DNA from: an uncultured Gammaproteobacteria bacterium
GTDB taxonomy: Bacteria > Patescibacteriota > Patescibacteriia > SG8-24
Length of the DNA stretch: 64,000 nucleotides
Direction of reading: 5' to 3'
Assembly (NCBI GenBank): GCA_964491475.1
Contig: CAZBFO010000003.1
Location: 253,293-317,292, forward strand
Shown: in pieces, positions 1 to 64,000 of the stretch
How positions within the stretch are numbered: position 1 is the stretch's first letter
Layout of the letters: each line of letters opens with the position of its first letter
Notes under the pieces: model-generated
Databases searched by the model: none
Told to the model about the DNA's origin: nothing
The model's input: only the letters and a program-made list of their open reading frames with translations
Position numbers and translations under genes: made by a program

Positions 1-2
1 AG

Positions 3-1127
3 ATGAGCTACTTCGAGTTCCTGGGGGAGTTCTCCAAGGACCGCTGGACTATCGGCGTATCAGGTACCAACGGTAAAAGCACCACCACCGCGCTGTTGGG
101 GCTGATGTTGGAGCGCGGCGGGCTCGAACCGACGGTCATCGTAGGCTCCAAGGTGCCGACCTTCCCGCACAGGAACCTGCGCATCGGACGCAGCAAGTTC
201 TTCGTGGTTGAGGCCGACGAGTTCAACGCCCACATGCTGCAGCTGTCGCCGCAGATGATCGTGCTGACCAACGTCGAGGAAGACCATCTCGACTTCTACC
301 GCGACCTGGCCCACATCCGCGACACCTTCAAGGAATACGTCGGCAAGCTGCCGCCCGACGGCCAGCTGATCCTGAACGCCGACGACCATATCTGCTTCTA
401 CGAGCTGGCGCCCAAGGTGCCGTTCGTCACCTATGCCATGGACAATCCGGCCGATTACTCGGCGCGGCACGTCGCCGTGGCCACCGGCATGCAGTCGTTC
501 CAGATCGTGCGCACGCGCGGCGGCGCGGAGACTGCCGTGGCTGATTGCGCCATGCGCCTGCCCGGGAGGTTCAACGTGATGAACGCGCTGGCCGCCGCGA
601 CCGCCGCGCTGGAGCTGGGCGTCGCTCCGGACGCCGTCGTCGCCACGCTGCGCGAGTTCACCGGCATCTGGCGCCGCTTCGAGACCGTCGGCGAATGTCG
701 CGGCGCGACGCTGATTTCCGATTACGGTCATCATCCCACTGCCGTCCGCGGCACGCTCGAGGCCGCACGCAGCTTCTTCGGCGGACGCCGCATCGTCCTG
801 GCGTTCCAGCCGCACCATCACAACCGCACCCGCAACCTGTTCGACGAGTTCGTGGCCTCGTTCGACGGCGCCGACGTGCTGGTGCTGCCGGAAGTGTATG
901 ACGTCGCCGGCCGCGAGGAAGGCGGCCGCGTCAGCTCGCGCGACCTGGTCGCCGCAGCCGAGGCGCGCGACGCCGAGCGCGGTATCGACCGCCAGGTGCT
1001 GTTCGGCGGCACCGTTCCCGAAACGCAGAAGCTGCTCGAAGGGCTGATTCGCGACGGCGACGTGGTGCTGCTGATGGGCGCGGGCGACCTGTACACCATC
1101 GCCAAGAAGATGATCGACGGCAGTTAG
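3..1127 (+). CDS. murC: UDP-N-acetylmuramate--L-alanine ligase, 5'-truncated by the window edge
   Basis: Mur-ligase P-loop GVSGTNGKSTTTALLG near the start and a Mur-ligase middle/C-terminal layout (…DYGHHPTAV…FQPHHHNRTRNLF…). The ORF runs off the 5' end of the window and is followed 9 nt later by murB. Confidence 0.8.
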   Translation: MSYFEFLGEFSKDRWTIGVSGTNGKSTTTALLGLMLERGGLEPTVIVGSKVPTFPHRNLRIGRSKFFVVEADEFNAHMLQLSPQMIVLTNVEEDHLDFYRDLAHIRDTFKEYVGKLPPDGQLILNADDHICFYELAPKVPFVTYAMDNPADYSARHVAVATGMQSFQIVRTRGGAETAVADCAMRLPGRFNVMNALAAATAALELGVAPDAVVATLREFTGIWRRFETVGECRGATLISDYGHHPTAVRGTLEAARSFFGGRRIVLAFQPHHHNRTRNLFDEFVASFDGADVLVLPEVYDVAGREEGGRVSSRDLVAAAEARDAERGIDRQVLFGGTVPETQKLLEGLIRDGDVVLLMGAGDLYTIAKKMIDGS

Positions 1128-1136
1128 CCGCACCGT

Positions 1137-2123
1137 ATGTCCCATAGCACTGTCTTGCGCGAGAAGATTTCTCCTGACGTCAAGGAAGGGGAGCCGCTCG
1201 CAAAACACACCACCTTCAAGATCGGCGGCGCAGCCGAGTATTTTTTCGAAGCCAAAAGCGCGGAAGACGCGGTGAAGGCCATCCGCGCGGCGAATGATCT
1301 GGGCATCCCGCTGTTCCTGTTCGGCGGCGGCTCCAACATGCTGGTGGCGGACCAGGGCGTGAAGGGGTTGGTGATAAAGATGGCTAACCGCGACTTCACC
1401 ATCGAGGGCAATGCGATCGTCGCCCAAGCGGGCGCGCCGACCGGTCTGGTGTCGATGCGCGCCGCGGAGGCCGGGCTCACCGGATTCGAGTGGGCGGTCG
1501 GCGTGCCGGGGACCATCGGCGGCGCCGTGCGCGGCAACGCCGGCGCGTACGGCGGCGACATGAACGGCTGCGTCACCTCGGTGGTCGCCTTCAAGGACGG
1601 TCAAGTGGTCGAGATGTCGCACGCCGACTGCGGGTTCAGCTACCGCGACTCCGCCTTCAAGCGCAATCCCGGCTGGTTCGTACTTGCCGCGACCATTGCT
1701 CTCGCGCCGGCGCCGGACGTCGAGGCGGGCAAGGCCAAGCTCAAGAAGATCCTGCTCGATCGCAAGGAGAAGCAGCCGGTGGAGTTCCCCACGGCAGGCT
1801 GCATGTTCACCAACTGGAAACCGGACCGTCCCGAGCAGCTGGCCGAGATGTGGAAGTGGTTCGACCTGGACAAAGGCGAGCAGGTTCCCGTGACGACCGA
1901 AGGCACCGTACCCGCCGGCTGGATCATCGACCGGGCGCAGCTCAAGGGCACCAAGGTCGGTCACGTGCAGGTCTCCGAGAAGCACGGCAACTTCTTCATC
2001 AGCGACGGGCAGGCCAAGGCCGACGACGTGGTGGCGCTGACCGCCGTGCTCAAGACCCGTGTCCGCAACATGACCGACGGCAACGTCTTCCTGCACGAAG
2101 AAGTCGAATACGTCGGTTTCTAG
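1137..2123 (+). CDS. murB: UDP-N-acetylenolpyruvoylglucosamine reductase
   Basis: 328 aa. N-terminal FAD-binding signature TTFKIGGAAEYF…LFLFGGGSNMLV typical of MurB. Sits immediately downstream of murC. Confidence 0.85.
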   Translation: MSHSTVLREKISPDVKEGEPLAKHTTFKIGGAAEYFFEAKSAEDAVKAIRAANDLGIPLFLFGGGSNMLVADQGVKGLVIKMANRDFTIEGNAIVAQAGAPTGLVSMRAAEAGLTGFEWAVGVPGTIGGAVRGNAGAYGGDMNGCVTSVVAFKDGQVVEMSHADCGFSYRDSAFKRNPGWFVLAATIALAPAPDVEAGKAKLKKILLDRKEKQPVEFPTAGCMFTNWKPDRPEQLAEMWKWFDLDKGEQVPVTTEGTVPAGWIIDRAQLKGTKVGHVQVSEKHGNFFISDGQAKADDVVALTAVLKTRVRNMTDGNVFLHEEVEYVGF

Positions 2124-2186
2124 CCATATTGAGATTAGCGGCGGCCGCGGGTATACTTGTGGCATTCACCGCCTAACCGCATTTTT

Positions 2187-2540
2187 ATGAAACTCGCCAT
2201 CAAAGCCACCCACCTCACCCTCACCGACGCCATTAAGGCCTACGTCGAACAGAAGGTCGACGGCCTGGACAGCAAGGTCAAGCGCTTCGGCCCGAGCGTC
2301 ACTGCCGAGTGCGAGGTCGGCATGACCACCAAGCACCACAAGAAGGGCCCCATCTTCCGCGCCGAGCTGCACGTGCGCCTGCCGGGCAAGCTGGTCTACG
2401 CAGAGTGCGAGGACCTCAACCTCTACACGGCCATCGGAGAAGTGAAGCGTGAAGCCGAGCGCCAAATCGCCGATTACAAGGGCACGCTGACCGGCAAGAA
2501 CCTCCGCGCTGCCAAGAAGTCCAAGGGTGGACGGGAATAA
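2187..2540 (+). CDS. hpf: ribosome hibernation promoting factor / RaiA-family (sigma-54 modulation protein fold)
   Basis: About 117 aa from the internal ATG at 2187. MKLAIKATHLTLTDAIKAYVEQKV…AECEV…GPIFRAELHVRLPGK…YAE matches the short-HPF/YfiA pattern. Confidence 0.7.
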   Translation: MKLAIKATHLTLTDAIKAYVEQKVDGLDSKVKRFGPSVTAECEVGMTTKHHKKGPIFRAELHVRLPGKLVYAECEDLNLYTAIGEVKREAERQIADYKGTLTGKNLRAAKKSKGGRE

Positions 2541-2607
2541 CTCGCTTGCAAATTCACCGCACGCGGAATAGGTTGCGGGGCTCTTAATTCATGAGGGTCC
2601 CGTACTT

Positions 2608-2976
2608 ATGTATAAAGGCGACGATATTTCCCCAGTTGTTCCAGAGGGGCGCATCGAAGGGAAGATTTACCTCTTGAGGGGTAAAAAGGTCATGGTTGAC
2701 CATGATTTGGCGACGCTTTATGGGGTGGAAACTAAGGCACTGAACCAGGCCGTCAGACGTAACGCAGAACGGTTTCCCGAGGACTTTATGTTTAAATTAA
2801 CGCTAAGCGAAGCCGAGAACTTGAAGTCACAAATTGTGACTTCAAGTTCTGGTCACGGTGGCAGGCGGAAACCGACGCTCGCCTTCACCGAACAGGGCGT
2901 AGCCATGCTCTCTAGCGTTTTGCGGAGCAATCGGGCAATATTGGTGAACATTCAAATCATCCGCACGCACAAGTGA
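2608..2976 (+). CDS. ORF6N-domain protein (KilA-N-like; commonly mobile or phage associated)
   Basis: [47 protein letters not shown]…[20 protein letters not shown] is the canonical ORF6N motif set. The gene and its 5' flank are visibly more A+T-rich than their neighbours. Its stop TGA (2974-2976) overlaps the GTG at 2973 and sits just before the secA ATG at 2979. Confidence 0.7.
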
Positions 2977-2978
2977 CC

Positions 2979-5768
<2,790 letters not shown>

Positions 5769-5780
5769 ACCGAAAAAGAA

Positions 5781-5814
5781 AAACCGTCTCCGAAACAGGA
5801 GGCGGTTTGCGTTT
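5781..5814. terminator. bidirectional intrinsic terminator between convergent secA and the small minus-strand gene
   Basis: Hairpin AAACCGTCTCC-GAAACA-GGAGGCGGTTT flanked by A-rich and T-rich tracts. Confidence 0.5.
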
Positions 5815-5824
5815 GAATGGTCCT

Positions 5825-6073
5825 CTACACGAACACCTTGCACACCTTCATTCCCTCCGGCATGTGCGAACCGCAGCCGTCGACAAGGCGTTTGGCGTTC
5901 ACGGGGCTGGCGGTCCCGACCACGTGTTGCTCGTTGCCGGTCTTTTTGAAGACGTAGGAGCCGTTGCGGTAGCCGCCGTGGCCGGAGTCGTCTCCGTCCA
6001 ACGGGAAGCTGATGAAGTGGTCGCCGACCTCGAGTTCGGCGAAGGTGAGGGGTTTCGATTGCGTCGCGCTCAT
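5825..6073 (-). CDS. hypothetical small protein (82 aa)
   Basis: ORF preceded on the minus strand by GGAGG 4 nt before the ATG (revcomp of 6074-6090). It converges on secA. No recognisable domain (…GHGGYRNGSYVFKK…). Confidence 0.45.
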   Translation of the reverse strand: MSATQSKPLTFAELEVGDHFISFPLDGDDSGHGGYRNGSYVFKKTGNEQHVVGTASPVNAKRLVDGCGSHMPEGMKVCKVFV

Positions 6074-6155
6074 GAAAGACCTCCGTGTGAGTGGTGAGTA
6101 TCACGCGGCGGTGGTAGTGTCAACGCGTAACGATTGGCTTCTCCTTCCGCCGCAT

Positions 6156-6623
6156 ATGCAAAAACTCCTCCTCACGCTCTGTCTCATCCACCAGGACGAT
6201 CGGGTGCTTTTGGGCATGAAAAAACGCGGGCACGGGATGGGAAAATGGAACGGTTTCGGCGGCAAGGTCGAGGCGGGGGAGGAGATCGAGGCCGCGGCGC
6301 TGCGCGAGTTCCGCGAGGAGGCCGGGGTGGTGCCGACGGACATGCGCAAGCTCGCCGTCATGACCTTCGACAACGTCATGGACGACAAGGTGATGGAGGT
6401 GCACCTGTTCAAGGCGACTCGGTTCACGGGTGAACCGACGGAAAGCGAAGAGATGCTGCCGCGCTGGTTCGGCCTGGACGAGATTCCCTTCGAGCAGATG
6501 TGGCCCGACGACCGCATCTGGTTCCCGCTGATGCTGGCCGACAAGACGTTCACGGCGCGGTTCCAATACGAGGGCGAAACGCGGATCGTAAGTCATGAGA
6601 TACGGGAGGGAGTTACGGCCTAA
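6156..6623 (+). CDS. Nudix hydrolase, MutT/MTH1-like (8-oxo-dGTP diphosphatase family)
   Basis: Nudix box GGKVEAGEEIEAAALREFREEAGV. The N-terminus LIHQDDRVLLGMKKRGHGMGKWNGFGG resembles MTH1/MutT1-type enzymes. Start placed at the internal ATG 6156. Confidence 0.75.
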   Translation: MQKLLLTLCLIHQDDRVLLGMKKRGHGMGKWNGFGGKVEAGEEIEAAALREFREEAGVVPTDMRKLAVMTFDNVMDDKVMEVHLFKATRFTGEPTESEEMLPRWFGLDEIPFEQMWPDDRIWFPLMLADKTFTARFQYEGETRIVSHEIREGVTA

Positions 6624-6668
6624 CGTCCGGCGGTTGCTTATTGGCCGCCGCCGTGCTGAACTGAAGCC

Positions 6669-7454
6669 ATGGCACGAGAGAAACTGACCATCATTTCCCT
6701 GAACGCCTGGGGCGGACGTGCGCTGCATCCGCTGATGCGGTTTTTGCAGCGCCATGCGCCGACGACGGACGTCTTTTGTCTGCAGGAGGTCTTCAACACC
6801 GCCCAGAAGGCGGTAGAGCGGCGGCACCCGGACGAGTACGTCTGCGGCGACCTGTTCAACAAGATTTCGGCGGCGCTGCCGGACTTCTACGGTTCTTTCG
6901 CCCGGCACGAGGACAGCCCGCACCGCATGAGCTTGGCGATGTTCATCAAGGACACCGTCTCGCGCCGGCGCGGACCGAAGGACTTCGTGGTGCACGTGCC
7001 CGAAAAGCAGGTGCTCACGGGCAGCGCGATTCTTTCTTCGCGCCGCCTGCAGTACGCCACCGTCAACTTCGGCGGGGCCGGGCTGCTGATCGCCAACTAC
7101 CACGGCTTGTGGGTCAACGGTCCCAAGACCGACAACCCCGAGCGCATCCTGCAGTCGCAGCGGCTGCGGGCCTTCCTGGACTCCAAGACGCATCCGCAGG
7201 TGCTCTGCGGCGACTTCAACCTGCTGCCGCGCACCAAGTCGGTGGCCATCATCGCCGAGCACATGCGCGACCTGGTGGCGGAATACAAGGTCCGCAGCAC
7301 CAGGACGCCGCTGTATCGGCACTACCGCAATAAGGCGGAACCGAACTACGCCGACTATGTCTTCACCACCAAGGACGTGAAGGTCAACGCGTTCGAGGTC
7401 CTGCCCGACATCGCCTCCGATCACGCCGCGCTCCGCGTCGAGCTCGGTTGGTAG
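6669..7454 (+). CDS. endonuclease/exonuclease/phosphatase (EEP) family protein
   Basis: 261 aa. N-terminal LTIISLNAWGG and C-terminal SDHAALRVEL are EEP-fold catalytic hallmarks. Confidence 0.65.
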   Translation: MAREKLTIISLNAWGGRALHPLMRFLQRHAPTTDVFCLQEVFNTAQKAVERRHPDEYVCGDLFNKISAALPDFYGSFARHEDSPHRMSLAMFIKDTVSRRRGPKDFVVHVPEKQVLTGSAILSSRRLQYATVNFGGAGLLIANYHGLWVNGPKTDNPERILQSQRLRAFLDSKTHPQVLCGDFNLLPRTKSVAIIAEHMRDLVAEYKVRSTRTPLYRHYRNKAEPNYADYVFTTKDVKVNAFEVLPDIASDHAALRVELGW

Positions 7455-7538
7455 CGCCGCCCGTCATACGACTGGCGGTTTTTCGTATGCGGACCGCGTG
7501 CTATCATTTGCGCATTCATCACTTTTCAGTTCAGCACT

Positions 7539-7946
7539 ATGGACAATCGCATCAGCCTCATCACCCTCGCCGTCAAGGACGTCAAGAAATCAGCCGCATT
7601 CTACCAAAACGTCCTTGGCTTCAAGCCCAGCAAGTACAGCATGCCGGTCATCGCTTTCTTCGGCCTCAAGGGAACGTGGCTCGCCCTGTACGGCGCCAAG
7701 CATTTGGCGCAGGATGCCGGCGTGTCGGCAAAGGGGAGCGGCTTTCGCGGCGTGAGCGTTTCGCACAATCTGCGCAGCGCCAAGGAAGTAGACAAGCTGT
7801 TCGCGCGTCTCAAGAGGCATCGCGTCAAGATCGTGAAGCCGCCGCAGAAGGCGGAGTGGGGAGGGTACTCTGGCTATTTTGCCGACCCTGACGGCCATTT
7901 GTGGGAGCTGGCGCACAATCCTTTTTTCTGGATTGGGCCAAAGTAG
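7539..7946 (+). CDS. VOC (glyoxalase/bleomycin-resistance/dioxygenase) family protein
   Basis: ISLITLAVKDVKKSAAFYQNVLGFKP…DPDGHLWELAHNP is the typical VOC beta-alpha-beta-beta-beta signature. Confidence 0.7.
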   Translation: MDNRISLITLAVKDVKKSAAFYQNVLGFKPSKYSMPVIAFFGLKGTWLALYGAKHLAQDAGVSAKGSGFRGVSVSHNLRSAKEVDKLFARLKRHRVKIVKPPQKAEWGGYSGYFADPDGHLWELAHNPFFWIGPK

Positions 7947-7977
7947 TCCGCGCCGGCAAGAAAAAAGCCGGGCCATC

Positions 7978-8006
7978 TTGCCGTTTTCGGCATTTTCGGC
8001 TATATT
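7978..8006 (+). promoter_or_regulatory. candidate sigma70-type promoter for the ITPase gene (-35 TTGCCG, 17-nt spacer, -10 TATATT)
   Basis: TTGCCG at 7978-7983 and TATATT at 8001-8006. The ATG at 8016 would leave a very short leader. Confidence 0.35.
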
Positions 8007-8015
8007 CGCGGCACC

Positions 8016-8570
8016 ATGCGCATCATCGTAGGAAGCACCAACGAAGTGAAGATCGGTGCCGTCCGCCAGCTGGCGCCCGACTACCCGTGCATCGCCACGG
8101 CGGTCGTCGGCGGCATCGACGTGCCGAGCGGCGTCTCCGATCAGCCAAAGTCTCTGGAAGAAACCATGACGGGCGCGATGAACCGCGCCCGCGGCGCCTG
8201 GGACCGCGGCGGCCTGAAGGTCGATGACGGCGGCGACCTGTCCTTCGGGATCGAATCGGGGCTGTTCAAGGTGCCGTTCACCCGTACGGGCTACATGGAC
8301 GTGTGCGTGTGCGCGATTTTCGACGGCGTTCAGTTCGAGTTCGGCTTTTCGTCGGCATGGGAATCACCGGCCGAGGTCATGAAGTACATGATCGAGGACG
8401 GTCTCGACATGAACCAGGCCTATCACAAGGCAGGGTACACCGACGATCCCAAAATCGGGTCGTCGATCGGGACCATCAGCCTGGTCACCAAAGGCAGGCT
8501 GTCGCGAATGGCATATACTGCCGAGTCGGTCCGCACCGCGCTCATCGGCATCGAGGCAAGGCGGAAGTAG
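8016..8570 (+). CDS. yjjX: inosine/xanthosine triphosphatase, YjjX (non-canonical purine NTP phosphatase) family
   Basis: STNEVKIGAV…VPSGVSDQPKSLEETMTGAMNRA…IGTISLVTKGRLSRMAY aligns with E. coli YjjX (TNPAKI…[22 protein letters not shown]…IGVFTAGKLTRASVY). Confidence 0.7.
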   Translation: MRIIVGSTNEVKIGAVRQLAPDYPCIATAVVGGIDVPSGVSDQPKSLEETMTGAMNRARGAWDRGGLKVDDGGDLSFGIESGLFKVPFTRTGYMDVCVCAIFDGVQFEFGFSSAWESPAEVMKYMIEDGLDMNQAYHKAGYTDDPKIGSSIGTISLVTKGRLSRMAYTAESVRTALIGIEARRK

Positions 8571-8670
8571 GCTTTCATCCGGCGCATGCCGGATTTTTCT
8601 TTGCCGCGTTGACCGGAGCAGGCGCATCGCGTACCTTAGCGGTGGCGTTCTTTTGCCGAGGAGGTCACGC

Positions 8671-9129
8671 ATGGCTCGTGCCGTCATGTTGATGCTGTAC
8701 GCTTTTCCGCTGGTCTTGGCGCTGCTGATGCTGTTCACTGCCGCCGTCAGGTCGTTCCAGGCGCGTCGTCTGCGCCAGCCGCAGGAGTCGGTTCGTCGCG
8801 CACAGATGCTCGAGTATTACCTCAAGCGCCAGCTGCTTTGGAACCGCGTCGGGCAGGAGGTGGAGCGGAAGATCGAGGAGGAGGGGAAGCTTCCGGAAGC
8901 GCCCGTCGCCTACGTGCCCGCGCCCCACGACGAACTGAAGGCGCTGCTTCGCAAGAAGTACGCCCTGCAGCTGCTGATGGCCCGCAAGAAAGCGGAGCAC
9001 GTGACCGAGATGGAAGTCCTTGGTGGCAGCCTGCAGCTGCTCGACAGGGCCCTGCATGGCCGTTCGGACGCGGAGTTCGAAGAGGCCTTCGCCGCAGAAG
9101 GGCTGACCATACCGGAAGAGTATTCCTGA
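8671..9129 (+). CDS. hypothetical membrane protein
   Basis: GAGGAGG Shine-Dalgarno sequence before the ATG at 8671. Hydrophobic N-terminus MARAVMLMLYAFPLVLALLMLFTAAV followed by a charged, helical tail. Confidence 0.5.
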   Translation: MARAVMLMLYAFPLVLALLMLFTAAVRSFQARRLRQPQESVRRAQMLEYYLKRQLLWNRVGQEVERKIEEEGKLPEAPVAYVPAPHDELKALLRKKYALQLLMARKKAEHVTEMEVLGGSLQLLDRALHGRSDAEFEEAFAAEGLTIPEEYS

Positions 9130-9196
9130 CACCGCGCTCGGCGCGGTTTTTTTGTCGCCTTCACTCTTTCGGCAAAAGGCCGTATCCTTCAGGCGT

Positions 9197-9742
9197 ATGC
9201 ACGCATCCAAGCCAGCCGAAGCCATTTCCCTTGCGGCCGCCAAGCAGGACAAGCTGTTCTACTTCGTGGCCAACGTCGTCGTCTATCGCGAATCCGACGG
9301 GCGCTGCCTGCTGCTCAAGCGCGCCGAAACCGAAAAGGTGCACCCCGGCATCTACGCGGCCATCGGCGGCAAGCTTGAGTGGAACGACTTGCCGGTGGAG
9401 CGTCCGACCCGCCGCAACGGCGACGTGCTCGACTACGAGAACGCCGTCGAGTATCTGCTGGCCCGCGAAGTGCGGGAGGAAGCAGGCATCAGCATCGACA
9501 AGCAGCTCACCTACATCAACAGCGTCGCCTTCATCCGCCCCGACGGCATCCCCGTGGTGCTGGTGAAGTTCGCCGCGCGTTATGCCGGCGGCGAGGTGCG
9601 GCTCGAGGCCGGCGCCTTCACCGACCACGCCTGGGTGAACGGAGAGGAGGTCGACAGGCTGGAGTGCATCGAAGGCATTCCCGACGAAGTGCGCGCGGCC
9701 ATCGCCGCCTGCGCCAAGCAGCCCGCCGTTTCCCATGCCTAA
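9197..9742 (+). CDS. Nudix hydrolase
   Basis: Nudix box GGKLEWNDLPV…AVEYLLAREVREEAGI. Start placed at the internal ATG 9197; the true start is uncertain. Confidence 0.7.
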   Translation: MHASKPAEAISLAAAKQDKLFYFVANVVVYRESDGRCLLLKRAETEKVHPGIYAAIGGKLEWNDLPVERPTRRNGDVLDYENAVEYLLAREVREEAGISIDKQLTYINSVAFIRPDGIPVVLVKFAARYAGGEVRLEAGAFTDHAWVNGEEVDRLECIEGIPDEVRAAIAACAKQPAVSHA

Positions 9743-10080
9743 GCTTCCGCGCATCGCTTTCGTCGACTTGGAGAGGCTCGGTTTCGCGACCGAGCCTCGT
9801 TATTACTTTTACGGCTGGTCCGATTCGCCCCGGGTGCGCGGACGCAAGTCGTTGGCGGAGGCGCTGCTGCGGGCGAAGAAGCATTTGCCGAAAGGGTGCA
9901 ACTTCAAGATTTGGGACTGTCAGCGCGACCGCTACTTCCTCCGCGGCGAGGACGGCGAAATCGCTCCGCCCGATGGACAGGGAAGCCAAAAAGAATCGTC
10001 GGCTGCTCAAGAGAGTGATGCTCAAGGCGGGGTTCTATTCGTACGCCCCGGAATGGTGGCATTTCGGTTTCGAGCGATGA
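9735..10080 (+). pseudogene. VanX-type D-Ala-D-Ala dipeptidase (peptidase M15D) remnant with a frameshift and no zinc-binding core
   Basis: The 9735 frame carries LAEALLRAKKHLPKGCNFKIWDCQRD, matching VanX LAESLLKAK…GYGLLLWDGYRP. The C-terminal end MDREAKKNRRLLKRVMLKAGFYSYAPEWWHF, matching VanX NRRRLRSIMENSGFEAYSLEWWHY, lies in a different frame and ends at 10080. The central SxHxxGxAxD metal-binding segment is absent and the total length is about half of VanX. Confidence 0.45.
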
Positions 10081-10183
10081 ACGCAGTGTCGCTATCCACA
10101 CCCCGTCCACTTCTCAATGACGGGGTGTTTGTTATAGTGGAGGCTCCAAAAATCGCCGCCGATTCACGCTTAGCCTCACGAAC

Positions 10184-10615
10184 ATGCAAGAACTCAAAGA
10201 CGTCTTCGACCGCATCCAGCAGAAGAAGAAAGAGCGCAAGGAACTGACCAAGATGTTCCAGGACGAGCTCAAGCACGACGGCGAGTACCAGAAGATACTG
10301 GAGGACATCAAGACCTTGCGCGACAAGAAGAAGTCCATCGAGAACCAGGCCAGGGCAAACGCGCTGGCGGATGCCGAACAGCTCGACAACCTGGCCGAGG
10401 AGATCAAGGGATCGATCGAGCTGCTCTCGGACGTGGCGCTGTCCAAGCTGATGAACCGCGAGACCGTCGAGATCGTCGACGAGGCCAACGACATCCGCTA
10501 CGCGCCGGTGTTCACCGTGCGCTTCAAGAAGGAAGAAGGGGAGAGCTACCAGCAGAAGGCCGAAGCCGAGCGCGCCGAATCTCACAAGGAGGAGCGCACC
10601 TTCGCCCCGGCATAG
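10184..10615 (+). CDS. hypothetical coiled-coil protein
   Basis: 143 aa, highly charged with heptad-like KE-rich sequence (QQKKKERKELTKMFQDELKHDGEYQKILEDIKTLRDKKK). Confidence 0.5.
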   Translation: MQELKDVFDRIQQKKKERKELTKMFQDELKHDGEYQKILEDIKTLRDKKKSIENQARANALADAEQLDNLAEEIKGSIELLSDVALSKLMNRETVEIVDEANDIRYAPVFTVRFKKEEGESYQQKAEAERAESHKEERTFAPA

Positions 10616-10714
10616 CAGCAGCGCGCGCCGCCCGGAAGGGCGGCGTTTTGGTTCGTGGACAGAACCGCGGCGAATGGTTACGCTCTGGTCGCGTCCTTTG
10701 AAAGCGAGGAGAGA

Positions 10715-11386
10715 ATGGCGACTGTCATCGTGTTCATCCTGGTGATTGCGGCCATGGGCGGCGCGATCCTGTTCATCGATATCCAACGCTGGTACCGGCT
10801 GCGGCGGCTGGCATCTGCTCGACGCGATGCGCACGAGGCAGACGCGGGCGTTCCTACGGTGACGCACGAGGCCACCGACGTGCTCGAGGCGTACGTCCTC
10901 GACGACAGGAAGGTGCGGTATGCCTGCGGGCATGACTACGCCGTCCTGTTCGGACATGATTTCTACGGGGAGCGGCTGGACGTGTCCGACCAGTATGCGG
11001 CCAAGCGCGAGAAGTGCGGCGACTGCATGCTGGCGGAGATAAGGCCGCTGCTCATCCGCTGCTGTCATTGCGGCCGTGCGATCATGCCCGGCGAGCCGGT
11101 TGCCGCGTACGGCGACAACGGCATGTTCAGGAAGGAGTGGTGCACGGGCCTGCCGGACAGCGACGCGGTGCTCGGCTGCATGCGCTGGAACTGCTGTCCG
11201 AGCGGAGGGTTCTTCGCCGGGCATTGGTCGGTCCGCGGCTTCGTGCCGGCGTTCCCGGGCAAGGCGAACCTGATGGCCGAAGTATTGGCCGTCGGCAAGC
11301 CGGTGGTCGTGAGCGTCGGCGACGGCCGCGCGAAAGTGACGGTCCTCGACGACAAAAAGGGCAAGGACGGCGGCGATGACCGCTAG
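10715..11386 (+). CDS. hypothetical membrane-anchored Cys-rich protein
   Basis: GAGGAGAGA before the ATG at 10715. N-terminal transmembrane segment MATVIVFILVIAAMGGAILFI. Multiple Cys pairs follow (CGHDY…CGDC…CCHCGR…CMRWNCC), suggesting a metal-binding ribbon. Confidence 0.45.
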   Translation: MATVIVFILVIAAMGGAILFIDIQRWYRLRRLASARRDAHEADAGVPTVTHEATDVLEAYVLDDRKVRYACGHDYAVLFGHDFYGERLDVSDQYAAKREKCGDCMLAEIRPLLIRCCHCGRAIMPGEPVAAYGDNGMFRKEWCTGLPDSDAVLGCMRWNCCPSGGFFAGHWSVRGFVPAFPGKANLMAEVLAVGKPVVVSVGDGRAKVTVLDDKKGKDGGDDR

Positions 11387-12041
11387 CCCTTTCGTCGCGC
11401 TGCTGTCCGATCTCGACGGCACATTGGTCGAGACGGAACGCGTCCTCTACGCCGCCTGGGTCGAGCTGGGCCGCAGGGCCGGCGTCGACTTCCGCACCAT
11501 GGACTACGCCAAGATCATCGGTCGTCCGGACCTGGATTGCTGCGCCATCGTGGCCGCGCATTTCGGCCTGGCACGCGATCCGGCGGCCTGGTATCAGGAG
11601 TATCGCGTCATTGCCCTCGGCATGATGGACAAGGATCTGGACCTGCGGCCGGGCGTGCATGCCTTCTTGGCGACTGCCGACGCGGCATGTTTGCCCGTCG
11701 CTCTCGTGACTTCCGCCACGACCGAGCATGCCCGCAAGGCGCTCGACAAGTACGGTCTCTTCGGGCGGTTCCGCGCGCACGTCACCGCAGACACGCCGGG
11801 ACTTAAGGCTCGTAAGCCGGACCCGTCGCCTTACCTGCTCGCGGCGGCATTGCTGGGCGTCGATCCCAGGCGGTGCGCGGCTTTCGAAGACTCGCCCGCA
11901 GGGGTGGCTTCGGCGCTAGCTGCCGGCTGTCGCGTCTACGCCATACCGCACGAGCATTCGCCCGCGTCAGGGCTGATGAAGGCACACGTGCTGCTCGGCA
12001 GCATCGATTGGTTCAATCCGAATGACCCGCTGTATCCGTAG
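11376..12041 (+). CDS. HAD-superfamily hydrolase (beta-phosphoglucomutase/phosphatase subfamily IA)
   Basis: Motif I LLSDLDGTLVETE, motif II VTSAT, and a C-terminal K…(F)EDS(P)AGV motif. Confidence 0.75.
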   Translation: MTASPFVALLSDLDGTLVETERVLYAAWVELGRRAGVDFRTMDYAKIIGRPDLDCCAIVAAHFGLARDPAAWYQEYRVIALGMMDKDLDLRPGVHAFLATADAACLPVALVTSATTEHARKALDKYGLFGRFRAHVTADTPGLKARKPDPSPYLLAAALLGVDPRRCAAFEDSPAGVASALAAGCRVYAIPHEHSPASGLMKAHVLLGSIDWFNPNDPLYP

Positions 12042-12048
12042 CGCTTAC

Positions 12049-12078
12049 GAACTTCCGCCGTGGAAGTTCTTTTTATTC
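12049..12078 (+). terminator. intrinsic terminator after the HAD hydrolase gene
   Basis: GAACTTCC-GCCG-TGGAAGTTC hairpin followed by TTTTTATT. Confidence 0.45.
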
Positions 12079-12104
12079 CGGCGGCGGCATCGCGTCTGCC
12101 CTTA

Positions 12105-12133
12105 TTGACTTTGCGGCCATTTTCGGGTGCAAT
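12105..12133 (+). promoter_or_regulatory. candidate promoter for the permease gene (-35 TTGACT, 17-nt spacer, -10 TGCAAT)
   Basis: Motifs at 12105-12110 and 12128-12133. AAGGAGG Shine-Dalgarno sequence precedes the ATG at 12189. Confidence 0.3.
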
Positions 12134-12188
12134 GCTCTCTTCGTCCTTTTCATCATGAACGTTGAGGCTGCTTAGCAAGGAGGTCTCG

Positions 12189-13490
12189 ATGCAAAAGCAA
12201 CGCAAGCTCTCGGTCCGACACTTGATCGCCGCCACCTACTTCATGGTGGCCGGCGGCCCCTACGGGCTCGAAGAGATGATCGGAGCTGCCGGCTACTACG
12301 GGGCGATCATCGCGCTCCTGGTGACGCCGGTCATCTGGAGCCTCCCCACCGCCCTCATGGTCAGCGAGCTTTCCAGCGCGCTGCCCGAAGAAGGCGGCTA
12401 CTACGCCTGGGTCAAGCGCGGGCTGGGTCCCTTTTGGGGGTTCCAGGAAGCCTGGCTGTCGCTGATGGCCAGCATCTTCGACATGGCCATTTACCCGACG
12501 CTGTTCGTGCTGTACCTCGGCAGGCTGTGGCCCGCCGTGGCCAGCGGTCCGAACGCCGTCCTGGCCGGCCTGGCGATGATCATCGCCTGCACGCTCTGGA
12601 ACATCCGCGGCTCGCGGGCAGTCGGCGCTTCGTCGGTGGTGATGACCGTGCTGCTGCTGGCGCCGTTTGCGGCACTGGCCGTCTACGGCTTCACCCGGCC
12701 TGCCGCCGCGTGCGCTCCGGAGACGAGGCCGTTCGACCTGACCTCCGCGCTGATGGTCGCCATGTGGAACTACATGGGTTGGGACAACGCCTCGACCGTC
12801 GCCGGCGAAGTGGAGCGTCCGCAGCGGACCTATCCTCTGGCGATGATCGGCACGGTAGTCCTGGTCGCCGTCACCTACGTCATTCCCGTCGCGGCCGTCG
12901 CTACCGTGGGCATTCCGCTCTCCGTTTGGACGACAGGCGCGTGGGCCGACGTCGGCGGCGCGCTTGCCGGCCGATGGCTGTCAGCGGCCGTGGTCATCGG
13001 CGGCATCGTCTGCGCCGTGGGCATGTTCAACGCCCTGGTGATGTCCTATACGCGCGTGCCGCCGGCCTTGGCCGCCGACGGCTTCCTGCCCAAGGCGTTT
13101 GCCAAGACCACCAAGGGTTCTGGCGCGCCGTGGGTGTCGATCATCGTCTGCGCCACCTGCTGGGCGGCCTGCCTCGGCATGGGCTTCTCCCGCCTGGTGG
13201 CGCTCGACGTGATGCTCTACGGCTTGAGCCTGCTGCTGGAGTTCGTAGCCCTGGTCGCCCTGCGCGTCCGCGAGCCGAACTTGGCACGACCGTTCAAAGT
13301 GTGGGGCGGATTGATTGGCGCGGCGTTGGCCGGCGTGGGCCCGATGGTCCTCATCGCCGTGGCGCTGTACCGCAACATGCACGAACGCATCGCCGGCATG
13401 AACGTCCTGCTGTTCGGTGCGCTGCTCGTTGCCGCCGGACCGCTGGTCTACGGCTTGAGCAAGGTGCTGAAGAAGTCGGACAAGAAGTGA
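12189..13490 (+). CDS. APC-superfamily amino acid/polyamine permease
   Basis: About 433 aa with roughly 12 hydrophobic spans. N-terminal region AATYFMVAGGPYGLEE…SELSSALPEEGGYYAWV is typical of APC transporters. Strong Shine-Dalgarno sequence AAGGAGG. Confidence 0.8.
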   Translation: MQKQRKLSVRHLIAATYFMVAGGPYGLEEMIGAAGYYGAIIALLVTPVIWSLPTALMVSELSSALPEEGGYYAWVKRGLGPFWGFQEAWLSLMASIFDMAIYPTLFVLYLGRLWPAVASGPNAVLAGLAMIIACTLWNIRGSRAVGASSVVMTVLLLAPFAALAVYGFTRPAAACAPETRPFDLTSALMVAMWNYMGWDNASTVAGEVERPQRTYPLAMIGTVVLVAVTYVIPVAAVATVGIPLSVWTTGAWADVGGALAGRWLSAAVVIGGIVCAVGMFNALVMSYTRVPPALAADGFLPKAFAKTTKGSGAPWVSIIVCATCWAACLGMGFSRLVALDVMLYGLSLLLEFVALVALRVREPNLARPFKVWGGLIGAALAGVGPMVLIAVALYRNMHERIAGMNVLLFGALLVAAGPLVYGLSKVLKKSDKK

Positions 13491-13504
13491 CTTACCGGCA
13501 AACA

Positions 13505-13538
13505 AAAACCCCGACCGTGCGGTCGGGGTTTTCTTTTT
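13505..13538 (+). terminator. intrinsic terminator after the permease gene
   Basis: CCCCGACCG-TGC-GGTCGGGG hairpin followed by TTTTCTTTTT. Confidence 0.6.
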
Positions 13539-13540
13539 GA

Positions 13541-13830
13541 GGGTCTGAAGTCCTGATCAGGCTTTTCGTTTACGACATGCGTGACTGTTTCCTGCTGAAT
13601 CTTCGGGACCGTGCGTCCCTTCTTGTCAGATGACTCTCATTGAACTCTTGGCTTCAGGCCGAGCGCAGCATGGCGCGTCAGCGGAAGCGGGGCGGGGAGT
13701 GAAGATACTGGTCAGGCAAAACTTTTTACTCTGTCCTGCTGAATCTTCCGGACCTGTGCGTCCTACCGTTTAGGTCTCCCGCGCGCGAGGCACGAATTGC
13801 ACAAGACCTGAAGAATACCAGAAAACCGCC
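13541..13830. repeat. imperfect tandem duplication (about 75-150 bp units) between convergent genes; each unit contains a conserved small hairpin
   Basis: TGAAGTCCTGATCAGGC…GTTTCCTGCTGAATCTTCGGGACCGTGCGTCCC at 13545-13620 recurs as TGAAGATACTGGTCAGGC…CTGTCCTGCTGAATCTTCCGGACCTGTGCGTCC at 13700-13765. Both units carry a GGGAC/GTCCC or GGAC/GTCC stem. No ORF with a convincing start. Confidence 0.4.
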
Positions 13831-13882
13831 TGTTTGTCAACGGTTCCGGAGCTTTTTGGCCAAAATAAGGCTGTTTTTGCAC

Positions 13883-13911
13883 AAAAAAGCGCCCCGACGA
13901 TAGTCGAGGCG
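13883..13911 (-). terminator. intrinsic terminator for the minus-strand ctp gene
   Basis: The minus strand reads CGCCTCGAC-TATC-GTCGGGGCG followed by CTTTTTT (revcomp of 13883-13911). Confidence 0.5.
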
Positions 13912-13927
13912 TTGGCGTTTCGGTGAA

Positions 13928-15199
13928 TCACTTCCCCGTGGTGAGGTACTGCAGCGCGCGGCCCAGCTGCGTGTCCGCGCCTTTGGCGGCGTCCGCGGGA
14001 TCGGGCTTGACGATCTCGTCGGGCGTGATGCCCTTCTTGTGGATCGAGCGCCCGTTGGGGGTGAACCACAGGAACGAGACGATGATCAGCTCGGCGCCGT
14101 CCGGGAAGCGGACGACGCTTTGGCCGCAACCCTTGCCGTGGGTGGTCTCGCCGAAGACTCGGCCCTTGCCGTAGTCCTGCAGCGCGCCGGCCGTGATCTC
14201 GGAGGCGGAAGCGGAGTGGTTGTTCACCAGCACCGCCGCCGGAATGCCGGCGAAGGGCGCGTAGCCGCGGCAGAGCAACGGCTCGTCTTCCCTGCTGTCC
14301 TTGCGGCCGCCGAGGATGGTGAACGGTCCCTTGGGAATCCAGGCACAGGTGATGAAGCCGGCGACGTCCAGGCGTCCGCCACCGTCATCGCGCAGGTCCA
14401 GGATGATGCCCTTCGCATTGGCCTTGAGCGTGGCGTCGATGGCGTCCTGGAAAAGTCGGCGCGTGTCGTCGGCGAACTGCTCGACGGCGATATAGGCGAC
14501 GACCTTGCCGCCGGAGTTGATCATCCGCCATTTGACCGAAGGCGTGTCGATTTGCGCCCTTTCCAGATGGAAGATGATCGGGTTGTTGGCGGCGCCAGGG
14601 CGCTGGACGGTGACCTTGACCTTGGTTCCGGCGGCACCGCGGATGCGTTTGATGGTCGCCTCGGCCTCCTCGCCCTCGGTGGGCTTGTCGTCGACGGCGA
14701 CCACGATGTCACCGGCCTTGATGCCCGCCTTTTCGGCAGGGGAGCCGCTCATGGTCCCAGTGACCTTGAGCGTGCCGTCCTTGCCGTCGAGCTTCATGCC
14801 GACGCCGACGAAGTGGCCGGAACGCGATTCCTGCGATGCCTTGGCCTCCTTGGGATCCAAGAAGTGCGTGTAGGGATCGTTCAGCGCCTTCACCATGCCC
14901 TTCAAGGCGCCGTAGTACAGCTCCTTGTCGGTGGCATCGCTGGTGATGTGGATCTTGCGGATGAGCTTGTACAGCTCGCGCAGGTCCGTGGTGTCGGCGA
15001 ACGGCGGGATGTCCGAGAGCGGGACCGGCTTGGTGCCGTCGAGCTTCTGCAGGTCCTCGTCGGAGGTGGGCGGGATGACCCGCACCGTGGTCTTGCCCTG
15101 CTGCGGCAGGACGGGCTGGCGGGGGCCTCCCGTGGGAGTTCGCGTGCAGCCCGCGAGCACCATCAGGAGGATGGCGAGAAACGGTTTGAAAGACTTCAC
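13928..15199 (-). CDS. ctpA: carboxyl-terminal processing protease (peptidase S41, CtpA-like), lipoprotein-type signal
   Basis: N-terminus MKSFKPFLAILLMVLAGC is a lipobox. PDZ region GVGMKLDGKDGTLKVTGTMSGSPAEKAGIKAGD. S41 catalytic region ILDLRDDGGG…ASASEI. Confidence 0.8.
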   Translation of the reverse strand: MKSFKPFLAILLMVLAGCTRTPTGGPRQPVLPQQGKTTVRVIPPTSDEDLQKLDGTKPVPLSDIPPFADTTDLRELYKLIRKIHITSDATDKELYYGALKGMVKALNDPYTHFLDPKEAKASQESRSGHFVGVGMKLDGKDGTLKVTGTMSGSPAEKAGIKAGDIVVAVDDKPTEGEEAEATIKRIRGAAGTKVKVTVQRPGAANNPIIFHLERAQIDTPSVKWRMINSGGKVVAYIAVEQFADDTRRLFQDAIDATLKANAKGIILDLRDDGGGRLDVAGFITCAWIPKGPFTILGGRKDSREDEPLLCRGYAPFAGIPAAVLVNNHSASASEITAGALQDYGKGRVFGETTHGKGCGQSVVRFPDGAELIIVSFLWFTPNGRSIHKKGITPDEIVKPDPADAAKGADTQLGRALQYLTTGK

Positions 15200-15309
15200 G
15201 AGAACTCCGTTGCGTATGAGGGGCGTGAGAAATGAGCTGTATCGAGCTTGCTATGGGTGCCGGGCTTTGTCAAACAAAAATCCCCCGACGTGCATCGGGG
15301 GGAGGGGTG

Positions 15310-16509
15310 CTAGCGGCCGCCGGAAAGGTAGTCGATAGCTCGCTGGAGCTGGGCATCCTTGCCCTTTGCACGGTCTTCGGAGTCGTTGACGACCGTTTCG
15401 TCGGGCGTGATGCCGGTCTTGTTGATGGACCGGCCGTTGGGCGTGAACCACAGGAAGGAGGTCAGGGCAAGCTTGGCGCCGTCGGGGAAGCCGATGATGT
15501 CCTGGCCGCAGCCCTTGCCGTAGCTCTTCTCGCCGATCAGCCGCGCGTGCGCCATGTCTTGGAGCGCGCCGGCCGTGATTTCGGAGGCGGAGGCCGAGCC
15601 CTTGTTGATCAGGACCACCGTGGGCATGTCACGCAACGGTGCTCTGCCTCTGCAGCTGTACGTCTCACGCGCGCCATTCACGCGTTCCGTGATGAGAAAC
15701 GGTTGGTGCGAAATCCAGTTGCAGGATACCGCTTCGGCGGCGCCGAGGTAGCCGCCCGGGTCGTTGCGCAGGTCCAGGATGATGCCTGCGCCGCCCGCGT
15801 CGACGGCTTCCTTGGCCGCCTGGTCGAACAGCTCACCGGTGTCGTCATGAAAGCCGGTGACGGTCACGTGGAGCATGTGTTTGCCGTTGCCCGACCGAAC
15901 GGTCTTCCAGCGGACCGACTTCACCGTGACGGTGTCGCGGATGACGCGGAACTCGCGGATGCCGTCGGAACCGTCGCGGTCGACGGTGAGGGTGATCGGA
16001 GTGCCTTTGGCACCGCGGACCTTGGCTACCACGTCGGACGGCTGCATGCCGTAGGTGTTCTCGCCGTTGACCGTCATGATGACGTCCCCGGCGAGAATGC
16101 CGGCCTTGGCTGCCGGGGAGCCGTCGATGGGCGCCACCACCAGCGGTCGGCCGTCCTTGTTGTCGAGTTCCACGCCGATGCCGGCGAAGTTGCCGGCCAT
16201 ATCCTCGTCGTTCTGCTTGGCAGACGCGGGGTCCATGAAATGGGAGAACGGGTCGTCCTTCATGGCCTCGACCATGCCGCGGATAGCGCCGTAGTACAGT
16301 TCGTCGTCCGTGACGGGCTTCCCGACATGCTTGGCGCGAATCTGCTTCATGGTCTCGACCATGTCGTAGGTGTTCCGCTCGAACGGCGGGGCGTAGACTT
16401 GGTCGCGGGTGGCGAGTTCGGCTCCGTGGAGCAGGCAGACTTTCGCCAAAATAAAAGACCAGACGACGAACGCGATTAGGAGGCGAAGACCTCGAATTGA
16501 CAGCTTCAT
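15310..16509 (-). CDS. second carboxyl-terminal processing protease (peptidase S41), tandem paralog
   Basis: Same architecture as ctpA (GIGVELDNKDGRPLVVAPIDGSPAAKAGI…ILDLRNDPGGYL…SASASEI). Start placed at the internal ATG (MKLSIRGLRLLIAFVV) with an upstream GGAG. Confidence 0.75.
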   Translation of the reverse strand: MKLSIRGLRLLIAFVVWSFILAKVCLLHGAELATRDQVYAPPFERNTYDMVETMKQIRAKHVGKPVTDDELYYGAIRGMVEAMKDDPFSHFMDPASAKQNDEDMAGNFAGIGVELDNKDGRPLVVAPIDGSPAAKAGILAGDVIMTVNGENTYGMQPSDVVAKVRGAKGTPITLTVDRDGSDGIREFRVIRDTVTVKSVRWKTVRSGNGKHMLHVTVTGFHDDTGELFDQAAKEAVDAGGAGIILDLRNDPGGYLGAAEAVSCNWISHQPFLITERVNGARETYSCRGRAPLRDMPTVVLINKGSASASEITAGALQDMAHARLIGEKSYGKGCGQDIIGFPDGAKLALTSFLWFTPNGRSINKTGITPDETVVNDSEDRAKGKDAQLQRAIDYLSGGR

Positions 16510-16666
16510 CGGGAATCTCCAGTTTCTTCGGTAGAAAGGACGTCGGTCAGACCTCACCACAAAAGAGGGCCTTGGTCAATCCTGACGGCCTCGCACTCTT
16601 GATTTTTCGGCCAAATGTGCTACGGTCGCGGCAGGTTCGCTCACAACGCAAGTAAAGGAGAGAAGG

Positions 16667-18034
16667 ATGTCTTCATCTTCGTATGACGTGGTCATTGTCG
16701 GCGGCGGCGTCACCGGTACGGCGGCGCTGTACGCGCTTTCGCGATACAGCAACCTCAAGCGCATCCTGATGGTCGAGCGCCGTCACAATGTGGCGCAGGT
16801 CAACAGCAACGTGGTCAACAACAGCCAGACGCTGCACACGGGAGACATCGAGACCAACTACAGTCTCGAAGCTGCCCTCAAGGTGCGAGCTGGCGCCGAC
16901 CTGGTCGCCGGTTTCGTCGACAACTACGCATCCGACATCTGCCTGCGCATCCACAAGATGGTGCTGGGGGTGGGGGAGCAGGAAGTGCAGAGCCTCAAGG
17001 ACCGGCACAGGGAGTTCGCGGAGCAGTTCCCGGACCTTCGTCTGCTAGGCCGCGAGGAGCTGATCGACGTGGAGCCCATGACCGTCGTCGACCGCAAGGC
17101 GGACGAACCGGTTATTGCCCTGCATACTCACCGGGGGTATGCCGTGGACTACCGGCGGCTGTCCGAGTCGTTCGTGCGTATGGCCAAGGGCGGCGAAGCG
17201 CACATCGACTTCTGCTTCCACCTGGCGGTCAGTGGCATCGAGCGGCGGGAAGGCGGCTTCGTCATCAAAATGGGCGGGGACGAGGTCTTTGCTCGGGCTG
17301 TCATTGTCGCTGCCGGATCGCCCAGCCTGATGTTCGCCCAGGCGCTCGGCTACGGAAGGGAATACGCCATCCTGCCGGTGGCCGGGAGCTTCTACCTCTC
17401 CCGCAACCTTCTCAAGGGCAAGGTCTATACCGTTCAGAACCCGAAGATTCCCTTTGCTGCCGTCCACGGCGATCCCGCCGTCTACGACAGCAAGGAGACG
17501 CGGTTCGGCCCCACGGCGCGGCCCATGCCCCTGCTGGAACGTCACCACTACGCCACCTTCATGGAGTTCATGCGCACCGGCACGGCCACCCCACGCGGCA
17601 TCATCGCCGCCTTGCGGGTGGCAGGCGATTGGGACATCGCCAAGTTCCTCCTGCGGAACGCGGCCTACGACCTGCCCTACTTCGGGAAGCGCATCTTCCT
17701 GAAGGACGCCAAGAAGATTGTTCCGTCGCTGACCGCGGCGGACCTCACCCTCGATCGTGGCGCCGGCGGCATCCGCGGGCAACTGGTCGACAAGCGGGTC
17801 GGCAAGATCGCGCGGGGTCACGACAAGATCGTCGGCGAGGGCATCATTTTCATCATGGCGCCGTCGCCCGGGGCGTCGTATTGTCTCGGCAACGCCGTCG
17901 AGGATGCCCGCACGTTGGGCGCGTTCCTCGGTGACAGTTACCGCTTCGACGAAGAGGGGATGCGGCGCGACTTGGCCATCGATTCGGTGGCCGGACACGT
18001 CGGCATCGGCGCGGCGCGGACGATCACTCCGTAG
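16667..18034 (+). CDS. FAD-dependent oxidoreductase of the malate:quinone oxidoreductase (MQO) family
   Basis: GxGxxG dinucleotide fold DVVIVGGGVTGTAAL. ERRHNVAQVNSNVVNNSQTLHTGDIETNY parallels MQO [41 protein letters not shown] Shine-Dalgarno sequence. Shorter than typical MQO. Confidence 0.55.
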   Translation: MSSSSYDVVIVGGGVTGTAALYALSRYSNLKRILMVERRHNVAQVNSNVVNNSQTLHTGDIETNYSLEAALKVRAGADLVAGFVDNYASDICLRIHKMVLGVGEQEVQSLKDRHREFAEQFPDLRLLGREELIDVEPMTVVDRKADEPVIALHTHRGYAVDYRRLSESFVRMAKGGEAHIDFCFHLAVSGIERREGGFVIKMGGDEVFARAVIVAAGSPSLMFAQALGYGREYAILPVAGSFYLSRNLLKGKVYTVQNPKIPFAAVHGDPAVYDSKETRFGPTARPMPLLERHHYATFMEFMRTGTATPRGIIAALRVAGDWDIAKFLLRNAAYDLPYFGKRIFLKDAKKIVPSLTAADLTLDRGAGGIRGQLVDKRVGKIARGHDKIVGEGIIFIMAPSPGASYCLGNAVEDARTLGAFLGDSYRFDEEGMRRDLAIDSVAGHVGIGAARTITP

Positions 18035-18039
18035 CACAC

Positions 18040-18240
18040 GTCGTCCTGTACATCTGCAGGACGATTTTTTATTTTCGCAAATGCTGTATACATTTTTTGT
18101 TCAATTAAATGCTTTAAAACATTGCGATATATTTTAAGCATTAAAAAAAGTATTCAGCATTTTTCCCTGCGGGTGATGGGGGAGTGGCAGACGCGGGCCG
18201 AAACGTTTTGCCGAAACGCAAATGCGTGTTACGCTCCGCG
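18040..18240. other. strongly A+T-rich intergenic island in an otherwise high-G+C region
   Basis: Sequence such as GATTTTTTATTTTCGCAAATGCTGTATACATTTTTTGTTCAATTAAATGCTTTAAAACATTGCGATATATTTTAAGCATTAAAAAAAGTATTCAGCATTTTT. Contains a TGTATACA palindrome and reiterated (A)GCATT motifs. The downstream gene and the giant-gene leader are also lower in G+C. Confidence 0.6.
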
Positions 18241-18241
18241 C

Positions 18242-18841
18242 ATGATTGCTTCACGCGCAAAAATCACGCAGTTTCTCGGCCAGATATTGCCGTCGTTGGC
18301 GGTGCTTACTTTGGCCATTTTTTCCGCTTACGCGATGACGCAGCAATCGTTGCGCATGAGCGCCAATGATCCGCAGATTCAGCTGGCCGAAGACGTGTCT
18401 GCGGCGCTTGGCAGCGGAAAAAATCCCACCGATTTTTTCGGTGATTTGGCCACGGTGAATCTCGATAAAAGCTTGGCGACTTTCGTGGTGATTTACGATG
18501 CGCAAGGGCGCGCGCTGGCCTCGAATGCCAGCTTGTTCGGCTCGATGCCCAAGCTGCCGAAAGGCGTTCTCGATGCGGCCAAAATCGGCGGGCAAAATCG
18601 CGTTACCTGGCAGCCGAAACCGGGCCTGCGTTTTGCCACGGTGGTCGTTTCGTACGTGCAGCCCGGCGGCGATGCCGGCTTCGTGGTGGCGGGAAGGTCG
18701 TTGCGCGAGGTCGAAAAACGGTATGCGAATCTCGCCTGGATTTCTTTCGCGACCTGGGCGGCGGGCGCAGCATTTTTGCTCCTGTTTTTCGGATGGCTGT
18801 ATCCGCTATACATTGCGATGAGGTTGTCAAACAAACTGTGA
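18242..18841 (+). CDS. hypothetical membrane protein (N- and C-terminal transmembrane segments)
   Basis: MIASRAKITQFLGQILPSLAVLTLAIFSAYAM… with a C-terminal WAAGAAFLLLFFGWLYPLY. Visibly lower G+C than flanking genes. Start uncertain. Confidence 0.45.
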   Translation: MIASRAKITQFLGQILPSLAVLTLAIFSAYAMTQQSLRMSANDPQIQLAEDVSAALGSGKNPTDFFGDLATVNLDKSLATFVVIYDAQGRALASNASLFGSMPKLPKGVLDAAKIGGQNRVTWQPKPGLRFATVVVSYVQPGGDAGFVVAGRSLREVEKRYANLAWISFATWAAGAAFLLLFFGWLYPLYIAMRLSNKL

Positions 18842-18955
18842 ACTGATTGAGGATAACTGTGCGTGGCTGTCAGCGCGAATGAAAGACGCGCTGATTTTTT
18901 GAGCGAAACGAGCATAATAAAATCAAGCATTTTACGGAGTAATCCACATCACCTT

Positions 18956-18985
18956 TTGGAGGTGGAAGGGGTCTTGCTCTATAAT
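18956..18985 (+). promoter_or_regulatory. candidate promoter of the giant surface-protein gene (-35 TTGGAG, 18-nt spacer, -10 TATAAT)
   Basis: TTGGAG at 18956-18961 and TATAAT at 18980-18985, about 30 nt upstream of the ATG at 19016. Confidence 0.35.
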
Positions 18986-19015
18986 AGGCGTGTACTCATT
19001 TTTCGCGCCAAGTTC

Positions 19016-22000
19016 ATGCACTTTTGGCGGAACATTTTCCGAAAGCTGCTGTCGCTTGCGATAGGCGTCAGTTTTGTGTTTTTCGGTTTGGCGTCGGCGG
19101 CGAATGCGGCTGTCGGCGTGCCGAAGATTTTGAGCCACCAGGGTCGTCTCCTGGACGCCTCGCAGAACTTGCTCGGCGGTGCGGGCACGAACTACTGTTT
19201 CCGGTTCTCGCTGTACGACGACGCCGCCGTCGGCGGTCCTGACGTCCAGCTGTGGCCGGCCGGTGCGCCGTCGACCATGACGGTCAACGTCAAGAACGGC
19301 GTCTACAACGTCGGCGTCGGTGACGTGGCCGCCGGCGGCGACCTGCTCGACTACGACTTCCAGTCCGGCGATGCCGCCTACCTGAACATCGAGGTGGCCA
19401 ACAGCGTCGCCGGTTCGTGCGTCGGCGTGATCTCGTTCGAGAACCTTTCGCCTCGCCAGCGCGTCATGTCCGCAGGCTACGCCATCAACTCCGACACCGT
19501 CGACGGTTTCCATGCCAAGCAGTCAGCTGACGGCAACTTCATCCCGGCCCTGACCTCCGGCAACCTCATTCTGGGCGCCACCAATCCGCAGATCAACTCC
19601 ACCGGTGCCAACGCGCTGGTCCTCCAGGGCGGCGCCGCGACTGGCGACGTCCAGTTCTTCTCGTCACTGAACAAGCTGACCTCGGCCGGCGACCTGACCG
19701 TGGCCGGTACGGTGACCAACGCCGGCGTGATCATCAACGGCGCGACCACCGACATCAAGACGGGAGCAAACGAGGACTTGGCTCTCGACGCCTCGGGCAC
19801 GGGCAACATCGTCTTCGTGGGCGTGGACTGCTCCGGTTACGCCAACGGCGGCAAGCTGACCACCAACGCTTCGGGCGTGGTCACTTGCGCCAACGACGAC
19901 AGCACGTCTGGCGGCGGCACGGTTACCAGCATCGATGGCAGCGGCGGCACCACCGGTCTTACGTTTAGCGGCGGTCCGGTGACCACTTCGGGCACGCTGA
20001 CGTTGGGCGGCACGCTGGGTGCGGCCAACGGCGGTACCGGTCTGACCTCTTTCACCGTCGGTGACATCCTTTACGCTTCCGGTCCCACGACCTTCTCCAA
20101 GCTTGGCATCGGCTCTGCCGGCCAGGTGTTGAAGGTGGCAGGCGGCATTCCGACCTGGGGTACGGACAACAACACTACTTATACGGCGGGTACCGGCATC
20201 TCCATCAGCCTCGGCAATGTCATCTCGAATACTGGCGTGGTTTCGGAAGCGGACACCTTGGCGACGGTCACCGGCCGCGGCGCGACCACTTCTACGGCTT
20301 CTTCCTTCAACGGCGGCGCTTCGGTGCGCGGTCTGACGGTCGACTCCGCGACCGTCACCAACGATAAGATTTTGGTCAGCATCACCACCGTCGGCGGCGC
20401 CTCTTTCAACGGCACCATTACCAACGCCGACCTTACCGCCGCTCGTACCTACACGCTGCCCGACGTCACCGGCACCTTTATCGTTACGGGATCGGCTGCA
20501 GGCGGCGATTTGACCGGCACCTATCCGAATCCGACCATCGCAGCAGATGCCGTCGCTCTCGGTACCGACACCACGGGCAACTATGTGGCGACCGTTTCGG
20601 GCGGAGGTCCCATTTCCGTGAGCGGTACGGGTGAAGGCGCGGCTGTAACGGTTTCCTGTCCGACCTGTCTGGTTACGGGCGGTTCGCTTTGGACGCTTGC
20701 GGCCTCGGCCGGTTCCGATTCGACCATCTCGCAGGGCGACACCGCGACCTTCGCTGCGGGTTCCAGCAAGGTGACCACGACGAACGACGGCGCCGGCACC
20801 GTCTCTATCGACGTGGCCGAGGCCAATTTGAACTTGAACAACATCGGCGGCAGCCTCGACCTCTCCACCCAGACCACCGGCACCATCAGCCTGACCACCC
20901 AGGTGACCGGCGTCCTGCCTATCGCCAATGGCGGCACCAACGGCTCGTCGTTCACCACCAACACGCTGACGTACTTCGACGGCACGTCGATCGTTTCTAC
21001 CGGCATCAACCCGTCGAGCGTGGTGACCACCACTAACGTCAGCTCCAATGCCGTCACCTCGGTGACCGCGGGCAATGGCCTCACGGGCGGCGGCGGACCG
21101 GGCGCGATCACCGTCCATGTCGGCGCGGGCAACGGCATCGCCGTGGCAGCCAACGACGTCTCGGTTGCCGTCACTTCCAGCGGGACCACCGCCACGACCT
21201 CGTCGAACTCCGGCATCGAGTCCACCTCCACGGGCATCCGCCTGCTGGGCGGCTGCACTGGCGGTGAGATTCTGAAGTGGAACTCCGGCACGAGCACTTG
21301 GGACTGCTCTGCGGATTCGACTGCCGGTACGCTGACCGCACGCGAAACTGACGGCTCGCCGTCACTGGCAGCCACTACTATAGAGTTTGGCCCCACCAGC
21401 AGCTCCGATGATGAATTCGTCGTCACCAATGAGGGTTCCGGCGTCGCCCGCGTGCGCACGGGCACCAAGATCCCGCGCACTGACGTCGCGGCGACAGTCA
21501 CCGGCGGCTGGACTTTCAATTCGGCAACCTCCTTTACCTCGACCGTCGACGCTTCCGGTGCGACCTTCCTCGGCGCCACGCCCCTCATCTTTGAGGGCGG
21601 CACTGTCGACGCGTTCAAGACCGCCTTCAACATCACCGATCCGACTGCATCCAACACCATCACTTTCCCTGACGCTTCCGGTACGGTGGCCGTTTCGGCT
21701 TCGGGTCCGATTTCTTTGAGCGCGGCAGGCAACATCTCCTGTCCGACCTGTCTGGTGAGCGGCAGTTCGTTGTGGACCTCTGCCGGTGACGTCGGTTCGT
21801 TTGCGGTTTCGCAGGGCGGCACCGCCACGTTCGCAGGCGGCCTCGGCATCGACACTTCCGCAGCCGGTTCTACGGTGACCATTGCGGTAGATGAATCCGC
21901 CCTCGACCTCGCCAACATCGGCGGGTTCCTGGACCTTTCGACCCAGACCACCGGCACCATCAGCCTGACCACCCAGGTCTCGGGCGTCCTCCCGATCGCC

Positions 22001-25000
22001 AACGGCGGCACCAACAACACTTCCTTCACTGCCAACCGGCTGACGTACTTCGACGGCACCAAGATCGCCTCGACCTCGATCGATCCGGCCAACGTGCTCG
22101 TCTCTGGCGGCAGCCTGTACACTTTGGCCGCCACCAGCGGTTCGAACTCCACCATCAGCCAGGGAGGCACGGCGACCATCGCTGCGGGTACCGACATCAG
22201 CACGACGGGCAACGGCAGCGGCACCGTCACGATTGCTGACACCTCGACGCTCTCGAGCGTAACCGGCCGCGGTGCCTCGACCTCGACCGCCGTCTCCCTG
22301 AACGGCGGCGCCACGGTCCGCGGCCTGACGGTCGACTCGGCCACGGCCACCGAGGACCGCATCCTCACGAGCATCGCCGCCACCGGAGCGGCCCGCTTCG
22401 ACGGCACGATCACCAACGCCGACCTGACCGCAGCCCGCACCTGGACGCTCCCGAACGCCAGCGGCACCTTCGCGGTGTCGGCTTCCGCGCCCATCTCGCT
22501 CTCGGCGGCGGGCAACGTCTCCTGCCCGACCTGCCTCACTTCCGGCAGCACCGTGTTCACCCTCGCCGCCACCTCCGGCAGCAGCCAGGCGCTCGCCTCC
22601 GGCGACACCATCACCATCGCGGCCGGCTCCAACGTTACCACCACGGCCGGAGCGACCGACACCGTCACCGTCGCGGTCGTCAGCAACCCCACCTTCACCA
22701 CGGTGACCGCCACCGACGTCGACAACGCCGCCACGTTGAACCTCGGGGCCAGCTCGACCACCGTCAACATCGGCAATCCCTCTTCCACCACCAACATTTA
22801 CGGCACGCTCTCGCTCGCCGGCGACTTCGCGCCGTCGGTCGACAACACCTACGAGCTCGGCACCGCCAGTCTCCGCTGGAAGGACGTCTGGGTCGGACCC
22901 GGCTCGTACAAGCTGTCCTCGACCGCCGGAAACTCCGGTTCGGGCACGGACTACACGCTTGGCAGCCTGTCGTTCAGCGGTACCGACTTGGTGCTCAAGT
23001 CTGACGTCGTCGGTTTGGGTACGCAAGGCTCGCTCCGTCTCACCACGGCCAGCAACTACGGTGTCGTCGTCGGTCCTTCTGGCGAGGTGTCGGTCGGTTT
23101 CGGCGGCAGCAACCTCGGTGCGGGCATCGTCCACACCGACGCTTTCGGCGTGCTCTCAAGCTCGGCGCTCGACCTTACCGCTGAAGTTGGCACCAGCGTC
23201 CTGCCGATCGCCAACGGCGGCACCAACAACACTTCCTTCACGGCCAACCGCCTGACCTACTTTGACGGCACCAAGATCGCTTCGACGACCATTAATCCGG
23301 CCAACGTCTTGCTCTCCGGCGGAAGCCTGTTCACTGCTGCAGCGACATCGGGCTCCAATTCGACCATCTTGCAGGGCGGCACGCTGACGCTCGCCGCAGG
23401 CACCGACATCAGCACGACGGGCAGCGGCTCGGGTACGGTCACGGTCGCCGACACCTCGACCCTGGCCAGCGTCACCGGCCGCGGCGCGACCACTTCCACT
23501 GCCATTACCCTGACTGGCGGCGCGACCATTTCGGGCGGCGTCGACCTTAGCAGCGCCATCTTGGCCGGCACCAACCCATTGGTGTTCGATGGCACTACCG
23601 TCGATGCCAACACGACCGCGCTGTCGTTCGTGGATCCGACCGGCACCAACGTCATCACCTTCCCTGACGCCTCCGGTTACGTGCTGCTTTCGGGCGGAAA
23701 TCTGTTCACGCTGGCCGGTTCCTCTGGCAGCAACTCCACCATCAATCAGGGCGGCACCGCGACCGTCGCCGGTGCTTCCGGCCGCGTTTCCGCCACCGGT
23801 AACGGCAGCGGCACCGTTACCATCGACGTCATCGAGTCCGGTTTGAGCTTGGCCAGCATGGGCGGGTCGCTCGATCTGACCACCCAGGTCTCGGGCGTCC
23901 TGCCGATTGCCAACGGCGGCAGCAACAGCTCCGGTCCGTTCGTCACCGGTGAGCTGCTTTCCTTTGACGGGTCATCGTTCGTCTCCTCGGGCATTTCTGC
24001 GGCCAGCGTCGTCACCTCCGGCACGGCGGCCGGCGGCGACCTTACGGGCTTCTACCCGAACCCGACGGTTGCCGCGAATGCCGTCGCTCTCGGCACGGAC
24101 ACCACCGGTAACTACGTCGCCACCGTTGCCGGTTCCGGCCCGATTTCCGTCGCCGGCTCCGGCGGTGAGAGCGCCAACGTGACCGTTTCCTGCCCGACCT
24201 GCGTCACCACCTCCAGCAGCAACGTTTGGACGCTGTCCGGATCCACCGGTACTTCGACGGCCATCGGCTACGGCGACACCGCCACGGTCGCGGCCGGCTC
24301 CTCCAAGGTCTCTTCGGTCGGCGACGGTGCCGGATCGGTAGCCATCGACGTCGTCGAGGCCAACTTGAACCTCAACAACATCGGCGGCTCGCTGGACCTC
24401 TCCACCCAGACCACCGGCCAGATCGACCTGACCACCCAGGTTACCGGTGTGCTTCCGATTGCCAACGGCGGTACCAATAACACCGGTTTCACCACCAACC
24501 GCCTGGTGTACTTCGACGGTTCGCAGCTGACCTCTACCTCCATCAATCCCACCGATGTCCTTCTGTCCGGCGGCAGCCTCTTCTCAACGGCCGGCAATTC
24601 TGGCACCTCGACCATCTCGCAGGGCGGCACGCTCTCGATTCTCGGCGGCACCGACGTCACTACCACCGACGACGGTTCCGGCAACATCACCGTCGATGAC
24701 ACCTCGACCCTGGCTAGCGTCACCGGCCGCGGCTCGTCGACTTCGACCGCCGTCTCCCTGAACGGCGGCGCCTCGGTCCGCGGACTGACGGTCGACGACG
24801 TCACCGCCACGCACGACCGCATCCTGACCAGCATCGCCGCCACCGGAGCGGTCCGCTTCGACGGCACGATCACCAACGCCGACCTGACCGCAGCCCGCAC
24901 CTGGACGCTCCCGAACGCCAGCGGCACCTTCGCGGTGTCCGCCAGCGCTCCCATCTCGCTCTCGGCAGCCGGCAACATTTCCTGCAGCACCTGTCTCGTC

Positions 25001-28000
25001 TCCGGCGGCAGCCTCTTCAGCAGCCTCGGCGACACCGGTACTTCGTCCATTTCGCAGGGCGGCTCGCTGAAGATCGCCGGCGGCAGCAACATCACCACGT
25101 CCGACAACGGTGCTGGCATCATCACCGTGGCCACGTCGGCGAATCCGAGCTTCACCTCGGTCACTTCCGACACCTTCGACAGCTCCAGCACCACCCTGAA
25201 CCTCGGCCCGACCAACGCCACCACCATCAACATCGGCAACGGCGGATCGACCACCAACATCTTCGGCACGTTGGTGCTCGACGGCGGCTTCAACCCCGCA
25301 GTCGACAACACCTATGACCTCGGTTCCCCGGCGCTTCGCTGGAAGACCGTGTACGTCGGTCCCGGCTCGTATCATCTGACCTCGACCACCGGCACTTCCG
25401 GTTCCGGTGCCAACTACACCGACGGCTCGCTGGCGTTCGGAGGAACCAACCTGAAGCTCGCTACCGCCGCGGTCGGCACCGGCGCGATCGGTTCGTTGCA
25501 GCTCACGACCGGCAGCAACGCCGGGGTGAACGTCGACTCCACGGGCAAGGTCGGCGTCGGTACCGCCTCTCCGACTGCTCTCCTGTCCGTCGGTTCCGCC
25601 TCCGACTTCACCGTTGACAACTCCGGTAACGTCACCGCCTCTGGCGACGCGGCAGTGAACGGCGGCAATCTCACCACGACCGCCTCGACCGGCAATCTTT
25701 TCAGCACCAATGCGACCACCGTCAACCTCGGTGACGCCGCCGATACCGTGAACCTCGCGGGCGGCAGCGGCTCGACCGGTTGTACCATCGATCTCAACGG
25801 TAACTTCAGCTGCACGGGTTCGGTTACCGGCGGCGGCACCGTCGGCGGTTCCGGAGCGCAGTACCACACTGCGGTCTGGGCATCCGCCAACACCCTTGCC
25901 GACGTAGGTCCCGGCACTGCGGGTCAGCTGCTGATTTCCCAGGGCGGTTCGGCCTATCCGGCCTACACCACGGTATCCGGCGACGCGACCATTAACGGAT
26001 CCGGCGTGCTCACCATTTCCGCGAATGCCGTCGCCCTCGGCACCGACACCACCGGCAACTACGTTGCCAGCGTGTCCGCCACCGGGCCGATCTCGATTTC
26101 TGGCACGCCCGGCGAAGGTTGGACTCCCAACGTCTCCTGCCCGACCTGCGTGACCACCAGCAGCACCGGCGTCTGGACCCTGTCCGGCTCCACCGGCTCC
26201 AGCACCTCCATCAACTACGGCGACACCGCCACCGTCGCGGCCGGCTCCTCCAAGGTCTCCGCCGTCGGTAGCGGCACCGGATCGGTGGCCATCGACGTCG
26301 TCGAGGCCAACCTGAACCTCAACAGCATCGGCGGCTCGCTCGACCTGTCGACGCAGACCACCGGTTTCCTTAGCCTCACCACCCAGGTCACCGGCGTCCT
26401 GCCGATCGCCAACGGCGGCACCAACAACACTTCCTTCACGACCAACCGGCTGACGTACTTCGACGGCACCAAGATCGCGTCTACCGCCATCGATCCTTCG
26501 ACGGTGCTGGTTTCCGGCAGCGCGCTGTTCAACTCTGCCGGCGACACGGGCACGTCGAGCGTTTCGCAGGGCGATACGCTTACCTTTGTGGGCGGCACCG
26601 ACGTTTCGACTGCGGATGACGGCGCGCGCAACGTCACCATCAACGACATCTCGACGCTCGCCACGGTCACCGGCCGCGGCGCGACCACTTCTACGGCCGT
26701 CACGTTGACCGGCGGCGCCACCGTCCGCGGCCTGACGGTCGACTCCTCGACGGCCACCAACGACAAGATACTCACCTCCATCACCACTGTCGGCGCAGCG
26801 TCGTTCAATGGCACGATCACCAACGCCGACCTGACCGCCGCCCGCACCTGGACGCTCCCGAACGCGAGCGGCACCTTCGCGGTGTCGGCCTCGGCGCCGA
26901 TCTCGCTCTCGGCCGCGGGCAACATCAGCTGTTCGACCTGCGTCACGACCGGCGGATCGCTGTTCACGCTGGCGGGCTCGACGGGCAGCAACTCGACCAT
27001 CAGCCAGGGCGGCACGGCCACGATCGCCGCGGGCTCGAGCAAGGTGACCGCCGCGGGCAACGGCACGGGCACCGTCTCGATTGACGTCGTCGAGGCCAAC
27101 CTGAACCTCAACAACATCGGCGGCTCGCTCGACCTTTCTACCCAGACCACCGGCACCATCGACCTGACCACCCAGGTCTCGGGCGTCCTCCCGATCGCCA
27201 ACGGCGGCTCCAATGCCGACGGCACCGGCTACACCGCCAACCGCCTCCTGGCCTTCGATGGCACCAGCTTCGTGACCACTTCCATCAACCCCGCCAACGT
27301 CCTGCTCTCCGGCGGCAGCCTCTTCACCAGCCAGGGCGACAGCGGCAGCTCGACCATCAGCCAGGGCGGCACGCTCAAGGTGGCCGGCGGTACTGACGTC
27401 ACGACCTCCGACAGCGGTTCCGGCGTGATTACGGTCAACGACTCTTCGACCCTGGCCAGCGTGACCGGCCGCGGCGCGTCGACCTCCACCGCCTCGTCCT
27501 TCAACGGCGGCGCCACAGTCCGCGGCCTGACGGTCGACTCCGCCACGGCCACCGAGGACCGCATCCTGACAAGCGTCGCCGCCACCGGCGCCGCCCGCTT
27601 CGACGGCACCATCACCAACGCCGACCTGACCGCAGCCCGCACCTGGACGCTCCCGAACGCCAGCGGCACCTTCGCGGTGTCGGCCAGCGCTCCCATTGCG
27701 CTCTCGGCCGCCGGCAACATCAGCTGTTCGACCTGCGTCACCACCGCCACCACGCTCTTCAACTTCGCAGGTACCTCCGGCTCGGCCTCGACCATCACCT
27801 CGGGCGGCACCGCCACCGTCACCGCCGGCACCAACATGACCACCACCGGCAGCGGCGGCTCGGGTTCCGGCGCCGTCACCGTCGCGGTCGTCGCCAACCC
27901 CAGTTTCACCTCGGTCACCTCCGACACCTTCGACAGCTCTTCGACCACCCTGAACCTCGGCCCGACCAACGCCACCACCATCAACATCGGCAACGGCGGA

Positions 28001-31000
28001 TCGACCACCAACATCTACGGCACCCTCTCTCTTGCCGGCGACTTCAGCCCGTCGGTCGACAATACCTACGAGCTCGGCGCCGAGCAGCTCCGCTGGAAGG
28101 ACGTCTGGGTCGGACCCGGCTCGTACAAGCTGTCCTCGACCACCGGCACCTCCGGCTCCGGCACGGACTACACCCTCGGCAGCCTGTCGTTCGGCGGCAC
28201 CAACATGGTCCTGAAGACCGAGGCGGTCGGCGCGGGCGTAACCGGCAGCGTCCAGGTCACCACCGGTTCCAACGTCGGCCTGAACGTCGACTCGACCGGC
28301 AAGGTCGGCATCAACACCGCTTCTCCGTCGGCCGCCTTCGCTGTCGGCACTGGTTCGCCGTTCACCGTCGACAACTCCGGCAACGTCATCACTTCGGGCA
28401 ACGCCACCGTCAACGGTGACACCGCGCTCGGCGACGCCGCAACCGACGGCATCACCCTAACCGGCGAGGTTCGCGGCGCCAGCCCGATTCGCTTCGAGGG
28501 CGCCACCAACGACAACACCTACACGACTATCGCCGTGGTCGATCCGACCGCCTCGCGCACCATCAATCTGCCCAATGCCAGCGGCACCTTCGCCGTGTCG
28601 GCCAGCGCCCCGTTGTCTTTGAGCGCGGCCGGCAACCTGACCTGCAGCACCTGCGTCACCACCAGCAGCACCGGCGTCTGGACCCTGGCCGGCTCCACCG
28701 GCTCCAGCACCTCCATCAACTACGGCGACACCGCCACCGTCGCGGCCGGATCCTCCAAGGTCTCCGCGGTCGGCAGCGGCTCCGGATCGGTGGCCATCGA
28801 CGTCGTCGAGGCCAACCTGAACCTCGCCAACATCGGCGGCTCGCTTGACCTGACCACCCAGGTCACGGGTGTGCTTCCGATCGCCAACGGCGGCACCAAC
28901 AACACTTCCTTCACGACCAACCGGCTGACGTACTTCGACGGCACGTCCATCGCTTCGACGACCATCAATCCCTCGAACGTCCTGCTTTCCGGCGGCAGCC
29001 TCTTCACCGCCGCAGCCACGTCGGGCTCGAGCTCGACCATCTCGCAGGGCGGCACGCTGACCCTTGCGGCTGGCACCGACATTTCCACGACCGGCAACGG
29101 CTCCGGAACCGTCACTGTCGCCGACACCTCGACGCTTGCCACGGTCACCGGCCGCGGCGCAACCACTTCCACTGCGGTCTCGCTGACCGGAGGCGCCACC
29201 GTTCGCGGCGAGACTATCGACACCGCCACCGCAACTGACGACCTTATCGCGGTTTCCGTGACGGCCGGCGGCGCGGCCCGCTTTACCGGCACCGTCACCA
29301 ACGCCGACCTGACCGCCGCCCGCACCTGGACGCTCCCGAACGCCAGCGGCACCTTCGCGGTGTCGGCCAGCGCGCCGATCACCTTGAGTGCGGCAGGCGA
29401 TATCGGCTGTTCGACCTGCCTTACCACCGGCAGCAACATCTTCACGCTGGCCGGCACCTCTGGCTCGAATCAGACGCTTACCAACGGCGACACCATCACC
29501 ATCGCTGCGGGTACCAACATCACCACCACCGGCGGCGCCACCGACACCGTCACCGTGGCCACCGTCGCCAACCCGACCTTCAGCACCTCGGTAACCACGC
29601 CCTCGGTCGATAACGGCGCCTCTGGCATTACCATCGGTTCTGGATCGGGTACCACGACCATCACTTCGTCCAACTGGGGCGTGAGCTCGGCCGGCGCGAT
29701 TTCCGGCCTGACGGGCATCTCCAGCTCCGGCACCGTCACCCTCACCGGCCTGACCGCCAGCCGCTTCGTGACCACCGACGGCTCCTCGAACCTCACGACC
29801 TCGCAGAACTCCGCCGCCCTCTCCGCGACCCTCACCGACGAGACCGGCTCCGGCGCGGCCGTCTTCGGCACCAGCCCGGCCATCACCACCAGCCTGACCA
29901 CCGGATCGGCCAGCTTCGACCTCCTGAACGCCACGGCCACCACCGTCAACTTCGCCGGCGCGGCCACCACGCTGGCCATCGGCGCCGCGACCGGCACCGC
30001 CACCGTCAACAACGCCACGGTGACCCTCGCCAACGCCACCACCGTCAACGTCAACGGCGCCTCGCCGAGCATCGTCACCAGCTCGGCCGGCACCGCCAGC
30101 GTCTTCAACACCAACGCCACCACGCTCAACATGGGCGGCGCGGCCACCACCGTGGCGATCGGCGTCGCGGGAGCCTCCGGCACCATGAACCTCATGGGCG
30201 GCTCCGGCTCCACCGGCTGCACCGTCGACGGCTCCAACGGCAACTTGGCCTGCAGCGGCACAATCACCAGCACCGCCACCTCCGGCAACATCGGCTGGTG
30301 GAACCGCACCGGCACGACCCTTTCGCCCAGCAACTCGGGCGACAACGTCACCACCAGCGGCAACGTCAGCACGACCGGCTCCGGCACCATCACCTCGGCA
30401 GCCTTGCTGACCGCCTCCAACGGCTTCACCCAGACCACCGGCGCAACCAACGTCACCGGCACCTCCGGCTCGATCGCGCTGACCGGCTTCGGTTCCACCT
30501 CCATCACTTCCACCAACAGCGGCAGCAACGCCTTCAGCCTGTCCGACTCCGCGCTCACGACCGCCTCGCTGGCTTCGCTCACGTCGACCAACAACTCGGC
30601 CGCGAATACCGCCTGGTCCGCGGACGTCTTCAACGTCACCAACGCGCAGGGCACCACGGCCGTCAGCACCGGCAGCATCGCCGGCGTCGACGTCCAGTTC
30701 ACGCAAGGCACGACCGTTGCCGGCAACAACGACACCGCGCTGCGCGTGAACCTGGCGCAGAACAATTCGTCGTCGACTGACGCGACCTTGAGCTCGCTGG
30801 TCTCGCTGGCCAACAACGACACCGCCACCGGCAACCAGATCACCGTCACCGACGGCCTGAACATCGCCGGGGCCAACGTCACCAACGGCATCAACCTGTC
30901 GGGCACCTTCGGCACCAACCTGATCACCAGCTCCAACTTCAGCGTGACCCAGGCCGGCCTCGTCACCACCGCCGACGACATCGCCGTGAACGGCGCCGAC

Positions 31001-34000
31001 GTCACCACCACTTCCTCCGGCACCGCCACGCTCTTCAACACCAACGCCACCACGCTGAACGCGGGCGGCGCGGCCACCACGGTCAATGTCGGCATCGCCG
31101 GAGCCAGCGGCACCATGGCCCTGATGGGCGGCTCCGGCTCCACCGGCTGCACCGTCGACGGATCGAACGGCAACTTCACTTGCTCCGGCACAATCACCAG
31201 CACCGCCACCTCCGGCAACCTCGGCTGGTGGAACCGCACGGGCACGACGCTCTCGCCGGTCAACGCCGGCGACAACGTCACCACCACAGGCAACGTCAGC
31301 ACGACCAGCTCGGGCACTATCACTTCGGCCGGTACTTTGACGGCCAGCAACGGCTTCACCCAGACCACCGGAGCCACCAGCGTCACCGGCACCTCCGGCT
31401 CGATCGCGCTCACCGGCTTCGGTTCCACCGCGATCACCAGCACCACCGCCACGGGCAACGTCTTCAACCTTGCTGACACCAGCCTGACCACCGGCACCGG
31501 CTTCCGCTCGGCCACCACCAGCACCGCCACCACCAATACGGCCTTCTCGGCCAACGTCTTCGCGGCCACCTTCGCCCAGGCGACGGCAGCCAACACCTCC
31601 GGCGTCAACGGCCTCGACGTGCAGTGGACCCAGAACCCGACCGTCGCCGGCAACACCAATGAGTCGATGCTGCGCCTGCAGAACCAGCTCGTGAACAGCA
31701 CCACCGACACCAGCGTGGCCAACGGCCTGCTGATCGACAACGCAGACACTTCGGCCACCGGTTCGACGGCCATCACCAACGCCATCAACATCTCCCAGTC
31801 CGGCGGCCTCGCCACGACCGCGGCGTACACCAACTACCTGAACGCCACCAACTGGTCGGTGACCAGCGCGGGCGCGGAGACGCTCGCCTCCGACCTGGCG
31901 GTGAACGGCGGCAACCTCACCTCGTCCGCCACCACCTTCAACCTGCTCAACTCGGGCGTCACCACGCTGAACGAGGGCGGCGCTGCCACCACCGTGGCGA
32001 TCGGCATCGCGGGAGCTTCCGGCACCATGGACCTGATGGGCGGCAGCGGCAGCACCGGCTGCACGATCAACGGCTCCAACGGCAACCTGACCTGCAGCGG
32101 CACCATTTCCGGCACTTTCGCCGTGAAGTGGAGCGACCTGCAGAACCCGACGGCCAACGAGTCGCTGGCGATGGGCGCCAACACTTCGACCTTCACCTAT
32201 AACGCCACCACCGGCGCCGGCGTCAACCTCTACACCCTGGTCGACACCGCCTCGAACACCGGCACCGGCTACATCCTGTCGGCAGAAACGGCGGCCAGCT
32301 CGGCGGCCAAGCCGTTCCGGGTCGTCGCTCGCGCCAACACCATCATCGACACCACCTCCACCGGAGGCGTGACCATCGGTAACGCCACCGCAGCGCAGGC
32401 CGTGACCGTCGACGCGGGCACTGCCACGCTCAACTTCGGCAACTCCAACAACGCCAGGGCCATCAACATCGGCACCGGCACCGCCGTGGACACCATCCAC
32501 ATCGGCGACGGCGGCACGGGCGCCGACGTCATCACCATCGGTTCGAACGTCGCCGGACAGACTTTGGCGCTCGACGCCGGCACCGGCGCCGCGGCCATCA
32601 CCATCGGCAACAGCGCCACCGCCCATGGCATCCAGATCGGCACCGGCGCTGCCGTCCAGACCATCTCGATCGGCTCGACCAATTCGACCTCGGCCACCAC
32701 CGTCAGCGCCGGATCGGGCAACTTGGCCCTGACCGCCACCTCCGGCGGCGTCAACCTGTCGACGACCACCAGCGGCACCATCAACTTCCAGCCGCTCGGC
32801 TCGGGCACCACCGGCATCGTTCAGGTGGGCGCGGGCGGCGCAGGTTCCACCACGCCTGACCTCCTGGCTGTCGACGTGAAGTCGAACGCCGGCGACCCGG
32901 CCACCACCCAGAACGGCTACATGTACTACAACGGCAGCACCAACAAGTTCCGCTGCTACGAGAACGGCGCCTGGAAGGACTGCGACACCAACACCGGTTC
33001 CGCGCCGCGCCTCGACCAGATCATCGCCGCGACCGCCGCCAACACCATCGCCAACGCCAACTTCGCCCAGACTTGGAACTGGGGCACGCTCACGACCCAG
33101 ACCGCCATGACCTTCGGCGGCGGCTCGGCCATGACCACGGGCTCGGTGTTCAACTTGAGCGGCGGCACCTACGTTCACACCGGCACTGTCACCGAGACCG
33201 GCAGCTTGGCCACCTTGAACGTGACCGACTCTTCCTCAAATACGGGCGGCAACCCGGTGACCAACGGCCTGCTGATCACGCCGACGTTCAGCACTACTGC
33301 CAGCGCCGGCACCAAGGTGCTTAACGGCCTCAAGGTCGATCCGACCCTGACCTCCTGCGGTACCACCGCTGGCACCTGCACCTTGAGCGACATCGTGGCC
33401 AACACGCCGGCGCTGACGCAGACCACCACCAACACGATGAACATCAACGCCCTGCAGCTGCCGACGGCGGGCGCGCTGGTGCAGAACACGGCGGCCGGCA
33501 CCATCAACTGGAACGGCCTGACCATGCAGATGCCGAACATCACCCAGACCACCGGCACGGTCACCTCGACCGGCGTGAAGGTCACTGGCGGCACGGTCAC
33601 CTCCGGCACCTCGTATGCCTTCGTTTCGGACAGCAACGCCGGCAACGTAGGCGTCGGCACGCTTACGCCGACGCGCACTTTGGACGTGAACGGCAACATG
33701 GGCGGCAGTTCCGTCACTAGCGCCCAATCGCTGACCAGCACGCAGACGGTGACCGTCTCGACCAAGGCGGTGGCCTTCTACCTGTCCGAAGACTCCACCA
33801 CCACGAACTCCGACGTCGACATCACCTTCAATCTGACCGGCCTGCCCGACGTGGACGGCACCTACGCCTTCTTCTACCTGTCGGCCAAGAAGGGCGTGAC
33901 CACCAACGCGCACCTCACCACCGTCGATGTCAGCATCAACGGCAACGCCATCACCAACGCCCTGGTGAAGAGCTCCACCGCGACCGTCGCCTCGACCATC

Positions 34001-35683
34001 GACCGCAATTTCACCCTCGTCCGCATGAACGGCGCCTGGAGGCTCATCGGTTCGAGCGGCGACGGCACCGGCGGCGTCGGCTCCGGTTCGATTATCAAGT
34101 ACAAGTCCGCTGACCAAAGCAGCGTCACCACGACGCTGGCCAATGACTCCGACATGTTCTGGAACATCGGCGCCAACGAGAACTGGTCGGGATTCTTCGC
34201 TGTCCAAGTATTCTCCAACTCGAACAGCCCTGACTTGAACGTCGCCATCACCGCCCCGTCCGGCGCGACTTGCGACATGAGCTACACGCTTCTGAATACG
34301 CCCTCATCCGGAGCGCAGGCCAATCTGGGTTGCGGCACGCGCTCCGCGCAGATCGCTCTCGGCGCCAACACCGAAAACATCCTCTTCATCAGCGCCAACA
34401 TCAGCAACGGCAGTACTGCCGGCTCGGTCAACCTGCAGTTCTCGCAGGACACCGTTGACGCCACCCATGCGACCATCTTCCGACAGGGTTCCTACACCAA
34501 CGCCTTCCGCTCCACCGGCGCGGACGTCGCCGAAGCCTATTACACCGCCGACAGCAGCATGAATGCCGGCGACGTGGTCGCGCTCGATCCGTCGTTCCGC
34601 GCCGGCGTCCGCAAGACCGCCTCGGCCTACGATGCCGGAACCCTCGGCGTCATCACTAGCATGCCCGGACTGGCGCTTAGCGATCCGCTGCGTCCGCAAC
34701 CGGCCGGTACCCGCACCGTCTTCATGGCCCTTAACGGCCGCGTGCCGGTGAAGGTCAGCGACGAGAGCGGCCCGATTGCCGCCGGTGACTTCCTTGCCGC
34801 GTCTTCGACGCCCGGCGTGGCCATGAAGGCCGCCAAGGCCGGACCGGTCATCGGTCGCGCCCTCACGGACTGGGCCGGCACCGGTACGGGAAGCGTCGAC
34901 ATGATCATCTCGCCCGCGCAGCAGAACGCCATCGTGACGCGCGCTGCCGACCCGACCAAGACCGCCGACCAGATCAACTCGGACATCCTGGCCGCCGTTT
35001 CCGCGCAGACCTACGCGCCCGACCAGAGCACCACCGAGCTGAACGTCGACCGCGTGGTCGCCGGCCTGTCAATCATCTCCGACAAGGGCATCTTCAACGG
35101 CCTGACGGTCGACTCCATCGGTTCGCTGCATGACGCCATCACCCTGGCCTCGGATGCGGTCTTCATCGGCCGCCCGTACTTCAACAGCGACACTGCCGGC
35201 TTTGCGGTCATCACCCCCGGCGACAGCAGCGTCAACGTGACCTTCGACAAGCCCTACGAGACGACTCCCGTGGTCAGCGCCACCTTGTCCTTCGACGGCG
35301 ACGCGCCGAGCGACTGGCAGAACATCCGCTACGTGGTCACCGACAAGTCGGTCAACGGCTTCACCATCCGGATGTACCAGCCGATCGGCCAGGACGTGAA
35401 GTTCAGCTGGATCGCGCTGGCGGTAAAGGACGCGCGCACCGCAAAGTCGACTGGCACGACCGCTTCAGTCAGCGTGCCTGCTCCGAGCGGCACGCCGGCG
35501 GGGGATACGGGCACCGGCGACTCCGGCTCGTTCTCCTCGACGACGACCTCTGACGCAGCTCCTTCGAGCGATGCTTCGTCGTCCGATGCCGGCGCGGCGA
35601 GCGCGCCGGCAGATACGGGCGCCGCTGCGCCCACGTCCGATGCTCCTGCATCCGACGCGTCTGCGCCGAGCGCGACCAACTGA
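19016..35683 (+). CDS. giant secreted repeat protein (about 5,555 aa) with tail-fibre-like Thr/Ser/Gly beta repeats and a C-terminal H-type-lectin-like module
   Basis: Single uninterrupted 16.7-kb reading frame. Signal peptide MHFWRNIFRKLLSLAIGVSFVFFGLASAANA. Dozens of reiterated modules: …LDLSTQTTG.I.LTTQV(S/T)GVLPIANGGTNN…, …ADLTAARTWTLPNASGTFAVSASAPISLSAAGNISC(S/P)TC…, …TGRGA(S/T)TSTA…GGATVRGLTVDSATAT…ILTSIA…. A module NP(S/T)FT.VT…NIGN…T(T)NI(Y/F)GTL.L.G.F.P.VDNTY(E/D)LG…LRWKDVWVGPGSYKLSSTTG recurs three times. The C-terminal part contains NGYMYYNGSTNKFRCYENGAWKDC and ends with VNVTFDKPYETTPVVSATLSFDGD…NGFTIRMYQPIG…SWIALAV followed by an acidic Ala/Ser/Pro-rich tail. Confidence 0.85.
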   Translation: MHFWRNIFRKLLSLAIGVSFVFFGLASAANAAVGVPKILSHQGRLLDASQNLLGGAGTNYCFRFSLYDDAAVGGPDVQLWPAGAPSTMTVNVKNGVYNVGVGDVAAGGDLLDYDFQSGDAAYLNIEVANSVAGSCVGVISFENLSPRQRVMSAGYAINSDTVDGFHAKQSADGNFIPALTSGNLILGATNPQINSTGANALVLQGGAATGDVQFFSSLNKLTSAGDLTVAGTVTNAGVIINGATTDIKTGANEDLALDASGTGNIVFVGVDCSGYANGGKLTTNASGVVTCANDDSTSGGGTVTSIDGSGGTTGLTFSGGPVTTSGTLTLGGTLGAANGGTGLTSFTVGDILYASGPTTFSKLGIGSAGQVLKVAGGIPTWGTDNNTTYTAGTGISISLGNVISNTGVVSEADTLATVTGRGATTSTASSFNGGASVRGLTVDSATVTNDKILVSITTVGGASFNGTITNADLTAARTYTLPDVTGTFIVTGSAAGGDLTGTYPNPTIAADAVALGTDTTGNYVATVSGGGPISVSGTGEGAAVTVSCPTCLVTGGSLWTLAASAGSDSTISQGDTATFAAGSSKVTTTNDGAGTVSIDVAEANLNLNNIGGSLDLSTQTTGTISLTTQVTGVLPIANGGTNGSSFTTNTLTYFDGTSIVSTGINPSSVVTTTNVSSNAVTSVTAGNGLTGGGGPGAITVHVGAGNGIAVAANDVSVAVTSSGTTATTSSNSGIESTSTGIRLLGGCTGGEILKWNSGTSTWDCSADSTAGTLTARETDGSPSLAATTIEFGPTSSSDDEFVVTNEGSGVARVRTGTKIPRTDVAATVTGGWTFNSATSFTSTVDASGATFLGATPLIFEGGTVDAFKTAFNITDPTASNTITFPDASGTVAVSASGPISLSAAGNISCPTCLVSGSSLWTSAGDVGSFAVSQGGTATFAGGLGIDTSAAGSTVTIAVDESALDLANIGGFLDLSTQTTGTISLTTQVSGVLPIANGGTNNTSFTANRLTYFDGTKIASTSIDPANVLVSGGSLYTLAATSGSNSTISQGGTATIAAGTDISTTGNGSGTVTIADTSTLSSVTGRGASTSTAVSLNGGATVRGLTVDSATATEDRILTSIAATGAARFDGTITNADLTAARTWTLPNASGTFAVSASAPISLSAAGNVSCPTCLTSGSTVFTLAATSGSSQALASGDTITIAAGSNVTTTAGATDTVTVAVVSNPTFTTVTATDVDNAATLNLGASSTTVNIGNPSSTTNIYGTLSLAGDFAPSVDNTYELGTASLRWKDVWVGPGSYKLSSTAGNSGSGTDYTLGSLSFSGTDLVLKSDVVGLGTQGSLRLTTASNYGVVVGPSGEVSVGFGGSNLGAGIVHTDAFGVLSSSALDLTAEVGTSVLPIANGGTNNTSFTANRLTYFDGTKIASTTINPANVLLSGGSLFTAAATSGSNSTILQGGTLTLAAGTDISTTGSGSGTVTVADTSTLASVTGRGATTSTAITLTGGATISGGVDLSSAILAGTNPLVFDGTTVDANTTALSFVDPTGTNVITFPDASGYVLLSGGNLFTLAGSSGSNSTINQGGTATVAGASGRVSATGNGSGTVTIDVIESGLSLASMGGSLDLTTQVSGVLPIANGGSNSSGPFVTGELLSFDGSSFVSSGISAASVVTSGTAAGGDLTGFYPNPTVAANAVALGTDTTGNYVATVAGSGPISVAGSGGESANVTVSCPTCVTTSSSNVWTLSGSTGTSTAIGYGDTATVAAGSSKVSSVGDGAGSVAIDVVEANLNLNNIGGSLDLSTQTTGQIDLTTQVTGVLPIANGGTNNTGFTTNRLVYFDGSQLTSTSINPTDVLLSGGSLFSTAGNSGTSTISQGGTLSILGGTDVTTTDDGSGNITVDDTSTLASVTGRGSSTSTAVSLNGGASVRGLTVDDVTATHDRILTSIAATGAVRFDGTITNADLTAARTWTLPNASGTFAVSASAPISLSAAGNISCSTCLVSGGSLFSSLGDTGTSSISQGGSLKIAGGSNITTSDNGAGIITVATSANPSFTSVTSDTFDSSSTTLNLGPTNATTINIGNGGSTTNIFGTLVLDGGFNPAVDNTYDLGSPALRWKTVYVGPGSYHLTSTTGTSGSGANYTDGSLAFGGTNLKLATAAVGTGAIGSLQLTTGSNAGVNVDSTGKVGVGTASPTALLSVGSASDFTVDNSGNVTASGDAAVNGGNLTTTASTGNLFSTNATTVNLGDAADTVNLAGGSGSTGCTIDLNGNFSCTGSVTGGGTVGGSGAQYHTAVWASANTLADVGPGTAGQLLISQGGSAYPAYTTVSGDATINGSGVLTISANAVALGTDTTGNYVASVSATGPISISGTPGEGWTPNVSCPTCVTTSSTGVWTLSGSTGSSTSINYGDTATVAAGSSKVSAVGSGTGSVAIDVVEANLNLNSIGGSLDLSTQTTGFLSLTTQVTGVLPIANGGTNNTSFTTNRLTYFDGTKIASTAIDPSTVLVSGSALFNSAGDTGTSSVSQGDTLTFVGGTDVSTADDGARNVTINDISTLATVTGRGATTSTAVTLTGGATVRGLTVDSSTATNDKILTSITTVGAASFNGTITNADLTAARTWTLPNASGTFAVSASAPISLSAAGNISCSTCVTTGGSLFTLAGSTGSNSTISQGGTATIAAGSSKVTAAGNGTGTVSIDVVEANLNLNNIGGSLDLSTQTTGTIDLTTQVSGVLPIANGGSNADGTGYTANRLLAFDGTSFVTTSINPANVLLSGGSLFTSQGDSGSSTISQGGTLKVAGGTDVTTSDSGSGVITVNDSSTLASVTGRGASTSTASSFNGGATVRGLTVDSATATEDRILTSVAATGAARFDGTITNADLTAARTWTLPNASGTFAVSASAPIALSAAGNISCSTCVTTATTLFNFAGTSGSASTITSGGTATVTAGTNMTTTGSGGSGSGAVTVAVVANPSFTSVTSDTFDSSSTTLNLGPTNATTINIGNGGSTTNIYGTLSLAGDFSPSVDNTYELGAEQLRWKDVWVGPGSYKLSSTTGTSGSGTDYTLGSLSFGGTNMVLKTEAVGAGVTGSVQVTTGSNVGLNVDSTGKVGINTASPSAAFAVGTGSPFTVDNSGNVITSGNATVNGDTALGDAATDGITLTGEVRGASPIRFEGATNDNTYTTIAVVDPTASRTINLPNASGTFAVSASAPLSLSAAGNLTCSTCVTTSSTGVWTLAGSTGSSTSINYGDTATVAAGSSKVSAVGSGSGSVAIDVVEANLNLANIGGSLDLTTQVTGVLPIANGGTNNTSFTTNRLTYFDGTSIASTTINPSNVLLSGGSLFTAAATSGSSSTISQGGTLTLAAGTDISTTGNGSGTVTVADTSTLATVTGRGATTSTAVSLTGGATVRGETIDTATATDDLIAVSVTAGGAARFTGTVTNADLTAARTWTLPNASGTFAVSASAPITLSAAGDIGCSTCLTTGSNIFTLAGTSGSNQTLTNGDTITIAAGTNITTTGGATDTVTVATVANPTFSTSVTTPSVDNGASGITIGSGSGTTTITSSNWGVSSAGAISGLTGISSSGTVTLTGLTASRFVTTDGSSNLTTSQNSAALSATLTDETGSGAAVFGTSPAITTSLTTGSASFDLLNATATTVNFAGAATTLAIGAATGTATVNNATVTLANATTVNVNGASPSIVTSSAGTASVFNTNATTLNMGGAATTVAIGVAGASGTMNLMGGSGSTGCTVDGSNGNLACSGTITSTATSGNIGWWNRTGTTLSPSNSGDNVTTSGNVSTTGSGTITSAALLTASNGFTQTTGATNVTGTSGSIALTGFGSTSITSTNSGSNAFSLSDSALTTASLASLTSTNNSAANTAWSADVFNVTNAQGTTAVSTGSIAGVDVQFTQGTTVAGNNDTALRVNLAQNNSSSTDATLSSLVSLANNDTATGNQITVTDGLNIAGANVTNGINLSGTFGTNLITSSNFSVTQAGLVTTADDIAVNGADVTTTSSGTATLFNTNATTLNAGGAATTVNVGIAGASGTMALMGGSGSTGCTVDGSNGNFTCSGTITSTATSGNLGWWNRTGTTLSPVNAGDNVTTTGNVSTTSSGTITSAGTLTASNGFTQTTGATSVTGTSGSIALTGFGSTAITSTTATGNVFNLADTSLTTGTGFRSATTSTATTNTAFSANVFAATFAQATAANTSGVNGLDVQWTQNPTVAGNTNESMLRLQNQLVNSTTDTSVANGLLIDNADTSATGSTAITNAINISQSGGLATTAAYTNYLNATNWSVTSAGAETLASDLAVNGGNLTSSATTFNLLNSGVTTLNEGGAATTVAIGIAGASGTMDLMGGSGSTGCTINGSNGNLTCSGTISGTFAVKWSDLQNPTANESLAMGANTSTFTYNATTGAGVNLYTLVDTASNTGTGYILSAETAASSAAKPFRVVARANTIIDTTSTGGVTIGNATAAQAVTVDAGTATLNFGNSNNARAINIGTGTAVDTIHIGDGGTGADVITIGSNVAGQTLALDAGTGAAAITIGNSATAHGIQIGTGAAVQTISIGSTNSTSATTVSAGSGNLALTATSGGVNLSTTTSGTINFQPLGSGTTGIVQVGAGGAGSTTPDLLAVDVKSNAGDPATTQNGYMYYNGSTNKFRCYENGAWKDCDTNTGSAPRLDQIIAATAANTIANANFAQTWNWGTLTTQTAMTFGGGSAMTTGSVFNLSGGTYVHTGTVTETGSLATLNVTDSSSNTGGNPVTNGLLITPTFSTTASAGTKVLNGLKVDPTLTSCGTTAGTCTLSDIVANTPALTQTTTNTMNINALQLPTAGALVQNTAAGTINWNGLTMQMPNITQTTGTVTSTGVKVTGGTVTSGTSYAFVSDSNAGNVGVGTLTPTRTLDVNGNMGGSSVTSAQSLTSTQTVTVSTKAVAFYLSEDSTTTNSDVDITFNLTGLPDVDGTYAFFYLSAKKGVTTNAHLTTVDVSINGNAITNALVKSSTATVASTIDRNFTLVRMNGAWRLIGSSGDGTGGVGSGSIIKYKSADQSSVTTTLANDSDMFWNIGANENWSGFFAVQVFSNSNSPDLNVAITAPSGATCDMSYTLLNTPSSGAQANLGCGTRSAQIALGANTENILFISANISNGSTAGSVNLQFSQDTVDATHATIFRQGSYTNAFRSTGADVAEAYYTADSSMNAGDVVALDPSFRAGVRKTASAYDAGTLGVITSMPGLALSDPLRPQPAGTRTVFMALNGRVPVKVSDESGPIAAGDFLAASSTPGVAMKAAKAGPVIGRALTDWAGTGTGSVDMIISPAQQNAIVTRAADPTKTADQINSDILAAVSAQTYAPDQSTTELNVDRVVAGLSIISDKGIFNGLTVDSIGSLHDAITLASDAVFIGRPYFNSDTAGFAVITPGDSSVNVTFDKPYETTPVVSATLSFDGDAPSDWQNIRYVVTDKSVNGFTIRMYQPIGQDVKFSWIALAVKDARTAKSTGTTASVSVPAPSGTPAGDTGTGDSGSFSSTTTSDAAPSSDASSSDAGAASAPADTGAAAPTSDAPASDASAPSATN
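22680..29650 (+). repeat. mosaic coding super-repeats (about 2.5-2.8 kb units built from shorter ~0.6-0.7 kb modules) within the giant gene, with long near-identical DNA stretches
   Basis: For example, 25150-25270 and 27905-28025 are almost identical (…CACCTCGGTCAC(T/C)TCCGACACCTTCGACAGCTC…ACCATCAACATCGGCAACGGCGGATCGACCACCAACATCT…). GCCGACCTGACCGCAGCCCGCACCTGGACGCTCCCGAACGCCAGCGGCACCTTCGCGGTGTCG recurs at about 22425, 24885, 26826, 27625 and 29305. Boundaries are approximate. Confidence 0.6.
30110..32100 (+). repeat. second coding repeat family (three ~0.9-kb units) within the giant gene
   Basis: ATTLN.GGAATTV.IG.AGASGTM.LMGGSGSTGCT(V/I)DGSNGN..CSGTI recurs at about 30115, 31045 and 31955 with identical DNA cores (GGCGGCTCCGGCTCCACCGGCTGCACCGTCGACGG). 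Boundaries are approximate. Confidence 0.55.
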
Positions 35684-35733
35684 TTGACGGCGCGGGATGG
35701 TAGCCGTACCGTTGCACCGTAGAACACCCCTTA

Positions 35734-36162
35734 ATGCTGAAACGTATGAAATCGGTCCTCAAGTACCTCGGGGCGAGCGCGGTCATCCTTCTCCTTGCCG
35801 GTTCGCTGGCCGAAAATGCGCTGCAGTACGGGCAAATCAAGGCGCTCAAGTCCGATCCGGCCTACACGGCCTCGAAGGAAACCGCGTCGCTCATCGCCGC
35901 TGTCGGCCGCCTGATGGTCCTGCCGGACGAGACGCCGACCATCGCCACGGTCGACGACATGGACAAGCTGAAGGGTCAGGCGTTCTTCGCCAACGCCAAG
36001 AAAGGGGACAAGGTGCTGATCTTCACGAACGCCAAGAAGGCCGTGCTGTACGACCCCGTAGCCGACAAGATCGTCGAGTCGGCGCCGCTCTCCGCCGCCA
36101 GCGCCCCGGCATCGGATGACTCGACCAAGACGGATACCTCCCAAAAAGACACTTCGCAGTAA
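35734..36162 (+). CDS. hypothetical small secreted/membrane-anchored protein
   Basis: 142 aa, starting about 50 nt after the giant-gene stop. N-terminal signal/anchor MLKRMKSVLKYLGASAVILLLAGSLA. Ends in an acidic, Ser/Thr-rich tail. Confidence 0.5.
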   Translation: MLKRMKSVLKYLGASAVILLLAGSLAENALQYGQIKALKSDPAYTASKETASLIAAVGRLMVLPDETPTIATVDDMDKLKGQAFFANAKKGDKVLIFTNAKKAVLYDPVADKIVESAPLSAASAPASDDSTKTDTSQKDTSQ

Positions 36163-36171
36163 GCAACGCCG

Positions 36172-38691
36172 TTGCATGCCACGACGATGACGACTTGGAA
36201 ACGCGCAATCCGGTTGCTGGGCGGAATCGCGCTTGCCGTCGCAATGACGGCGGGCGCGACGTCCGTTGCGTTTGCCGACAATTACTCCAGCGCCAGCTTC
36301 ACCGTCAGCAACCCGGTCATCGACAACGGCGGGGGATTGTCGTCATCCGCGCACTTCCTGAACTATTCCAGTTTCGGACAGACCCAGTTCGAGGTGGAAT
36401 CCAGTTCCAACTTCATCGACTGCAACGGCTTCCTGTATTTCGAGTCGGCCAGCAAGCCCACGGTGACTTCGCTGACCGCCGGCAACGCCACGGTGACCCT
36501 GGGGTGGGCCACCTCTTTCGGCGTCTGCGGCAACGTCATCACCAAATACAAGATCGGCGTTTCCGGCGCCAGCGGCGGCCCGTACGTCTTCGGCGACGAG
36601 GTCGCCGGCAACGTGCTGACGTTTCCCAAGACCGGCCTCACCAACTGCACGCCCTACTACTTCGTGATCCAGGCGATTTCCGGCACTACGGTGCTGGCGA
36701 CTTCTGCCGAGGTCACCGGTACGCCTACCAATGGCAGCTGCAGCGGAGGGGGCGGAGGAGGGGGCGGTGGCGGTGGCTGCGGCTTGAACTGCGGCGACCA
36801 CATCTGCTGCATCAATTACGAGAACACCGCCTCGTGCCCTTCGGACTGCCCGGCCCCGCCGCCGTCGCCACCGGCTCCGGTGGTTACGCCTCCCGGCCCG
36901 CAGTGCGTGCCGCAATGTTCAAGCGTGTCTTATGACTTGTACATCGTAGACCCCGACGGTACCGAACGTCACAGCGGCACTTCCTGGACGCATGACCGCG
37001 CTATCGACGCTAGCACCGTCGAGCACGCCTTTGAGGACAAGGGCAACGACTTCGACTACAACGACGTCATCGTCGACGTCAACAAGGCCGACTGCCACAC
37101 TTTGTCCGCCAAGGTGGTCAGCATCGACGCCGGCTGGCACCACCAGATCTGGTTCGCGCTGTACTACGACGGCGTCAAGAAGCGCACCGTGATGATTTCG
37201 CCGGACTCTCACCAGGCGGCCGGTTCGTCGCTAGTCATCGACGGCGGCACGCCCGACATGTGCGGCGGCTCCAACGCCCTGACCGTGGTGGTCAGCGGCC
37301 CGGACGGCAAGCCTGAACCCATCCGCGAGGGCGACCTGATCAAGGCCGACCAGGACACCGTCTACTACTACGGCCGTGACGGCAAACGTCACCCTTTCCC
37401 GCATTTCAAGATTTACGACAGCTGGTACGGAGACAAGTTCGCAGCAGTCAGGCATATCGCGCCGGCCGATTTGGCCACGATTCCGGTCGGTCCGAACGTG
37501 CTCTACCGCCCGGGCAGCCGCTTGGTAAAGCTGCTGACCGATCCCAAGGTGTACGCGGTCGCGGCACAAGGCGTCTTGCGCTGGGTCACCACCGGCGACG
37601 TCGCCACCTCGCTGTTCGGCACCAACTGGAAGCGCTTCGTCGAAGACCTGAACGACGCTTTCTTCAACGACTACGTCATCGGCGCGCCCATCAACGCCCC
37701 GGGCGAATACGGCGCCGCGTCGGACTACGCCAAGTACAAGAGCATCGACGACAACCAGAAGCTGCCGACGACCTCGCCGCCGCAGCTGCCGCCGGTCAGC
37801 TCGACGGTGCTGCCTGCCTGCACGGTCGCCTCGCCTTTCGAAAGCATCCTCGGCGTCGGGGTGACCGACCCGCAGGTGCAGACGCTGCAGCAGCTGCTGC
37901 AGTGCCTGGGCTTCTTTCCTGCTGCGGTTACGCCGAACGGCATTTACGGTGCGGCCACCGAATCGGCAGTGAAGGACTTTCAGGACGCCAACGGCCTCAA
38001 CGTGGTCGGTTTCCTCTCCAATGAGACCCGTTCGATGCTGAACCGTTTCGTCCTGCCGCCCAACTCTGAAGTGATTCCCGAGACGCCGGTTCCGGTTCCG
38101 ACGCCGGTTCCCGCGACGCCCGTGGCAGCGGCGCCAACGCCCACCTGCACGGCTTCCTCACCGACGACGCACTCCTTCGGTGCCGGCAGCACGGATTCGC
38201 AGGTGCTTCCTATGCAGCAGCTGCTGCGGTGCCTGGGCTTCTTCCCCAAGACGGTCGCGCCCAACGGCGTGATGGGCCCGACCACCGTGGCCTCGCTCAA
38301 GGCCTTCCAGACGGCCAACGGCCTGACGGCGACAGGCGCTACCAACGATGCCACCAACACCAAGCTCAACAGCTACATTCCGGGGACGCCGACCGGCAAC
38401 ACCACGACCACGGGTTCCGCGTCGAGTTCCGCGCCATCTCCGGCTCCGACGGCCTGCACGGCGTCCGTGACGTTCAACAAGCAGTTGCAGGCCGGGGACG
38501 AGGATCCGCAGGCGCTGGCGTTGCAGCAGCTGCTGCGGTGCCTGGGCTTCTTCCCCAAGACGGTCGCGCCCAACGGCGTGATGGGCCCGACCACCGTGGC
38601 CTCGCTCAAGGCCTTCCAGACGGCAAAGGGCATCTCGGCCACGGGCATCATCGGTCCGCTGACGCAGGCGGCACTGAACGCCTACCGTTAA
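36172..38691 (+). CDS. secreted cell-wall-associated multidomain protein with three C-terminal peptidoglycan-binding (PG_binding_1-like) repeats
   Basis: Signal peptide …LLGGIALAVAMTAGATSVAFA. FN3-like beta region. Poly-Gly/Cys-rich segment CSGGGGGGGGGGGCGLNCGDHICC and a Pro-rich linker. GNDFDYNDVIVDV motif reminiscent of DUF4114. Three repeats of LQQLL(Q/R)CLGFFP…VAPNG.(Y/M)G..T…(V/L)KAFQ.ANGL. Starts 10 nt after the previous stop. Confidence 0.7.
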   Translation: MHATTMTTWKRAIRLLGGIALAVAMTAGATSVAFADNYSSASFTVSNPVIDNGGGLSSSAHFLNYSSFGQTQFEVESSSNFIDCNGFLYFESASKPTVTSLTAGNATVTLGWATSFGVCGNVITKYKIGVSGASGGPYVFGDEVAGNVLTFPKTGLTNCTPYYFVIQAISGTTVLATSAEVTGTPTNGSCSGGGGGGGGGGGCGLNCGDHICCINYENTASCPSDCPAPPPSPPAPVVTPPGPQCVPQCSSVSYDLYIVDPDGTERHSGTSWTHDRAIDASTVEHAFEDKGNDFDYNDVIVDVNKADCHTLSAKVVSIDAGWHHQIWFALYYDGVKKRTVMISPDSHQAAGSSLVIDGGTPDMCGGSNALTVVVSGPDGKPEPIREGDLIKADQDTVYYYGRDGKRHPFPHFKIYDSWYGDKFAAVRHIAPADLATIPVGPNVLYRPGSRLVKLLTDPKVYAVAAQGVLRWVTTGDVATSLFGTNWKRFVEDLNDAFFNDYVIGAPINAPGEYGAASDYAKYKSIDDNQKLPTTSPPQLPPVSSTVLPACTVASPFESILGVGVTDPQVQTLQQLLQCLGFFPAAVTPNGIYGAATESAVKDFQDANGLNVVGFLSNETRSMLNRFVLPPNSEVIPETPVPVPTPVPATPVAAAPTPTCTASSPTTHSFGAGSTDSQVLPMQQLLRCLGFFPKTVAPNGVMGPTTVASLKAFQTANGLTATGATNDATNTKLNSYIPGTPTGNTTTTGSASSSAPSPAPTACTASVTFNKQLQAGDEDPQALALQQLLRCLGFFPKTVAPNGVMGPTTVASLKAFQTAKGISATGIIGPLTQAALNAYR

Positions 38692-38761
38692 AAGCGCGGC
38701 GCTATGCCGGATGGTGCGGACCGTCCGGCATTTGCTATACTTCCCGTGGATAACAGGCCGC

Positions 38762-39493
38762 ATGGAGGCCGCTCCCCCAAGCAACATGCCAAAACTCCTC
38801 GAAATCATCGTGGTGCTCATCATTTCCACTTACACGGCAGTAATGGGCTATTCGTTCGGCGTGGTCACCGAGACTGACGCCTCCATTGCGACCTCGTTCA
38901 TGCGGCAGATCATGCATCGGCCGGGCGACACCTCCACCTACGCCACCCGCGATTGGAAGACTTGGAACGACGGCAGGTTCGATAACGCCGGCAAGACCTA
39001 CTCGGGATTCTCCGTCAAGTACCCGCGCGACTTCGAAGCGGTCCATGGAGAGGAGGCCAACGGTAATTTTGTCGGCAGGCCTTCGGTGAAGCTGTCCTTC
39101 CCTCGGGATGCCTACGCCACGCCCAAAACCAACTTCGGCGAGGCCTATATGACCATCAGCGTCGATGACGCCAAGGATGCCGTGCGGTCCTGCTACAATA
39201 ACCCCGACGCTGCCGCACCGGAAAAGACCCTTCAAAACGTGGTGACCGTGGCTGGCATCGGCTTCCATCGTGCCGAAGTACGTGACGCGGCCGCAGGCAA
39301 TCGCTATGATTCGCGCGTGTATCGCGTCTTGCGCGGTTCGCGCTGCTACGAAGCCGTGCTGACGGTCCATACCGGCGCCATCGGCAACTACGATCCCGGT
39401 ACCGTCGCCGAGTTCGACAAAGAGAAGGCGTTCTCCCTGCTGCAGAAGATGCTGACTACCTTCCAGTTCACCGACAAGGCGCCGACGCCCTAA
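38762..39493 (+). CDS. hypothetical secreted/membrane-anchored protein
   Basis: N-terminal transmembrane segment MPKLLEIIVVLIISTYTAVMGYSF. No recognisable domain. Start ambiguous (38762 or 38786). Confidence 0.45.
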   Translation: MEAAPPSNMPKLLEIIVVLIISTYTAVMGYSFGVVTETDASIATSFMRQIMHRPGDTSTYATRDWKTWNDGRFDNAGKTYSGFSVKYPRDFEAVHGEEANGNFVGRPSVKLSFPRDAYATPKTNFGEAYMTISVDDAKDAVRSCYNNPDAAAPEKTLQNVVTVAGIGFHRAEVRDAAAGNRYDSRVYRVLRGSRCYEAVLTVHTGAIGNYDPGTVAEFDKEKAFSLLQKMLTTFQFTDKAPTP

Positions 39494-39506
39494 CCTCCAT
39501 TCGCGC

Positions 39507-40073
39507 ATGCAACCCACTTCTTCCGGAAACCGTATCGCCGTGTTCGGCGGAGGCTGCTTCTGGTGCACCGAGGCTGTCTTCAAGATGTTCCGCGGCGTCA
39601 TCGCCGTTTCGCCCGGTTATGCCGGCGGCACCGTGATGAATCCCACCTACGACCAGGTGTGCACCGGGCGCACCGGCCACGCCGAAGTCGTGCGCATCGA
39701 GTTCGATCCCGCGCTGGTCAGCTACGAGACCCTGTTGACGGTGTTCTTCGCCACCCACGACCCCACGACGCTCAATCGCCAGGGCAACGACATCGGCACG
39801 CAGTACCGTTCGTCCGTGTTCTATGCCGACGACGAGCAGGCGGCCCAGGCCAAGGCGTACATCGCCGCCTTGGAGCGCGAGTCGCCGGGCGGGGATCCCA
39901 TCGTGACCACGCTGGAGCCGCTCAATGCCTTTTATCCCGCCGAGGACTATCACCGCGACTATTACGCGCGCAACAAGGACGCGGGGTACTGCCAGGTAGT
40001 AATCAACCCCAAGCTCAAGAAGGTCAAGGAGAAGTTCGCCTCGCTGCTCGATGCCGCCGCTTCGGCGGAATAG
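39507..40073 (+). CDS. msrA: peptide methionine (S)-sulfoxide reductase MsrA
   Basis: Active-site signature AVFGGGCFWCTEAVF and conserved GHAEVVRIEFDP, YHQ(R)DYY. Confidence 0.85.
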   Translation: MQPTSSGNRIAVFGGGCFWCTEAVFKMFRGVIAVSPGYAGGTVMNPTYDQVCTGRTGHAEVVRIEFDPALVSYETLLTVFFATHDPTTLNRQGNDIGTQYRSSVFYADDEQAAQAKAYIAALERESPGGDPIVTTLEPLNAFYPAEDYHRDYYARNKDAGYCQVVINPKLKKVKEKFASLLDAAASAE

Positions 40074-40142
40074 CGCGGGTGATGCTGAAAAAGAAAACCG
40101 CTCGCCTTAGGCGAGCGGTTTTGCGTCGTGCGGCGAGACGCC

Positions 40143-43100
40143 TTACTTGGAAAGCGTCTGCGAGTCGGTGGGGACGACCTTCACGTAGCCGCCGTTGGCC
40201 CAGTCGGCACTGCTGGCGCCCACTGTGGCGTCGTGCGGCGAGGCGGACTGGTCTGACCAGACGAACTCGGAGTCGGTGCCGTCCACGGCGAACGGATAGT
40301 GGGCGGTGTCGCCGGCGACGGTCAAGGCGCCGGTGTCGAGCAGGGTGGCGCCGTCGTCGCCCAGCAGATGGCCGGTGACGGAGGAGCCGACGGATGCCGC
40401 GCCGACGTTCAGGCGGATGTCGTAGGTGCGCGAGGAGCCTGCCGCGACGGTTTCCTCGTTCGCCAGGCGAAGCACCAAGGTGCAGGTCGCGGCGGCACCG
40501 CAGGCGGTCAGCGCCGAGCTGCCGGCGAGATTGGACGAATCGCCGACGCGGCGCAGCTGCGAGTCGCCGTTGCTGATGTTGGTGATGGTTCCTGACGTGC
40601 CGTTGTTGACCAGCATCGCCAGCCCCTTGAGCGCCACGTCGCCGCCGCCGGCCGAGACGGTGAAGCGCATGGCCACGTTTTGGCCTGCCGTGAGCGTGGC
40701 GGTGGGCAGCGCCGCCAGGCTGACCGTAGGAACGGCCTTGCGGACGATCTTGGCGTTGCCGACCATGTCGCCGCCGATCGAAGTGATCAAGGTGGAGCTT
40801 CCGGCGGAAGCGCCGCGGATTTCGAGCGTGCCGGCGGTGTCCTTGAGGGTGGCCGTCACGGCGGAGCCGGTGGTCGCGCCGCTCGGGCCGACGGCGTTCA
40901 AGGTTCCCTTGACGGTCAGGTTCTTGGAGCTGTCTTTGGCGATGACGAAGCCGGTGATGCCGGAGAAGTCGGCGTTTCCGGAACCGTCGACCGAGACGGG
41001 GCCGGCGATCATCGTGCCGCCGTCGTAGAGGGAGAGGCTGCTGACGGCGTTGGGCGTGGCCACGTTGATGCGGGCCTTGGTCAGCTTGAGGTCTTCGTAT
41101 TGGGCGCTGAAGCGGAATTTGGCGAGCGTGACGCTGCTGGCCGACCCCAGCAGCAGGCCGGCGTCCGTTTCGGTCGAGCTGTCGGACGAGACGGCGGTGG
41201 TGACGGTGCCGCCGTCGGTCAGGCGCATGGCGGGTCCGTTGGCGGTGCCCGTGGCGGCGAGGGCGTTGCCGTCGGCATCGGTGGCGCTGACGTTGCCGCC
41301 GGTCAGCTGGAATGAGACGTCATCCGGGAGCGTGCCGGCGGCCATCGAGGAAGCGAGGTTGCCCCGGAGCTGCAAGGTGACGGTTTGGCCGGAAGGGACG
41401 ATCAGGTTGAGGGTGTCGAAGGTCAGGCTGCCGTCCGTGCCCGAGGCGGGGGACTTGGCGGCGCCGAGCTGCGTCGAGCCGTTCCAGAGCGTCACGGTCT
41501 GGACGTCGTCGGCAACGGAGGCGCAGCCTGCCGGCTCGCGGCCGTTGGAGAAAGCGCCGTTCGGGGCATTGGTGCAGACGCCGGAGTTGTCGCTGGAGTC
41601 GATACGTCCCTGCAGCTGGAGCGAGCTGATCGTCACCGGAGAGCCGTCGCCGGCCTTGAGCGAGAGGCCCATCAGCGCGACGCCCTGGCTGCCCTTCACG
41701 TACGATTGCGCCACCGGCGTCGAAGCGGCCGAAACCGCCAGCGTGGCCGGTGCCAGGCTGAACTGGTTGCCGGCGATGACGGAATCCGGGACGTAGTCGG
41801 ACGAGGTCAGGTCCTGGTTGGTGTCCACGTTCTTGATGGCCGAGGCGAGCGCGCTGAACTTGTTGAGCGAGACGCGGAGCTTGGACAGCGGGCCGAGAAT
41901 GGAGGCGTTGGCGACGTCGGCGACCACCTTGAAGGTGCGTGACTGGCCGGCCGGCAAAGTGAACGTTTCGGAGAAGTCGAGCGTGGCGGAAGCGGCACCG
42001 ACCAGGTAGCCCGTGGCACCGGTGACGTCCTTGGGACCCAGCACCGTGGTGCCGCTGGCCGTGTCGATGACTTTGATGTTGGTGATGCGGGGCGAGCTTA
42101 GCGAACCGTTATCGAGCGCACTGGCGCCGTCGCCGGAGACCGCCAGCTGGAGCTTGCGCACGTCCAATTTGGCGAGGGCCGACATGGTGAAGTTGAACAG
42201 CTCGACGCTTTTGGCGGCCGCGGCCAGGTTCTTGGAGGCCGGACCGTTGAACGAGGTGGTCAGCGTGCCGGACTCGATGCGGGTCGAAGAGCAATTGCCT
42301 GCGCCCAGCGCGCAGCTGTCGCCGTCGTACGATGCGCCGTTGGCGGTGGTGGTCACGACGGCCGAAGCGAAGCCGTACACGTGGCCGTAGGCGGCGACGT
42401 CGACCGGGTCGTCCACGTACGTGAAAATCGTTTCCGCGGTGCCGCCGCGCGATTCGGGGGCGATGTCGGCGTACAGGCTGAAAGTGCGGCTGTTGTTCTT
42501 TGTAAGCGTCACCGGGGTCGCCAGGACGAAGGTGGCACGGTCATAACGGTCGTATTTGGCGACGGTCGCGAGCGCGTTGCCGGCGCTCTCCAGCGACAGG
42601 TTGGAGAGCCTCTCGCGGGCGACGGAGCCGCCGTGGGTCAGGGCCAGCGAGGCGAAGTCCATGTCTTCGGTGCCGTCCAAAGTGAACTTGAACTCGCCGA
42701 TTTTCTGATGCTTGCCGCCGGAGACTACGTTGGAGAGCGGTGCCGGTCCCGACTTGTCGACGCTCAACAGGCCGCTGTTCGCCGGAGACATGGTGAAGAG
42801 GTTGCCGTGCAGCGGCAGGCCGCGGGCTGTCAGGTTGCCGCTCTTGAGGTCGATCAGGTCGAGCGCGTGCTGGTTGGAGCCGCCGAGGAAATAATTGAAG
42901 CCGGCGATGACCGACAGCACTTCGGTGGTTCCCGGCGCGACGTCCAAAATGACGCTGTTGAAGGCGGCGTCGTTGCTGGTGGAGTTGATGGTGACCATGC
43001 TGGTCAGGCGGTCGTAGCCGTGGAACAGGTACAGGCCGGCGATGTCGGTGTTGCCGCCGGCGCCGCGGCGATGAAGAGTGACCGAGGTGACGGCCGCCGT

Positions 43101-43763
43101 CGTTGAACCGGTGTTGGTGACGGCGATTTCCATCATCGACACGCCGATGCCGCCGACGAAGGTGTTCGAGGGGGGATTAGTCGGGGCGAGGGCGACCGAC
43201 AGCTTTCCGGATGAAGCGGCGGTTCCGCCGATGCCTCTGTCCGCGTTGATCGAGGCGGCCGCGGCCGAGGCCGAGGCGGGCGAGAAGTCAGCGGCGGCGC
43301 TCAAGTCCGAGCCCACGGAGTAGTTGGTGAAGAAGGCGTCTGGAACGTCGACGATTTTCTTGTTCCAGTCCGAGCCGTACAGCGCGGCCGCGATCGCCTC
43401 CGACGGCACCCAGCGCAGGGTGCAGTTGCGGTCGACGGCGTACACTTTGGGGTCAGTCGTAATTTTGACCATCAGCGCGCCTGGCTTCATGCAGACGTTG
43501 CCGCCGACAGTCATGGCGGCGAGCTCGGCATCAGTAAGGGTAGTGACAGCGGAAAAGTCCGCATACCAGGTCTTGTAGGTGGTCTGGTTCGGGAAGACGT
43601 AGCGCTTGCCGTCGGCGCCGACGTAATAGACGGCGGGTGTCGAGGCTTTGACCAGCGCGCCAGAAGACGCGCCCAAGGCGGCGAGCGGGGCGAACAGGGC
43701 AGAAAGAGACAGCGACCAGGCAATTGTCGCCGAGACGACCGCGGCGGTGAGGGATTTGCGCAT
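40143..43763 (-). CDS. large secreted Ser/Thr/Ala-rich surface protein (about 1,206 aa; adhesin or S-layer-like)
   Basis: Signal peptide MRKSLTAAVVSATIAWSLSLSALFAPLAALGASSG. Long beta-rich low-complexity region with repeated TLT/SVS/TVT tripeptide-type segments. Start placed at the internal ATG 43763. Confidence 0.6.
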   Translation of the reverse strand: MRKSLTAAVVSATIAWSLSLSALFAPLAALGASSGALVKASTPAVYYVGADGKRYVFPNQTTYKTWYADFSAVTTLTDAELAAMTVGGNVCMKPGALMVKITTDPKVYAVDRNCTLRWVPSEAIAAALYGSDWNKKIVDVPDAFFTNYSVGSDLSAAADFSPASASAAAASINADRGIGGTAASSGKLSVALAPTNPPSNTFVGGIGVSMMEIAVTNTGSTTAAVTSVTLHRRGAGGNTDIAGLYLFHGYDRLTSMVTINSTSNDAAFNSVILDVAPGTTEVLSVIAGFNYFLGGSNQHALDLIDLKSGNLTARGLPLHGNLFTMSPANSGLLSVDKSGPAPLSNVVSGGKHQKIGEFKFTLDGTEDMDFASLALTHGGSVARERLSNLSLESAGNALATVAKYDRYDRATFVLATPVTLTKNNSRTFSLYADIAPESRGGTAETIFTYVDDPVDVAAYGHVYGFASAVVTTTANGASYDGDSCALGAGNCSSTRIESGTLTTSFNGPASKNLAAAAKSVELFNFTMSALAKLDVRKLQLAVSGDGASALDNGSLSSPRITNIKVIDTASGTTVLGPKDVTGATGYLVGAASATLDFSETFTLPAGQSRTFKVVADVANASILGPLSKLRVSLNKFSALASAIKNVDTNQDLTSSDYVPDSVIAGNQFSLAPATLAVSAASTPVAQSYVKGSQGVALMGLSLKAGDGSPVTISSLQLQGRIDSSDNSGVCTNAPNGAFSNGREPAGCASVADDVQTVTLWNGSTQLGAAKSPASGTDGSLTFDTLNLIVPSGQTVTLQLRGNLASSMAAGTLPDDVSFQLTGGNVSATDADGNALAATGTANGPAMRLTDGGTVTTAVSSDSSTETDAGLLLGSASSVTLAKFRFSAQYEDLKLTKARINVATPNAVSSLSLYDGGTMIAGPVSVDGSGNADFSGITGFVIAKDSSKNLTVKGTLNAVGPSGATTGSAVTATLKDTAGTLEIRGASAGSSTLITSIGGDMVGNAKIVRKAVPTVSLAALPTATLTAGQNVAMRFTVSAGGGDVALKGLAMLVNNGTSGTITNISNGDSQLRRVGDSSNLAGSSALTACGAAATCTLVLRLANEETVAAGSSRTYDIRLNVGAASVGSSVTGHLLGDDGATLLDTGALTVAGDTAHYPFAVDGTDSEFVWSDQSASPHDATVGASSADWANGGYVKVVPTDSQTLSK

Positions 43764-43820
43764 GGGGATGCGGTTAAGAGATTCGTGGTCAGTATAGCAG
43801 TTTTTCCCGATGCCATGGGC

Positions 43821-43848
43821 AAAAAAAGCCCCCGTTATGCACGGGGGC
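43821..43848 (-). terminator. intrinsic terminator downstream of the minus-strand serine protease gene
   Basis: The minus strand reads GCCCCCGT-GCATA-ACGGGGGC followed by TTTTTTT (revcomp of 43821-43848). Confidence 0.45.
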
Positions 43849-43852
43849 GGTG

Positions 43853-44623
43853 TCAACGCAGGTCTGCGCGGGTCACGCCGAGCGCGGCCAGGGCATGCTC
43901 GATGGGAACGAGCCGCAGGCGGCCGTTCTTGCCATACGGTCCCAGGGCGACGCCGACGATTTCGCCGCAGGCGTTCAGCACGGGGGAGCCGTTGTCGAGC
44001 GGCCTGCTCGGAATTTCGGCCTCGGCGAGACTTACGTCGCCGTCGCCAGCAACGTCGGCTTGCGCGATGGTGCCATTCACCAGCGGACCGTGGTCGCCGA
44101 GAAACCAGACGCGATCGCCAAGGATGACCTTGTCATGCCGAATGGCCATCGGCGGCGGCATGGAACCGCTGACGTTCAGCATCAGCAGCGCCAGGTCGGC
44201 GTCGCGCGAAGTGACCAGCGGCGTCGCCAACGCTTCGCGCGTTTCCTGGTAGCGGCCGTTCTCGGCAGGCGAGCGGAGGGTGACGGTAATGAGCTGCGCT
44301 CCCTGGATGACGTGATAGGCCGTCAGGACGTAGCCTTTCGAGCCGATGATCGTGCCGGAGCCGGTCAGGGCGGACCGGCCGGCTTCGCCGTTGTAGCGGA
44401 GACCTCGGACGGTCACCGTCGAGGCCACGGTCCGCCTTATGAACCCTTCCTCGCGGGCGCGGGCGGCGGCAGCCGAGACGTTCGGCTGGCCGAAGGCCAG
44501 GCACTCGGTGTCCTGGGGGCAGATGCCCGGCGCACGGACGTAAACGGTCTTGGTGCAGGCGGCCGCGAAGAGCACGATGCCCAATGTCAGCAGCCGCAGG
44601 AAATGAGCGAGAGGGCGGGCCAT
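43853..44623 (-). CDS. trypsin-like serine protease (S1 family, HtrA/DegP-like protease domain without obvious PDZ)
   Basis: Start at the internal ATG with AAGGAGG 5 nt upstream. N-terminus MARPLAHFLRLLTLGIVLFAAAC is a signal peptide, possibly a lipobox. Catalytic motifs GYVLTAYHVIQGA (His) and GDHGPLVN-type Ser region. Confidence 0.7.
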   Translation of the reverse strand: MARPLAHFLRLLTLGIVLFAAACTKTVYVRAPGICPQDTECLAFGQPNVSAAAARAREEGFIRRTVASTVTVRGLRYNGEAGRSALTGSGTIIGSKGYVLTAYHVIQGAQLITVTLRSPAENGRYQETREALATPLVTSRDADLALLMLNVSGSMPPPMAIRHDKVILGDRVWFLGDHGPLVNGTIAQADVAGDGDVSLAEAEIPSRPLDNGSPVLNACGEIVGVALGPYGKNGRLRLVPIEHALAALGVTRADLR

Positions 44624-44737
44624 ACGTGCCTCCTTTGCTTGGGGTACGGGCCGATGCAGGTATCCTTGCAGGACGGTCATGGCCAGTCAACTGTGCTATG
44701 CTCACAGCAGTCCTTTCCTCCGCTTGGAGAGGCCGAC

Positions 44738-45388
44738 ATGAGAAAAACCGTCAGCCTTCGGGTTCCGTTCTTTCCGCAGCCAAAGGGCGTGGGCTGGTGC
44801 GTGCCGGCCTGCCTGCAAATGGTCATGGCCTACCACGGCGACAAGGTACCGCTGCAGGAGATCGTCGATGACATCGGCGTGACAAGGCACGGCGGTCTCG
44901 ATGAGATGCACGCGGCCATCTACCTGCTTCGACGCGGGTACGGCGTGCGCCTCCTCGGCTGGCATCAGGGCTATCCCGCCAGCTTCTCCAAGGTGCGGGG
45001 CGAGCTTCCGGCGGGCACGTTCGTCGATTGGGCCTTTCGTGACGTGAAGCATCCTTCGATGTACCGCGTCGCCTGCCGCAGCTACTGCATGGAGTTCCTT
45101 GACCGCGGCGGCATCCTGGAACCGCGGCCAGCCAGCGTCGACGACCTGTACGGTGCCCTTGGACGGAGAGAGCCGCCCATCGTCATCGTGAGCGTCACCA
45201 CGCTCTGGCACACGGATTCGACGGGAACGCACGCCATCGTCTGTACCGGCATGAGCGAATGGACCGCCTCGTTCCTGGACCCGTCCCTTTCCGGGGGCAA
45301 ATCCAGCTACCGGCACGACGTCTTCCTGCACGCCTTTTACCGCGTGGAGGGGAGCGCGCTGCTGATCAGCCCGCCAAAACGCAGGTGA
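44738..45388 (+). CDS. standalone peptidase C39-like (papain-fold cysteine peptidase) domain protein
   Basis: GGAGAGG before the ATG at 44738. FFPQPKGVGWCVPACLQMVMAYHGDKVPLQEI resembles the catalytic Cys region of C39/C39-like domains. A later His (…HAIVCTG…) is plausible. There is no ABC-transporter partner in the window. Confidence 0.5.
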   Translation: MRKTVSLRVPFFPQPKGVGWCVPACLQMVMAYHGDKVPLQEIVDDIGVTRHGGLDEMHAAIYLLRRGYGVRLLGWHQGYPASFSKVRGELPAGTFVDWAFRDVKHPSMYRVACRSYCMEFLDRGGILEPRPASVDDLYGALGRREPPIVIVSVTTLWHTDSTGTHAIVCTGMSEWTASFLDPSLSGGKSSYRHDVFLHAFYRVEGSALLISPPKRR

Positions 45389-45528
45389 GCGTGACCTTTC
45401 TTCGCTTTCGCGTGAGCTTCGGCTCACGCTTTTTCGTCGGTGAGCAGTTTGCGGCCGCATTGACCGAAACGGCCCGACATGCTAGGTTTGGCAGTCATTT
45501 AAGACGAATCATTTTTTAACGCACGAAT

Positions 45529-46740
45529 ATGTACCCGCAGGTCACTCTCCAGTCCGGCAAGGAAATGAACGTCGTGTTCCGCCACCCGTGGATTTTCTCG
45601 GGCGCGCTGACCAAGCGCCCTGACACCATCGAGCACGGCGACCTGGTCCGCGTCACCGACGTGTCCGGCAAGATCCTGGGCATCGGCACCTACTCGGCCA
45701 AGTCTTCGATTGCCGTGCGCGTGCTGGCCTTCGGCGACGTCGACGTGCAGGTCAATCAGCAGTGGTTCGCAGCGCGCTTTGCCGAGGCGGAGGAGCGCAA
45801 GCGCCTGCTGGGCTTCGGCCCCGGCCTGGCCACGGACGGTTATCGCCTGGTGTTCGGCGAAGCCGACGGCATTCCCGGTTTGGTGGTCGACCGCTACCGC
45901 GACGTTTTCGTGATGCAGATTTCGACCGCCGGTATGGACCGCCTGCGCGATGCCATCGTCGGCGCGCTCAAGGCAGTCTTCAAGCCCGCGGCCATCGTGG
46001 AACGCAGCGACATCGCCGTGCGCAAGGAAGAAGCCCTGCGCGACGAAGTCGGCGTGCTTTTCGGCACCGTTCCCGAAGTCGTCGAGTTCAAGGAGAACGG
46101 CCTGACCTTCGCCGCCGACGTGATGAACGGCCAGAAGACGGGTTTCTTCCTGGACCAGAAGTCGCTGCGCCAGTCGATCGCCAAGCTGGCCAAGGGCCGC
46201 GAGGTACTGAACCTGTTCTCGTATTCCGGCTCTGCCTCGGTGGCCGCGATCAAGGGCGGCGCGACCAAGGTGACCAACGTCGACAGTTCCGCCGACGCGC
46301 TGGCCGCCGCTCGCCGCCATGCCGAAATGAACGGCATCGAGGAGCACGTCATGGTCAACGAGGAATCCGACGTCTTCCAGTACCTCTCCGGCAAGACCGA
46401 GCCCGCCTTCGACATGGTCATCGTCGACCCGCCGGCGCTCATCAAGGCGCAGCGCGACGAAGAAGAAGGTAAGAAGGCCTACCACTTCCTGAACCGCGCC
46501 TCGCTCCGCCTGGTCCGCGACGGCGGCATCTTCGTGACTTCCAGCTGCTCGCACTTCTTCTCGGAAGAGGACTTCGCCTTCACTTTGCGCCGCGCTTCGG
46601 TGCAGGCCGGCGTCCGCCTGGACCTGCTCGAGACTATCCATCAGGCTCCCGACCACCCGACCTCGGTGTATTTCCCGGAGTCGGCCTACCTGAAGTCGTT
46701 CGTGTGCCGCGTGACGCGGGAAGGCGGCAAGACTGCCTAA
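45529..46740 (+). CDS. rlmI: 23S rRNA (cytosine-C5)-methyltransferase RlmI (PUA + class I SAM methyltransferase)
   Basis: The N-terminus VTLQSGKEMNVVFRHPWIFSGAL aligns with E. coli RlmI [23 protein letters not shown]. Downstream SAM motif region VLNLFSYSGSASV and DMVIVDPP. Confidence 0.8.
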   Translation: MYPQVTLQSGKEMNVVFRHPWIFSGALTKRPDTIEHGDLVRVTDVSGKILGIGTYSAKSSIAVRVLAFGDVDVQVNQQWFAARFAEAEERKRLLGFGPGLATDGYRLVFGEADGIPGLVVDRYRDVFVMQISTAGMDRLRDAIVGALKAVFKPAAIVERSDIAVRKEEALRDEVGVLFGTVPEVVEFKENGLTFAADVMNGQKTGFFLDQKSLRQSIAKLAKGREVLNLFSYSGSASVAAIKGGATKVTNVDSSADALAAARRHAEMNGIEEHVMVNEESDVFQYLSGKTEPAFDMVIVDPPALIKAQRDEEEGKKAYHFLNRASLRLVRDGGIFVTSSCSHFFSEEDFAFTLRRASVQAGVRLDLLETIHQAPDHPTSVYFPESAYLKSFVCRVTREGGKTA

Positions 46741-46880
46741 AGTGCCCAATGGCTGCCAAAAATCGCCTCAACACAGGCGATTTTTTCGTTCTTGGCGGGT
46801 TGACTTTCAGTGACGGTTTTGATAGACCGATGGTGGCTCGTCATCGAGTCGGGGAGTTCCCTGCAAGGAGGCTGACGGCC

Positions 46881-49166
46881 ATGAAAAAGCAGATCTTTCG
46901 CATCGTTATCGCGGCTTTCGTGGTCGCTCTGGCATCATTCGGAGTCGTTACGTATAGGACCTGGCATTTGGCAAAGCAGACCCAACAGCTTGCCGAACAG
47001 CAGCGCGCGCTGCAGCAGAAGACGGAAGCGGACGCGAAGGCTTTGGCCGACGCCGCTCGTGCGATCGAGGCGCAACGCCGGCACATCAAGGTGCTGGTGA
47101 CGCCGTTCGAAAACGGAGCTGCCGCGCAGTCGCTTTCAGCCTTGTCGTTGGGCATCCCGACGCACATCGCCGAGCGGCTCGAGGACGATCCGTACATCGA
47201 ACCGATCAACGGTCCGCTGGTGCTGACGGATCAGCAGGCACAGCTGGTGACGCCCAAAGGCAAGGACTACGATCTTGCCAAGGCCAACCAGCTGGCAATG
47301 AACCGCGGAGCCAGCCACTTCCTCACCGGCCGTTTCTACGGTCAGGTGTGGACATGGACCTTCGAGGCGCATCTGTACAAGGCAGCGGCCATCGGTCCGA
47401 TTCTGGTCGGTTCGGGAAAAGCTTTCGGTGATCTCACCGGCCTGGTCCCTACGGCCAGCGGCAAGACGGTGCGCACCAACTCGGCGGCCAACATCTTCAT
47501 GCTGCTGGGCAAGGCGGTCGACGGGGCGTTCGCAAGCGCGACCTTCCCTCTCGAACCGCAGACGTCCAAAGCGGTGGCCACGCCGCCGACGCCGGACGCC
47601 TTCGCGTTCCTGAAGCTGTCGCGCGCCTACGTGCGCTACTTCACGAACGTCTCGGAAGACGGCGTGGACGACACGGCCATCGGCCTGGCGAAAGTCGCGG
47701 CCATCATCGATCCCAAGCAGTCGGAAGCGCAGCGTCTGTACGCCGCGCTGCTGCTCGCGGACGAGGAGGTCAAGCTGGCGCGGATTCACTACGAGTTCGC
47801 CATCGAGGCGCGTCCCCGCGACGTCCGCTCGCTGATGGCGCTGGGTAAGCTGGAGCTCGATGCCGGCAACGCCGACATCGCTTCCGGTTACCTGAAGCGC
47901 GCCACCGAAGTCCGCCCCAAGGACGGCGACACCTTCTACTGGTACGCCATGGCGCGGCTCAAGCTCGGCAAGACCGATGAGGCCATCGCCTCGCTGGAAA
48001 AAGCCCGGGACTTGCAGTGGTGGCACGCGCCCGCACGCAAGGAGCTGGCCAACCAGTACGCGCTGCGGCACCGCTACCGCGAAGCCGCCGCCGAACTGGA
48101 AGTGGTCGCCAACCGCATCCTGACCAACGACCCCGAACCCGTGTTCCTGCAGGCCGCTTGCCTTCGTGCAGCGGGCGACCGGGCCGCAGCGGGCTTGGTG
48201 CTCTGGCAGGCAAAGCGCCGCTTTCCCGGGGAATCTCGCATCTGGAAGTTTCGGGGCGATTTGTTCCTGCACGATGGCAACATCGAGCGTGCCACTAGCG
48301 AGTATCGAGTGGCCTACAGCAAAGCGAGGAACGACGCGCGCCTGAAGGCAATCCTCGGATACGAGACCGGCGGTCCGGTCCCGCTCGGCGGCGACACGCT
48401 GCTGCAGACCGTCGGTTCGGTCACCAACGATGCCGTAATCGTGGAGACCGCCCGTTCCGGATTTCAGAGGGCCGTCAACGACGCCGTCGCCGACCTGCAC
48501 TACAATGCGGAAAAAGCCTGTCTCGACGGCGGCGCTTCGTCCTCGGCGTTGCTCGCCCAAAAGCTGGGCCAGCAGCACCAAGAAATCGGCACGCGCTTCG
48601 TTAACGACAGCACCCGCATTTCGCGGGCGCTCAAGGATGGCGAGGGCTCCGCGCTGACGCCCGACGAGTTGGTCGCGGCGGAAAAAGCCATCGCAAGTTC
48701 GGCGGTGTCACAGCGAGACTCGCGCGAGATGCGCGGACAGTACATGGGAGTGTTCATTCCCCTGTACCGCCGCTTCAAGTGCGAGACCTACGACGGTCCG
48801 ATCAAGGCGGCAACCGTCGCCGACATCGACCGCCGCGACGCCGACCGCCAGGTGTCCCTGCCGCCGGTGCCGATTCCGCCGACGCTGATGTCCTTCACCC
48901 CGCAGCTCGACGTCGAGGAGGGGAGAGTCATCCGCTTTCTGGTGGACAACAAGGAGGGCACCAAGGAACAGGTGCTCACCTTGGACGACAAGGAGCTCGG
49001 TACCGTCCTTCCCGGACGCCAGCTGACCTTCTCGACGGAGTTCGGCTACCACCGCCTGTGCCTGCTGCCCAAGGGCAGCAAGTGCGGCGATGCGGCCACG
49101 CTCCGAGTGCCGTTCATTCATGACGGGTGGACCATCCGGGTCCGCAACTTGAAAACCGCCAAGTAG
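46881..49166 (+). CDS. membrane-anchored TPR-repeat protein
   Basis: AAGGAGG before the ATG at 46881. N-terminal transmembrane segment MKKQIFRIVIAAFVVALASFGVV. TPR-like helical repeats (…LYAALLLADEEVKLARIHYEFAIEARPRDVRSLMALGKLELDAGNADIASGYLKRATEVRPKDGDTFYWYAMARLKLGKTDEAIASLEKA…). Confidence 0.6.
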   Translation: MKKQIFRIVIAAFVVALASFGVVTYRTWHLAKQTQQLAEQQRALQQKTEADAKALADAARAIEAQRRHIKVLVTPFENGAAAQSLSALSLGIPTHIAERLEDDPYIEPINGPLVLTDQQAQLVTPKGKDYDLAKANQLAMNRGASHFLTGRFYGQVWTWTFEAHLYKAAAIGPILVGSGKAFGDLTGLVPTASGKTVRTNSAANIFMLLGKAVDGAFASATFPLEPQTSKAVATPPTPDAFAFLKLSRAYVRYFTNVSEDGVDDTAIGLAKVAAIIDPKQSEAQRLYAALLLADEEVKLARIHYEFAIEARPRDVRSLMALGKLELDAGNADIASGYLKRATEVRPKDGDTFYWYAMARLKLGKTDEAIASLEKARDLQWWHAPARKELANQYALRHRYREAAAELEVVANRILTNDPEPVFLQAACLRAAGDRAAAGLVLWQAKRRFPGESRIWKFRGDLFLHDGNIERATSEYRVAYSKARNDARLKAILGYETGGPVPLGGDTLLQTVGSVTNDAVIVETARSGFQRAVNDAVADLHYNAEKACLDGGASSSALLAQKLGQQHQEIGTRFVNDSTRISRALKDGEGSALTPDELVAAEKAIASSAVSQRDSREMRGQYMGVFIPLYRRFKCETYDGPIKAATVADIDRRDADRQVSLPPVPIPPTLMSFTPQLDVEEGRVIRFLVDNKEGTKEQVLTLDDKELGTVLPGRQLTFSTEFGYHRLCLLPKGSKCGDAATLRVPFIHDGWTIRVRNLKTAK

Positions 49167-49344
49167 GCGGCTTCCCCTGACTTTCCGTCAGGGGTTTTTG
49201 TTTGCGATCTTTTGCATGGCTGCGGCCAAATTGACAAAACCCCCCATTTGGCTCACCCTTCCCACGATGTTTGTGCAGGGGCTGTCCCTCCATAAACACG
49301 CCCTTTTCAGCAGGAAATCCTTCTCAATCAGAGGGGAGAGAACA

Positions 49345-51984
49345 ATGAGAGAAATGGTGCTTCGGACCGCTCGTCTGCTCGGGTGGCTGTTGGCCCTCGC
49401 GCTTCTGACGAAGTGGATCGTCTCTTCGGTCAACGGGGTTACGGGAAGTCCGTATTTGAGCTGGCCGGCGGCGGCGGTGTTCGCCGTCTCCGCGCTGTTC
49501 GCCGGGCAGCCGTACTGGCTGCGCGGACTGGACCGGCGCGGCTGGCGGATTCGTCCGCTGCCGAAGGTGCTGCGCACCTCGCGGCTTTCCAAGATCATGC
49601 CGTTGCGGCTCATCCGCGTGACGCTGCCGGGTAAACGCTTCGCGATTTTCCGGACGCTGGCGCTGACGACCGCCGTCACCGCGCTGTTCGGCACGGCGGC
49701 GATCCCGTACGTGCGGGCGCGCGTCGCCGAGGGGCTCCCCAAGGACCTTTCGGCGCTGCTGCAGTACAACCCGCCCGTCACCACGCGCGTCTACTCCGCG
49801 GACAACGAGCTCATCTGCACGTTCACCAACGAGAACCGAGTCCGCGTGCCGCTTTCGGCCGTGCCCAAGCACGTGCAGCAGGCGTTCATCGCGGCGGAGG
49901 ACAAGGACTTCTACGCGCACGGCGGGATCGATCCGATCTCGATGGTGCGCGCGGGGACCGTCAACTACCGCAGCGGGTCCGCCAAGCAGGGAGCGTCGAC
50001 GCTCACCCAGCAGGCGATCAAGCAGGTGGTGCTCAAGGACAACTCCAAGACGGTGGCGCGGAAGATCCGCGAGATCGTCCTGGCGGTCGACGTCGAGCAC
50101 CAGATGTCCAAGGACGCCATCCTCGAGGTCTACCTGAACCACGTCTTCCTGGGTCACAATGCCTACGGCATCGAGGCTGCGGCGCAGGCGTACTTCGGCA
50201 AAGAGGCCAAGGACCTGTCGCTGGCCGAGGCGGCGATGCTCGCGGGACTGCCGCGCGCTCCGTCGCACGACTCGCCCTACAGCCACTACGACCGCGCGCG
50301 CGTGCGCCAGGCCTACGTGCTGGGGCAGATGGTCAACGCCAAGTTCATCACCCAGGCGCAGGCTGACGCCGCGCTCAAGGAGGAGCTGGCCATCATCTTC
50401 CGCGAGGACGCGCTCAACCACACGGCGGCGCCGTACTTCTGCGACCACGTGCGGCGCGAGCTCAAGCGCCTGTACGGCAACGAGGCCATCTTCGAGAAGG
50501 GCCTGACCGTGCAGACCACGCTCGACATGCGCATGCAGCGCGCCGCCGAATCGGCGGTCCGTCGCGGCCTCATCGACCTGGAACGGCGCATCGGCTTCAA
50601 CGGTCCCGAAGGAAAGGACCCGAAGTACGCCGGATGCGTCGGACCAGGGGAGGAGATCATCGACGGCGTCATCGACATGGCCAAGGTGGCCGGCGTCGGC
50701 GCCGCGCCGACCGTCTGCATCAAGGGCAAGGCCTATCCGATCCATGCCGAGGATGCCGTGCGCATCGCCAAGTGGGAAAGCGAATCCCGCAAAAGCCTTG
50801 CGGTCGGCGACCTGATGTCGGTGCAGCTCGTGACGGTCACGCCGGACCCGCCCAAGGGCAAGCCCGGCGAACCGTCGCCTCCGGCACCGTCCGGCAAGCG
50901 CTACGCCATTTCGGCGCGGCGTACCAGCGGTCCCGGTCATCCCGAAGCGCTGCAGGCCGCGCTCATCGCAGCCGACCCGCATACTGGCGAGCTGCGCGCC
51001 TACGTTGGCGGCTACGACTTCGTCGAAAGCCAGTATGACGCGGCCTCCATGGCCCACCGTCAGCCCGGTTCTTCGATCAAGCCGTACGTCTACCTGACGG
51101 CGCTGGGTCACGGCCTCAAGGTCGACGACTTCGTGGTCGACGCGCCGTACTGCTACCCGTCGGCGTCCGGCACCTGGTGTCCGCAGAACTACAAGAGCCC
51201 GTTCGGAGGGCAGCAGTACTACGGACGCATCGGGTTGCGCATGGCGCTGGCGTTGTCGCTCAACTCGGTCTCAGTGCAGCTGGCCAACAAGGTCGGCATC
51301 GAGGAGGTCATCCGTACCATGCGTGCGCTCGGCATCACTTCGCCGCTGCTGCGCGTGCTGCCGCTGGCCGTCGGCGCGGCCGAGCTTACGCCCTGGGAGC
51401 ACACCTTCGCCTACACGGCGCTGGCCTCCGGGGGCAAAGTGCTTCCGCGTCATCCGGGTTCGCCGGACGCCGGCATCTTCATCCGAAGCGTCACCGACAA
51501 TTCGGGGAAGGAGCTTTACCGCTATCAGCCCGTTCCTCGCGAACAGTGGCCGCAAGCGGTCAACGCCGGCGACGCCTACGCCATGATGTACCTGATGAAG
51601 GGCGTCGTGGAGCAGGGTACCGGCAAGCGCGTCCGCGAGCTGCAGCGTCCCGCCGCCGCCAAGACCGGCACCACCAACGACTTCCGCGACACCTGGTTCA
51701 TGGGTTTCACCAATGACCTGGTGGTGGGAGTCTGGGTCGGTCGCATGACGCCTGCGCCGATCGTCAAAGAGGCGACCGGCGGCAGCGTCGCGTTGCCGAT
51801 TTGGCTGGCAGCGGTAAAGGAGATGCATCCGCAGACGCCGCCTCGGGACTTCAGCGTTCCGGACGACGTCATGCTGGTCGGCGGGGCCGTGCCTACCGAG
51901 GACTTGGTTCCTTACCAGCGCGGCCGGCTTCCGCTGCAGTTCCAAGGGACAGGCAGCGACACCGGCAATCTGACACCCAAGTGA
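49345..51984 (+). CDS. class A penicillin-binding protein (PBP1A; bifunctional glycosyltransferase/transpeptidase)
   Basis: GAGGGGAGAG before the ATG at 49345 and a signal anchor. GT51 motifs EDKDFYAHGGID and QQAIKQ. Transpeptidase motifs SSIKP (SxxK), SLNS (SxN) and KTGTTND (KTG). Confidence 0.85.
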   Translation: MREMVLRTARLLGWLLALALLTKWIVSSVNGVTGSPYLSWPAAAVFAVSALFAGQPYWLRGLDRRGWRIRPLPKVLRTSRLSKIMPLRLIRVTLPGKRFAIFRTLALTTAVTALFGTAAIPYVRARVAEGLPKDLSALLQYNPPVTTRVYSADNELICTFTNENRVRVPLSAVPKHVQQAFIAAEDKDFYAHGGIDPISMVRAGTVNYRSGSAKQGASTLTQQAIKQVVLKDNSKTVARKIREIVLAVDVEHQMSKDAILEVYLNHVFLGHNAYGIEAAAQAYFGKEAKDLSLAEAAMLAGLPRAPSHDSPYSHYDRARVRQAYVLGQMVNAKFITQAQADAALKEELAIIFREDALNHTAAPYFCDHVRRELKRLYGNEAIFEKGLTVQTTLDMRMQRAAESAVRRGLIDLERRIGFNGPEGKDPKYAGCVGPGEEIIDGVIDMAKVAGVGAAPTVCIKGKAYPIHAEDAVRIAKWESESRKSLAVGDLMSVQLVTVTPDPPKGKPGEPSPPAPSGKRYAISARRTSGPGHPEALQAALIAADPHTGELRAYVGGYDFVESQYDAASMAHRQPGSSIKPYVYLTALGHGLKVDDFVVDAPYCYPSASGTWCPQNYKSPFGGQQYYGRIGLRMALALSLNSVSVQLANKVGIEEVIRTMRALGITSPLLRVLPLAVGAAELTPWEHTFAYTALASGGKVLPRHPGSPDAGIFIRSVTDNSGKELYRYQPVPREQWPQAVNAGDAYAMMYLMKGVVEQGTGKRVRELQRPAAAKTGTTNDFRDTWFMGFTNDLVVGVWVGRMTPAPIVKEATGGSVALPIWLAAVKEMHPQTPPRDFSVPDDVMLVGGAVPTEDLVPYQRGRLPLQFQGTGSDTGNLTPK

Positions 51985-51993
51985 CACGAAGCT

Positions 51994-52018
51994 CATCGCG
52001 CTTGCGATGGGCTTTTTT
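51994..52018 (+). terminator. intrinsic terminator after the PBP1A gene
   Basis: CATCGC-GCTT-GCGATG hairpin followed by GGCTTTTTTGT. A second GC-rich hairpin (GGGGCCCG…CGGGCCCC, about 52061-52090) follows. Confidence 0.45.
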
Positions 52019-52380
52019 GTTTGTTCGGAAAGTGTGCGGAAAATAAAAATAAAATAAGAGGGGCCCGCAGCAAGCGCTACGGGCCCCGGTTCGAGGTTCG
52101 GTTTGGCGGGCGGTGGAGAGGGTCTCCCTTTTAGGAGACCCTTGTTACGTCGGGCTTCTGATCCTGACCATCGCTGGCCTCGTCGATGAAGGCGATCACC
52201 GTCGCGTTTCGGTGCGCGGTGAACAGGTTTCGGGGTGGACGTCGAGCCGCCGGCGGTGCGTTACTGAATGATCGAGGACTGGGAGCTTCGTCTCATCTGG
52301 GCCTCCTTGGCACGCAACCAATTGCGGGAGTGACACTACCGTATTTTTGCGTCTTTGTCAAGACTCGCCGCCGCGCCTGT

Positions 52381-52407
52381 AAAAAATCCCCGCACAAAGG
52401 CGGGGAT
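52381..52407 (-). terminator. intrinsic terminator for the minus-strand nuclease gene
   Basis: The minus strand reads ATCCCCGC-CTTTGT-GCGGGGAT followed by TTTTTT (revcomp of 52381-52407). Confidence 0.55.
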
Positions 52408-52415
52408 TTCCAGGT

Positions 52416-53031
52416 TCACCGATGACGGCGGTGCGGACGGTGCGACGGTGCGGGCGGGGGATCTTCCTGCGTGCAGGCCTGCGGGTCCCACAGGCCGCGC
52501 CGCGCATCTCGCGCTTCCGCTTCGGCGGTGCGGAACTGTTCGCGCTTGGCGTAGTTGCGGCCGTAGCCGTTCTCATGGGCGAAGCCTTCGCGGACCAGCA
52601 GCTCGTTCACGTCGGTGCCGTCAGCCAGGTAGACGTAGCGGAGCAGGCGTCCGTACTTGTCGCGGTCGCCGGCTTGCGGGTCCGCTTCCAAACGGACGGT
52701 CTTGCCTTCGACCAGCTCGTGCGTGCGTCGCGAAGCTTCCTTGCCGAAGCACTCCACCGGTTTGCGCGGGTCGACGGTTTCGGGCGTGTTGATGCCGATG
52801 AGACGGACCTTCTCGTTGCCGCCGGCCGTTGCCACTACGATGGTGTCGCCGTCGACGACGCGTTCCACCTGGAACGTGCCGATGCGACGGACGTCATCGG
52901 TCACGGCGGCCGGCCCGTTCCGGAGCCAGTGACCCAGAAAGATGCCGGCCGCGATTGCCACGGCTATCGCGGTGCCGATGAAGAGAATGCTCCTCTTCAG
53001 TCGCTCGGGAGAGAACAGCATGCAGTACCTC
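52416..53031 (-). CDS. membrane-anchored thermonuclease (staphylococcal/micrococcal nuclease, SNase-like)
   Basis: Start at the internal ATG with GGAGG upstream. N-terminal transmembrane segment ILFIGTAIAVAIAAGIFLG. SNase core VVDGDTIVV…VRLIGINTPE…GRLLRYVYL…DGTDVNELLVREGFA…KREQFRTAEAEARDARRGLW. Confidence 0.75.
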
Positions 53032-53191
53032 CTCGGGTGTCGCGTGCACGATTCGACGCTAGCCGAAATCGGCCCAAAAGTCAACCGGGCGGCAGGCATC
53101 TGACGATAAACTGTCAGGCCCTTGACATAACTTTCCGGATGTGCCTATAGTTTCGGCATAACTCGCGCATGGGCGCCCAAGATCAAAAAGC

Positions 53192-54997
53192 ATGCCTGGG
53201 AAAAATGCCGCAAAGAACGTAACCGGCAGTCGGGGAGCGTGGTCCGCCATCAGCAACGGCTCGTATGCCGTTCTCGACGAACGGACGCTTTCCGAAGCCG
53301 AATTGAAGGAAATCGCCGAGCAGATCAAGTCTTCGGATTCCTTCGGCACTCTTTTTCACCTTATCGGCGAAATTCCCGTGCGCGGCCGTACGTTTGACTG
53401 GAACGTGGGCGGGCTCCTTCAGCACTTCGACGCGGACGTCGCCTTGAGCGCATTGCAGCACGTTGATGACGCCGCGTCCCTGCATGAGTCGGTCGGTTTG
53501 GCGTGGGTCTTCGGCCAGTATCGCAACCGTCAGCAGGCGATCATCTCGCACCTGTACTCCGTCGTGGCCGAAGCGAAGTCCTCCGAAGCATGGTGGCAGG
53601 CCGCCTTTTCGCTCGAAAAACTGCATGCGGATGACGCGGTAAACCTGCTGAAACGCTCACTGAAGGCGTCCGAACTCAATACGGCCTCGTACTATCTCGG
53701 TCATCTCGAGGACAAACGCTCGCTCATCGGGATTCTTCTCGTCACCGACGAGGAAGCGCTTCAGGCCGTGTATGCCAAGGTGCGCGAGACCTTTTTGGGC
53801 AAGCCCTCCCAGGACGCGCTCGTCAATTGCTGCTGGCTCATCGGGCGTCTGCACCTTTTTGACGACCAGATTGCGGCGAAGCTGATTTCGCTGATGACCA
53901 GCGAGGTCTACTCCGTGAAGTATTACGCGTTCCTCGCGCTGCAGAACAACGCCACCGAAGGGCTCCGCGCTCCGCTCGAAGCGGCCTTGGGAGGCGACGT
54001 GCTTTCGCGCCGTCTGGCGGCACGGGCGCTCCGCGTCGTCTGCAGCGACAGGTCGCTGATCGCCCTCGAGGCCGCGCTCGTCTCCGAGAAGGAACCTGGT
54101 GTCGTTTCGGAAATCACCAAGACCATCTACCGCATCAAGAATCCGCCGCATCGCGAGCGGCAGACCGTCAAGCGGAAGACCAGCATCCTCGAAAACGGGA
54201 CGATGTACGACGAGAACGCCGATCCCTGCATTTACGATCTCTTTGCGCAGGCGCAGGACCCCGAGGGGCTGTGCTTCGATCTGATCCTGAACAGCCTGGG
54301 CAAGAAGCCGAGGGTCAATCCGGTGGTGGCCTCAATGCGGACAGGCGTCGCGCTGCGGAAGATGTTGGCCTCGATGCCCTTCGAGGGGACGCTCCTGGGG
54401 TTCGACCGGTCGCCGCGCATGTGCGCCTACGTGAAGGAAAAAGTGATGCATGAGCAGAAGTTCGCCAAGAAGGTCCGTGTCGTCACCGGCACGTTTTCCG
54501 AGGCGGTGCGGCGCGAAGGCGTCACTTCCGACCTGATCGTCCGCAGCTTCGGCCTTCCCGGCAGCATTCCCGGCGCGATGGCCGTGCTGGCCGAGCTTAA
54601 GGCGGTGCATGAGACGCTGAGCGAAAACGGCGAATACTGGACCATCGGTTGGGACGAGCTGTTCAACGACGGGCTCAATGCCATGGCCTTCAAGTACCTT
54701 CCCGACGGCATTCAGGCCAGGAACTTCGAGGAGTGGCGCGAAGAGCGGGCGCGCAAGGGCATGTCGCGCGACGCCACCGGCCTTACCTGGTTCAAGCGAG
54801 GCCTGCTGGTGCCCCTGCAGTACGGGTCGCTGCAGGATGCGGCCACCGCCATGGGACATCTGTTCGGGCGCGATGCGTCGCAGTACGTCATCAGGAACGT
54901 GAAGACGGAATGGAGCATGTCGGTAGGCATCACCCGGGATACCAAGAAGAGCCTGAAGCGGGTGATTGCCGAGCTGGAAGCGCAGATGGGGGAATGA
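53192..54997 (+). CDS. HEAT/PBS-lyase-like repeat protein fused to a possible class I methyltransferase-like C-terminal domain
   Basis: 601 aa. The N-terminal half has reiterated helical repeats (…SEAWWQAAFSLEKLHADDAVNLLK…LVNCCWLIGRLHLFDDQIAAKLISLMTSEVYSVKYYAFLALQNN…RRLAARALRVV…). The C-terminal half (…LLGFDRSPRMCAYVKEK…KKVRVVTGTFSEAV…DLIVRSFGLPG…) weakly resembles a Rossmann-fold methyltransferase. Confidence 0.45.
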   Translation: MPGKNAAKNVTGSRGAWSAISNGSYAVLDERTLSEAELKEIAEQIKSSDSFGTLFHLIGEIPVRGRTFDWNVGGLLQHFDADVALSALQHVDDAASLHESVGLAWVFGQYRNRQQAIISHLYSVVAEAKSSEAWWQAAFSLEKLHADDAVNLLKRSLKASELNTASYYLGHLEDKRSLIGILLVTDEEALQAVYAKVRETFLGKPSQDALVNCCWLIGRLHLFDDQIAAKLISLMTSEVYSVKYYAFLALQNNATEGLRAPLEAALGGDVLSRRLAARALRVVCSDRSLIALEAALVSEKEPGVVSEITKTIYRIKNPPHRERQTVKRKTSILENGTMYDENADPCIYDLFAQAQDPEGLCFDLILNSLGKKPRVNPVVASMRTGVALRKMLASMPFEGTLLGFDRSPRMCAYVKEKVMHEQKFAKKVRVVTGTFSEAVRREGVTSDLIVRSFGLPGSIPGAMAVLAELKAVHETLSENGEYWTIGWDELFNDGLNAMAFKYLPDGIQARNFEEWREERARKGMSRDATGLTWFKRGLLVPLQYGSLQDAATAMGHLFGRDASQYVIRNVKTEWSMSVGITRDTKKSLKRVIAELEAQMGE

Positions 54998-55092
54998 CGC
55001 CGCCCGAAGGGCGACGGCACGACGGGGCAAAGGAGGTTTGCCGGGTCGTGCCGTCGCCCTTCACACGACGGCGACACAGGAGGTGAGTTTCC

Positions 55093-55986
55093 ATGTCAAA
55101 CGTGCATATCTGCCAAGAGCATAACGACTACGTGTTCGGCATCGCCATGAAGGAGGCGGTCCGGCGGGCGGTCAGCGTCATCCGGCGACAGCGTTTCACC
55201 TTCGAGGCGCAGGCCAAAGAAGGCCTGAGCGGCGCCATGGACGACCTGGTGACCACTGCCGACATCGTGGCGCAGGAAACGTACGTCAAGACGCTGGGTA
55301 AGGCCTTTCCCGCCTGGGGCATCGTGGCCGAAGAAAACGGCCTGTCGGTGGCCTGCCGCATGGAAGGTACCGACGCCTACTTTACCGTCGACCCGCTCGA
55401 CGGCACCAAGGCGTTTGCGCGCGGGCAGTGGGACGGCGTAGGGACGATGATCTCCGCGGTCGTCGACGGGCGCGTGATCGCCGCCTTCGTCGGCGATGCC
55501 GGCGCTCCGGCGATCTACGGCTACCGTCCGAATTCCCCGCACGTGCACCGCGTCGGAGATTTCGACACGCCCGAGCTGCTTCGGATCGACGGGCGACGCC
55601 CGTTGGCGGAACAGAAGGTGCTGGTCCGCATGGACCTGGACATGTACGGCCCGCTGCTCCGCAGGCTGCTGCACCCGAGTTCCGGATCGTTCCGGTCGCT
55701 CGAGCGCGTCAACGGCAGCATCGGCATCGGCATCGCGCGGATGTGGAAGGGCGAGGTCGGAGGTGCGGTGATGGCGCGCGGCGTCACTACCCCGTGGGAC
55801 CTCTGTCCCATCATCGGCATTTCCGAACGGTTGGGTTTCGTCTTCCTCCGTTGCACCGAAAATGACCTGGTTCCGTACAAGCCCGTCGTCAGCAAGAAGA
55901 TCGAACGTGTCGACTTTGACACGCTGATCGTCCACGAGAGCCGCGTCGAAGAAGCGCGTAACGCGCTTCGGCGCATCAAGGCGTAG
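55093..55986 (+). CDS. inositol monophosphatase / FBPase / CysQ-superfamily phosphatase (candidate pAp or NADP(H) phosphatase)
   Basis: Metal-binding motifs GIVAEENG (EE), VDPLDGTKAF (DPxDGT) and WDLCPIIGI (WDxxA/P). GGAGGTGAG Shine-Dalgarno sequence before the ATG. Confidence 0.65.
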   Translation: MSNVHICQEHNDYVFGIAMKEAVRRAVSVIRRQRFTFEAQAKEGLSGAMDDLVTTADIVAQETYVKTLGKAFPAWGIVAEENGLSVACRMEGTDAYFTVDPLDGTKAFARGQWDGVGTMISAVVDGRVIAAFVGDAGAPAIYGYRPNSPHVHRVGDFDTPELLRIDGRRPLAEQKVLVRMDLDMYGPLLRRLLHPSSGSFRSLERVNGSIGIGIARMWKGEVGGAVMARGVTTPWDLCPIIGISERLGFVFLRCTENDLVPYKPVVSKKIERVDFDTLIVHESRVEEARNALRRIKA

Positions 55987-56097
55987 TCGTGCAGCCTTCC
56001 GATGAGATCGGAGGGCTTTTTTATTGACAAAATGCCCTAAAATGCCAAGCTGATTTTATCGCTCATTCCAAGCAAAAGCATAGACGGGAGAAGCCCA

Positions 56098-56760
56098 ATG
56101 AAACCACACGTCAGCGGGCGAGTCGCCATAATGGAAGGTTCAAAATTCAACCTTTCATTGGTGATGACCGCACATGAGTTCGTGCTCGACAATATCCTCG
56201 CCGACGCCGGCCCCATCCAGATGGCGATCGACATGGCTAAGGGCCGTAACCGCTTCGATTGGCCCGCACCCGGCAAGAAGATTGCCAGGCAGATCTGGGA
56301 AAGCCTCAAGGCGCTGCACGACGTCGATGCGCGACCGCTCATGCTGATTGGGCGCGACATTACCGTGCAAGTGCGGCTGCTCGGCAACACTTGGGTCATC
56401 CAGGACGTCGACTCCGGGGAGCTCAAGCTGCACGACGGTAAGCCGCTCACCAGCCTCAACCCTTTGCCGAACATCACGGTGCTTGGTCCTTGGGATGCGT
56501 CCAAAAACGCGTATCGGCTGATGACCGCGGAGCAAGTCGATCGCATCGGCGAGCTCGTCACCGGCCCGCTGGTGCGGCTGAAGCTGGACTTCGAACGCCT
56601 GACGACCGCAAATCATCAGACGCTCAAGTCCGGCTACACCGACTACGCGCGGATTTCGTTTCCGTACGTCAGGTACGGCCTGAGCCGCGAGATCATCACC
56701 GTTCGCTGCGTCTCTTCGGACGGCAAGGAACCGGATCCCACCAGTCACGTGGAGAACTGA
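56098..56760 (+). CDS. hypothetical protein, member A of a tandem paralog pair
   Basis: 220 aa, no recognisable domain. Clearly homologous to the next gene: FDWPAPGKKIARQIWE…ISFPYVRYGLSREIITVRCVSSDGKEPDP versus VDWPYPGKDKVLEAWE…VSFPHSIYGAGEDWLRVRCVRPDGSEVE. Confidence 0.5.
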   Translation: MKPHVSGRVAIMEGSKFNLSLVMTAHEFVLDNILADAGPIQMAIDMAKGRNRFDWPAPGKKIARQIWESLKALHDVDARPLMLIGRDITVQVRLLGNTWVIQDVDSGELKLHDGKPLTSLNPLPNITVLGPWDASKNAYRLMTAEQVDRIGELVTGPLVRLKLDFERLTTANHQTLKSGYTDYARISFPYVRYGLSREIITVRCVSSDGKEPDPTSHVEN

Positions 56761-56761
56761 G

Positions 56762-57433
56762 ATGCTTTTCGGAAAAAAGTCAGCGCCCGTCGTCATCGGC
56801 GGCGCGGCGCCCGTCTTCGGAGAAAAGTTCGACCTCGTCAAGGTGCTCTACGCCTATGAACAGCTGTTCGACGCCCTCACTGCCAGGTTCGGTCACAAGG
56901 GTTCGTCGAGAGTGCAGGGCAGTTACGCTGCCATCGCCGACGGCGTCGACTGGCCGTATCCCGGCAAGGACAAGGTCCTCGAAGCCTGGGAGTTCTGGTC
57001 GCAGCGCTATGACGTCCTGGGGGAGGGCGTGCTGCACCAGGTCGGTCCCGTCGAGTCGCGGGCGTTCGTGCTCGCCCGGAACCGGTACGTCTACGACGCC
57101 GCCAGCCAAAGGCATACGCTCAGCAACGGCCAGCCGCTCGAGTCCCTCGACTCCGGGCCGCAGGTGGCGCTCTATGGCAGGACGCGGGACAACGTCATGA
57201 TCGGCATGAACGAATACCTCGCGGAAAAAGTCCGCGCGATAGTGGTCAGCGATCTCGCCAAGTTCGGCTTCGACTACACCACCGCTTCGTACTCCCGCAC
57301 TCCCAACGTCATCGAAATCGTCGGCTCGGTTTCCTTCCCGCACTCCATCTACGGAGCAGGGGAGGACTGGCTGCGAGTCCGCTGCGTCCGACCCGACGGG
57401 TCAGAGGTGGAGAAGGCGATGGGCGGGAATTAG
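56762..57433 (+). CDS. hypothetical protein, member B of the tandem paralog pair
   Basis: 223 aa. Its ATG lies 1 nt after the TGA of member A (CTGAGATG), suggesting translational coupling. Confidence 0.5.
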   Translation: MLFGKKSAPVVIGGAAPVFGEKFDLVKVLYAYEQLFDALTARFGHKGSSRVQGSYAAIADGVDWPYPGKDKVLEAWEFWSQRYDVLGEGVLHQVGPVESRAFVLARNRYVYDAASQRHTLSNGQPLESLDSGPQVALYGRTRDNVMIGMNEYLAEKVRAIVVSDLAKFGFDYTTASYSRTPNVIEIVGSVSFPHSIYGAGEDWLRVRCVRPDGSEVEKAMGGN

Positions 57434-57517
57434 GACGGATGCGGCCTCCCTACTGGGGGCTGCTTTTTTGTTTCGGTTCCCGATGACGGTTTGCGATCGG
57501 GATGATTTGGGTCGGCG

Positions 57518-57561
57518 TTGACATTGTGCACAGTTTGAGCTACTTTGTGTATCAGTAACAC
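57518..57561 (+). promoter_or_regulatory. candidate promoter (-35 TTGACA, 17-nt spacer, -10 TACTTT) with an overlapping imperfect palindrome GTGTATCAGTAACAC, a candidate NrtR operator
   Basis: TTGACA at 57518-57523. The palindrome at 57547-57561 has half-sites GTGTAT and revcomp GTGTTA, placed at or near the predicted start site directly upstream of nrtR. Confidence 0.35.
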
Positions 57562-57572
57562 GAAGTACCTCT

Positions 57573-58250
57573 ATGCCTTCCGCCATGAATCCGCACCCCT
57601 CCTCGCAGGACATCAAGGTCGCCGCAGACGCGGCAATTTTCACCGTCCAGGACGGGAAGCTCAAGGTGCTGGTTATCGAAATGAAGAAGGCGCCCTTTGC
57701 CGGGCGCTGGGCGCTGCCAGGAGGCCTGATCGACGATCAGGAGACGACGGAGCGCACGGTGCGTCGCGTGCTCAAAGACGAGGCCGGAGTGACTGGTACC
57801 TATCTGGAACAGCTCGGTGCCTTCGACGCGCCCGGTCGCGATCCTTTCGGGCGGGTGGTCAGCGTGGCGTATTTCGCCCTGATTCCTTCTGGTTCCGTGA
57901 CGCTCAAGACCTCACCCAAGTACGCCGCCGTGCGCTGGGCGGCGATCCAGGGCCTCGTCAAGTTGGCGTATGACCACGACGAAGTGCTGCAGGCAGCGGT
58001 GGCCCGCGTCCGCGAACGGCTGGGCTACTCCAACGTGGCCTGGAGCCTGCTGCCGAAGGCCTTCACCCTGGCACAGCTTCAGGAAGTGTATGAGGCCATC
58101 CTCGGAGAGGGCGTGGATAAGCGTAATTTTCGCAAAAAAATCATCGCGTCGGGGCTGCTGGCCCCGACGGGCAAACTGGCGGTCGGCGGCGCACATAGGC
58201 CGGCCGAACTGTTCACTTTCAAGTCCCGTCGGACCGGGTTGACGAAATAG
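57573..58250 (+). CDS. nrtR: NrtR-family transcriptional regulator of NAD metabolism (degenerate Nudix domain + C-terminal winged-helix)
   Basis: Nudix-like box with substituted catalytic glutamates (GRWALPGGLIDDQETTERTVRRVLKDEAGV). C-terminal region LLPKAFTLAQLQEVYEAILGEGVDKRNFRKKI matches the NrtR DNA-binding domain. Heads a cluster of NAD salvage genes. Confidence 0.75.
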   Translation: MPSAMNPHPSSQDIKVAADAAIFTVQDGKLKVLVIEMKKAPFAGRWALPGGLIDDQETTERTVRRVLKDEAGVTGTYLEQLGAFDAPGRDPFGRVVSVAYFALIPSGSVTLKTSPKYAAVRWAAIQGLVKLAYDHDEVLQAAVARVRERLGYSNVAWSLLPKAFTLAQLQEVYEAILGEGVDKRNFRKKIIASGLLAPTGKLAVGGAHRPAELFTFKSRRTGLTK

Positions 58251-58348
58251 TGAAAATCGGCTAACGTCAGCTGTTCTCTTGCTGCATTCGGCGGCAAGGG
58301 GAGAGGCGCTCATTCCACGGCAAAATCCACGACGAAAAAGGAGACATC

Positions 58349-59185
58349 GTGACGAATACCTATCAGCGTGAAGTGTTCCGCGACGACGCGGGGTTCGTGA
58401 TTCGTTCGTTGGCTGCAGATACCAAGCTGGTGATCGGACCGGAGGACGCCATCCTCCATGTCGACATCCAGACAGCCTTCATGACCGACCACGTCCGCGA
58501 TGGCAAGACCATCAGCGGTGGCGGCCTGGGCGTTCCGGGCGGGCACTGCGTCGTCGACGTGGCCCTGCGCAACAGCTCGTTCTTCACGGACGGGCAGCGC
58601 TACTTCAGCCTCGACCGGCATCCGGAAGGGCACGTGGGCGACGTCAACTCGTACGAAGGCTTGGCGCCGTTCACCGACCTCACCGTCGACATGGTTACGG
58701 CCTGGCCGGACGGCAGCCGCATCGTCAGCCCGCACTTCGACCGCGAGTACCTGCTGCGGTATCTGGCCAGCACCCCGACGCACAGGCAGACGCTGTGGCC
58801 GAAGCATGCGCGCAGGGGAACGGCGGAGACCGAACGGCATCCGGCCATGCGGCACCTCACGTGCATGCGCACGCTCGTCAAGGGGCAAGACCCGCGGGTG
58901 GACAGCTACTCGCCGTTCCAGGACAACATCGGTCGTTCGACCGGTCTGGGACAGGAGATGAGAGCCGACGGCGTGAAGCGGCTGTTCATCGACGGCCTCG
59001 CCTACAACGTCTGCGTCGGTCACGCCGCCATCGACGCGTATCTGCTGTTCGGCTTCGAGACCTTTGTCATCAAAGACGCCACGCGGTCGGTGCAGATTCC
59101 CGGCCTCGAGGTGCAGATGGACAACGACCTGGGCCTGTGCCCCGGCGTGCACATCATCACCTCGGACATGTTGGCGTCGGCCTAG
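58349..59185 (+). CDS. isochorismatase-family cysteine hydrolase, candidate nicotinamidase (PncA-like), unusually long
   Basis: GTG start with AAAAAGGAGAC Shine-Dalgarno sequence. Catalytic-type motifs ILHVDIQTAFM (Asp) and RLFIDGLAYNVCVGHAAIDA (Cys). An insertion of about 70 aa is present relative to typical ~200-aa PncA. Its position between nrtR and the NAD synthesis genes supports a nicotinamidase role. Confidence 0.55.
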   Translation: MTNTYQREVFRDDAGFVIRSLAADTKLVIGPEDAILHVDIQTAFMTDHVRDGKTISGGGLGVPGGHCVVDVALRNSSFFTDGQRYFSLDRHPEGHVGDVNSYEGLAPFTDLTVDMVTAWPDGSRIVSPHFDREYLLRYLASTPTHRQTLWPKHARRGTAETERHPAMRHLTCMRTLVKGQDPRVDSYSPFQDNIGRSTGLGQEMRADGVKRLFIDGLAYNVCVGHAAIDAYLLFGFETFVIKDATRSVQIPGLEVQMDNDLGLCPGVHIITSDMLASA

Positions 59186-59375
59186 TTCCTTTCGTTGGTG
59201 CGGAGCACGTCGGTTTTTTGCCGACGCGCTCCGCGATCTTTTTCTTCCGCTGCCCGCGCTTCGGTTCGCAGCATGCCATGGCGCTCATCTTGCATGAGCG
59301 TCGCGGCGTGCCTCGAGATACGCTCGGGCGCAAGGTCATTGCATTTTCGGAAACAGCTACGACAAGGAGGCAGTC

Positions 59376-60791
59376 ATGCCGAAACGCGTCGCCATCTACG
59401 GCGGAAGTTTCAATCCGCCGGCGCATCATCGCGGCGTGGTGGAACGGGTGATGCAGCCTGCCTGCAGGCCCCGCATCGACGAACTGGTGGTGGTGCCTTG
59501 CGGCCCGCGACCGGACAAGCTCAAGAACGACGACACCGATCCGGCACACCGCGCCGCGATGTGCGACATCGCCTTTCGCGGGCTGAAGAACGTGCGCTTG
59601 GACCTGTTCGATCTCGAGAACAACGTCTTCACCAGACAGCTGGAGCTGCAGGAACGCTACGCAGCCGATGGAACCGAGGTATGGCACGTCGTCGGGGCCG
59701 ACCTGGTGAAGGGCGGCGCAAAGGGCGAGTCCGACATCCAGAAGAAGTGGACCCGCGGCGCCGAAGTGTGGGAGAACCTGAACTTCATCGTGGTGCGGCG
59801 TGAGGGGTATCCTCTCGATGATGCTGACCTGCCGCCGCGCTGCGAGATTGTCGGCGTGCAGGATGGCGACGGTGTGGATCGGGTTTCGGGGGCGAGCTCG
59901 AAGATTCGGCTAATGATTTACGATCGGGAGCCGTACAAGCATCTGGTGTCGTCAGAGATTCACGACTACATCGAGCGGTACAACTTGTATCGAGGAGCTC
60001 GCGTTGCAAAGACCACCTCCCTCAAGCTGCCTTCGCCGCGCCCGTTCTTCGTCATCGACGTTGGCAATCCCAAGGCCGAGGCGCTGGCGGCGAAGTACGG
60101 CGCCGCCGGAATCGGCGTCGATGAGGAGCGAGCCAACTGCATCGTCTCCGTCGGCGGCGACGGGCACATGCTGCGTACGGTGCGTCAGCACTGGCGGCGG
60201 CGGTTGCCGTTCGTGGGCATCAACGCCGGGCACGTGGGCTACCTGCTCAACGACCAGCAATTGTTCGGCGACCTGCCGGAGCTGCTGGCCGACCTGCGCG
60301 TGCATCTGCTCACGCAGCTGTCGGTCGAGGCGGAGGACTTGGACGGCAACGTCTCGCACCACTACGGGTTCAACGACGCCTGGGTGCGCGACACCGGACA
60401 AGCCGCCTGGCTCGATGTCACCGTGAATGGTCGCGTAGGCCGCATCATCGGCGACGGCGCGCTGGTCTCTACGCCTGCCGGCTCAACCGGTTATGCGTGG
60501 TCGATGGGAGCGCATCCCATTCTCGTCGACGGCGACGAGATTCTGCTGGTGGGCAACAACGTCTGTCGGCCGAGAGGCTGGCAGTTCATGCGACTGCCAA
60601 AGCACACCGTTATCGAACTGGTCGCCGACGGCGGCGACAAGCGCAAAGTCAGCGGATACGTCGACGGCATGCCGCTGGGCTTCGTTCGGAGGATGCGCTG
60701 CACCTCCAGCAAGATCGCTTCGGTCGAGCTGGCCTTCTCGCCGCAACGCGACTTGGCGGCCAAGTTGAGCGACCAGATGTTTCCGGAGTGA
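59376..60791 (+). CDS. bifunctional fusion: nicotinate/nicotinamide mononucleotide adenylyltransferase (NadD-like) + NAD kinase (NadK)
   Basis: N-terminal ~190 aa: VAIYGGSFNPPAHHRGVVE…(H)VVGADLV…VSGASSKIR, matching the nucleotidyltransferase (H/T)xGH and ISSTxIR motifs of NadD. C-terminal ~270 aa: IVSVGGDGHMLRTV (GGDG), FVGINAGHVGYL, and DGALVSTPAGSTGYAWSMGAHPIL (NAD kinase DGxxxxTPTGSTAY motif). Single continuous ORF of 471 aa. Confidence 0.7.
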   Translation: MPKRVAIYGGSFNPPAHHRGVVERVMQPACRPRIDELVVVPCGPRPDKLKNDDTDPAHRAAMCDIAFRGLKNVRLDLFDLENNVFTRQLELQERYAADGTEVWHVVGADLVKGGAKGESDIQKKWTRGAEVWENLNFIVVRREGYPLDDADLPPRCEIVGVQDGDGVDRVSGASSKIRLMIYDREPYKHLVSSEIHDYIERYNLYRGARVAKTTSLKLPSPRPFFVIDVGNPKAEALAAKYGAAGIGVDEERANCIVSVGGDGHMLRTVRQHWRRRLPFVGINAGHVGYLLNDQQLFGDLPELLADLRVHLLTQLSVEAEDLDGNVSHHYGFNDAWVRDTGQAAWLDVTVNGRVGRIIGDGALVSTPAGSTGYAWSMGAHPILVDGDEILLVGNNVCRPRGWQFMRLPKHTVIELVADGGDKRKVSGYVDGMPLGFVRRMRCTSSKIASVELAFSPQRDLAAKLSDQMFPE

Positions 60792-60886
60792 GCCGCGCGG
60801 GCAAGCGATCGCTTGCCCCCTTTCTTCCGACGACGAAACCTTTCGTCTGCGGAAGATCGGACCGTTCCTTCCAAAAGGGGGACAAC

Positions 60887-61624
60887 ATGGAAAAGAAAGT
60901 CAGCAGCGTGGGAGCGCTGCGCCCCAGCTACGAGCTGGAAGACATCAGGCTGGAACGGCGCGGCTACCTGTCGCTGTTCAGCTATCACGTCGACGGGTTC
61001 GCGCACCGCTTCGAAGTGCTCGATCGCGGGCAGGACGCCGTCATCGTGCTGCCGGTCGATTGGCAGCGGCGGGTGCTGTACCTGATCCGCCAACCGCGCC
61101 CCAACAAGGCGCTGGCGTCGGCCGTCGGCCGCTCCGCTTTGGACACGGCGCGGACCGACCGTTATGTCAGGTTTTGCGCCTCGGACGCCGACGTGCACAC
61201 GCTCGATTCGCCGGCAGGCATGATCGACGGCAAGGAAACTCCCGTCGACGCCGCGATACGCGAAACGTTGGAAGAAACGGGCTTCGTCATCTCCGCCGAA
61301 TCGTTGGCGCAGGTGTCGAGGCACTTCACTTCCACCGGCTGCTCCACCGAGCGGCACGTCTGCTGCTTGGCCTCCGTAACCAAGGACACCGAGCGGCGGC
61401 AGCCGGAAGGCGACGGCGACGAGCACATCGTCACCATCGAAGTGCCCTTCGACGAGGCCTTCGCCATGCTCGACGAGATGCGCGTGGAGCAGTCCACGCT
61501 GGCGGTGCTGCTGCGCGAGGTCAAGCTCCGCGAGCAGGCTCGTGCCATCGCCGAACTGGAATCGCGTTTGCGCGACCAGGCGCTGACCATTCGGCACCTG
61601 ACCGACATGGACGACGGCTTTTGA
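60887..61624 (+). CDS. Nudix hydrolase, ADP-ribose pyrophosphatase-like, with C-terminal coiled-coil tail
   Basis: AAAGGGGGAC before the ATG at 60887. Nudix box PAGMIDGKETPVDAAIRETLEETGFV. The N-terminal beta region (YLSLFSYHVDGFAHRFEVLDRG.DAVIVLPVD) resembles NudF-type ADPRases. C-terminus LREVKLREQARAIAELESRLRDQALTIRHL. Confidence 0.6.
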   Translation: MEKKVSSVGALRPSYELEDIRLERRGYLSLFSYHVDGFAHRFEVLDRGQDAVIVLPVDWQRRVLYLIRQPRPNKALASAVGRSALDTARTDRYVRFCASDADVHTLDSPAGMIDGKETPVDAAIRETLEETGFVISAESLAQVSRHFTSTGCSTERHVCCLASVTKDTERRQPEGDGDEHIVTIEVPFDEAFAMLDEMRVEQSTLAVLLREVKLREQARAIAELESRLRDQALTIRHLTDMDDGF

Positions 61625-61729
61625 CCGCCGACTTCGATTCCCCGGCAAGCTTCCCGCTTGCCCTTCTTCTTCCGCTCACGACTTCCGGTCGTGCGCGGAA
61701 ATCAGAAGGTTCTTTCCACGGAGGCGTTC

Positions 61730-62989
61730 GTGCCCATCATCACGTCATTGCTCGAGGTCGATTTCTACAAGTTCACGATGGCCCAGGTCATCCGCAGGCA
61801 CCATGCCGGCGTGCAGGTCCGGTTCGCCTTCAAGAATCGCAGCAGCAAGACCGACCTGATCGCAAAAGTGGTCGACATCGGCCGGCTGCGCGAGGAGCTG
61901 GAGCATGCGCGCAGCCTGCGGCTGACTCCCGAGGAGATCGACTATCTCCGGCACTGCCCCGGCTATCCCGCCGGGCTGTTCTCCGAGGAGTTTCTCGGGT
62001 TCTTGTCCGAGTTGCGGCTGCCGCCCATTGAGGTCGGCATGCGCGACGGCGAGATCAGCGTCGAGGCGACCGGCGATTGGGAGAGCGTCACCTTCTGGGA
62101 GACGATCGTCCTGAACGTGGTCAACGAGCTGTACTACGACGGCCTGCGCCAACGCGACGGCACGCAAGCCGCCATCGACGATGCCGCCTGGGACCTCCTC
62201 TATCACCCCTTCTGGGATGACGGGCGTCACAAGCTGCGGCAGAAGATCGAGCGCGTCAGGCAGATGCCGTCGGCGCGGATCATCGATTTCGGCAACCGCC
62301 GGCACCACAGCGCCTGGTGGCACGGCGAAGTGCTCAAGGAGCTGGTCAAGGGACTGCCCGGACAGCTGCTCGGCACCTCCTGCGTGCGCCTGGCGAAGAA
62401 GCACGGCATCAAGCCGATCGGCACCTTCGCGCATGAGATGTACATGTGCTATGCCGCGCTCGCGCCGACGTACGACGAGATGGTCCGCTCTCACGCCAAG
62501 GTCCTGAAGGACTGGCGCGAGACGTACGGCGACGAACTGTCCGTCGCGCTGACCGACACCTTCGGCAGCGGATTCTTCTTCCGCTGCATGACCGAGCGGA
62601 TGGCCAAGGACTGGCAGTGGCTGCGCCACGACTCCGGAAGTCCCTACGACTTCGGCGAGCGCGCCATCGGCTTCTACGGGGCGCACGGCATCGATCCCGC
62701 CACCAAGGGCATCGTCTTCAGCGACGGGCTGACGGTCGAGGTCATCGAGAAACTGGTCGCCCAGTTCGACGGTCGCATCAAGTTGGCCTTCGGATGGGGG
62801 ACGGACCTCACCAACGACCTCGGCTACCGGCCGCTGTCGCTGGTGATGAAGGCGGTTGAGGCGGACGGGTACGAGACGGTGAAGCTGTCCGACAATCCCG
62901 CCAAGGCGACGGGCTCGGCGGGCGTCATCAACCTTTACAAACGCCTCTTCCAGTACGAGGAAGGGGAGCGGGAGGAATGCACGTTCTAG
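61730..62989 (+). CDS. pncB: nicotinate phosphoribosyltransferase
   Basis: SLLEVDFYKFTMAQVIRRH parallels E. coli PncB LLDTDAYKLHMQQAVFHHY. A GGAGG precedes an in-frame GTG at 61730, the preferred start. The ORF-track ATG at 61658 is the alternative. Confidence 0.8.
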   Translation: MPIITSLLEVDFYKFTMAQVIRRHHAGVQVRFAFKNRSSKTDLIAKVVDIGRLREELEHARSLRLTPEEIDYLRHCPGYPAGLFSEEFLGFLSELRLPPIEVGMRDGEISVEATGDWESVTFWETIVLNVVNELYYDGLRQRDGTQAAIDDAAWDLLYHPFWDDGRHKLRQKIERVRQMPSARIIDFGNRRHHSAWWHGEVLKELVKGLPGQLLGTSCVRLAKKHGIKPIGTFAHEMYMCYAALAPTYDEMVRSHAKVLKDWRETYGDELSVALTDTFGSGFFFRCMTERMAKDWQWLRHDSGSPYDFGERAIGFYGAHGIDPATKGIVFSDGLTVEVIEKLVAQFDGRIKLAFGWGTDLTNDLGYRPLSLVMKAVEADGYETVKLSDNPAKATGSAGVINLYKRLFQYEEGEREECTF

Positions 62990-63091
62990 TCGCGTGCGAT
63001 TCGGTCGCGGTCCTCTTGGACCGCCCTTTTCTGGGGAAGCCGAGGCAACTCGGCTGTCCCATCCGAAGGATGTTCTTTGCAAGAGGAGCGA

Positions 63092-64000
63092 ATGATGTTG
63101 ACCGGCAGCTACGAGTCCGTGCTGTTCGTCGGCACCGGCGGCGGCAACGACGTTTTTTCGACGGTGTTGGCGTCGCACTGTTTGCGCGAATACGGGGTCC
63201 GCTGGGGACGCAGCGCCATCGCGGGCGTGGTCAGCCCGTTTCACCGTCATGAGCTGGGGAGCACCGTGTTTCCCGGCGTCGGGCTGGTGACGCCCACTTC
63301 CGTGCGGCGGCTTTCACGACGCGGCGACTTGCGCGAGATCGGCTTCGTCGACGCTCGCGTGTCGCAGCTGGTGCGCCGCGGCAGGATCATGACCGACTGC
63401 GTCTACGCGCTCTCGCTGGAGCGCGGCGCCGAAGGCATGGCCGAGTCGTTCGCTGCGCTTGCCAGGGAGTTCGAGCTGATCGTGCTGGTCGACGTCGGGG
63501 GAGACATCTTCTTTGACGGCGAGGACCCGCACGTCATCAGCCCGATGTTCGACGCCATGACGCTGCGCGGCTTCACCGACAGCGGCGCCAAGGGGGTGCT
63601 GTTCGAAGCCGGTCCGGGAACGGACGGCGAGATCGAACCGGAATCGCTGGTCTGCGCGCTGGATCACAGCGGCGGCCTGGCCGACGCGCACCCGATCCCG
63701 CTTGACGCGATGACCCGCTGGGCCGCGCTTTACGGGGAGCACGTCGCCCCGGTCCGTCCCGGCAACACCGTGCCGCGGACCATCGAGGCGTACTGCTCGT
63801 CGGAGCCGGTGCTCACGGTGCCGCACCGCCTGCGCGCGCACCTCGGCGACGTGCGGTGTCACGTGACCTTCACGCAGCGGATCGTCACCGACCTGTGCAA
63901 GAAGTTCTACCTGGTCGACCCCAAGCGCGTGCTCAACCCGTTCGCGGTGCCGTGCGACAGTCCGGCCAAGTGGTTCTGGCTGACGCAGGTGCTGTGGGGA
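63092..64000 (+). CDS. hypothetical protein, 3'-truncated by the window edge
   Basis: AAGAGGAGCG Shine-Dalgarno sequence before ATGATG at 63092. Open frame with no stop to the window end. N-terminal VLFVGTGGGNDVFSTVLA is a Gly-rich nucleotide-binding-like loop loosely reminiscent of CofD/YvcK-type folds (weak). Absent from the ORF track because it lacks a stop. Confidence 0.5.
   Translation, partial: MMLTGSYESVLFVGTGGGNDVFSTVLASHCLREYGVRWGRSAIAGVVSPFHRHELGSTVFPGVGLVTPTSVRRLSRRGDLREIGFVDARVSQLVRRGRIMTDCVYALSLERGAEGMAESFAALAREFELIVLVDVGGDIFFDGEDPHVISPMFDAMTLRGFTDSGAKGVLFEAGPGTDGEIEPESLVCALDHSGGLADAHPIPLDAMTRWAALYGEHVAPVRPGNTVPRTIEAYCSSEPVLTVPHRLRAHLGDVRCHVTFTQRIVTDLCKKFYLVDPKRVLNPFAVPCDSPAKWFWLTQVLWG

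Follow-up and report, generated by a model that had tools for sequence, protein, structure and literature searches.

Among the closest described systems is the Pam pilus system of CPR bacteria, which comprises the pilins PamA and PamB and the anchor PamR (NCBIfam NF058581/NF058579) and in whose gene neighbourhoods a tail-fibre-like gene is conserved (Troman et al., bioRxiv 2026, 10.64898/2026.03.03.709456). The same preprint mentions none of the PG-binding variants, the dockerin variants or the small membrane protein that we describe below. Other relevant proteins are those carrying DUF4114 as a Ca2+/sugar-binding domain (PMC9109919, PMC11934332), the essential FN3-/dockerin-containing envelope proteins of Southlakia, for which host-glycan targeting has been proposed (PMC10633639), and EccB, for which peptidoglycan binding is a hypothesis only (PMC4769845).

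The locus that we compare with these systems lies in a 64-kb stretch of DNA from an ultrasmall bacterium of the Patescibacteria (CPR), hereafter the window. Downstream of a giant ORF on the + strand are three ORFs with a strong coding GC3 signal (0.77-0.85), the third of which was originally called as 38711-39493 (260 aa). The initial annotation had read all three as a surface module that is likely co-transcribed with the giant gene. Its ORFs and most of its motifs are real, and a link to the giant gene is supported for the first two genes but not for the third. The features of the locus are as follows:

18040..18065, + strand: intrinsic-terminator-like hairpin with a T-run (11-bp stem, TTTTTATTTT tail), 3' of the upstream oxidoreductase gene
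18863..35683, + strand: giant tail-fibre-like surface protein, 5606 aa, the context gene upstream of the small gene
35734..36162, + strand: small gene, product of 142 aa, in which a single hydrophobic segment at the N-terminus is followed by a conserved external domain of ~70 aa and a low-complexity tail
36172..38691, + strand: secreted multidomain protein, 839 aa (834 aa from ATG 36187, as in the NCBI protein)
38704..38731, + strand: hairpin (stem 12 bp, loop 4 nt) located 13 nt past the stop codon of the 839-aa gene
38733..38741, + strand: extended -10-like element TGCTATACT of the third gene
38786..39493, + strand: third gene from its corrected start, 235 aa, with an N-terminal membrane helix
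39507-40073: msrA, which forms a unit with the third gene
40094-40122: bidirectional terminator at the 3' end of the third gene-msrA unit

Gaps of 10-50 nt had been reported throughout. This is correct for the first two junctions, with 50 nt between the giant and small genes and 9 nt (to a TTG) or 24 nt (to an ATG) between the small and 839-aa genes. A terminator scan found no terminator-like sites between the giant, small and 839-aa genes. The strong terminator at 18040-18065 marks the 5' boundary of this unit, and the AT-rich stretch that follows it (about 18066-18240) probably holds the promoter. At the other end, the hairpin at 38704-38731 likely forms the 3' end of the unit; it was missed by the simple terminator scan because its T-tail is short. 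With no terminator between the genes, boundaries on both sides and the synteny presented below, we read 35734-38691 as the two final genes of the transcription unit to which the giant gene also belongs.

The third gene does not belong to the module but is grouped with msrA in a unit of its own. Homologs of 225-235 aa place its true start at ATG 38786, while ATG 38711 falls within the hairpin. The gap after the 839-aa gene is thus 94 nt, and it contains the 12-bp hairpin and a conserved promoter-like element. The exact extended -10-like element is unique in the window, and CATTTGCTATACTT upstream of the third gene occurs unchanged in the relatives L007 and L008, in which a divergent gene is the neighbour on the upstream side. 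These close relatives lack the giant, small and 839-aa genes, and in them the third-gene ortholog directly precedes msrA. The third gene is also missing after the 745-aa homolog of the 839-aa protein in locus L001. The earlier assignment of this gene to the module is not supported, given its promoter-like element and the hairpin before it, its pairing with msrA and its absence from that position in L001. Independent promoters and terminators had been named as evidence against the module, and features of both are seen solely at the junction between the 839-aa gene and the third gene.

The last ~430 structured residues of the giant protein constitute a conserved C-terminal region that has a weak match to H-type lectins (H_lectin E 2.4e-4); in 32 of 85 loci, the ORF preceding the small gene is homologous to this region. 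The small gene itself belongs to a Patescibacteria-wide family with at least 338 homologs that is present in 434 species-level genomes and has no Pfam, NCBIfam or PDB match. Its ~70-aa domain aligns around a core of LP-DE-PTIATV ... Q-FF ... GDKVLI ... LYDP ... AP. The product had been described as a small secreted protein. The single N-terminal hydrophobic segment is indeed present, but across the family it spans 20-23 residues and lacks a conserved cleavage motif, so that a membrane anchor is more likely than a secretion signal. We consider it more likely to be a bitopic membrane protein of an uncharacterised Patescibacteria family.

The order of a giant gene with this conserved C-terminus, a small gene and a gene encoding the N-terminal module of the 839-aa protein (N-module) recurs in distant Patescibacteria, across classes. 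Of the 60 genome loci that were selected by the small gene and had enough flanking sequence to be counted, 30 have an N-module gene downstream, 36 have a giant with a homologous C-terminus upstream and 21 have both. When metagenome loci were instead selected by the N-module, the small gene was found upstream in 30/52. About half of the metagenome N-module genes have no small gene directly upstream, which indicates that the N-module can act outside of this context. Most N-module genes that follow a small gene are of the dockerin type (30), with 6 of the Pam-pilin-C type and 3 of the PG-binding type. The arrangement N-D-Y(-P), where N is the N-module, D the DUF4114-type domain, Y the YYG domain and P PG_binding_1, was found only in the window and in loci L001, L011 and L092, and the trio is kept in all three of these other loci. 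Since L001 and L011 may be one species, the PG-binding variant is known from the window and two to three related loci. Elsewhere the N-module is joined to Ig domains and dockerin (most loci) or to the Pam pilin C-domain. As one N-module is fused to such different C-termini, the C-terminal half can be regarded as an exchangeable means of attachment, and the trio in the window as a rare local form of a three-gene order that is conserved across the phylum.

The 839-aa protein is built as follows, all on the + strand:

36172..36276: signal peptide, aa 1-35 (...TSVAFA|DNY, predicted cleavage), the sole hydrophobic segment of the protein
36277..36729: N-module, aa 36-186, with a triple SSxxF beta motif and an FN3-like domain
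36745..36903: poly-Gly (11 G, aa 192-202), Cys-rich segment CGLNCGDHICC...CPSDCP and Pro-rich linker
36904..37266: DUF4114-type all-beta domain, aa 245-365, with FEDKGNDFDYNDV and conserved Cys residues
37324..37701: YYG domain, aa 385-510, a duplicated ~60-aa beta-beta-beta-alpha unit
37849..38688: three PG_binding_1 domains separated by Pro/Thr-rich linkers (Pfam E 2.7e-41)

Neither an LPXTG motif nor a C-terminal membrane helix is present in the protein. In the N-module family the Ala that precedes the mature N-terminus is nearly invariant. The FN3-like start that had been proposed is real; the 839-aa protein alone scores below the fn3 threshold of Pfam (20.6 vs a cutoff of 25 bits), but family members pass it (27.2 bits) and the family profile matches titin and other FN3 structures (E 6e-22). 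Both the Gly run and its Cys-rich flank are also real, although the run is 11 residues long and not 13. Poly-Gly after the FN3 domain is a feature of the N-module family, and the Cys motif is present twice in the homolog P0002. The N-module is 40-41% identical to P0033 and to a 453-aa protein of L003. It also aligns with a protein of L086 (35% identity, E 4e-17) that has CPR_Pam_pilin_C (NF058581) as its C-terminus (70.5 bits vs a cutoff of 55). From this alignment we conclude that the N-module and the N-terminal beta-sandwich of proteins with a CPR Pam pilin C-domain are homologous.

This homology raises the question of whether the 839-aa protein serves a Pam-type donor-strand-exchange pilus as its base, anchor or terminator subunit. 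It would then be a PamR-like proximal cap that is fixed to peptidoglycan rather than membrane, with the pilins and chaperones encoded elsewhere in the genome. PamR is described as FnIII domains with an N-terminal strand and an anchor, and in Saccharibacteria loci an operon that includes a second Pam pilin starts with the small gene and a pilin gene of the N-module kind. We nevertheless regard this as improbable. The 839-aa protein has one FN3 domain and not two, no C-terminal TM and no NCBIfam Pam match, and poly-Gly stands where Pam pilins have the donor-strand linker. The Pam pilin C-domain was not found in any frame of the window, nor were chaperone-like families, and the module of L001 likewise stops after the PG-binding gene. 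Further searches of the window found no member of the 300-aa OmpL47-barrel-like family, none of the 361-420-aa family and no dockerin. With these canonical operon families missing from the window, the function of the canonical operon may not apply here.

The three peptidoglycan-binding repeats of the initial annotation are confirmed as PG_binding_1, with three stretches that together score far above the Pfam cutoff (140 bits vs 23). Their DNA copies are at 37855-38010, 38182-38337 and 38491-38646, and copies 2 and 3, which are 88% identical, represent a recent duplication; P0002 has two such domains only. Since PG_binding_1 domains usually accompany peptidoglycan hydrolases or wall-remodelling enzymes, we considered whether the 839-aa protein is one. 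There are partial NCBIfam matches to SleB, PG hydrolases, S41 protease and L,D-transpeptidase, but they span the PG_binding_1 repeats only and are far under their cutoffs, and Pfam, NCBIfam and PDB profile searches found no catalytic domain. An enzymatic role is accordingly very unlikely.

The GNDFDYNDVIVDV motif noted previously is present and lies inside a domain of ~120 aa that recurs in 120 representative proteins (94 with E<1e-10) and is marked by the signature FED[KS]GxD[FM]D[YF]NDV. Its description as DUF4114-like needs qualification, as the 839-aa protein itself has a motif-level match to DUF4114 of Pfam (E 0.011, 17.1 bits vs a cutoff of 27). Among 43 homologous domains, though, 37 match DUF4114, and P0178 exceeds the cutoff (44.4 bits). 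The AlphaFold2 model of this domain is confident (pLDDT 92.8) and has no fold match in PDB or viral structures. Within it, FEDKGNDFDYNDV is a putative Ca2+/glycan-binding site. The adjacent YYG domain has no Pfam family and is a new duplicated domain, the halves of which align by hhalign (E 6e-4; model pLDDT 94.6). The convergent 1237-aa protein also has it, at its N-terminus, as do ~30 further surface proteins of Patescibacteria. In these large and otherwise unrelated proteins, including an SGNH esterase, it is located C-terminally, or N-terminally right after the signal peptide.

These three kinds of domain travel together. Among the 120 DUF4114-type proteins, 39 have PG_binding_1 and 23 have YYG, and proteins of 200-3500 aa have the combinations D-D-P, D-P, D-Y-P and Y-D at their very C-terminal end. 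The cassette seems to be Patescibacteria-specific. The three PG_binding_1 domains, together with the presence of the cassette at the C-terminal end of many surface proteins, give good support to wall anchoring by the C-terminal half, with peptidoglycan as the presumed ligand in vivo. The organism makes peptidoglycan, as a class A PBP is encoded at 49198-51984 in the window.

Wall anchoring would also be compatible with an autonomous adhesin or lectin, in which PG_binding_1 fixes the protein to its own peptidoglycan, the DUF4114-type domain and perhaps the N-module bind host or prey glycans, and synteny with the giant gene reflects co-regulation only. In M. xanthus PilY1.1, DUF4114 is a candidate for Ca2+-dependent sugar binding, and in Acanthamoeba MBP it is the mannose-binding domain. 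The acidic D-x-D-x-N-D motif is nearly invariant, and many loci have N-module genes without small or giant genes; the proposal for the Southlakia proteins is of the same kind. Occurrence of the cassette on very diverse proteins, however, suits shared anchoring better than a specific host ligand, and the giant-small-N-module order is kept across classes. We therefore view an independent adhesin as possible but rather doubtful.

We believe that the 839-aa protein may instead be a peptidoglycan-bound adaptor that is linked to the giant fibre, a reading to which we give roughly equal odds for and against, with its anchoring part on firmer ground than its tethering part. The protein would be exported by Sec and retained in the wall by its cassette, which would bind the peptidoglycan of its own cell non-covalently. 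The poly-Gly/Cys/Pro linker would then free the N-module to engage its partners, which may be the membrane protein from the small gene and the giant fibre at its conserved C-terminal region, so that the protein would act as a wall-bound adaptor or tether for this fibre. The architecture, homologies, synteny and unit boundaries are as described above; contact with the giant protein is what we infer beyond them, and synteny together with domain logic points to the role in fibre tethering or assembly.

The YYG domain resembles the periplasmic repeat domains of EccB (ESX type VII secretion, PlyCB-like) in having short repeated beta/alpha units and an envelope location. EccB accounts for all of the top 11 Foldseek PDB matches to the YYG model (probability up to 0.97), but the resemblance is weak (E 0.008-0.4, TM 0.32-0.38) and no sequence similarity to EccB was found. 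Like the lectin-like DUF4114 (PF13448) domains of the M. xanthus PilY1.1 N-terminus and the Acanthamoeba mannose-binding protein, the DUF4114-type domain has acidic ED...D-x-D-x-N-D residues at matching profile positions. It differs from PF13448 in having its own N-terminal CxxDC...YDLYIVNPDGTER part and in its length of ~120 aa, compared with the 85-position Pfam model. The non-covalent wall modules of Gram-positive surface proteins (PG_binding_1 in SleB-type enzymes, and by analogy LysM, SLH and CWB2) likewise keep a secreted protein on peptidoglycan through repeated wall-binding domains at the C-terminus, whereas the 839-aa protein has no enzyme domain and joins PG_binding_1 with DUF4114-type and YYG domains.

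With the Pam system the 839-aa protein shares the homologous N-module, Sec export and an adjoining tail-fibre-like giant gene, and its combination of an FN3-type domain with an attachment device is conceptually like PamR. In contrast to Pam pilins it has poly-Gly in place of the donor-strand linker and lacks the C-terminal acceptor domain, and in contrast to Pam loci the window has no pilin or chaperone-like genes within its 64 kb. Attachment differs as well, being through PG_binding_1, DUF4114-type and YYG domains in the 839-aa protein and through a membrane helix in Pam. Also close are the dockerin-type Patescibacteria proteins (~430-455 aa), which consist of a signal peptide, N-module, poly-Gly, Big_6 Ig domains and a type I dockerin. 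They share with the 839-aa protein the N-module (40-55% identity), the poly-Gly and a place directly after the small and giant genes, while in the 839-aa protein a Cys-rich linker followed by DUF4114-type, YYG and triple PG_binding_1 domains replaces the Ig domains and dockerin.

Three open reading frames follow the 5606-aa tail-fibre-like gene on the plus strand, as the initial annotation had noted, and all three have the GC3-rich codon usage that marks genuine genes in this 63% GC sequence. The close spacing claimed for them is found in the first two gaps, with 50 nt between the giant and small genes and 9–24 nt between the small and 839-aa genes, but not in the third, where the 839-aa gene and gene 3 are 94 nt apart. 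The start assigned to gene 3, 38711, was wrong and is placed at 38786 because its homologs are 225–235 aa long. The NCBI gene model of the 839-aa protein starts at the ATG at 36187 and yields 834 aa. Homologs are annotated as Patescibacteria (Uhrbacteria, Parcubacteria and others), and Rfam and tRNA scans of the window gave no match. The region is organized as follows.

18040–18065: strong terminator, followed by an AT-rich region, the 199-aa membrane-protein gene and the giant gene
18242–18841: gene of the 199-aa two-TM protein
18863–35683, plus strand: giant gene, 5606 aa
35734–36162, plus strand: small gene, 142 aa
36172–38691, plus strand: 839-aa gene
38786–39493, plus strand: gene 3
39507–40073: msrA
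40094–40122: bidirectional terminator at which the gene 3–msrA unit ends

The terminator scan detected no terminator-like site between the giant, small and 839-aa genes. Directly after the strong terminator lies an AT-rich intergenic stretch of ~170 nt (18066–18240), unusual in a genome of 63% GC, in which TGCTGTATACA and TTGCGATATATT resemble −10 elements; judged from its sequence, this stretch probably carries the promoter of the giant-gene unit.

Gene 3 had been counted as part of the surface module, an assignment that we withdraw given its own −10-like element, the hairpin on the side of the 839-aa gene and its pairing with msrA in the close relative L007 (GCA_023246195.1). The hairpin has a 12-bp stem and lies 13 nt past the 839-aa stop codon. 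After it comes the extended −10-like element CATTTGCTATACTT, an exact copy of which precedes the gene-3 ortholog in the relative loci L007 and L008, where the neighboring gene is divergent. On either side of the block, L007 is collinear with the window (SecA ... S41 peptidase / gene 3, msrA / trypsin-like, PUA methyltransferase, TPR, PBP), and its gene-3 ortholog and msrA lie between the S41 peptidase and trypsin-like genes. Compared over ~16.6–38.7 kb and 40.1–43.9 kb of the window, L007 lacks the block of oxidoreductase, 199-aa, giant, small and 839-aa genes as well as a 1237-aa gene. Because gene 3 and msrA are both kept in L007 without the giant, small and 839-aa genes, gene 3 belongs with msrA. 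Compared with L007, the giant block represents an indel; with the 1237-aa gene missing from L007 too, the genes for large surface proteins are strain- or species-variable indels. The gene immediately ahead of the giant gene encodes the 199-aa protein, homologs of which occur only in loci L009 (10731–11306) and L010 (7418–7993), in both cases directly after a gene-3 homolog; thus the two window genes that flank the giant block are neighbors elsewhere. We rejected the 199-aa gene as a module member because these homologs adjoin gene-3 homologs and not giants. Pfam and NCBIfam gave no family for gene 3 or the 239/199-aa protein. The window also holds two tandem paralogous S41 peptidase genes (CtpB-like, PDZ-containing; 13928–15199 and 15310–16560, minus strand) at a place where L007 has one.

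The 839-aa protein has an N-terminal signal peptide as its sole hydrophobic segment, and with neither a [LIV]PX[TSA]G motif nor a C-terminal hydrophobic segment it does not have the makeup of an LPXTG sortase anchor. Near the signal peptide is the N-module (aa 36–186), comprised of a triple SSxxF beta motif and then an FN3-like domain. The query alone scored 20.6 bits to fn3 (PF00041), sub-threshold against the Pfam cutoff of 25, orthologous N-modules scored 27.2 bits, and the N-module family profile matched titin and other FN3 structures with E values of 6e-22 to 1e-7. The linker after the N-module opens with 11 Gly residues, not the 13 counted initially, and continues as a stretch rich in Cys and Pro. 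A Cys motif, CGDxxC...(E/N)xxxxCPxDCP, lies downstream of the poly-Gly run and ahead of the DUF4114-type domain and is present once in the window protein (36778–36850, aa 203–226) and twice in the homologous protein P0002 (aa ~200–250); it matched no family and is likely a small disulfide-knotted spacer.

A full-library phmmer search identified 120 representative proteins with the DUF4114-type domain (aa 245–365, ~120 aa, in the 839-aa protein), 94 of them at E<1e-10 and often with 2 or 3 copies per protein. The domain signature is FED[KS]GxD[FM]D[YF]NDV. The acidic motif that had been read as DUF4114-like is present as FEDKGNDFDYNDV, but the query itself falls below the gathering score of PF13448 (17.1 bits, E 0.011, cutoff 27, with profile positions 63–83 alone covered). 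Since DUF4114 is matched by 37 of 43 homologous domains, and by P0178 (a homologous protein with E 1.4e-43 to the query) at 44.4 bits, which is above the cutoff, we conclude that the query domain is a divergent DUF4114 relative by transitive homology. Alignment A2 of the domain, numbered as in the query domain, shows an invariant D54 and at least 90% conservation of F43, E44, D45, D49 and D51; the conserved acidic motif is a putative Ca2+ site. The AlphaFold2 model of the domain is confident and all-beta (pLDDT 92.8), and a Foldseek search with it against PDB and BFVD returned nothing at E<1e-3. DUF4114 is a candidate Ca2+-dependent sugar binder (PMC9109919), and mannose binding by the DUF4114 of an Acanthamoeba adhesin has been demonstrated experimentally (PMC11934332). 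Sugar binding of this kind would suit a rival reading in which the 839-aa protein is an autonomous wall-bound lectin or adhesin; the gene order conserved around N-module genes, described below, speaks for partners instead.

Residues 385–510 form the YYG domain, which gave no match in Pfam, NCBIfam or PDB sequence searches and which, in ~30 large Patescibacteria proteins, either follows the signal peptide directly or forms the C-terminal end. Over aa 386–507 of the 839-aa protein it shares 45% identity with the N-terminal end of a 1237-aa protein that is encoded convergently in the same window. The YYG model is confident (pLDDT 94.6) and contains two beta-beta-beta-alpha units, and the two halves align by hhalign (E 6e-4), which supports an internal duplication. 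For structure, the one lead comes from the top 11 matches, which reveal a weak but consistent likeness to the EccB repeat domain (E from 0.008, TM 0.32–0.38); PG binding by EccB is itself a proposal. PDB sequence-profile searches with the DUF4114-type, YYG and small-protein alignments gave only spurious short-motif matches to designed propellers and antibodies. In the 1237-aa secreted protein (40143–43856, minus strand) YYG follows the signal peptide and precedes a long Ig-like/Thr-rich sequence. This protein has no Pfam or NCBIfam family except for a weak fn3_5 match; as an S-layer-like or surface protein, it may be anchored through YYG.

The three peptidoglycan-binding repeats proposed initially were borne out by Pfam as PG_binding_1 domains (PF01471, E 2.7e-41, 140 bits versus a cutoff of 23, three separate stretches) that form the C-terminal end of the 839-aa protein. 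Repeats 2 and 3 (38182–38337 and 38491–38646) have 88% DNA identity and an identical encoded core, LQQLLRCLGFFPKTVAPNGVMGPTTVASLKAFQTA, and are a recent tandem duplication; P0002, a homolog at 46% identity, has two repeats. Among the 120 DUF4114-type proteins, PG_binding_1 is also found in 39 and YYG in 23, in the combinations D-D-P, D-P, D-Y-P, D-Y and Y-D (D, DUF4114-type; Y, YYG; P, PG_binding_1) at the very C-terminus of proteins of 200–3500 aa, one of which, from a Patescibacteria MAG, bears the name peptidoglycan-binding protein. Within this set the cassette is joined to the N-module in P0002 only. Its distribution at C-termini matches the expectation for a wall-targeting module. A peptidoglycan wall is to be expected, given that genes for a class A PBP, S41 and trypsin-like peptidases and MsrA also lie in the window. 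At the level of sequence, wall anchoring by the C-terminal cassette is well supported. A wall hydrolase, to which hydrolase-type NCBIfam matches might point, is unlikely; all of these matches are restricted to the PG-binding repeats, and we rejected an enzyme role.

The small protein belongs to a family with an invariant core that comprises at least 338 clusters, with relatives in at least 434 species-level genomes, and has no known family or structure in Pfam, NCBIfam or PDB profile searches. A LytR_C kinship hinted at by two precomputed annotations was not reproduced. When loci were fetched via the small protein, the N-module was found on the next same-strand gene in 45 loci, and in 32 the preceding gene encoded a homolog of the ~430 structured residues at the end of the window giant. 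With at least 1.5 kb of flank required on both sides, the N-module is downstream in 30/60 loci, the giant upstream in 36/60 and both are present in 21/60. Conversely, the small gene is just upstream in 30 of the 52 loci fetched independently via the N-module. N-module genes carry Ig and dockerin domains (30), the Pam-pilin C-domain (6) or the PG-binding cassette (3: the window, L001 and L011), and L092, at 55% identity, is a further PG-type locus that keeps the giant–small–N-module trio. Several contigs with the small/N-module/giant arrangement (L011, L017, L032, L042, L043, L047, L056 and others) are labeled as Vicinamibacterales, Gammaproteobacteria, Planctomycetia, Nitrospira or Acutalibacteraceae MAGs and are probably mis-binned or mislabeled. 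Tn-seq of Southlakia epibionticum, a cultivated Saccharibacterium, identified three essential envelope proteins: an FN3 protein, the VCBS protein beside it and a dockerin protein (SEML1_0890, 0891 and 0315; PMC10633639). Their counterparts here may be the N-module, giant and dockerin-type families.

Taken together, the 839-aa protein is most likely a wall-bound adaptor for the giant fibre. It would be exported and then retained on peptidoglycan by its C-terminal cassette, and its pilin-type N-module would be displayed to partners encoded by the conserved neighbor genes. Such partner contacts are suggested by synteny and by the swap of the attachment device with N-module and neighbors kept. Patescibacteria live attached to other microbes and have a wall without an outer membrane; one pilin-like head domain on three alternative attachment devices gives a testable hypothesis of how fibres are tethered. 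The recurrent C-terminal cassette could serve to predict surface localization of CPR proteins, and the analysis highlights two very widespread uncharacterized families, the small membrane protein and the YYG domain.

Among the known systems closest to this arrangement is the Pam pilus, whose pilins are built from an N-terminal sandwich of nine strands, a linker that supplies the donor strand and a truncated Ig domain as acceptor, whose chaperones are membrane-anchored, whose PamR is an FnIII-type anchor and in whose neighborhood a tail-fibre-like gene is conserved (10.64898/2026.03.03.709456). The window N-module (aa 34–186) is 35% identical to aa 26–177 of the N-module protein of L086, a Saccharibacteria locus (E 4e-17). 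The C-terminus of that protein (aa 185–336) and a neighbor-encoded protein match NF058581 ('Pam pilus system pilin subunit') above cutoff; the tie of the N-module to the experimentally solved PamA/PamB runs through this NCBIfam model only. Of the Pam pilin features, the 839-aa protein has the N-terminal domain only. It carries 11 Gly and the Cys/Pro-rich linker where L086 has a donor strand of the ...IDPTITFSIS... type, it gave no NCBIfam Pam match and thus no CPR_Pam_pilin_C acceptor domain, and an iterated local search of all frames of the 64-kb window found no counterpart of the L086 pilin C-domain. Dockerin and Big_6 had no Pfam match in the 839-aa protein, and neither an iterated dockerin search nor the search for chaperone-like families found any within the 64-kb window. 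Because poly-Gly replaces the donor strand and the acceptor, dockerin and chaperone families were not found, we conclude that the 839-aa protein is not a Pam pilin but is built from the pilin N-terminal domain. A rival to the adaptor reading, with which this domain would be compatible, is an anchor subunit belonging to a Pam-type pilus whose pilins and chaperones would be encoded elsewhere in the genome; the single FN3-like domain and missing C-terminal hydrophobic segment of the 839-aa protein set it apart from a PamR-like anchor.

In ~42 fetched loci, including those of dockerin type, the small and N-module genes are followed by two conserved, related families, one of ~300 aa with an OmpL47-type beta-barrel domain match and one of 361–420 aa whose C-terminal region is hydrophobic. 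Representative positions are as follows.

L003, 11817–13978: ~300-aa and 361–420-aa families
L086, 5279–7236: ~300-aa and 361–420-aa families

These families may be PamC/PamD-like membrane-anchored chaperones, in which case Pam-like systems would extend to Paceibacteria-type lineages. A search of the window for counterparts of the canonical downstream operon families gave no hit.

Both surface proteins with PG_binding_1 and the Pam system were known before. In the literature searched, the fusion of a pilin N-domain to a PG-binding cassette, the cassette itself including YYG and the small membrane protein found across the phylum at the head of these operons are undescribed. With the dockerin and PG-binding variants, the 2026 account of the Pam pilus is extended to lineages and architectures on which the preprint is silent. 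We only tentatively advance, as a joint claim that is on balance doubtful, that Patescibacteria possess both a non-covalent wall-targeting cassette and a small/N-module core that couples giants to the envelope, neither of them described. If this is true, the small and N-module pair would be a conserved core absent from the Pam pilus description, and the Pam pilin N-terminal domain would be an autonomous interaction module that is polymerized through a pilin C-domain, docked through dockerin or, as here, fixed on peptidoglycan. The cassette of DUF4114-type, YYG and PG_binding_1 domains, at the termini of surface proteins of up to 3500 aa, would then be a functional equivalent of the SLH, CWB2 and LysM systems.

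Follow-up and report, generated by a model that had tools for sequence, protein, structure and literature searches.

Gene content and transcription units of the locus

The window is the whole 64-kb stretch of DNA that was analysed. Within it, a phosphatase gene and two adjacent genes for paralogous proteins, here called A and B, precede a NAD salvage operon, and all features described below lie on the forward strand. The phosphatase gene (55093-55986) encodes a 297-amino-acid member of the IMPase/CysQ superfamily (Pfam Inositol_P, PF00459, E = 8.2e-18). It is preceded by an open reading frame of 601 amino acids (53192-54997) whose weak Pfam matches to HEAT_2 (6.5e-5) and Methyltransf_25 (1.7e-4) are both below the cut-offs. 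A long, near-perfect stem-loop (55006-55062) occupies the space between the two genes; the RNA fold of 54990-55095 had a dG of -62.6 kcal/mol and a z-score of -6.4, and 0 of 200 shuffles was as good. The phosphatase gene is followed by an intrinsic terminator (55993-56017) with an 11-bp stem and then TTTTTATT.

The genes for A (220 amino acids, 56098-56760) and B (223 amino acids, 56762-57433) come next. Their promoter (56024-56051) consists of TTGACA, a 16-nt spacer and TGC-CAAGCT, which is similar to an extended -10 element; it was found by reading the sequence and was not reported by a strict consensus promoter scan. The two genes meet at a coupling junction (56751-56764) that reads GAG AAC TGA G ATG, in which the stop codon of A is separated by a 1-nt spacer from the ATG of B, and the Shine-Dalgarno sequence of B, GGAGAA (56751-56756), lies within the last codons of A. 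A second intrinsic terminator (57441-57473), with a 9-bp stem followed by TTTTTTGTTT, parts A-B from nrtR. The nrtR gene (57573-58250; Pfam NrtR_WHD 1.4e-23, NUDIX 6.5e-16) is the first gene of the NAD salvage operon and is followed by pncA, nadD/M-nadK, a Nudix gene and pncB. Its promoter (57518-57566; TTGACA, 17 nt, TACTTT) overlaps an NrtR operator, ACTTTGTGTATCAGTAACACGAAGT, at 57542-57566. The NadD/M-NadK fusion is encoded at 59376-60791, 3.39 kb from the end of the phosphatase gene. The earlier note, made on this DNA alone, had described an IMPase-family gene 3.4 kb upstream of the NadK fusion, two paralogs of about 220 residues between it and nrtR with a TGA-N-ATG junction, and the placement of the pair just ahead of a NAD salvage operon under NrtR control; each element of this description was borne out, the junction being TGA-G-ATG.

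The arrangement around A-B recurs in related loci, which are designated here by L numbers. The promoter element TTGACA...TGCCAAGCT is also present in L001 and L003, and variants of the type TGCCAWNCT were found in L004, L007, L012, L018, L019 and L021. A hairpin and T-run equivalent to that of the window follows B in L001, L003, L004, L007, L012 and L019. An Rfam scan of the window returned no riboswitch and no other RNA family. An 11-mer, CGCTCATTCCA, common to the upstream regions of A and of pncA, was considered as a shared regulatory motif and rejected; its two matches compare with 1.5 expected by chance, and it is not kept in the relatives.

The explanation that we favour, with slightly better than even confidence in the whole of it, including the A-B heteromer discussed below, is that the region represents three independent transcription units that have location alone in common. 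The first unit would be an accessory insertion, made up of the gene for the HEAT/methyltransferase protein and that for a divergent phosphatase of the IMPase family. The second would be a bicistronic A-B operon, transcribed from a sigma-70-type promoter of its own and closed by its own terminator, with strong ribosome-binding sites and a stop/start junction of 1 nt. The third would be the nrtR-led NAD salvage operon, whose single NrtR operator overlaps its own promoter and would make it autoregulated.

An orphan family of tandem paralogs

The genomes of bacteria of the candidate phyla radiation are tiny, and these organisms rely on salvage, yet much of their conserved proteome is without assigned function. 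A and B share 26% identity over 212 residues (E = 2e-20), and the absence of a recognisable domain that had been noted for them held in searches of Pfam, NCBIfam, PADLOC and PHROGs, in which A, B and 53 family members, scanned individually, gave no match. Word-indexed searches of 5.8 billion proteins found seven and six homologues, and an exhaustive profile search of 1.84 billion proteins gave 56 representatives, nearly all of 204-240 amino acids. Those with a name are hypothetical proteins of Parcubacteria only. A scan of genome contigs found the family in the nzgw371 MAG only, and a metagenome scan found it at seven loci. From these searches A and B appear to be members of a small, undescribed family of proteins of about 220 residues, with named members from the tiny-celled Parcubacteria (candidate phyla radiation).

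Chance long open reading frames are common in GC-rich DNA, several of them overlapping the A-B region, and it could be asked whether A and B are spurious or are decaying duplicates. This is hardly credible, and is refuted by their conservation: orthologues of both were found in several metagenomes, at 37-87% identity, and family length and motifs are maintained. The GC content at third codon positions (0.79-0.84) is similar to that of neighbouring genes, codon-position GC matches the pattern of genuine genes in this DNA, and the structure predictions are very confident. An anti-phage defence or toxin-antitoxin pair was also considered; A-B had no PADLOC match, and its context is a conserved chromosomal synteny block.

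Structures of both proteins were predicted with AlphaFold (pLDDT 88.8 and pTM 0.84 for A; pLDDT 94.6 and pTM 0.90 for B). Foldseek found no neighbour of either model in the PDB (best E 0.09-0.2, TM at most 0.25), nor of the model of A in BFVD (TM at most 0.28). Searches of PDB sequences with the single proteins and with the family profile reached a best E-value of 0.15, which is chance-level, and IF3, IL-27 beta and bS6m, with E-values of 0.15 or worse, were rejected as relatives. An internal duplication was likewise rejected, the N- and C-terminal halves giving a profile-profile probability of 0.3%. No clear homolog of unrelated known function, the finding that the earlier note had set against its proposal for the paralogs, was thus obtained for A or B by sequence or profile searches or by Foldseek on the predicted structures. 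If the proteins are called categorically new, the term refers to this failure to find sequence or Foldseek relatives and not to a demonstrated new activity.

Eight positions are at least 90% conserved in the family (W55, W67, G96, P124, G130, F188, G194 and C204), and the conserved C204 is the sole cysteine in each of A and B of the window. B keeps the consensus His, Glu, Asp and Arg positions together with this cysteine and deviates only at G105A, W108R and T98E. A departs from the consensus at His83 (to Leu), His190 (to Tyr), Glu79 (to Arg), Asp18 and Asp121 (both to Asn) and Arg201 (to Thr). Judged from the alignment, B would carry the conserved polar site of the family, composed of two His, Glu, Asp residues, Arg, the near-invariant Cys and two Trp, and A would have lost much of this site while keeping the cysteine. 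Our best guess at the activity is a putative small-molecule-binding or thiol-dependent catalytic role. The family is compact, its structure is confidently predicted, one cysteine is near-invariant and the tandem arrangement is conserved, all of which make it amenable to structure determination and to screening for ligands.

A and B formed separate monophyletic lineages in a neighbour-joining tree, and the genes were adjacent, with A before B, in all eight distinct loci where both are visible. Where both gene ends could be read in other tandem pairs, the genes overlapped by up to 12 nt. Additional tandem sets occur in L012, L021 and L026, and one subclade pairs an acidic A (pI about 5) with a basic B (pI 9.1-9.7). 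The N-termini, by inspection, have no evident signal peptide and the proteins no evident transmembrane segment, and A and B are therefore read as cytoplasmic. Because two old lineages have been kept in tandem, a cytoplasmic hetero-oligomer is the most likely arrangement; A and B would be made in equal amounts and would assemble in place of an ancestral homo-oligomer. Single-copy family members also exist, and the fold therefore does not require a heteromer. The replacement of homo-oligomers by paralogous heteromers is a general evolutionary pattern, not restricted to any single family. As in such cases, A and B are anciently diverged copies of one domain, encoded adjacently and translationally coupled, with one copy degenerate at conserved polar positions. 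Unlike the known cases, theirs would be a predicted heteromer, of a domain with no known relative by sequence or Foldseek.

NrtR control and rival functional links

The NrtR operator has been described as a 21-bp palindrome with a GT-N7-AC core (PMC2330246, Rodionov et al. 2008), and the operator of the window fits this core. It is the one site in the 64 kb at up to three mismatches, with none expected by chance, and it is kept upstream of nrtR in L001, L003, L007, L019 and L022. A weight matrix built from five nrtR-proximal operators picked out a single site per locus, located before nrtR, with 33-38 bits. Applied to the 250 nt that precede A at seven loci, the same matrix gave -5.3 bits in the window and did not exceed -0.9 bits in the six others. 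The operon itself resembles the published NrtR regulon (PMC2330246) in having a Nudix-wHTH regulator followed by pncA, nadD/M-nadK, an ADP-ribose pyrophosphatase-like Nudix gene and pncB, with a palindromic operator. The A-B operon and the IMPase gene differ from members of that regulon in having no operator and in lying outside the terminator-bounded unit. A search of a literature library found no paper that combines NrtR with Parcubacteria. The earlier suggestion that A and B are new members of an NAD/ADP-ribose regulon is accordingly not supported; the pair has terminators on both sides, its own conserved promoter and no NrtR operator upstream of A at any of the seven loci. By these sequence criteria A-B is predicted not to be directly regulated by NrtR, and any coupling to the NAD operon may instead be indirect or post-transcriptional.

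Family members nevertheless adjoin NAD-salvage genes in seven contexts. In six of these (the window, L001, L003, L007, L019 and L022) the pair is directly upstream of nrtR-pncA-nadD/M-nadK(-Nudix-pncB), with A and B each down to 37-40% identical from locus to locus. In the seventh, L025, a distant B-like member with 25% identity abuts a PncA-like isochorismatase gene, with no nrtR between, and the adjacency therefore persists to family identities of 25-40%. A-B might on this ground be a functional accessory of NAD/ADP-ribose metabolism that is linked by location and not by NrtR control, for example in NaAD amidation or in the handling or sensing of a pyridine-nucleotide product. NadE is not among the products of the operon, which include PncA, PncB and a NadD-like adenylyltransferase; this agrees with such a role, although nadE may simply sit elsewhere in the genome. 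Conserved Trp residues would suit a nucleotide ligand, as would a basic residue, conserved for the most part, in the strand-loop-helix motif WPxPGK; inspection of the sequences of A and B, on the other hand, revealed no apparent ATP-binding or PP-loop motif. Against an accessory role also stand the absence of an operator upstream of A, the terminators that part the units, and the members in L004, L008/9, L010, L012, L017 and L023, which have no NAD gene nearby. We consider it unlikely. The same block is, moreover, tied equally to the class A penicillin-binding protein gene PBP1A upstream, and the family might belong with that gene, for example by assisting cell-wall synthesis from the cytoplasm, with the NAD operon an incidental neighbour. 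PBP1A is directly or closely upstream in the window, L001, L003, L007, L018, L020, L021 and L023/24, including single-copy and very divergent members, and proximity to it extends across a larger part of the family tree than proximity to nrtR. A terminator and a promoter, however, always lie between PBP1A and the family gene, which are separately transcribed; other genes are interposed in the window, L001, L003 and L020; and PBP1A acts outside the membrane, whereas A and B have no evident export or membrane signal. A partnership with PBP1A therefore seems very unlikely to us.

Long-range synteny bears on both proposals. The window and L001 share genes for PMSR, a C39-like peptidase, a PUA-methyltransferase, a TPR protein and PBP1A, and whole blocks have therefore simply been inherited. 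The co-localisation of A-B with nrtR and the NAD genes is confounded by this block synteny and by the equally conserved PBP1A adjacency, and the link of the family to NAD salvage is a weak, associative one. In the favoured reading of three separate units, the position of A-B between PBP1A and the NAD genes would be inherited gene order. Its conservation may still indicate a functional link, and its persistence could reflect function rather than inherited order. A more specific proposal, which we hold to be quite unlikely, is that A and B form a heteromer of a previously unseen fold, confined to Parcubacteria, that performs or controls a pyridine-nucleotide salvage step for which these reduced genomes seem to have no other provision. 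It might, for instance, convert NaAD to NAD by a route independent of an ATP-PPase, or act on NAD or ADP-ribose in a Cys-dependent manner. Such a role, if true, would explain why the genes stay beside pncA/nrtR even at 25% family identity. A tie of the family to either NAD salvage or cell-wall synthesis would amount to a lineage-specific solution to an essential function, and even without one the family is a candidate new fold.

The phosphatase as a probable accessory insertion

The IMPase-family protein scored 65.3 bits against a Pfam cut-off of 27 over residues 20-260, and its translation keeps the metal-site motifs VAEENG, DPLDGT and PWD. Its best PDB relatives were SuhB/IMPase proteins (E about 1e-7). 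It is like inositol monophosphatase, CysQ and SuhB (PF00459) in its above-threshold score, its aligned DPLDGT metal-binding loop and its C-terminal WD. It is unlike the named groups in forming a separate subfamily, found in Patescibacteria and in some Myxococcota and Proteobacteria MAGs; the best NCBIfam equivalog matches (HisN, CysQ and SuhB) stayed at 21-46 bits, far short of cut-offs of 229-379.

Promiscuous NADP(H) phosphatase activity has been documented for IMPase/CysQ enzymes, and in MJ0917 an IMPase-type domain is fused to NAD kinase (PMC8553519); the enzyme of the window may for this reason dephosphorylate NADP(H). That it is a dedicated NADP(H) phosphatase opposing the NadK domain and completing an NAD(P) cycle, as had been proposed, would fit with its intact catalytic motifs and with the 3.4 kb that separate its gene from the nadK fusion. 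As with MJ0917, an IMPase fold and a NAD kinase domain are encoded close together, here within one 5-kb neighbourhood. Unlike in MJ0917, the kinase is joined to a NadD/NadM-like adenylyltransferase, and the phosphatase is separate, non-conserved and separately terminated. The protein did not match NF010678, the NCBIfam model for bifunctional NADP phosphatase/NAD kinase, which was matched only by the NadK domain of the neighbouring fusion (model positions 346-484). Two terminators and the A-B unit stand between the gene and the operon, and the gene is not kept at this position in any related locus. Both it and the HEAT/methyltransferase gene are absent from the syntenic L001 and L003, the order in L003 being PBP1A, SNase, A, B, nrtR. 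Homologues of about 50% identity have non-NAD neighbours, gyrA and DNA-repair genes in L013 and a deoxynucleotide cluster (kinase, dCMP deaminase, dUTPase, FolD, Tmk and SHMT) in L015. A dedicated role in NAD(P) cycling is thus unsupported by context, and we judge it decidedly improbable. The HEAT/methyltransferase gene and the IMPase gene appear, from these gene orders, to be an insertion relative to the syntenic relatives that lies outside the A-B unit. These negative results should keep the IMPase gene and A-B from being annotated, by proximity alone, as components of NADP cycling or of the NrtR regulon.

Large genes also lie beside the IMPase homologue in L015 and beside A-B in L004; homology of the 601-residue HEAT/methyltransferase protein to these was considered, and none was found. 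The IMPase protein itself has at least 557 homologues, the best non-self match being 56% identical. As a possible fusion with another protein, one of the homologues, P0094 (500 amino acids), was uninformative, its N-terminal extension having no Pfam domain.

Paralogs A and B as an orphan protein family

Two open reading frames without a known domain, A (56098-56760, +, 220 aa) and B (56762-57433, +, 223 aa), lie between an IMPase-family gene (55093-55986, +; Pfam Inositol_P, E 8.2e-18) and nrtR (57573-58250, +; Pfam NrtR_WHD and NUDIX). They are paralogs that share 26% identity across 212 residues (E 2e-20). Their junction reads GAG AAC TGA G ATG, with the ribosome-binding site of B (Shine-Dalgarno, GGAGAA) placed within the last codons of A, and the third-position GC of both frames is gene-like (0.79-0.84). 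The earlier note had described an IMPase open reading frame and a coupled pair of paralogs near nrtR, and that description is therefore correct at the positions given there.

Word-indexed searches of 5.8 billion proteins yielded no more than 7 and 6 homologues. When 1.84 billion cluster representatives were searched exhaustively with a profile, 56 came up, 48 of them at E <1e-10 and almost all 204-240 aa long. The only name carried by family members is 'hypothetical protein', in Parcubacteria MAGs, and the species-level genome set held one match, the unclassified groundwater MAG nzgw371. Family members had zero matches to Pfam, NCBIfam, PHROG and PADLOC models or to PDB sequences. A and B represent an undescribed Parcubacteria protein family. 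CPR genomes contain many orphan families, and among these the A/B family is unusually well defined and testable.

AlphaFold2 gave high-confidence alpha+beta models for both A (pLDDT 88.8, pTM 0.84) and B (pLDDT 94.6, pTM 0.90); both were unmatched in Foldseek searches of the PDB. Eight residues are at least 90% conserved in the family: W55, in a WPxPG[KR] motif at a predicted strand-loop-helix junction, W67, G96 (LLGxxW), P124, G130, F188 (FPH), G194 (YGxG) and C204 (RVRC), the last being the sole cysteine in both A and B. In 29 of 52 members the protein ends in Asn, far above the Asn background (56758 and 57431 in the window). The models place this residue last in a tail of low confidence, and it might serve for docking or be modified. 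Aligned with the family consensus, A lacks two His, a Glu, two Asp and an Arg, and the only departures in B are G105A, W108R and T98E; this pattern may mean that B is the active member and A a degenerate partner.

Transcription unit and history of the pair

The pair is bracketed by predicted terminators, one after the IMPase gene (11-bp hairpin and T-run, 55993-56017) and one after B (9-bp hairpin and T-run, 57441-57463). Between them, upstream of A, lies a promoter that was missed by a strict consensus scan: TTGACA (56024-56029), a 16-nt spacer and TGC-CAAGCT. This element, including the string TGCCAAGCT, is identical before A in two close syntenic relatives (L001 and L003), and TGCCAWNCT-type variants precede family members in six other loci (L004, L007, L012, L018, L019 and L021). 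Terminators also occur 3' of B in L001, L003, L004, L007, L012 and L019. The conserved promoter and flanking terminators thus mark A-B as an independent bicistronic unit in all lineages examined. An identical 11-mer, CGCTCATTCCA, occurs some 30-40 nt before the starts of both A and pncA (56060-56070 and 58307-58317); it was rejected as a shared motif, with two copies found against 1.5 expected and no conservation in relatives.

A neighbour-joining tree divides A-type from B-type proteins into two clades, each holding orthologues from the window, L001, L003, L004, L007, L018 and L019. A is followed by B in all eight distinct loci where both are visible, with gaps ranging from an overlap to 12 nt where both gene ends could be read. 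Tandem multiplication of the family is recurrent, since L026 (351-2497) carries a tandem triple whose last two genes overlap, and tandem pairs are found in L012 (7384-8654; hhalign probability 99.4%) and L021. Single-copy members exist too, and in one subclade an acidic A is paired with a basic B. These sequences are most economically explained if, in the paired clades, a co-translated hetero-oligomer took the place of an ancestral homo-oligomer; a heteromeric A-B organisation is probable.

Relation to the NrtR operator and the NAD-salvage genes

Downstream of nrtR, all on the + strand, lie genes for a PncA-like nicotinamidase (58349-59185; NCBIfam and Pfam Isochorismatase), a NadD/M-NadK fusion (59376-60791; NCBIfam NAD kinase and NadD), a Nudix hydrolase of YffH/AdpP type (60887-61624) and PncB (61658-62989; Pfam NAPRTase). 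A 25-bp palindrome, ACTTTGTGTATCAGTAACACGAAGT (57542-57566), overlaps the nrtR promoter (TTGACA-N17-TACTTT, within 57518-57566); this arrangement implies autorepression of the nrtR operon. The palindrome has the same GT-N7-AC core as that described for NrtR sites by Rodionov et al. (PMC2330246). No other NrtR-type operator occurs in the 64 kb of the window, even with three mismatches allowed, and the palindrome is kept before nrtR in five other loci (L001, L003, L007, L019 and L022). A weight matrix made from the nrtR-proximal palindromes found one site per locus, at 33-38 bits and in each case before nrtR. In seven loci the 250 nt preceding A reached -0.9 bits at best, so the proposed membership of A-B in the NrtR regulon by direct control is not supported; the IMPase gene, further upstream, likewise has no NrtR site. 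Around the nrtR stop codon (58235-58290), a region conserved in the window, L001, L003 and L007, AAATCGGCTAACGTCAGCTGTTCTCTTGC, looks like an internal promoter (TTGACG...TAACGT) with a leader hairpin for pncA, so genes downstream of nrtR may not depend on the nrtR promoter alone.

In the window, L001, L003, L007, L019 and L022 (the last with the full order nrtR-pncA-nadMK-Nudix-pncB), family members are directly followed by nrtR and NAD-salvage genes, and PBP1A precedes family members in the window, L001, L003, L007, L018, L020, L021 and L023/24. Neither neighbour was found in L008/9, L010, L012 and L017, and in L004 a kinase, a Ham1-methyltransferase and ThyA take their place. The window and L001 share a longer block (PMSR, C39-like peptidase, PUA-methyltransferase, TPR protein and PBP1A), so much of the adjacency is probably inherited gene order. 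Adjacency also persists at low identity, as in L025, where a PncA-like gene follows a B-like member of 25% identity, and a functional link to NAD salvage or to PBP1A is therefore possible.

The IMPase gene and its insertion

In the IMPase product the EE, DPLDGT and WD motifs are kept, and the protein can be aligned with SuhB/IMPase structures. NADP(H) can be a substrate of IMPase/CysQ enzymes, and in MJ0917 an NADP phosphatase is indeed fused to an NAD kinase (PMC8553519). The product scored below every NCBIfam equivalog threshold and did not match the NCBIfam bifunctional NADP phosphatase/NAD kinase model. Its subfamily comprises at least 557 proteins (best non-self match, 56% identity) from Patescibacteria and some Myxococcota and Proteobacteria MAGs. 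Of its homologues, two on long contigs lie among non-NAD genes: L013 has gyrA, an HhH-GPD glycosylase and RuvC, among others, and in a Patescibacteria MAG (L015, 6001-12915) the 49%-identical homologue heads a deoxynucleotide-metabolism cluster (AAA_17 kinase, dCMP deaminase, dUTPase, FolD, thymidylate kinase Tmk and SHMT), a hint that the subfamily acts on a nucleotide.

In L003 and L001 (PBP1A 82-89% identical), the order is PBP1A, a staphylococcal-nuclease homologue (SNase) or small open reading frames, A, B and nrtR. The window has two further genes: the IMPase gene and a 601-aa open reading frame (53192-54997, +) with HEAT and SAM-methyltransferase Pfam matches, both below cut-off, and its own promoter (TTGACA-N18-TATAGT, ~53123-53152). 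L003 has neither of them between SNase and A, and both are missing from L001. Together these genes are a local insertion of 2.9 kb (53192-55986). Nothing singles out the IMPase gene as the NADP phosphatase of an NAD(P) cycling set. The earlier proposal is supported in part. The coupled pair of paralogs is genuine, NrtR regulon membership finds no support in the operator search, and the IMPase gene is an unrelated insertion; left standing is a Parcubacteria orphan family whose predicted structures are confident and unmatched and which is probably organised as a heteromer.

Between the 601-aa frame and the IMPase gene is a near-perfect, very stable stem-loop of about 24 bp (55006-55062; dG -62.6 kcal/mol, z -6.4 for 54990-55095), with no T-run after it. 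The SNase homologue (52416-53099, -) lies divergently between PBP1A and the insertion, is kept in L003 (77% identity) and has an N-terminal hydrophobic segment; the nuclease may be secreted or anchored and serve to scavenge nucleotides. Elsewhere in the window, a + strand open reading frame of 5606 aa (18863-35683), where GC skew is strongly negative, probably arises as an antisense artefact from GC-rich genes on the - strand. The - strand frames beneath it have gene-like GC3, and two (738 and 787 aa) are without a Pfam match.

Follow-up and report, generated by a model that had tools for sequence, protein, structure and literature searches.

A probable NrtR-type NAD salvage cluster with conserved intercistronic RNA hairpin elements in a Patescibacteria genome

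The stretch of 64,000 nucleotides that was analysed (the window) was found to contain a gene cluster which is quite likely a self-regulated NAD salvage cluster (Preiss-Handler route) of the NrtR type in a Patescibacteria genome. The host was found to be a high-GC member of the Patescibacteria (candidate phyla radiation), and the relatives of the SecA protein of the window pointed to Patescibacteria/Parcubacteria. The regulatory design is an ordinary one of a known type, as nrtR-headed operons of pncA, pncB, nadD and nadE have been known since 2008 (PMC2330246), whereas the NadD-NadK fusion and the conserved intergenic RNA hairpins are unstudied extras. A literature search for NrtR in Patescibacteria found no paper connecting the two, and a search for the NadD-NadK fusion found no paper.

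Gene content of the cluster

The region 57518-62989 was found to contain five co-directional genes, encoding NrtR, a nicotinamidase, a NadD::NadK fusion, an active-looking Nudix hydrolase and PncB, where the first-pass annotation had placed them, and the five identities given there were upheld at the level of domain or family by Pfam, NCBIfam and PDB matches. The scores of NadD, NadK, PncA and the Nudix hydrolase each lay below the NCBIfam equivalog cut-offs. Syntenic clusters with nrtR, pncA, nadD::nadK, a Nudix or GNAT gene, pncB, prs and nadE were found in three related loci (L032, L033 and L035).

The nicotinamidase gene (58349..59185, plus strand) encodes a PncA-like protein of the isochorismatase family with 278 aa, longer than classical bacterial PncA (Pfam Isochorismatase 34 bits, cut-off 27). 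Its catalytic residues were found to be D39, K178 and C222, with D89-x-H91-P-x-x-H95 as the metal motif. Its NCBIfam PncA match (1.3e-21) was under the family cut-off, and its best PDB matches were nicotinamidases throughout (9u8m, 7.6e-19, residues 26-272).

The fusion gene (59376..60791, plus strand; 471 aa) was recognised by Pfam/NCBIfam domains and motif alignments. The nicotinate-mononucleotide adenylyltransferase-like N-terminal half contained GGSFNPPAHH, PCGPRPDK and SSKIR, followed by the presence of GGDG, NAGHVGYL and TPAGSTGY in the NAD kinase half, and these motifs were invariant in two homologue alignments (A1 and A2). The fusion is common in databases, with 764 homologues, the best 120 of which were all full-length fusions. 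The NadK half shares the GGDG, NE/D-type and glycine-rich motifs of stand-alone NadK. The NadD half shares the GxFxP and SxxxxR motifs of stand-alone NadD, whereas the (H/T)xGH motif of the latter is replaced by an invariant PxxHH and an invariant PCGPRPDK is carried as well. Unlike the stand-alone enzymes, both halves fall under the equivalog cut-offs and are joined in a single polypeptide, even though their steps do not follow one another, NadE acting in between.

The Nudix hydrolase gene (60887..61624, plus strand; 245 aa) probably starts at ATG 60887 and not at the long-ORF start 60497, and its product contained an intact Nudix box (G111-F133, RETLEETGF) and a C-terminal extension of about 40 aa. 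It had been called an ADP-ribose pyrophosphatase type, which the matches do not establish, as they extend only to the NDP-sugar/ADP-ribose pyrophosphatase clade, with a TIGR00052 score (55 bits) under the cut-off of 79.6. Its probable substrate is ADP-ribose or a related NDP-sugar. The pncB gene (61730..62989, plus strand) encodes nicotinate phosphoribosyltransferase (NCBIfam NF003704 400 bits, cut-off 379; TIGR01514 301, cut-off 270) and probably starts at GTG 61730, preceded by GGAGG, the alternative start of the gene caller being 61691.

These five genes had been described as a complete nicotinamide-to-NADP route, which was wrong since NadE is absent from them. NadD yields NaAD, which NAD synthetase (NadE) must convert before NadK can act. 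A DUF1152-family gene (63095..64000, plus strand; Pfam DUF1152 85 bits) follows pncB and leaves the window at its end. On the same contig beyond the window (locus L030; window coordinate = L030 coordinate + 53375), it was followed by a PRPP-synthetase-like gene (prs) and a glutamine-dependent nadE gene. Only the addition of the downstream DUF1152, prs and nadE genes completes the route, and the last two of these lie past the window end.

The regulator, its candidate operator and its effector

The nrtR gene (57573..58250, plus strand), before whose start no Shine-Dalgarno sequence was found, encodes a 225-aa protein whose N-terminal domain is Nudix-like and whose C-terminal domain is a winged helix. 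Membership of the NrtR family was confirmed (Pfam NrtR_WHD 83 bits, cut-off 27; NUDIX 59 bits), and the NCBIfam NrtR equivalog score of 150 was far below its cut-off of 400. The Nudix box was found to be degenerate (G51...RVLKDEAGV against REUXEEXGU).

The terminator scan placed an intrinsic terminator of the upstream gene at 57441..57473 (plus strand; a 9-bp stem, then TTTTTTGTTT), which would shield the nrtR promoter from incoming transcription. It was followed by the promoter-like element PnrtR (57518..57546, plus strand), with the -35 sequence TTGACA at 57518-57523, a 17-nt spacer and the -10 sequence TACTTT at 57541-57546. The promoter had been described as overlapped by a palindrome; TTGACA/17/TACTTT is present as described, but GTGTATCAGTAACAC (57547-57561) follows the -10 immediately and abuts it without overlap. 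Only the extended 21-bp imperfect palindrome TTTGTGTATCAGTAACACGAA (57544..57564, unstranded; core GTGTA-N5-AACAC at 57547-57561, central GT-N7-AC) shares the last 3 nt of the -10. This candidate operator spans the expected transcription start. The literature describes NrtR sites as palindromes of 21 bp, centred on GT-N7-AC, which overlap or follow the promoter (PMC2330246), and from this likeness and from the conserved geometry described below the palindrome is very probably the operator of NrtR, in keeping with the repressor-operator role first proposed for it.

Counts within the window would suit a chance likeness of palindrome and promoter, with the true control region elsewhere. The site at 57547-57561 was the sole match to GTGTA-N5-TACAC with up to one mismatch in the 64-kb window, where 0.47 are expected and 39% of shuffled windows contain at least one match, so that the lone palindrome is not significant. 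With a PWM from relatives, the site was not separable from the AT-rich background in the GC-rich window, and 23% of shuffles attained its score. The generic sigma-70 scanner did not call the nrtR promoter because its -10 agrees with TATAAT (the E. coli consensus, which may not be that of the host lineage) at just 3/6 positions. The significance of the palindrome rests on its position (about 1e-3 for the gap of about 130 bp 5′ of nrtR) and on conservation in other genomes. The layout TTGAC-N17-TA.TTT followed by GTGTA-N5-[T/A]ACAC was kept 5′ of nrtR in five other genomes (six in all), at identical distances to the -35, the -10 and the start codon. In the six-genome alignment TTGAC, TA.TTT, GT and ACAC.AA were invariant, whereas the sequence of the 17-nt spacer had diverged. 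Within 200 nt 5′ of 24 nrtR orthologues the motif (up to one mismatch) occurred at 3.57 per kb against 0.099 per kb elsewhere in the same loci, about a 36-fold enrichment, and upstream sites were present at 15/24 loci with up to one mismatch and at 21/24 with up to two. With a site type that also matches the published one (PMC2330246), a chance similarity is strongly disfavoured and highly improbable.

No further operator was found at up to two mismatches ahead of pncA or nadD-nadK, where the first-pass annotation had envisaged copies, and the window contained no others. In Saccharibacteria relatives a second perfect palindrome was found 5′ of a NadM-like NMNAT/Nudix gene.

The effector of NrtR is inferred to be ADP-ribose by analogy with the family. 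It is possible, though rather unlikely, that this NrtR-fold regulator senses something else, namely NAD (like Corynebacterium NdnR), a pyridine nucleotide intermediate or a sugar (like Bacteroides AraR). The nearest solved structure by sequence was the arabinose-sensing AraR of Bacteroides thetaiotaomicron (PDB 5bs6, 1.4e-40, full length), ahead of Shewanella NrtR (3.5e-30). The two-domain architecture of AraR is alike and its operator footprint is dimeric and about 25 bp long (PMC4666351). Arg41 and Arg98 of Shewanella NrtR, which contact ADP-ribose, are not kept here and align to M37 and F92, and family members with other effectors are documented (PMC4666351). However, R89 and the YDH histidine, common to AraR and Shewanella NrtR, were retained, and K38, K39 and R94 adjoin the substituted positions and might compensate. 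AraR binds L-arabinose and controls arabinose genes, whereas the neighbours here are all NAD genes in at least four syntenic genomes, and a sugar effector is therefore unlikely.

Internal promoter-like element and intercistronic RNA hairpins

An internal promoter-like element, TTGACG-17-TAACGT (58239..58267, plus strand), was found to overlap the nrtR stop codon upstream of pncA. The same place was occupied by TTGACG-17-TAACGT in L032, TTGACG-17-TAGCGT in L035 and TTGACT-17-CACTAT in L033. No operator-like site was found near it in the window, and the nrtR-pncA gap contained neither a terminator nor a hairpin element.

Conserved elements with a terminator-like hairpin followed by an anti-SD/SD hairpin were found in at least three, probably four, of the five gaps in the window. 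In element 1 (60798..60862, plus strand), GGGCAAGC-gatc-GCTTGCCC is followed by CCTTTCTTCCG and, past an inner hairpin, by CGGAAGATCGG (cmsearch 55.6 bits, E 1e-9; also flagged by the terminator scan). In element 2 (61642..61708, plus strand), GGCAAGC-ttccc-GCTTGCC is followed by CTTCTTCTTCCGC and, past the inner hairpin, by GCGGAAATCAGAAGG (57.3 bits), and in element 3 (63006..63069, plus strand) GCGGTCC-tctt-GGACCGC is followed by CCTTTTCTGG and, past the inner hairpin, by CCGAAGG (46.3 bits), all three being members of the training set of the model that scored them. Their two-hairpin folds were supported by MFE folding, and where the element is compact its purine tract serves as the SD of the gene that follows. 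The structured pncA-nadD::nadK gap (59200..59353, plus strand) showed the same architecture in its MFE fold, a long GC hairpin followed by the pyrimidine tract GATCTTTTTCTTCCGC, which is predicted to pair with a downstream CGGAA and to enclose a large inner domain. The covariance model did not detect this gap because of the long insertion.

The covariance model was trained on 13 gaps, and in the 858 kb searched its plus-strand matches at E <1e-3 were confined to NAD-cluster gaps. Outside the training genomes it matched L059 and L071 and, more weakly, L036, L060 and L118; the NAD gaps of L119 gave no match and showed the architecture in MFE folds alone. The same kind of element precedes both the prs-like gene and nadE beyond the window. 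Structure-consistent variation was observed (77% of cells paired against 58% in shuffles; 67 cells changed on both sides against 22) in an alignment which was fitted to that model and in which paralogous hairpins are combined, and so speaks for hairpins and not for homology or regulation. No Rfam family was matched by the elements at E up to 1. Like the class I NAD+ riboswitch (nadA motif, Rfam), they consist of stem-loops in tandem on the mRNAs of NAD genes, the second of which involves the ribosome binding site. The elements here differ in the absence of the characteristic ACANCCCC bulge, in being intercistronic with up to six copies per cluster and a terminator-like hairpin first, and in having no evident conserved unpaired pocket.

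Proposed regulation of the salvage route

As in known NrtR NAD regulons (PMC2330246), a regulator with a Nudix-like domain and a winged helix was found to head a pncA/pncB/nadD/nadE salvage cluster, with a 21-bp GT-N7-AC palindrome at or after the promoter and prs among the members. The present cluster differs in its Patescibacteria host, the fusion of NadD to NadK, the additional active Nudix and DUF1152 genes, the single operator and the conserved intercistronic RNA elements.

A single operon under one regulator, as initially described, was not borne out, given the conserved internal promoter-like site before pncA and the terminator-like hairpins 3′ of pncA, nadD::nadK, nudix and pncB, and the cluster probably does not yield one uniform transcript. 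The pncA gene has its own conserved promoter-like element without an operator, and each later gap opens with a weak terminator-like hairpin. The gaps after pncA have no room for a promoter, and the downstream genes must therefore rely on read-through. In the second hairpin the anti-Shine-Dalgarno-like pyrimidine tract would pair with the SD-like purine tract, and the output of each cistron is most likely graded or gated by the elements once transcription has begun.

It is conceivable, if doubtful, that NrtR governs only itself, and pncA by read-through, while the internal promoter, which lacks an operator, drives nadD::nadK, nudix, pncB, DUF1152, prs and nadE, with post-transcriptional tuning of these genes by the hairpin elements. 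The window has one operator and none in the internal gaps, which are occupied by conserved elements, and NrtR control beyond pncA therefore needs read-through of the terminator-like hairpins. The conservation of the internal element 5′ of pncA in four genomes and the strong hairpin with a TTTTT tail after pncA also favour such partial control. However, with no terminator between nrtR and pncA, transcripts from PnrtR should enter pncA. The tails of the internal hairpins are broken by C (CCTTTCTTCC, CTTCTTCTTCC) where terminators elsewhere in the window have uninterrupted T-runs, and this suggests leaky termination. In L032 a second NrtR-like palindrome (AGTTATTGT-N7-ACAATAACT) lies upstream of the internal promoter.

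In the self-regulated salvage cluster favoured here, PncA would convert nicotinamide to nicotinate, PncB would form NaMN with PRPP from Prs, the NadD half of the fusion would form NaAD, NadE would form NAD and the NadK half NADP. An NrtR dimer on the palindrome would block RNA polymerase. In the accepted NrtR mechanism a breakdown product of NAD relieves repression (PMC2330246); here an NAD-derived metabolite, ADP-ribose by analogy, would bind the catalytically dead Nudix domain of NrtR and free the repressor, turning on nrtR and the genes behind it. If the Nudix enzyme cleaves ADP-ribose or a related NDP-sugar, its activity would deplete the inducer and so provide negative feedback.

Predicted promoter and candidate operator of nrtR

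The region 5′ of nrtR was found to contain the -35 hexamer TTGACA (57518-57523, plus strand) followed, after a spacer of 17 nt, by the -10 hexamer TACTTT (57541-57546, plus strand) and the palindrome GTGTATCAGTAACAC (57547-57561), as the first-pass annotation had described; the 15-nt palindrome was found to abut the -10 hexamer at its 3′ side, not to overlap the promoter as claimed there. The extended palindrome TTTGTGTATCAGTAACACGAA (21 bp, 57544-57564), which is the candidate NrtR operator, contained complementary nucleotides at 7 of the 10 arm positions and a central GT(57549-50)-N7-AC(57558-59). NrtR sites were described as 21-bp palindromes with a GT-N7-AC core, which overlap the promoter or lie between the promoter and the start codon (PMC2330246), and the window site was likewise found to be a GT-N7-AC palindrome of ~21 bp at such a position. 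The upstream gene was found to end in a strong intrinsic terminator (57441-57473) in a terminator scan of the window.

Taken within the window alone, the palindrome has no significance. At up to one mismatch, chance would give 0.47 matches to the operator motif GTGTA-N5-TACAC in 64 kb, and at up to two mismatches the window contained 8 matches against 8.5 by chance, none of them in the gaps of the cluster. The additional operators expected by the first-pass annotation were not found among these, and the lack of further operator-like sites, named there as speaking against its reading, was to the letter what the window contained. The match with two mismatches at 9118-9132 was found to overlap a terminator and looks like chance. 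The PWM made from the sites of the relatives did not separate the window operator from the AT-rich background of this GC-rich 64-kb window, and its second top match (58117-58139, inside nrtR) was dismissed as an AT-rich artefact without the GT/AC core.

The case for the operator rests on the comparison between genomes, which is stronger evidence than further copies in the window would have been. In 24 orthologue loci, the motif (at most one mismatch) was present 3.57 times per kb within 200 nt 5′ of the nrtR start and 0.099 times per kb elsewhere; an upstream site was found in 15 of the 24 loci at up to one mismatch and in 21 at up to two. The NrtR orthologue loci L001-L025 were used for operator footprinting only, and in most of them the fusion, pncA and pncB were absent next to nrtR. 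The layout of the window was also found in the five closest loci (L001, L032, L033, L035 and L043), with TTGAC[ACG], exactly 17 nt, TA[CG]TTT and the 15-nt palindrome followed by 11-21 nt to the ATG. The nucleotides TTGAC, TA.TTT, GT and ACAC.AA were invariant across these loci and the window, and the 17-nt spacer was unconserved. The motif is tied to NAD genes in Saccharibacteria too, since the relatives from that group contained a second, perfect copy of the palindrome 5′ of a distant NadM-like NMNAT/Nudix gene. The nrtR-pncA gap of L032 contained a second NrtR-like palindrome (4820-4846), AGTTATTGT-TAATACT-ACAATAACT, with a GT-N7-AC core, which lies 5′ of the internal pncA promoter, and a counterpart of it was absent from the window.

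NrtR, the enzymes and the extent of the cluster

The nrtR gene (57573-58250, plus strand) was found to encode an N-terminal Nudix fold (Pfam NUDIX, 59 bits) followed by a C-terminal winged helix (NrtR_WHD, 83 bits with the cut-off at 27), with full-length matches to the structures of AraR, the arabinose sensor of Bacteroides thetaiotaomicron from the NrtR family, and of the Shewanella protein SoNrtR. Its chromosomal linkage to genes of NAD metabolism is the one described for the family. The score against the NCBIfam equivalog NF050029 (ADPR-responsive repressor) was 149.8 bits, under the cut-off of 400, and the protein is thus placed by its Pfam matches in the family and lies outside this curated subgroup. 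The Nudix box contained RVLKDE where REUXEE is expected, and such degeneration is as expected of a sensor domain. The sequence was found to be nearer to AraR than to SoNrtR. Arg41 and Arg98 of SoNrtR were described as contacts of ADP-ribose (PMC4666351); in the alignment they were replaced by M37 and F92, with R89 and the histidine of YDH kept. The assumption of ADP-ribose as the default ligand is weakened by these replacements, by the closeness to AraR and by the NF050029 score far under its cut-off.

The nicotinamidase gene pncA (58349-59185, plus strand; isochorismatase fold) encodes an unusually long protein of 278 aa, in which the triad Asp39-Lys178-Cys222 and the metal motif D89/H91/H95 were kept in the alignment with nicotinamidase structures. 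All the best solved relatives were nicotinamidases, among them 9u8m (7.6e-19, residues 26-272) and 2wt9; the Pfam domain scored over its cut-off, and the NCBIfam equivalog reached 77, under its cut-off of 174.

The NadD::NadK fusion (59376-60791, plus strand; 471 aa) was found to contain a cytidylyltransferase-like domain followed by an NAD-kinase domain. The N-terminal half contained invariant GGSFNP..HH, PCGPRPDK and S..IR, and the C-terminal half invariant GGDG, N.GH.G.L and a glycine-rich motif. The NadD half contained GGSFNPPAHH, a variant motif with PxxHH in place of HxGH, together with SSKIR, and scored 66 against TIGR00482 (cut-off 112); this half may act as an adenylyltransferase of NaMN or of NMN. 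In the NadK half, G260-G263 (GGDG), NAGHVGYL (283-290) and TPAGSTGY (366-373) were invariant in the family alignment, with an equivalog score of 130 under the cut-off of 211. A total of 764 homologues was found, and the best 120 listed (P0001-P0120) were all full-length (99-100% query coverage, 451-480 aa); many homologues were labelled Patescibacteria and others Acidobacteriota, Polyangia or Verrucomicrobiota. The family is large, well conserved and widespread, and apparently unstudied, as nothing relevant on a NadD-NadK fusion was found in the literature. The same NadD subtype also exists as a stand-alone protein (L063-L084). A metagenome scan with the single fusion protein as query gave no matches, and a scan with an alignment of its close relatives was successful.

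The Nudix hydrolase gene was found to extend from ATG 60887 to 61624 (plus strand), this start being the sensible one with AAAAGGGGGA 5′ of the ATG. The box GX5EX7REUXEEXGU was intact (G111-F133, GMIDGKETPVDAAIRETLEETGF), the score against TIGR00052 was 55, under the cut-off of 79.6, and the best PDB matches (E ~1e-6) were a mixture of NudK (GDP-mannose) and ADPR, ADP-sugar and UDP-glucose pyrophosphatases. An ADP-ribose pyrophosphatase is a reasonable guess from these matches. The pncB gene (61730-62989, plus strand) likely starts at GTG 61730, preceded by GGAGG, and its product was found to score over both NCBIfam cut-offs (NF003704, 400.4 against 379; TIGR01514, 300.8 against 269.55). The long ORFs on the minus strand across the region were rejected as high-GC shadow ORFs, family matches being found on plus-strand ORFs only.

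The first-pass annotation had read the five genes as a complete nicotinamide-to-NADP route, and NadE was found to be missing from 57518-62989; the route is incomplete because NadD yields NaAD, so that an NAD synthetase is required before NadK. The locus L030 is the contig of the window (window coordinate = L030 coordinate + 53375) and runs past the window end, where pncB was found to be followed by a DUF1152 gene (63095 onward, continuing in L030 to 10871, plus strand; Pfam 85 bits), a PRPP-synthetase-like gene and a glutamine-dependent nadE, the latter two both past the window end. Once these genes are counted in, all steps of the Preiss-Handler route between nicotinamide and NADP are predicted to be present, PRPP supply included.

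The order nrtR, pncA, nadD::nadK, Nudix or GNAT, pncB, prs, nadE was found in three further genomes (L032, L033 and L035), and the DUF1152 gene between pncB and prs in the window genome only. An upstream PBP1A gene was common to the window, L032 and L035, and a TPR gene to the window and L035. Directly 5′ of nrtR, the window contained two tandem paralogues (56098-56760 and 56762-57433, ~26% identical) without Pfam or NCBIfam match, of which at least one was also found directly 5′ of nrtR in each of L032, L033 and L035; a functional link of the two to the NAD cluster is possible. At 1.5 kb 5′ of the cluster, a gene of the inositol-monophosphatase family (55093-55986) was found, in a position not kept in L032 and L035. 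In archaea, this fold includes some NADP phosphatases, and the gene may conceivably contribute to the balance between NADP and NAD.

Transcription and intercistronic RNA elements

No Shine-Dalgarno (SD) sequence was found for nrtR, and its leader would be only ~20 nt long. Strong SD sequences were found for the other genes. No terminator was found in the nrtR-pncA gap. A promoter-like element, TTGACG-17-TAACGT (58239-58267, plus strand), overlaps the nrtR stop codon and was found at the same place in L032, L033 and L035; no operator was found near it in the window. In each later gap, a GC-rich hairpin came first and then a pyrimidine-rich tail broken by C (for example CCTTTCTTCC and CTTCTTCTTCC), unlike the terminators elsewhere in the window, which contained clean T-runs. 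Between these structures and the following start codon ~25-40 nt are left, which cannot hold a promoter, so that read-through must account for the expression of the downstream genes. Co-transcription is supported by this, probably with attenuation at each junction. The earlier reading as an operon under one regulator was overstated, given the internal promoter-like element without operator and the terminator-like hairpins of the later gaps.

The classical mechanism is the most likely for NrtR, in which a dimer bound to the operator, and so covering the transcription start, would repress PnrtR and an NAD-derived ligand would free the operator of the dimer. If the Nudix enzyme hydrolyses ADP-ribose, its co-induction with the salvage genes would lead to removal of the inducer and to negative feedback.

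In the MFE folds, the terminator-like hairpin of each of these later gaps was directly followed by a second hairpin, in which a purine tract located 3′ of the pyrimidine tail is its pairing partner and the inner stem often contained GAC/GUC. The order was a terminator-like stem, the pyrimidine tract CYUUUCUUCCG, the inner GAC/GUC hairpin and finally CGGAAG, a purine tract that resembles an SD or is one itself. A covariance model of this element (R1) was built from 13 gaps, and in the 858 kb searched all plus-strand matches at E < 1e-3 were located in gaps of NAD clusters. The window contained R1 matches at 60798-60862, 61642-61708 and 63006-63069 (plus strand), no others being found in the 64 kb, and a related gap structure at 59200-59353 (plus strand), followed on L030 by elements at 10877-10940 and 11932-12020. 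The element was also found in NAD-gene gaps of L032, L033, L035, L038, L043, L059, L060, L071, L036 and L118. Outside the training genomes, matches were found in L059 (two at E ~7e-4 to 8e-4 and a third at E 0.087) and L071, with weaker ones in L036, L060 and L118; the NAD gaps of L119 gave no R1 match and contained the same architecture in MFE folds only. In an alignment that was fitted to the R1 model and mixes paralogous hairpins, 77% of the cells were paired against 58% in shuffled or slid controls, and double-change cells numbered 67 against 22.

The GGCAAGC/GCTTGCC inverted repeat was considered as a DNA operator and rejected; its arms were 4, 5, 9 or 23 nt apart, depending on the copy and the genome, and because of this variation the first stem is read as an RNA stem and not as a dimeric DNA site. 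As to a plain terminator, tracts such as GCCCCCTTTCTTCCG and CGGAAGATCGG were identical between genomes in which the flanking proteins are ~50% identical, which argues for a conservation beyond what a terminator would need. In the compact versions (L059 and L060), the purine tract was found to be the SD of the next gene, and the pyrimidine tract would therefore act as an anti-SD. The Rfam search of four cluster loci (E up to 1), with the NAD riboswitch models (nadA and pnuC motifs) included, gave no credible match. A dedicated regulatory role of these RNA elements is possible. That they form a new cis-regulatory RNA class specific to the NAD-salvage operons of Patescibacteria, with a gating independent of NrtR, is considered rather unlikely; such elements would gate the read-through or the ribosome access of each cistron on a protein or metabolite signal.

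Genomic setting and meaning of the cluster

The window is chromosomal, because it contains the genes of a Mur ligase (MurC-like), MurB, SecA and PBP1A, along with a 5606-aa ORF. A phage or plasmid origin was rejected, since a distant blastn search with the cluster as query yielded no meaningful match in the phage and plasmid collections. The named relatives of SecA were Candidatus Parcubacteria (83%), Parcubacteria SG8_24 (70%), Patescibacteria and Uhrbacteria, and the nearest relatives of NrtR and of the fusion were mostly labelled Saccharibacteria, Parcubacteria or Paceibacterota; the window is assigned from such relatives to a high-GC (~64%) Patescibacteria genome. The single 5606-aa ORF (18863-35683, plus strand), with strongly negative GC skew along it, was found to be followed by a peptidoglycan-binding/fn3 protein (36172-38691) and, on the strand opposite to it, a 1237-aa ORF (40143-43856). 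Surface proteins of such giant size are a typical feature of episymbiotic Patescibacteria. A further group of genes, remote from the NAD locus, was found to comprise another Nudix gene (6012-6623), an exo/endonuclease-phosphatase-family gene (6669-7454) and an NTPase_I-T (DUF84) gene (8016-8570).

In 2008, NrtR-headed operons were described, among them #nrtR-pncA-#pncB-nadD-nadE of Clostridium acetobutylicum, and prs was described as a member of an NrtR regulon (PMC2330246). The window locus is set apart from the known NrtR operons by the NadD::NadK fusion, by a Nudix gene and a DUF1152 gene as additions, by having one operator only and by its intercistronic elements. The locus belongs to this kind of NrtR-headed NAD operon known since 2008, in a lineage for which no earlier report was found; the literature on NrtR in Saccharibacteria and the CPR gave nothing relevant. 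The first-pass interpretation was right in its essence and went too far in 'complete', in 'one regulator' and in the operators that it expected.

Current understanding is not overturned; this principle of regulation was already known in 2008. The genomes of Patescibacteria (candidate phyla radiation) are tiny, and a dependence on hosts for cofactors is assumed for these bacteria. The cluster provides a concrete NAD(P) supply, from nicotinamide or nicotinate and PRPP to NADP, in which the fusion joins two non-consecutive steps (NadD and NadK). It also provides a clear and testable pair of transcription factor and operator in Patescibacteria with a conserved promoter layout, which is useful because, to our knowledge, the promoter architecture of these uncultured lineages is largely unknown. 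The conserved intercistronic RNA element may add a post-transcriptional layer, and follow-up would be most worthwhile for these RNA elements and for the fusion enzyme.
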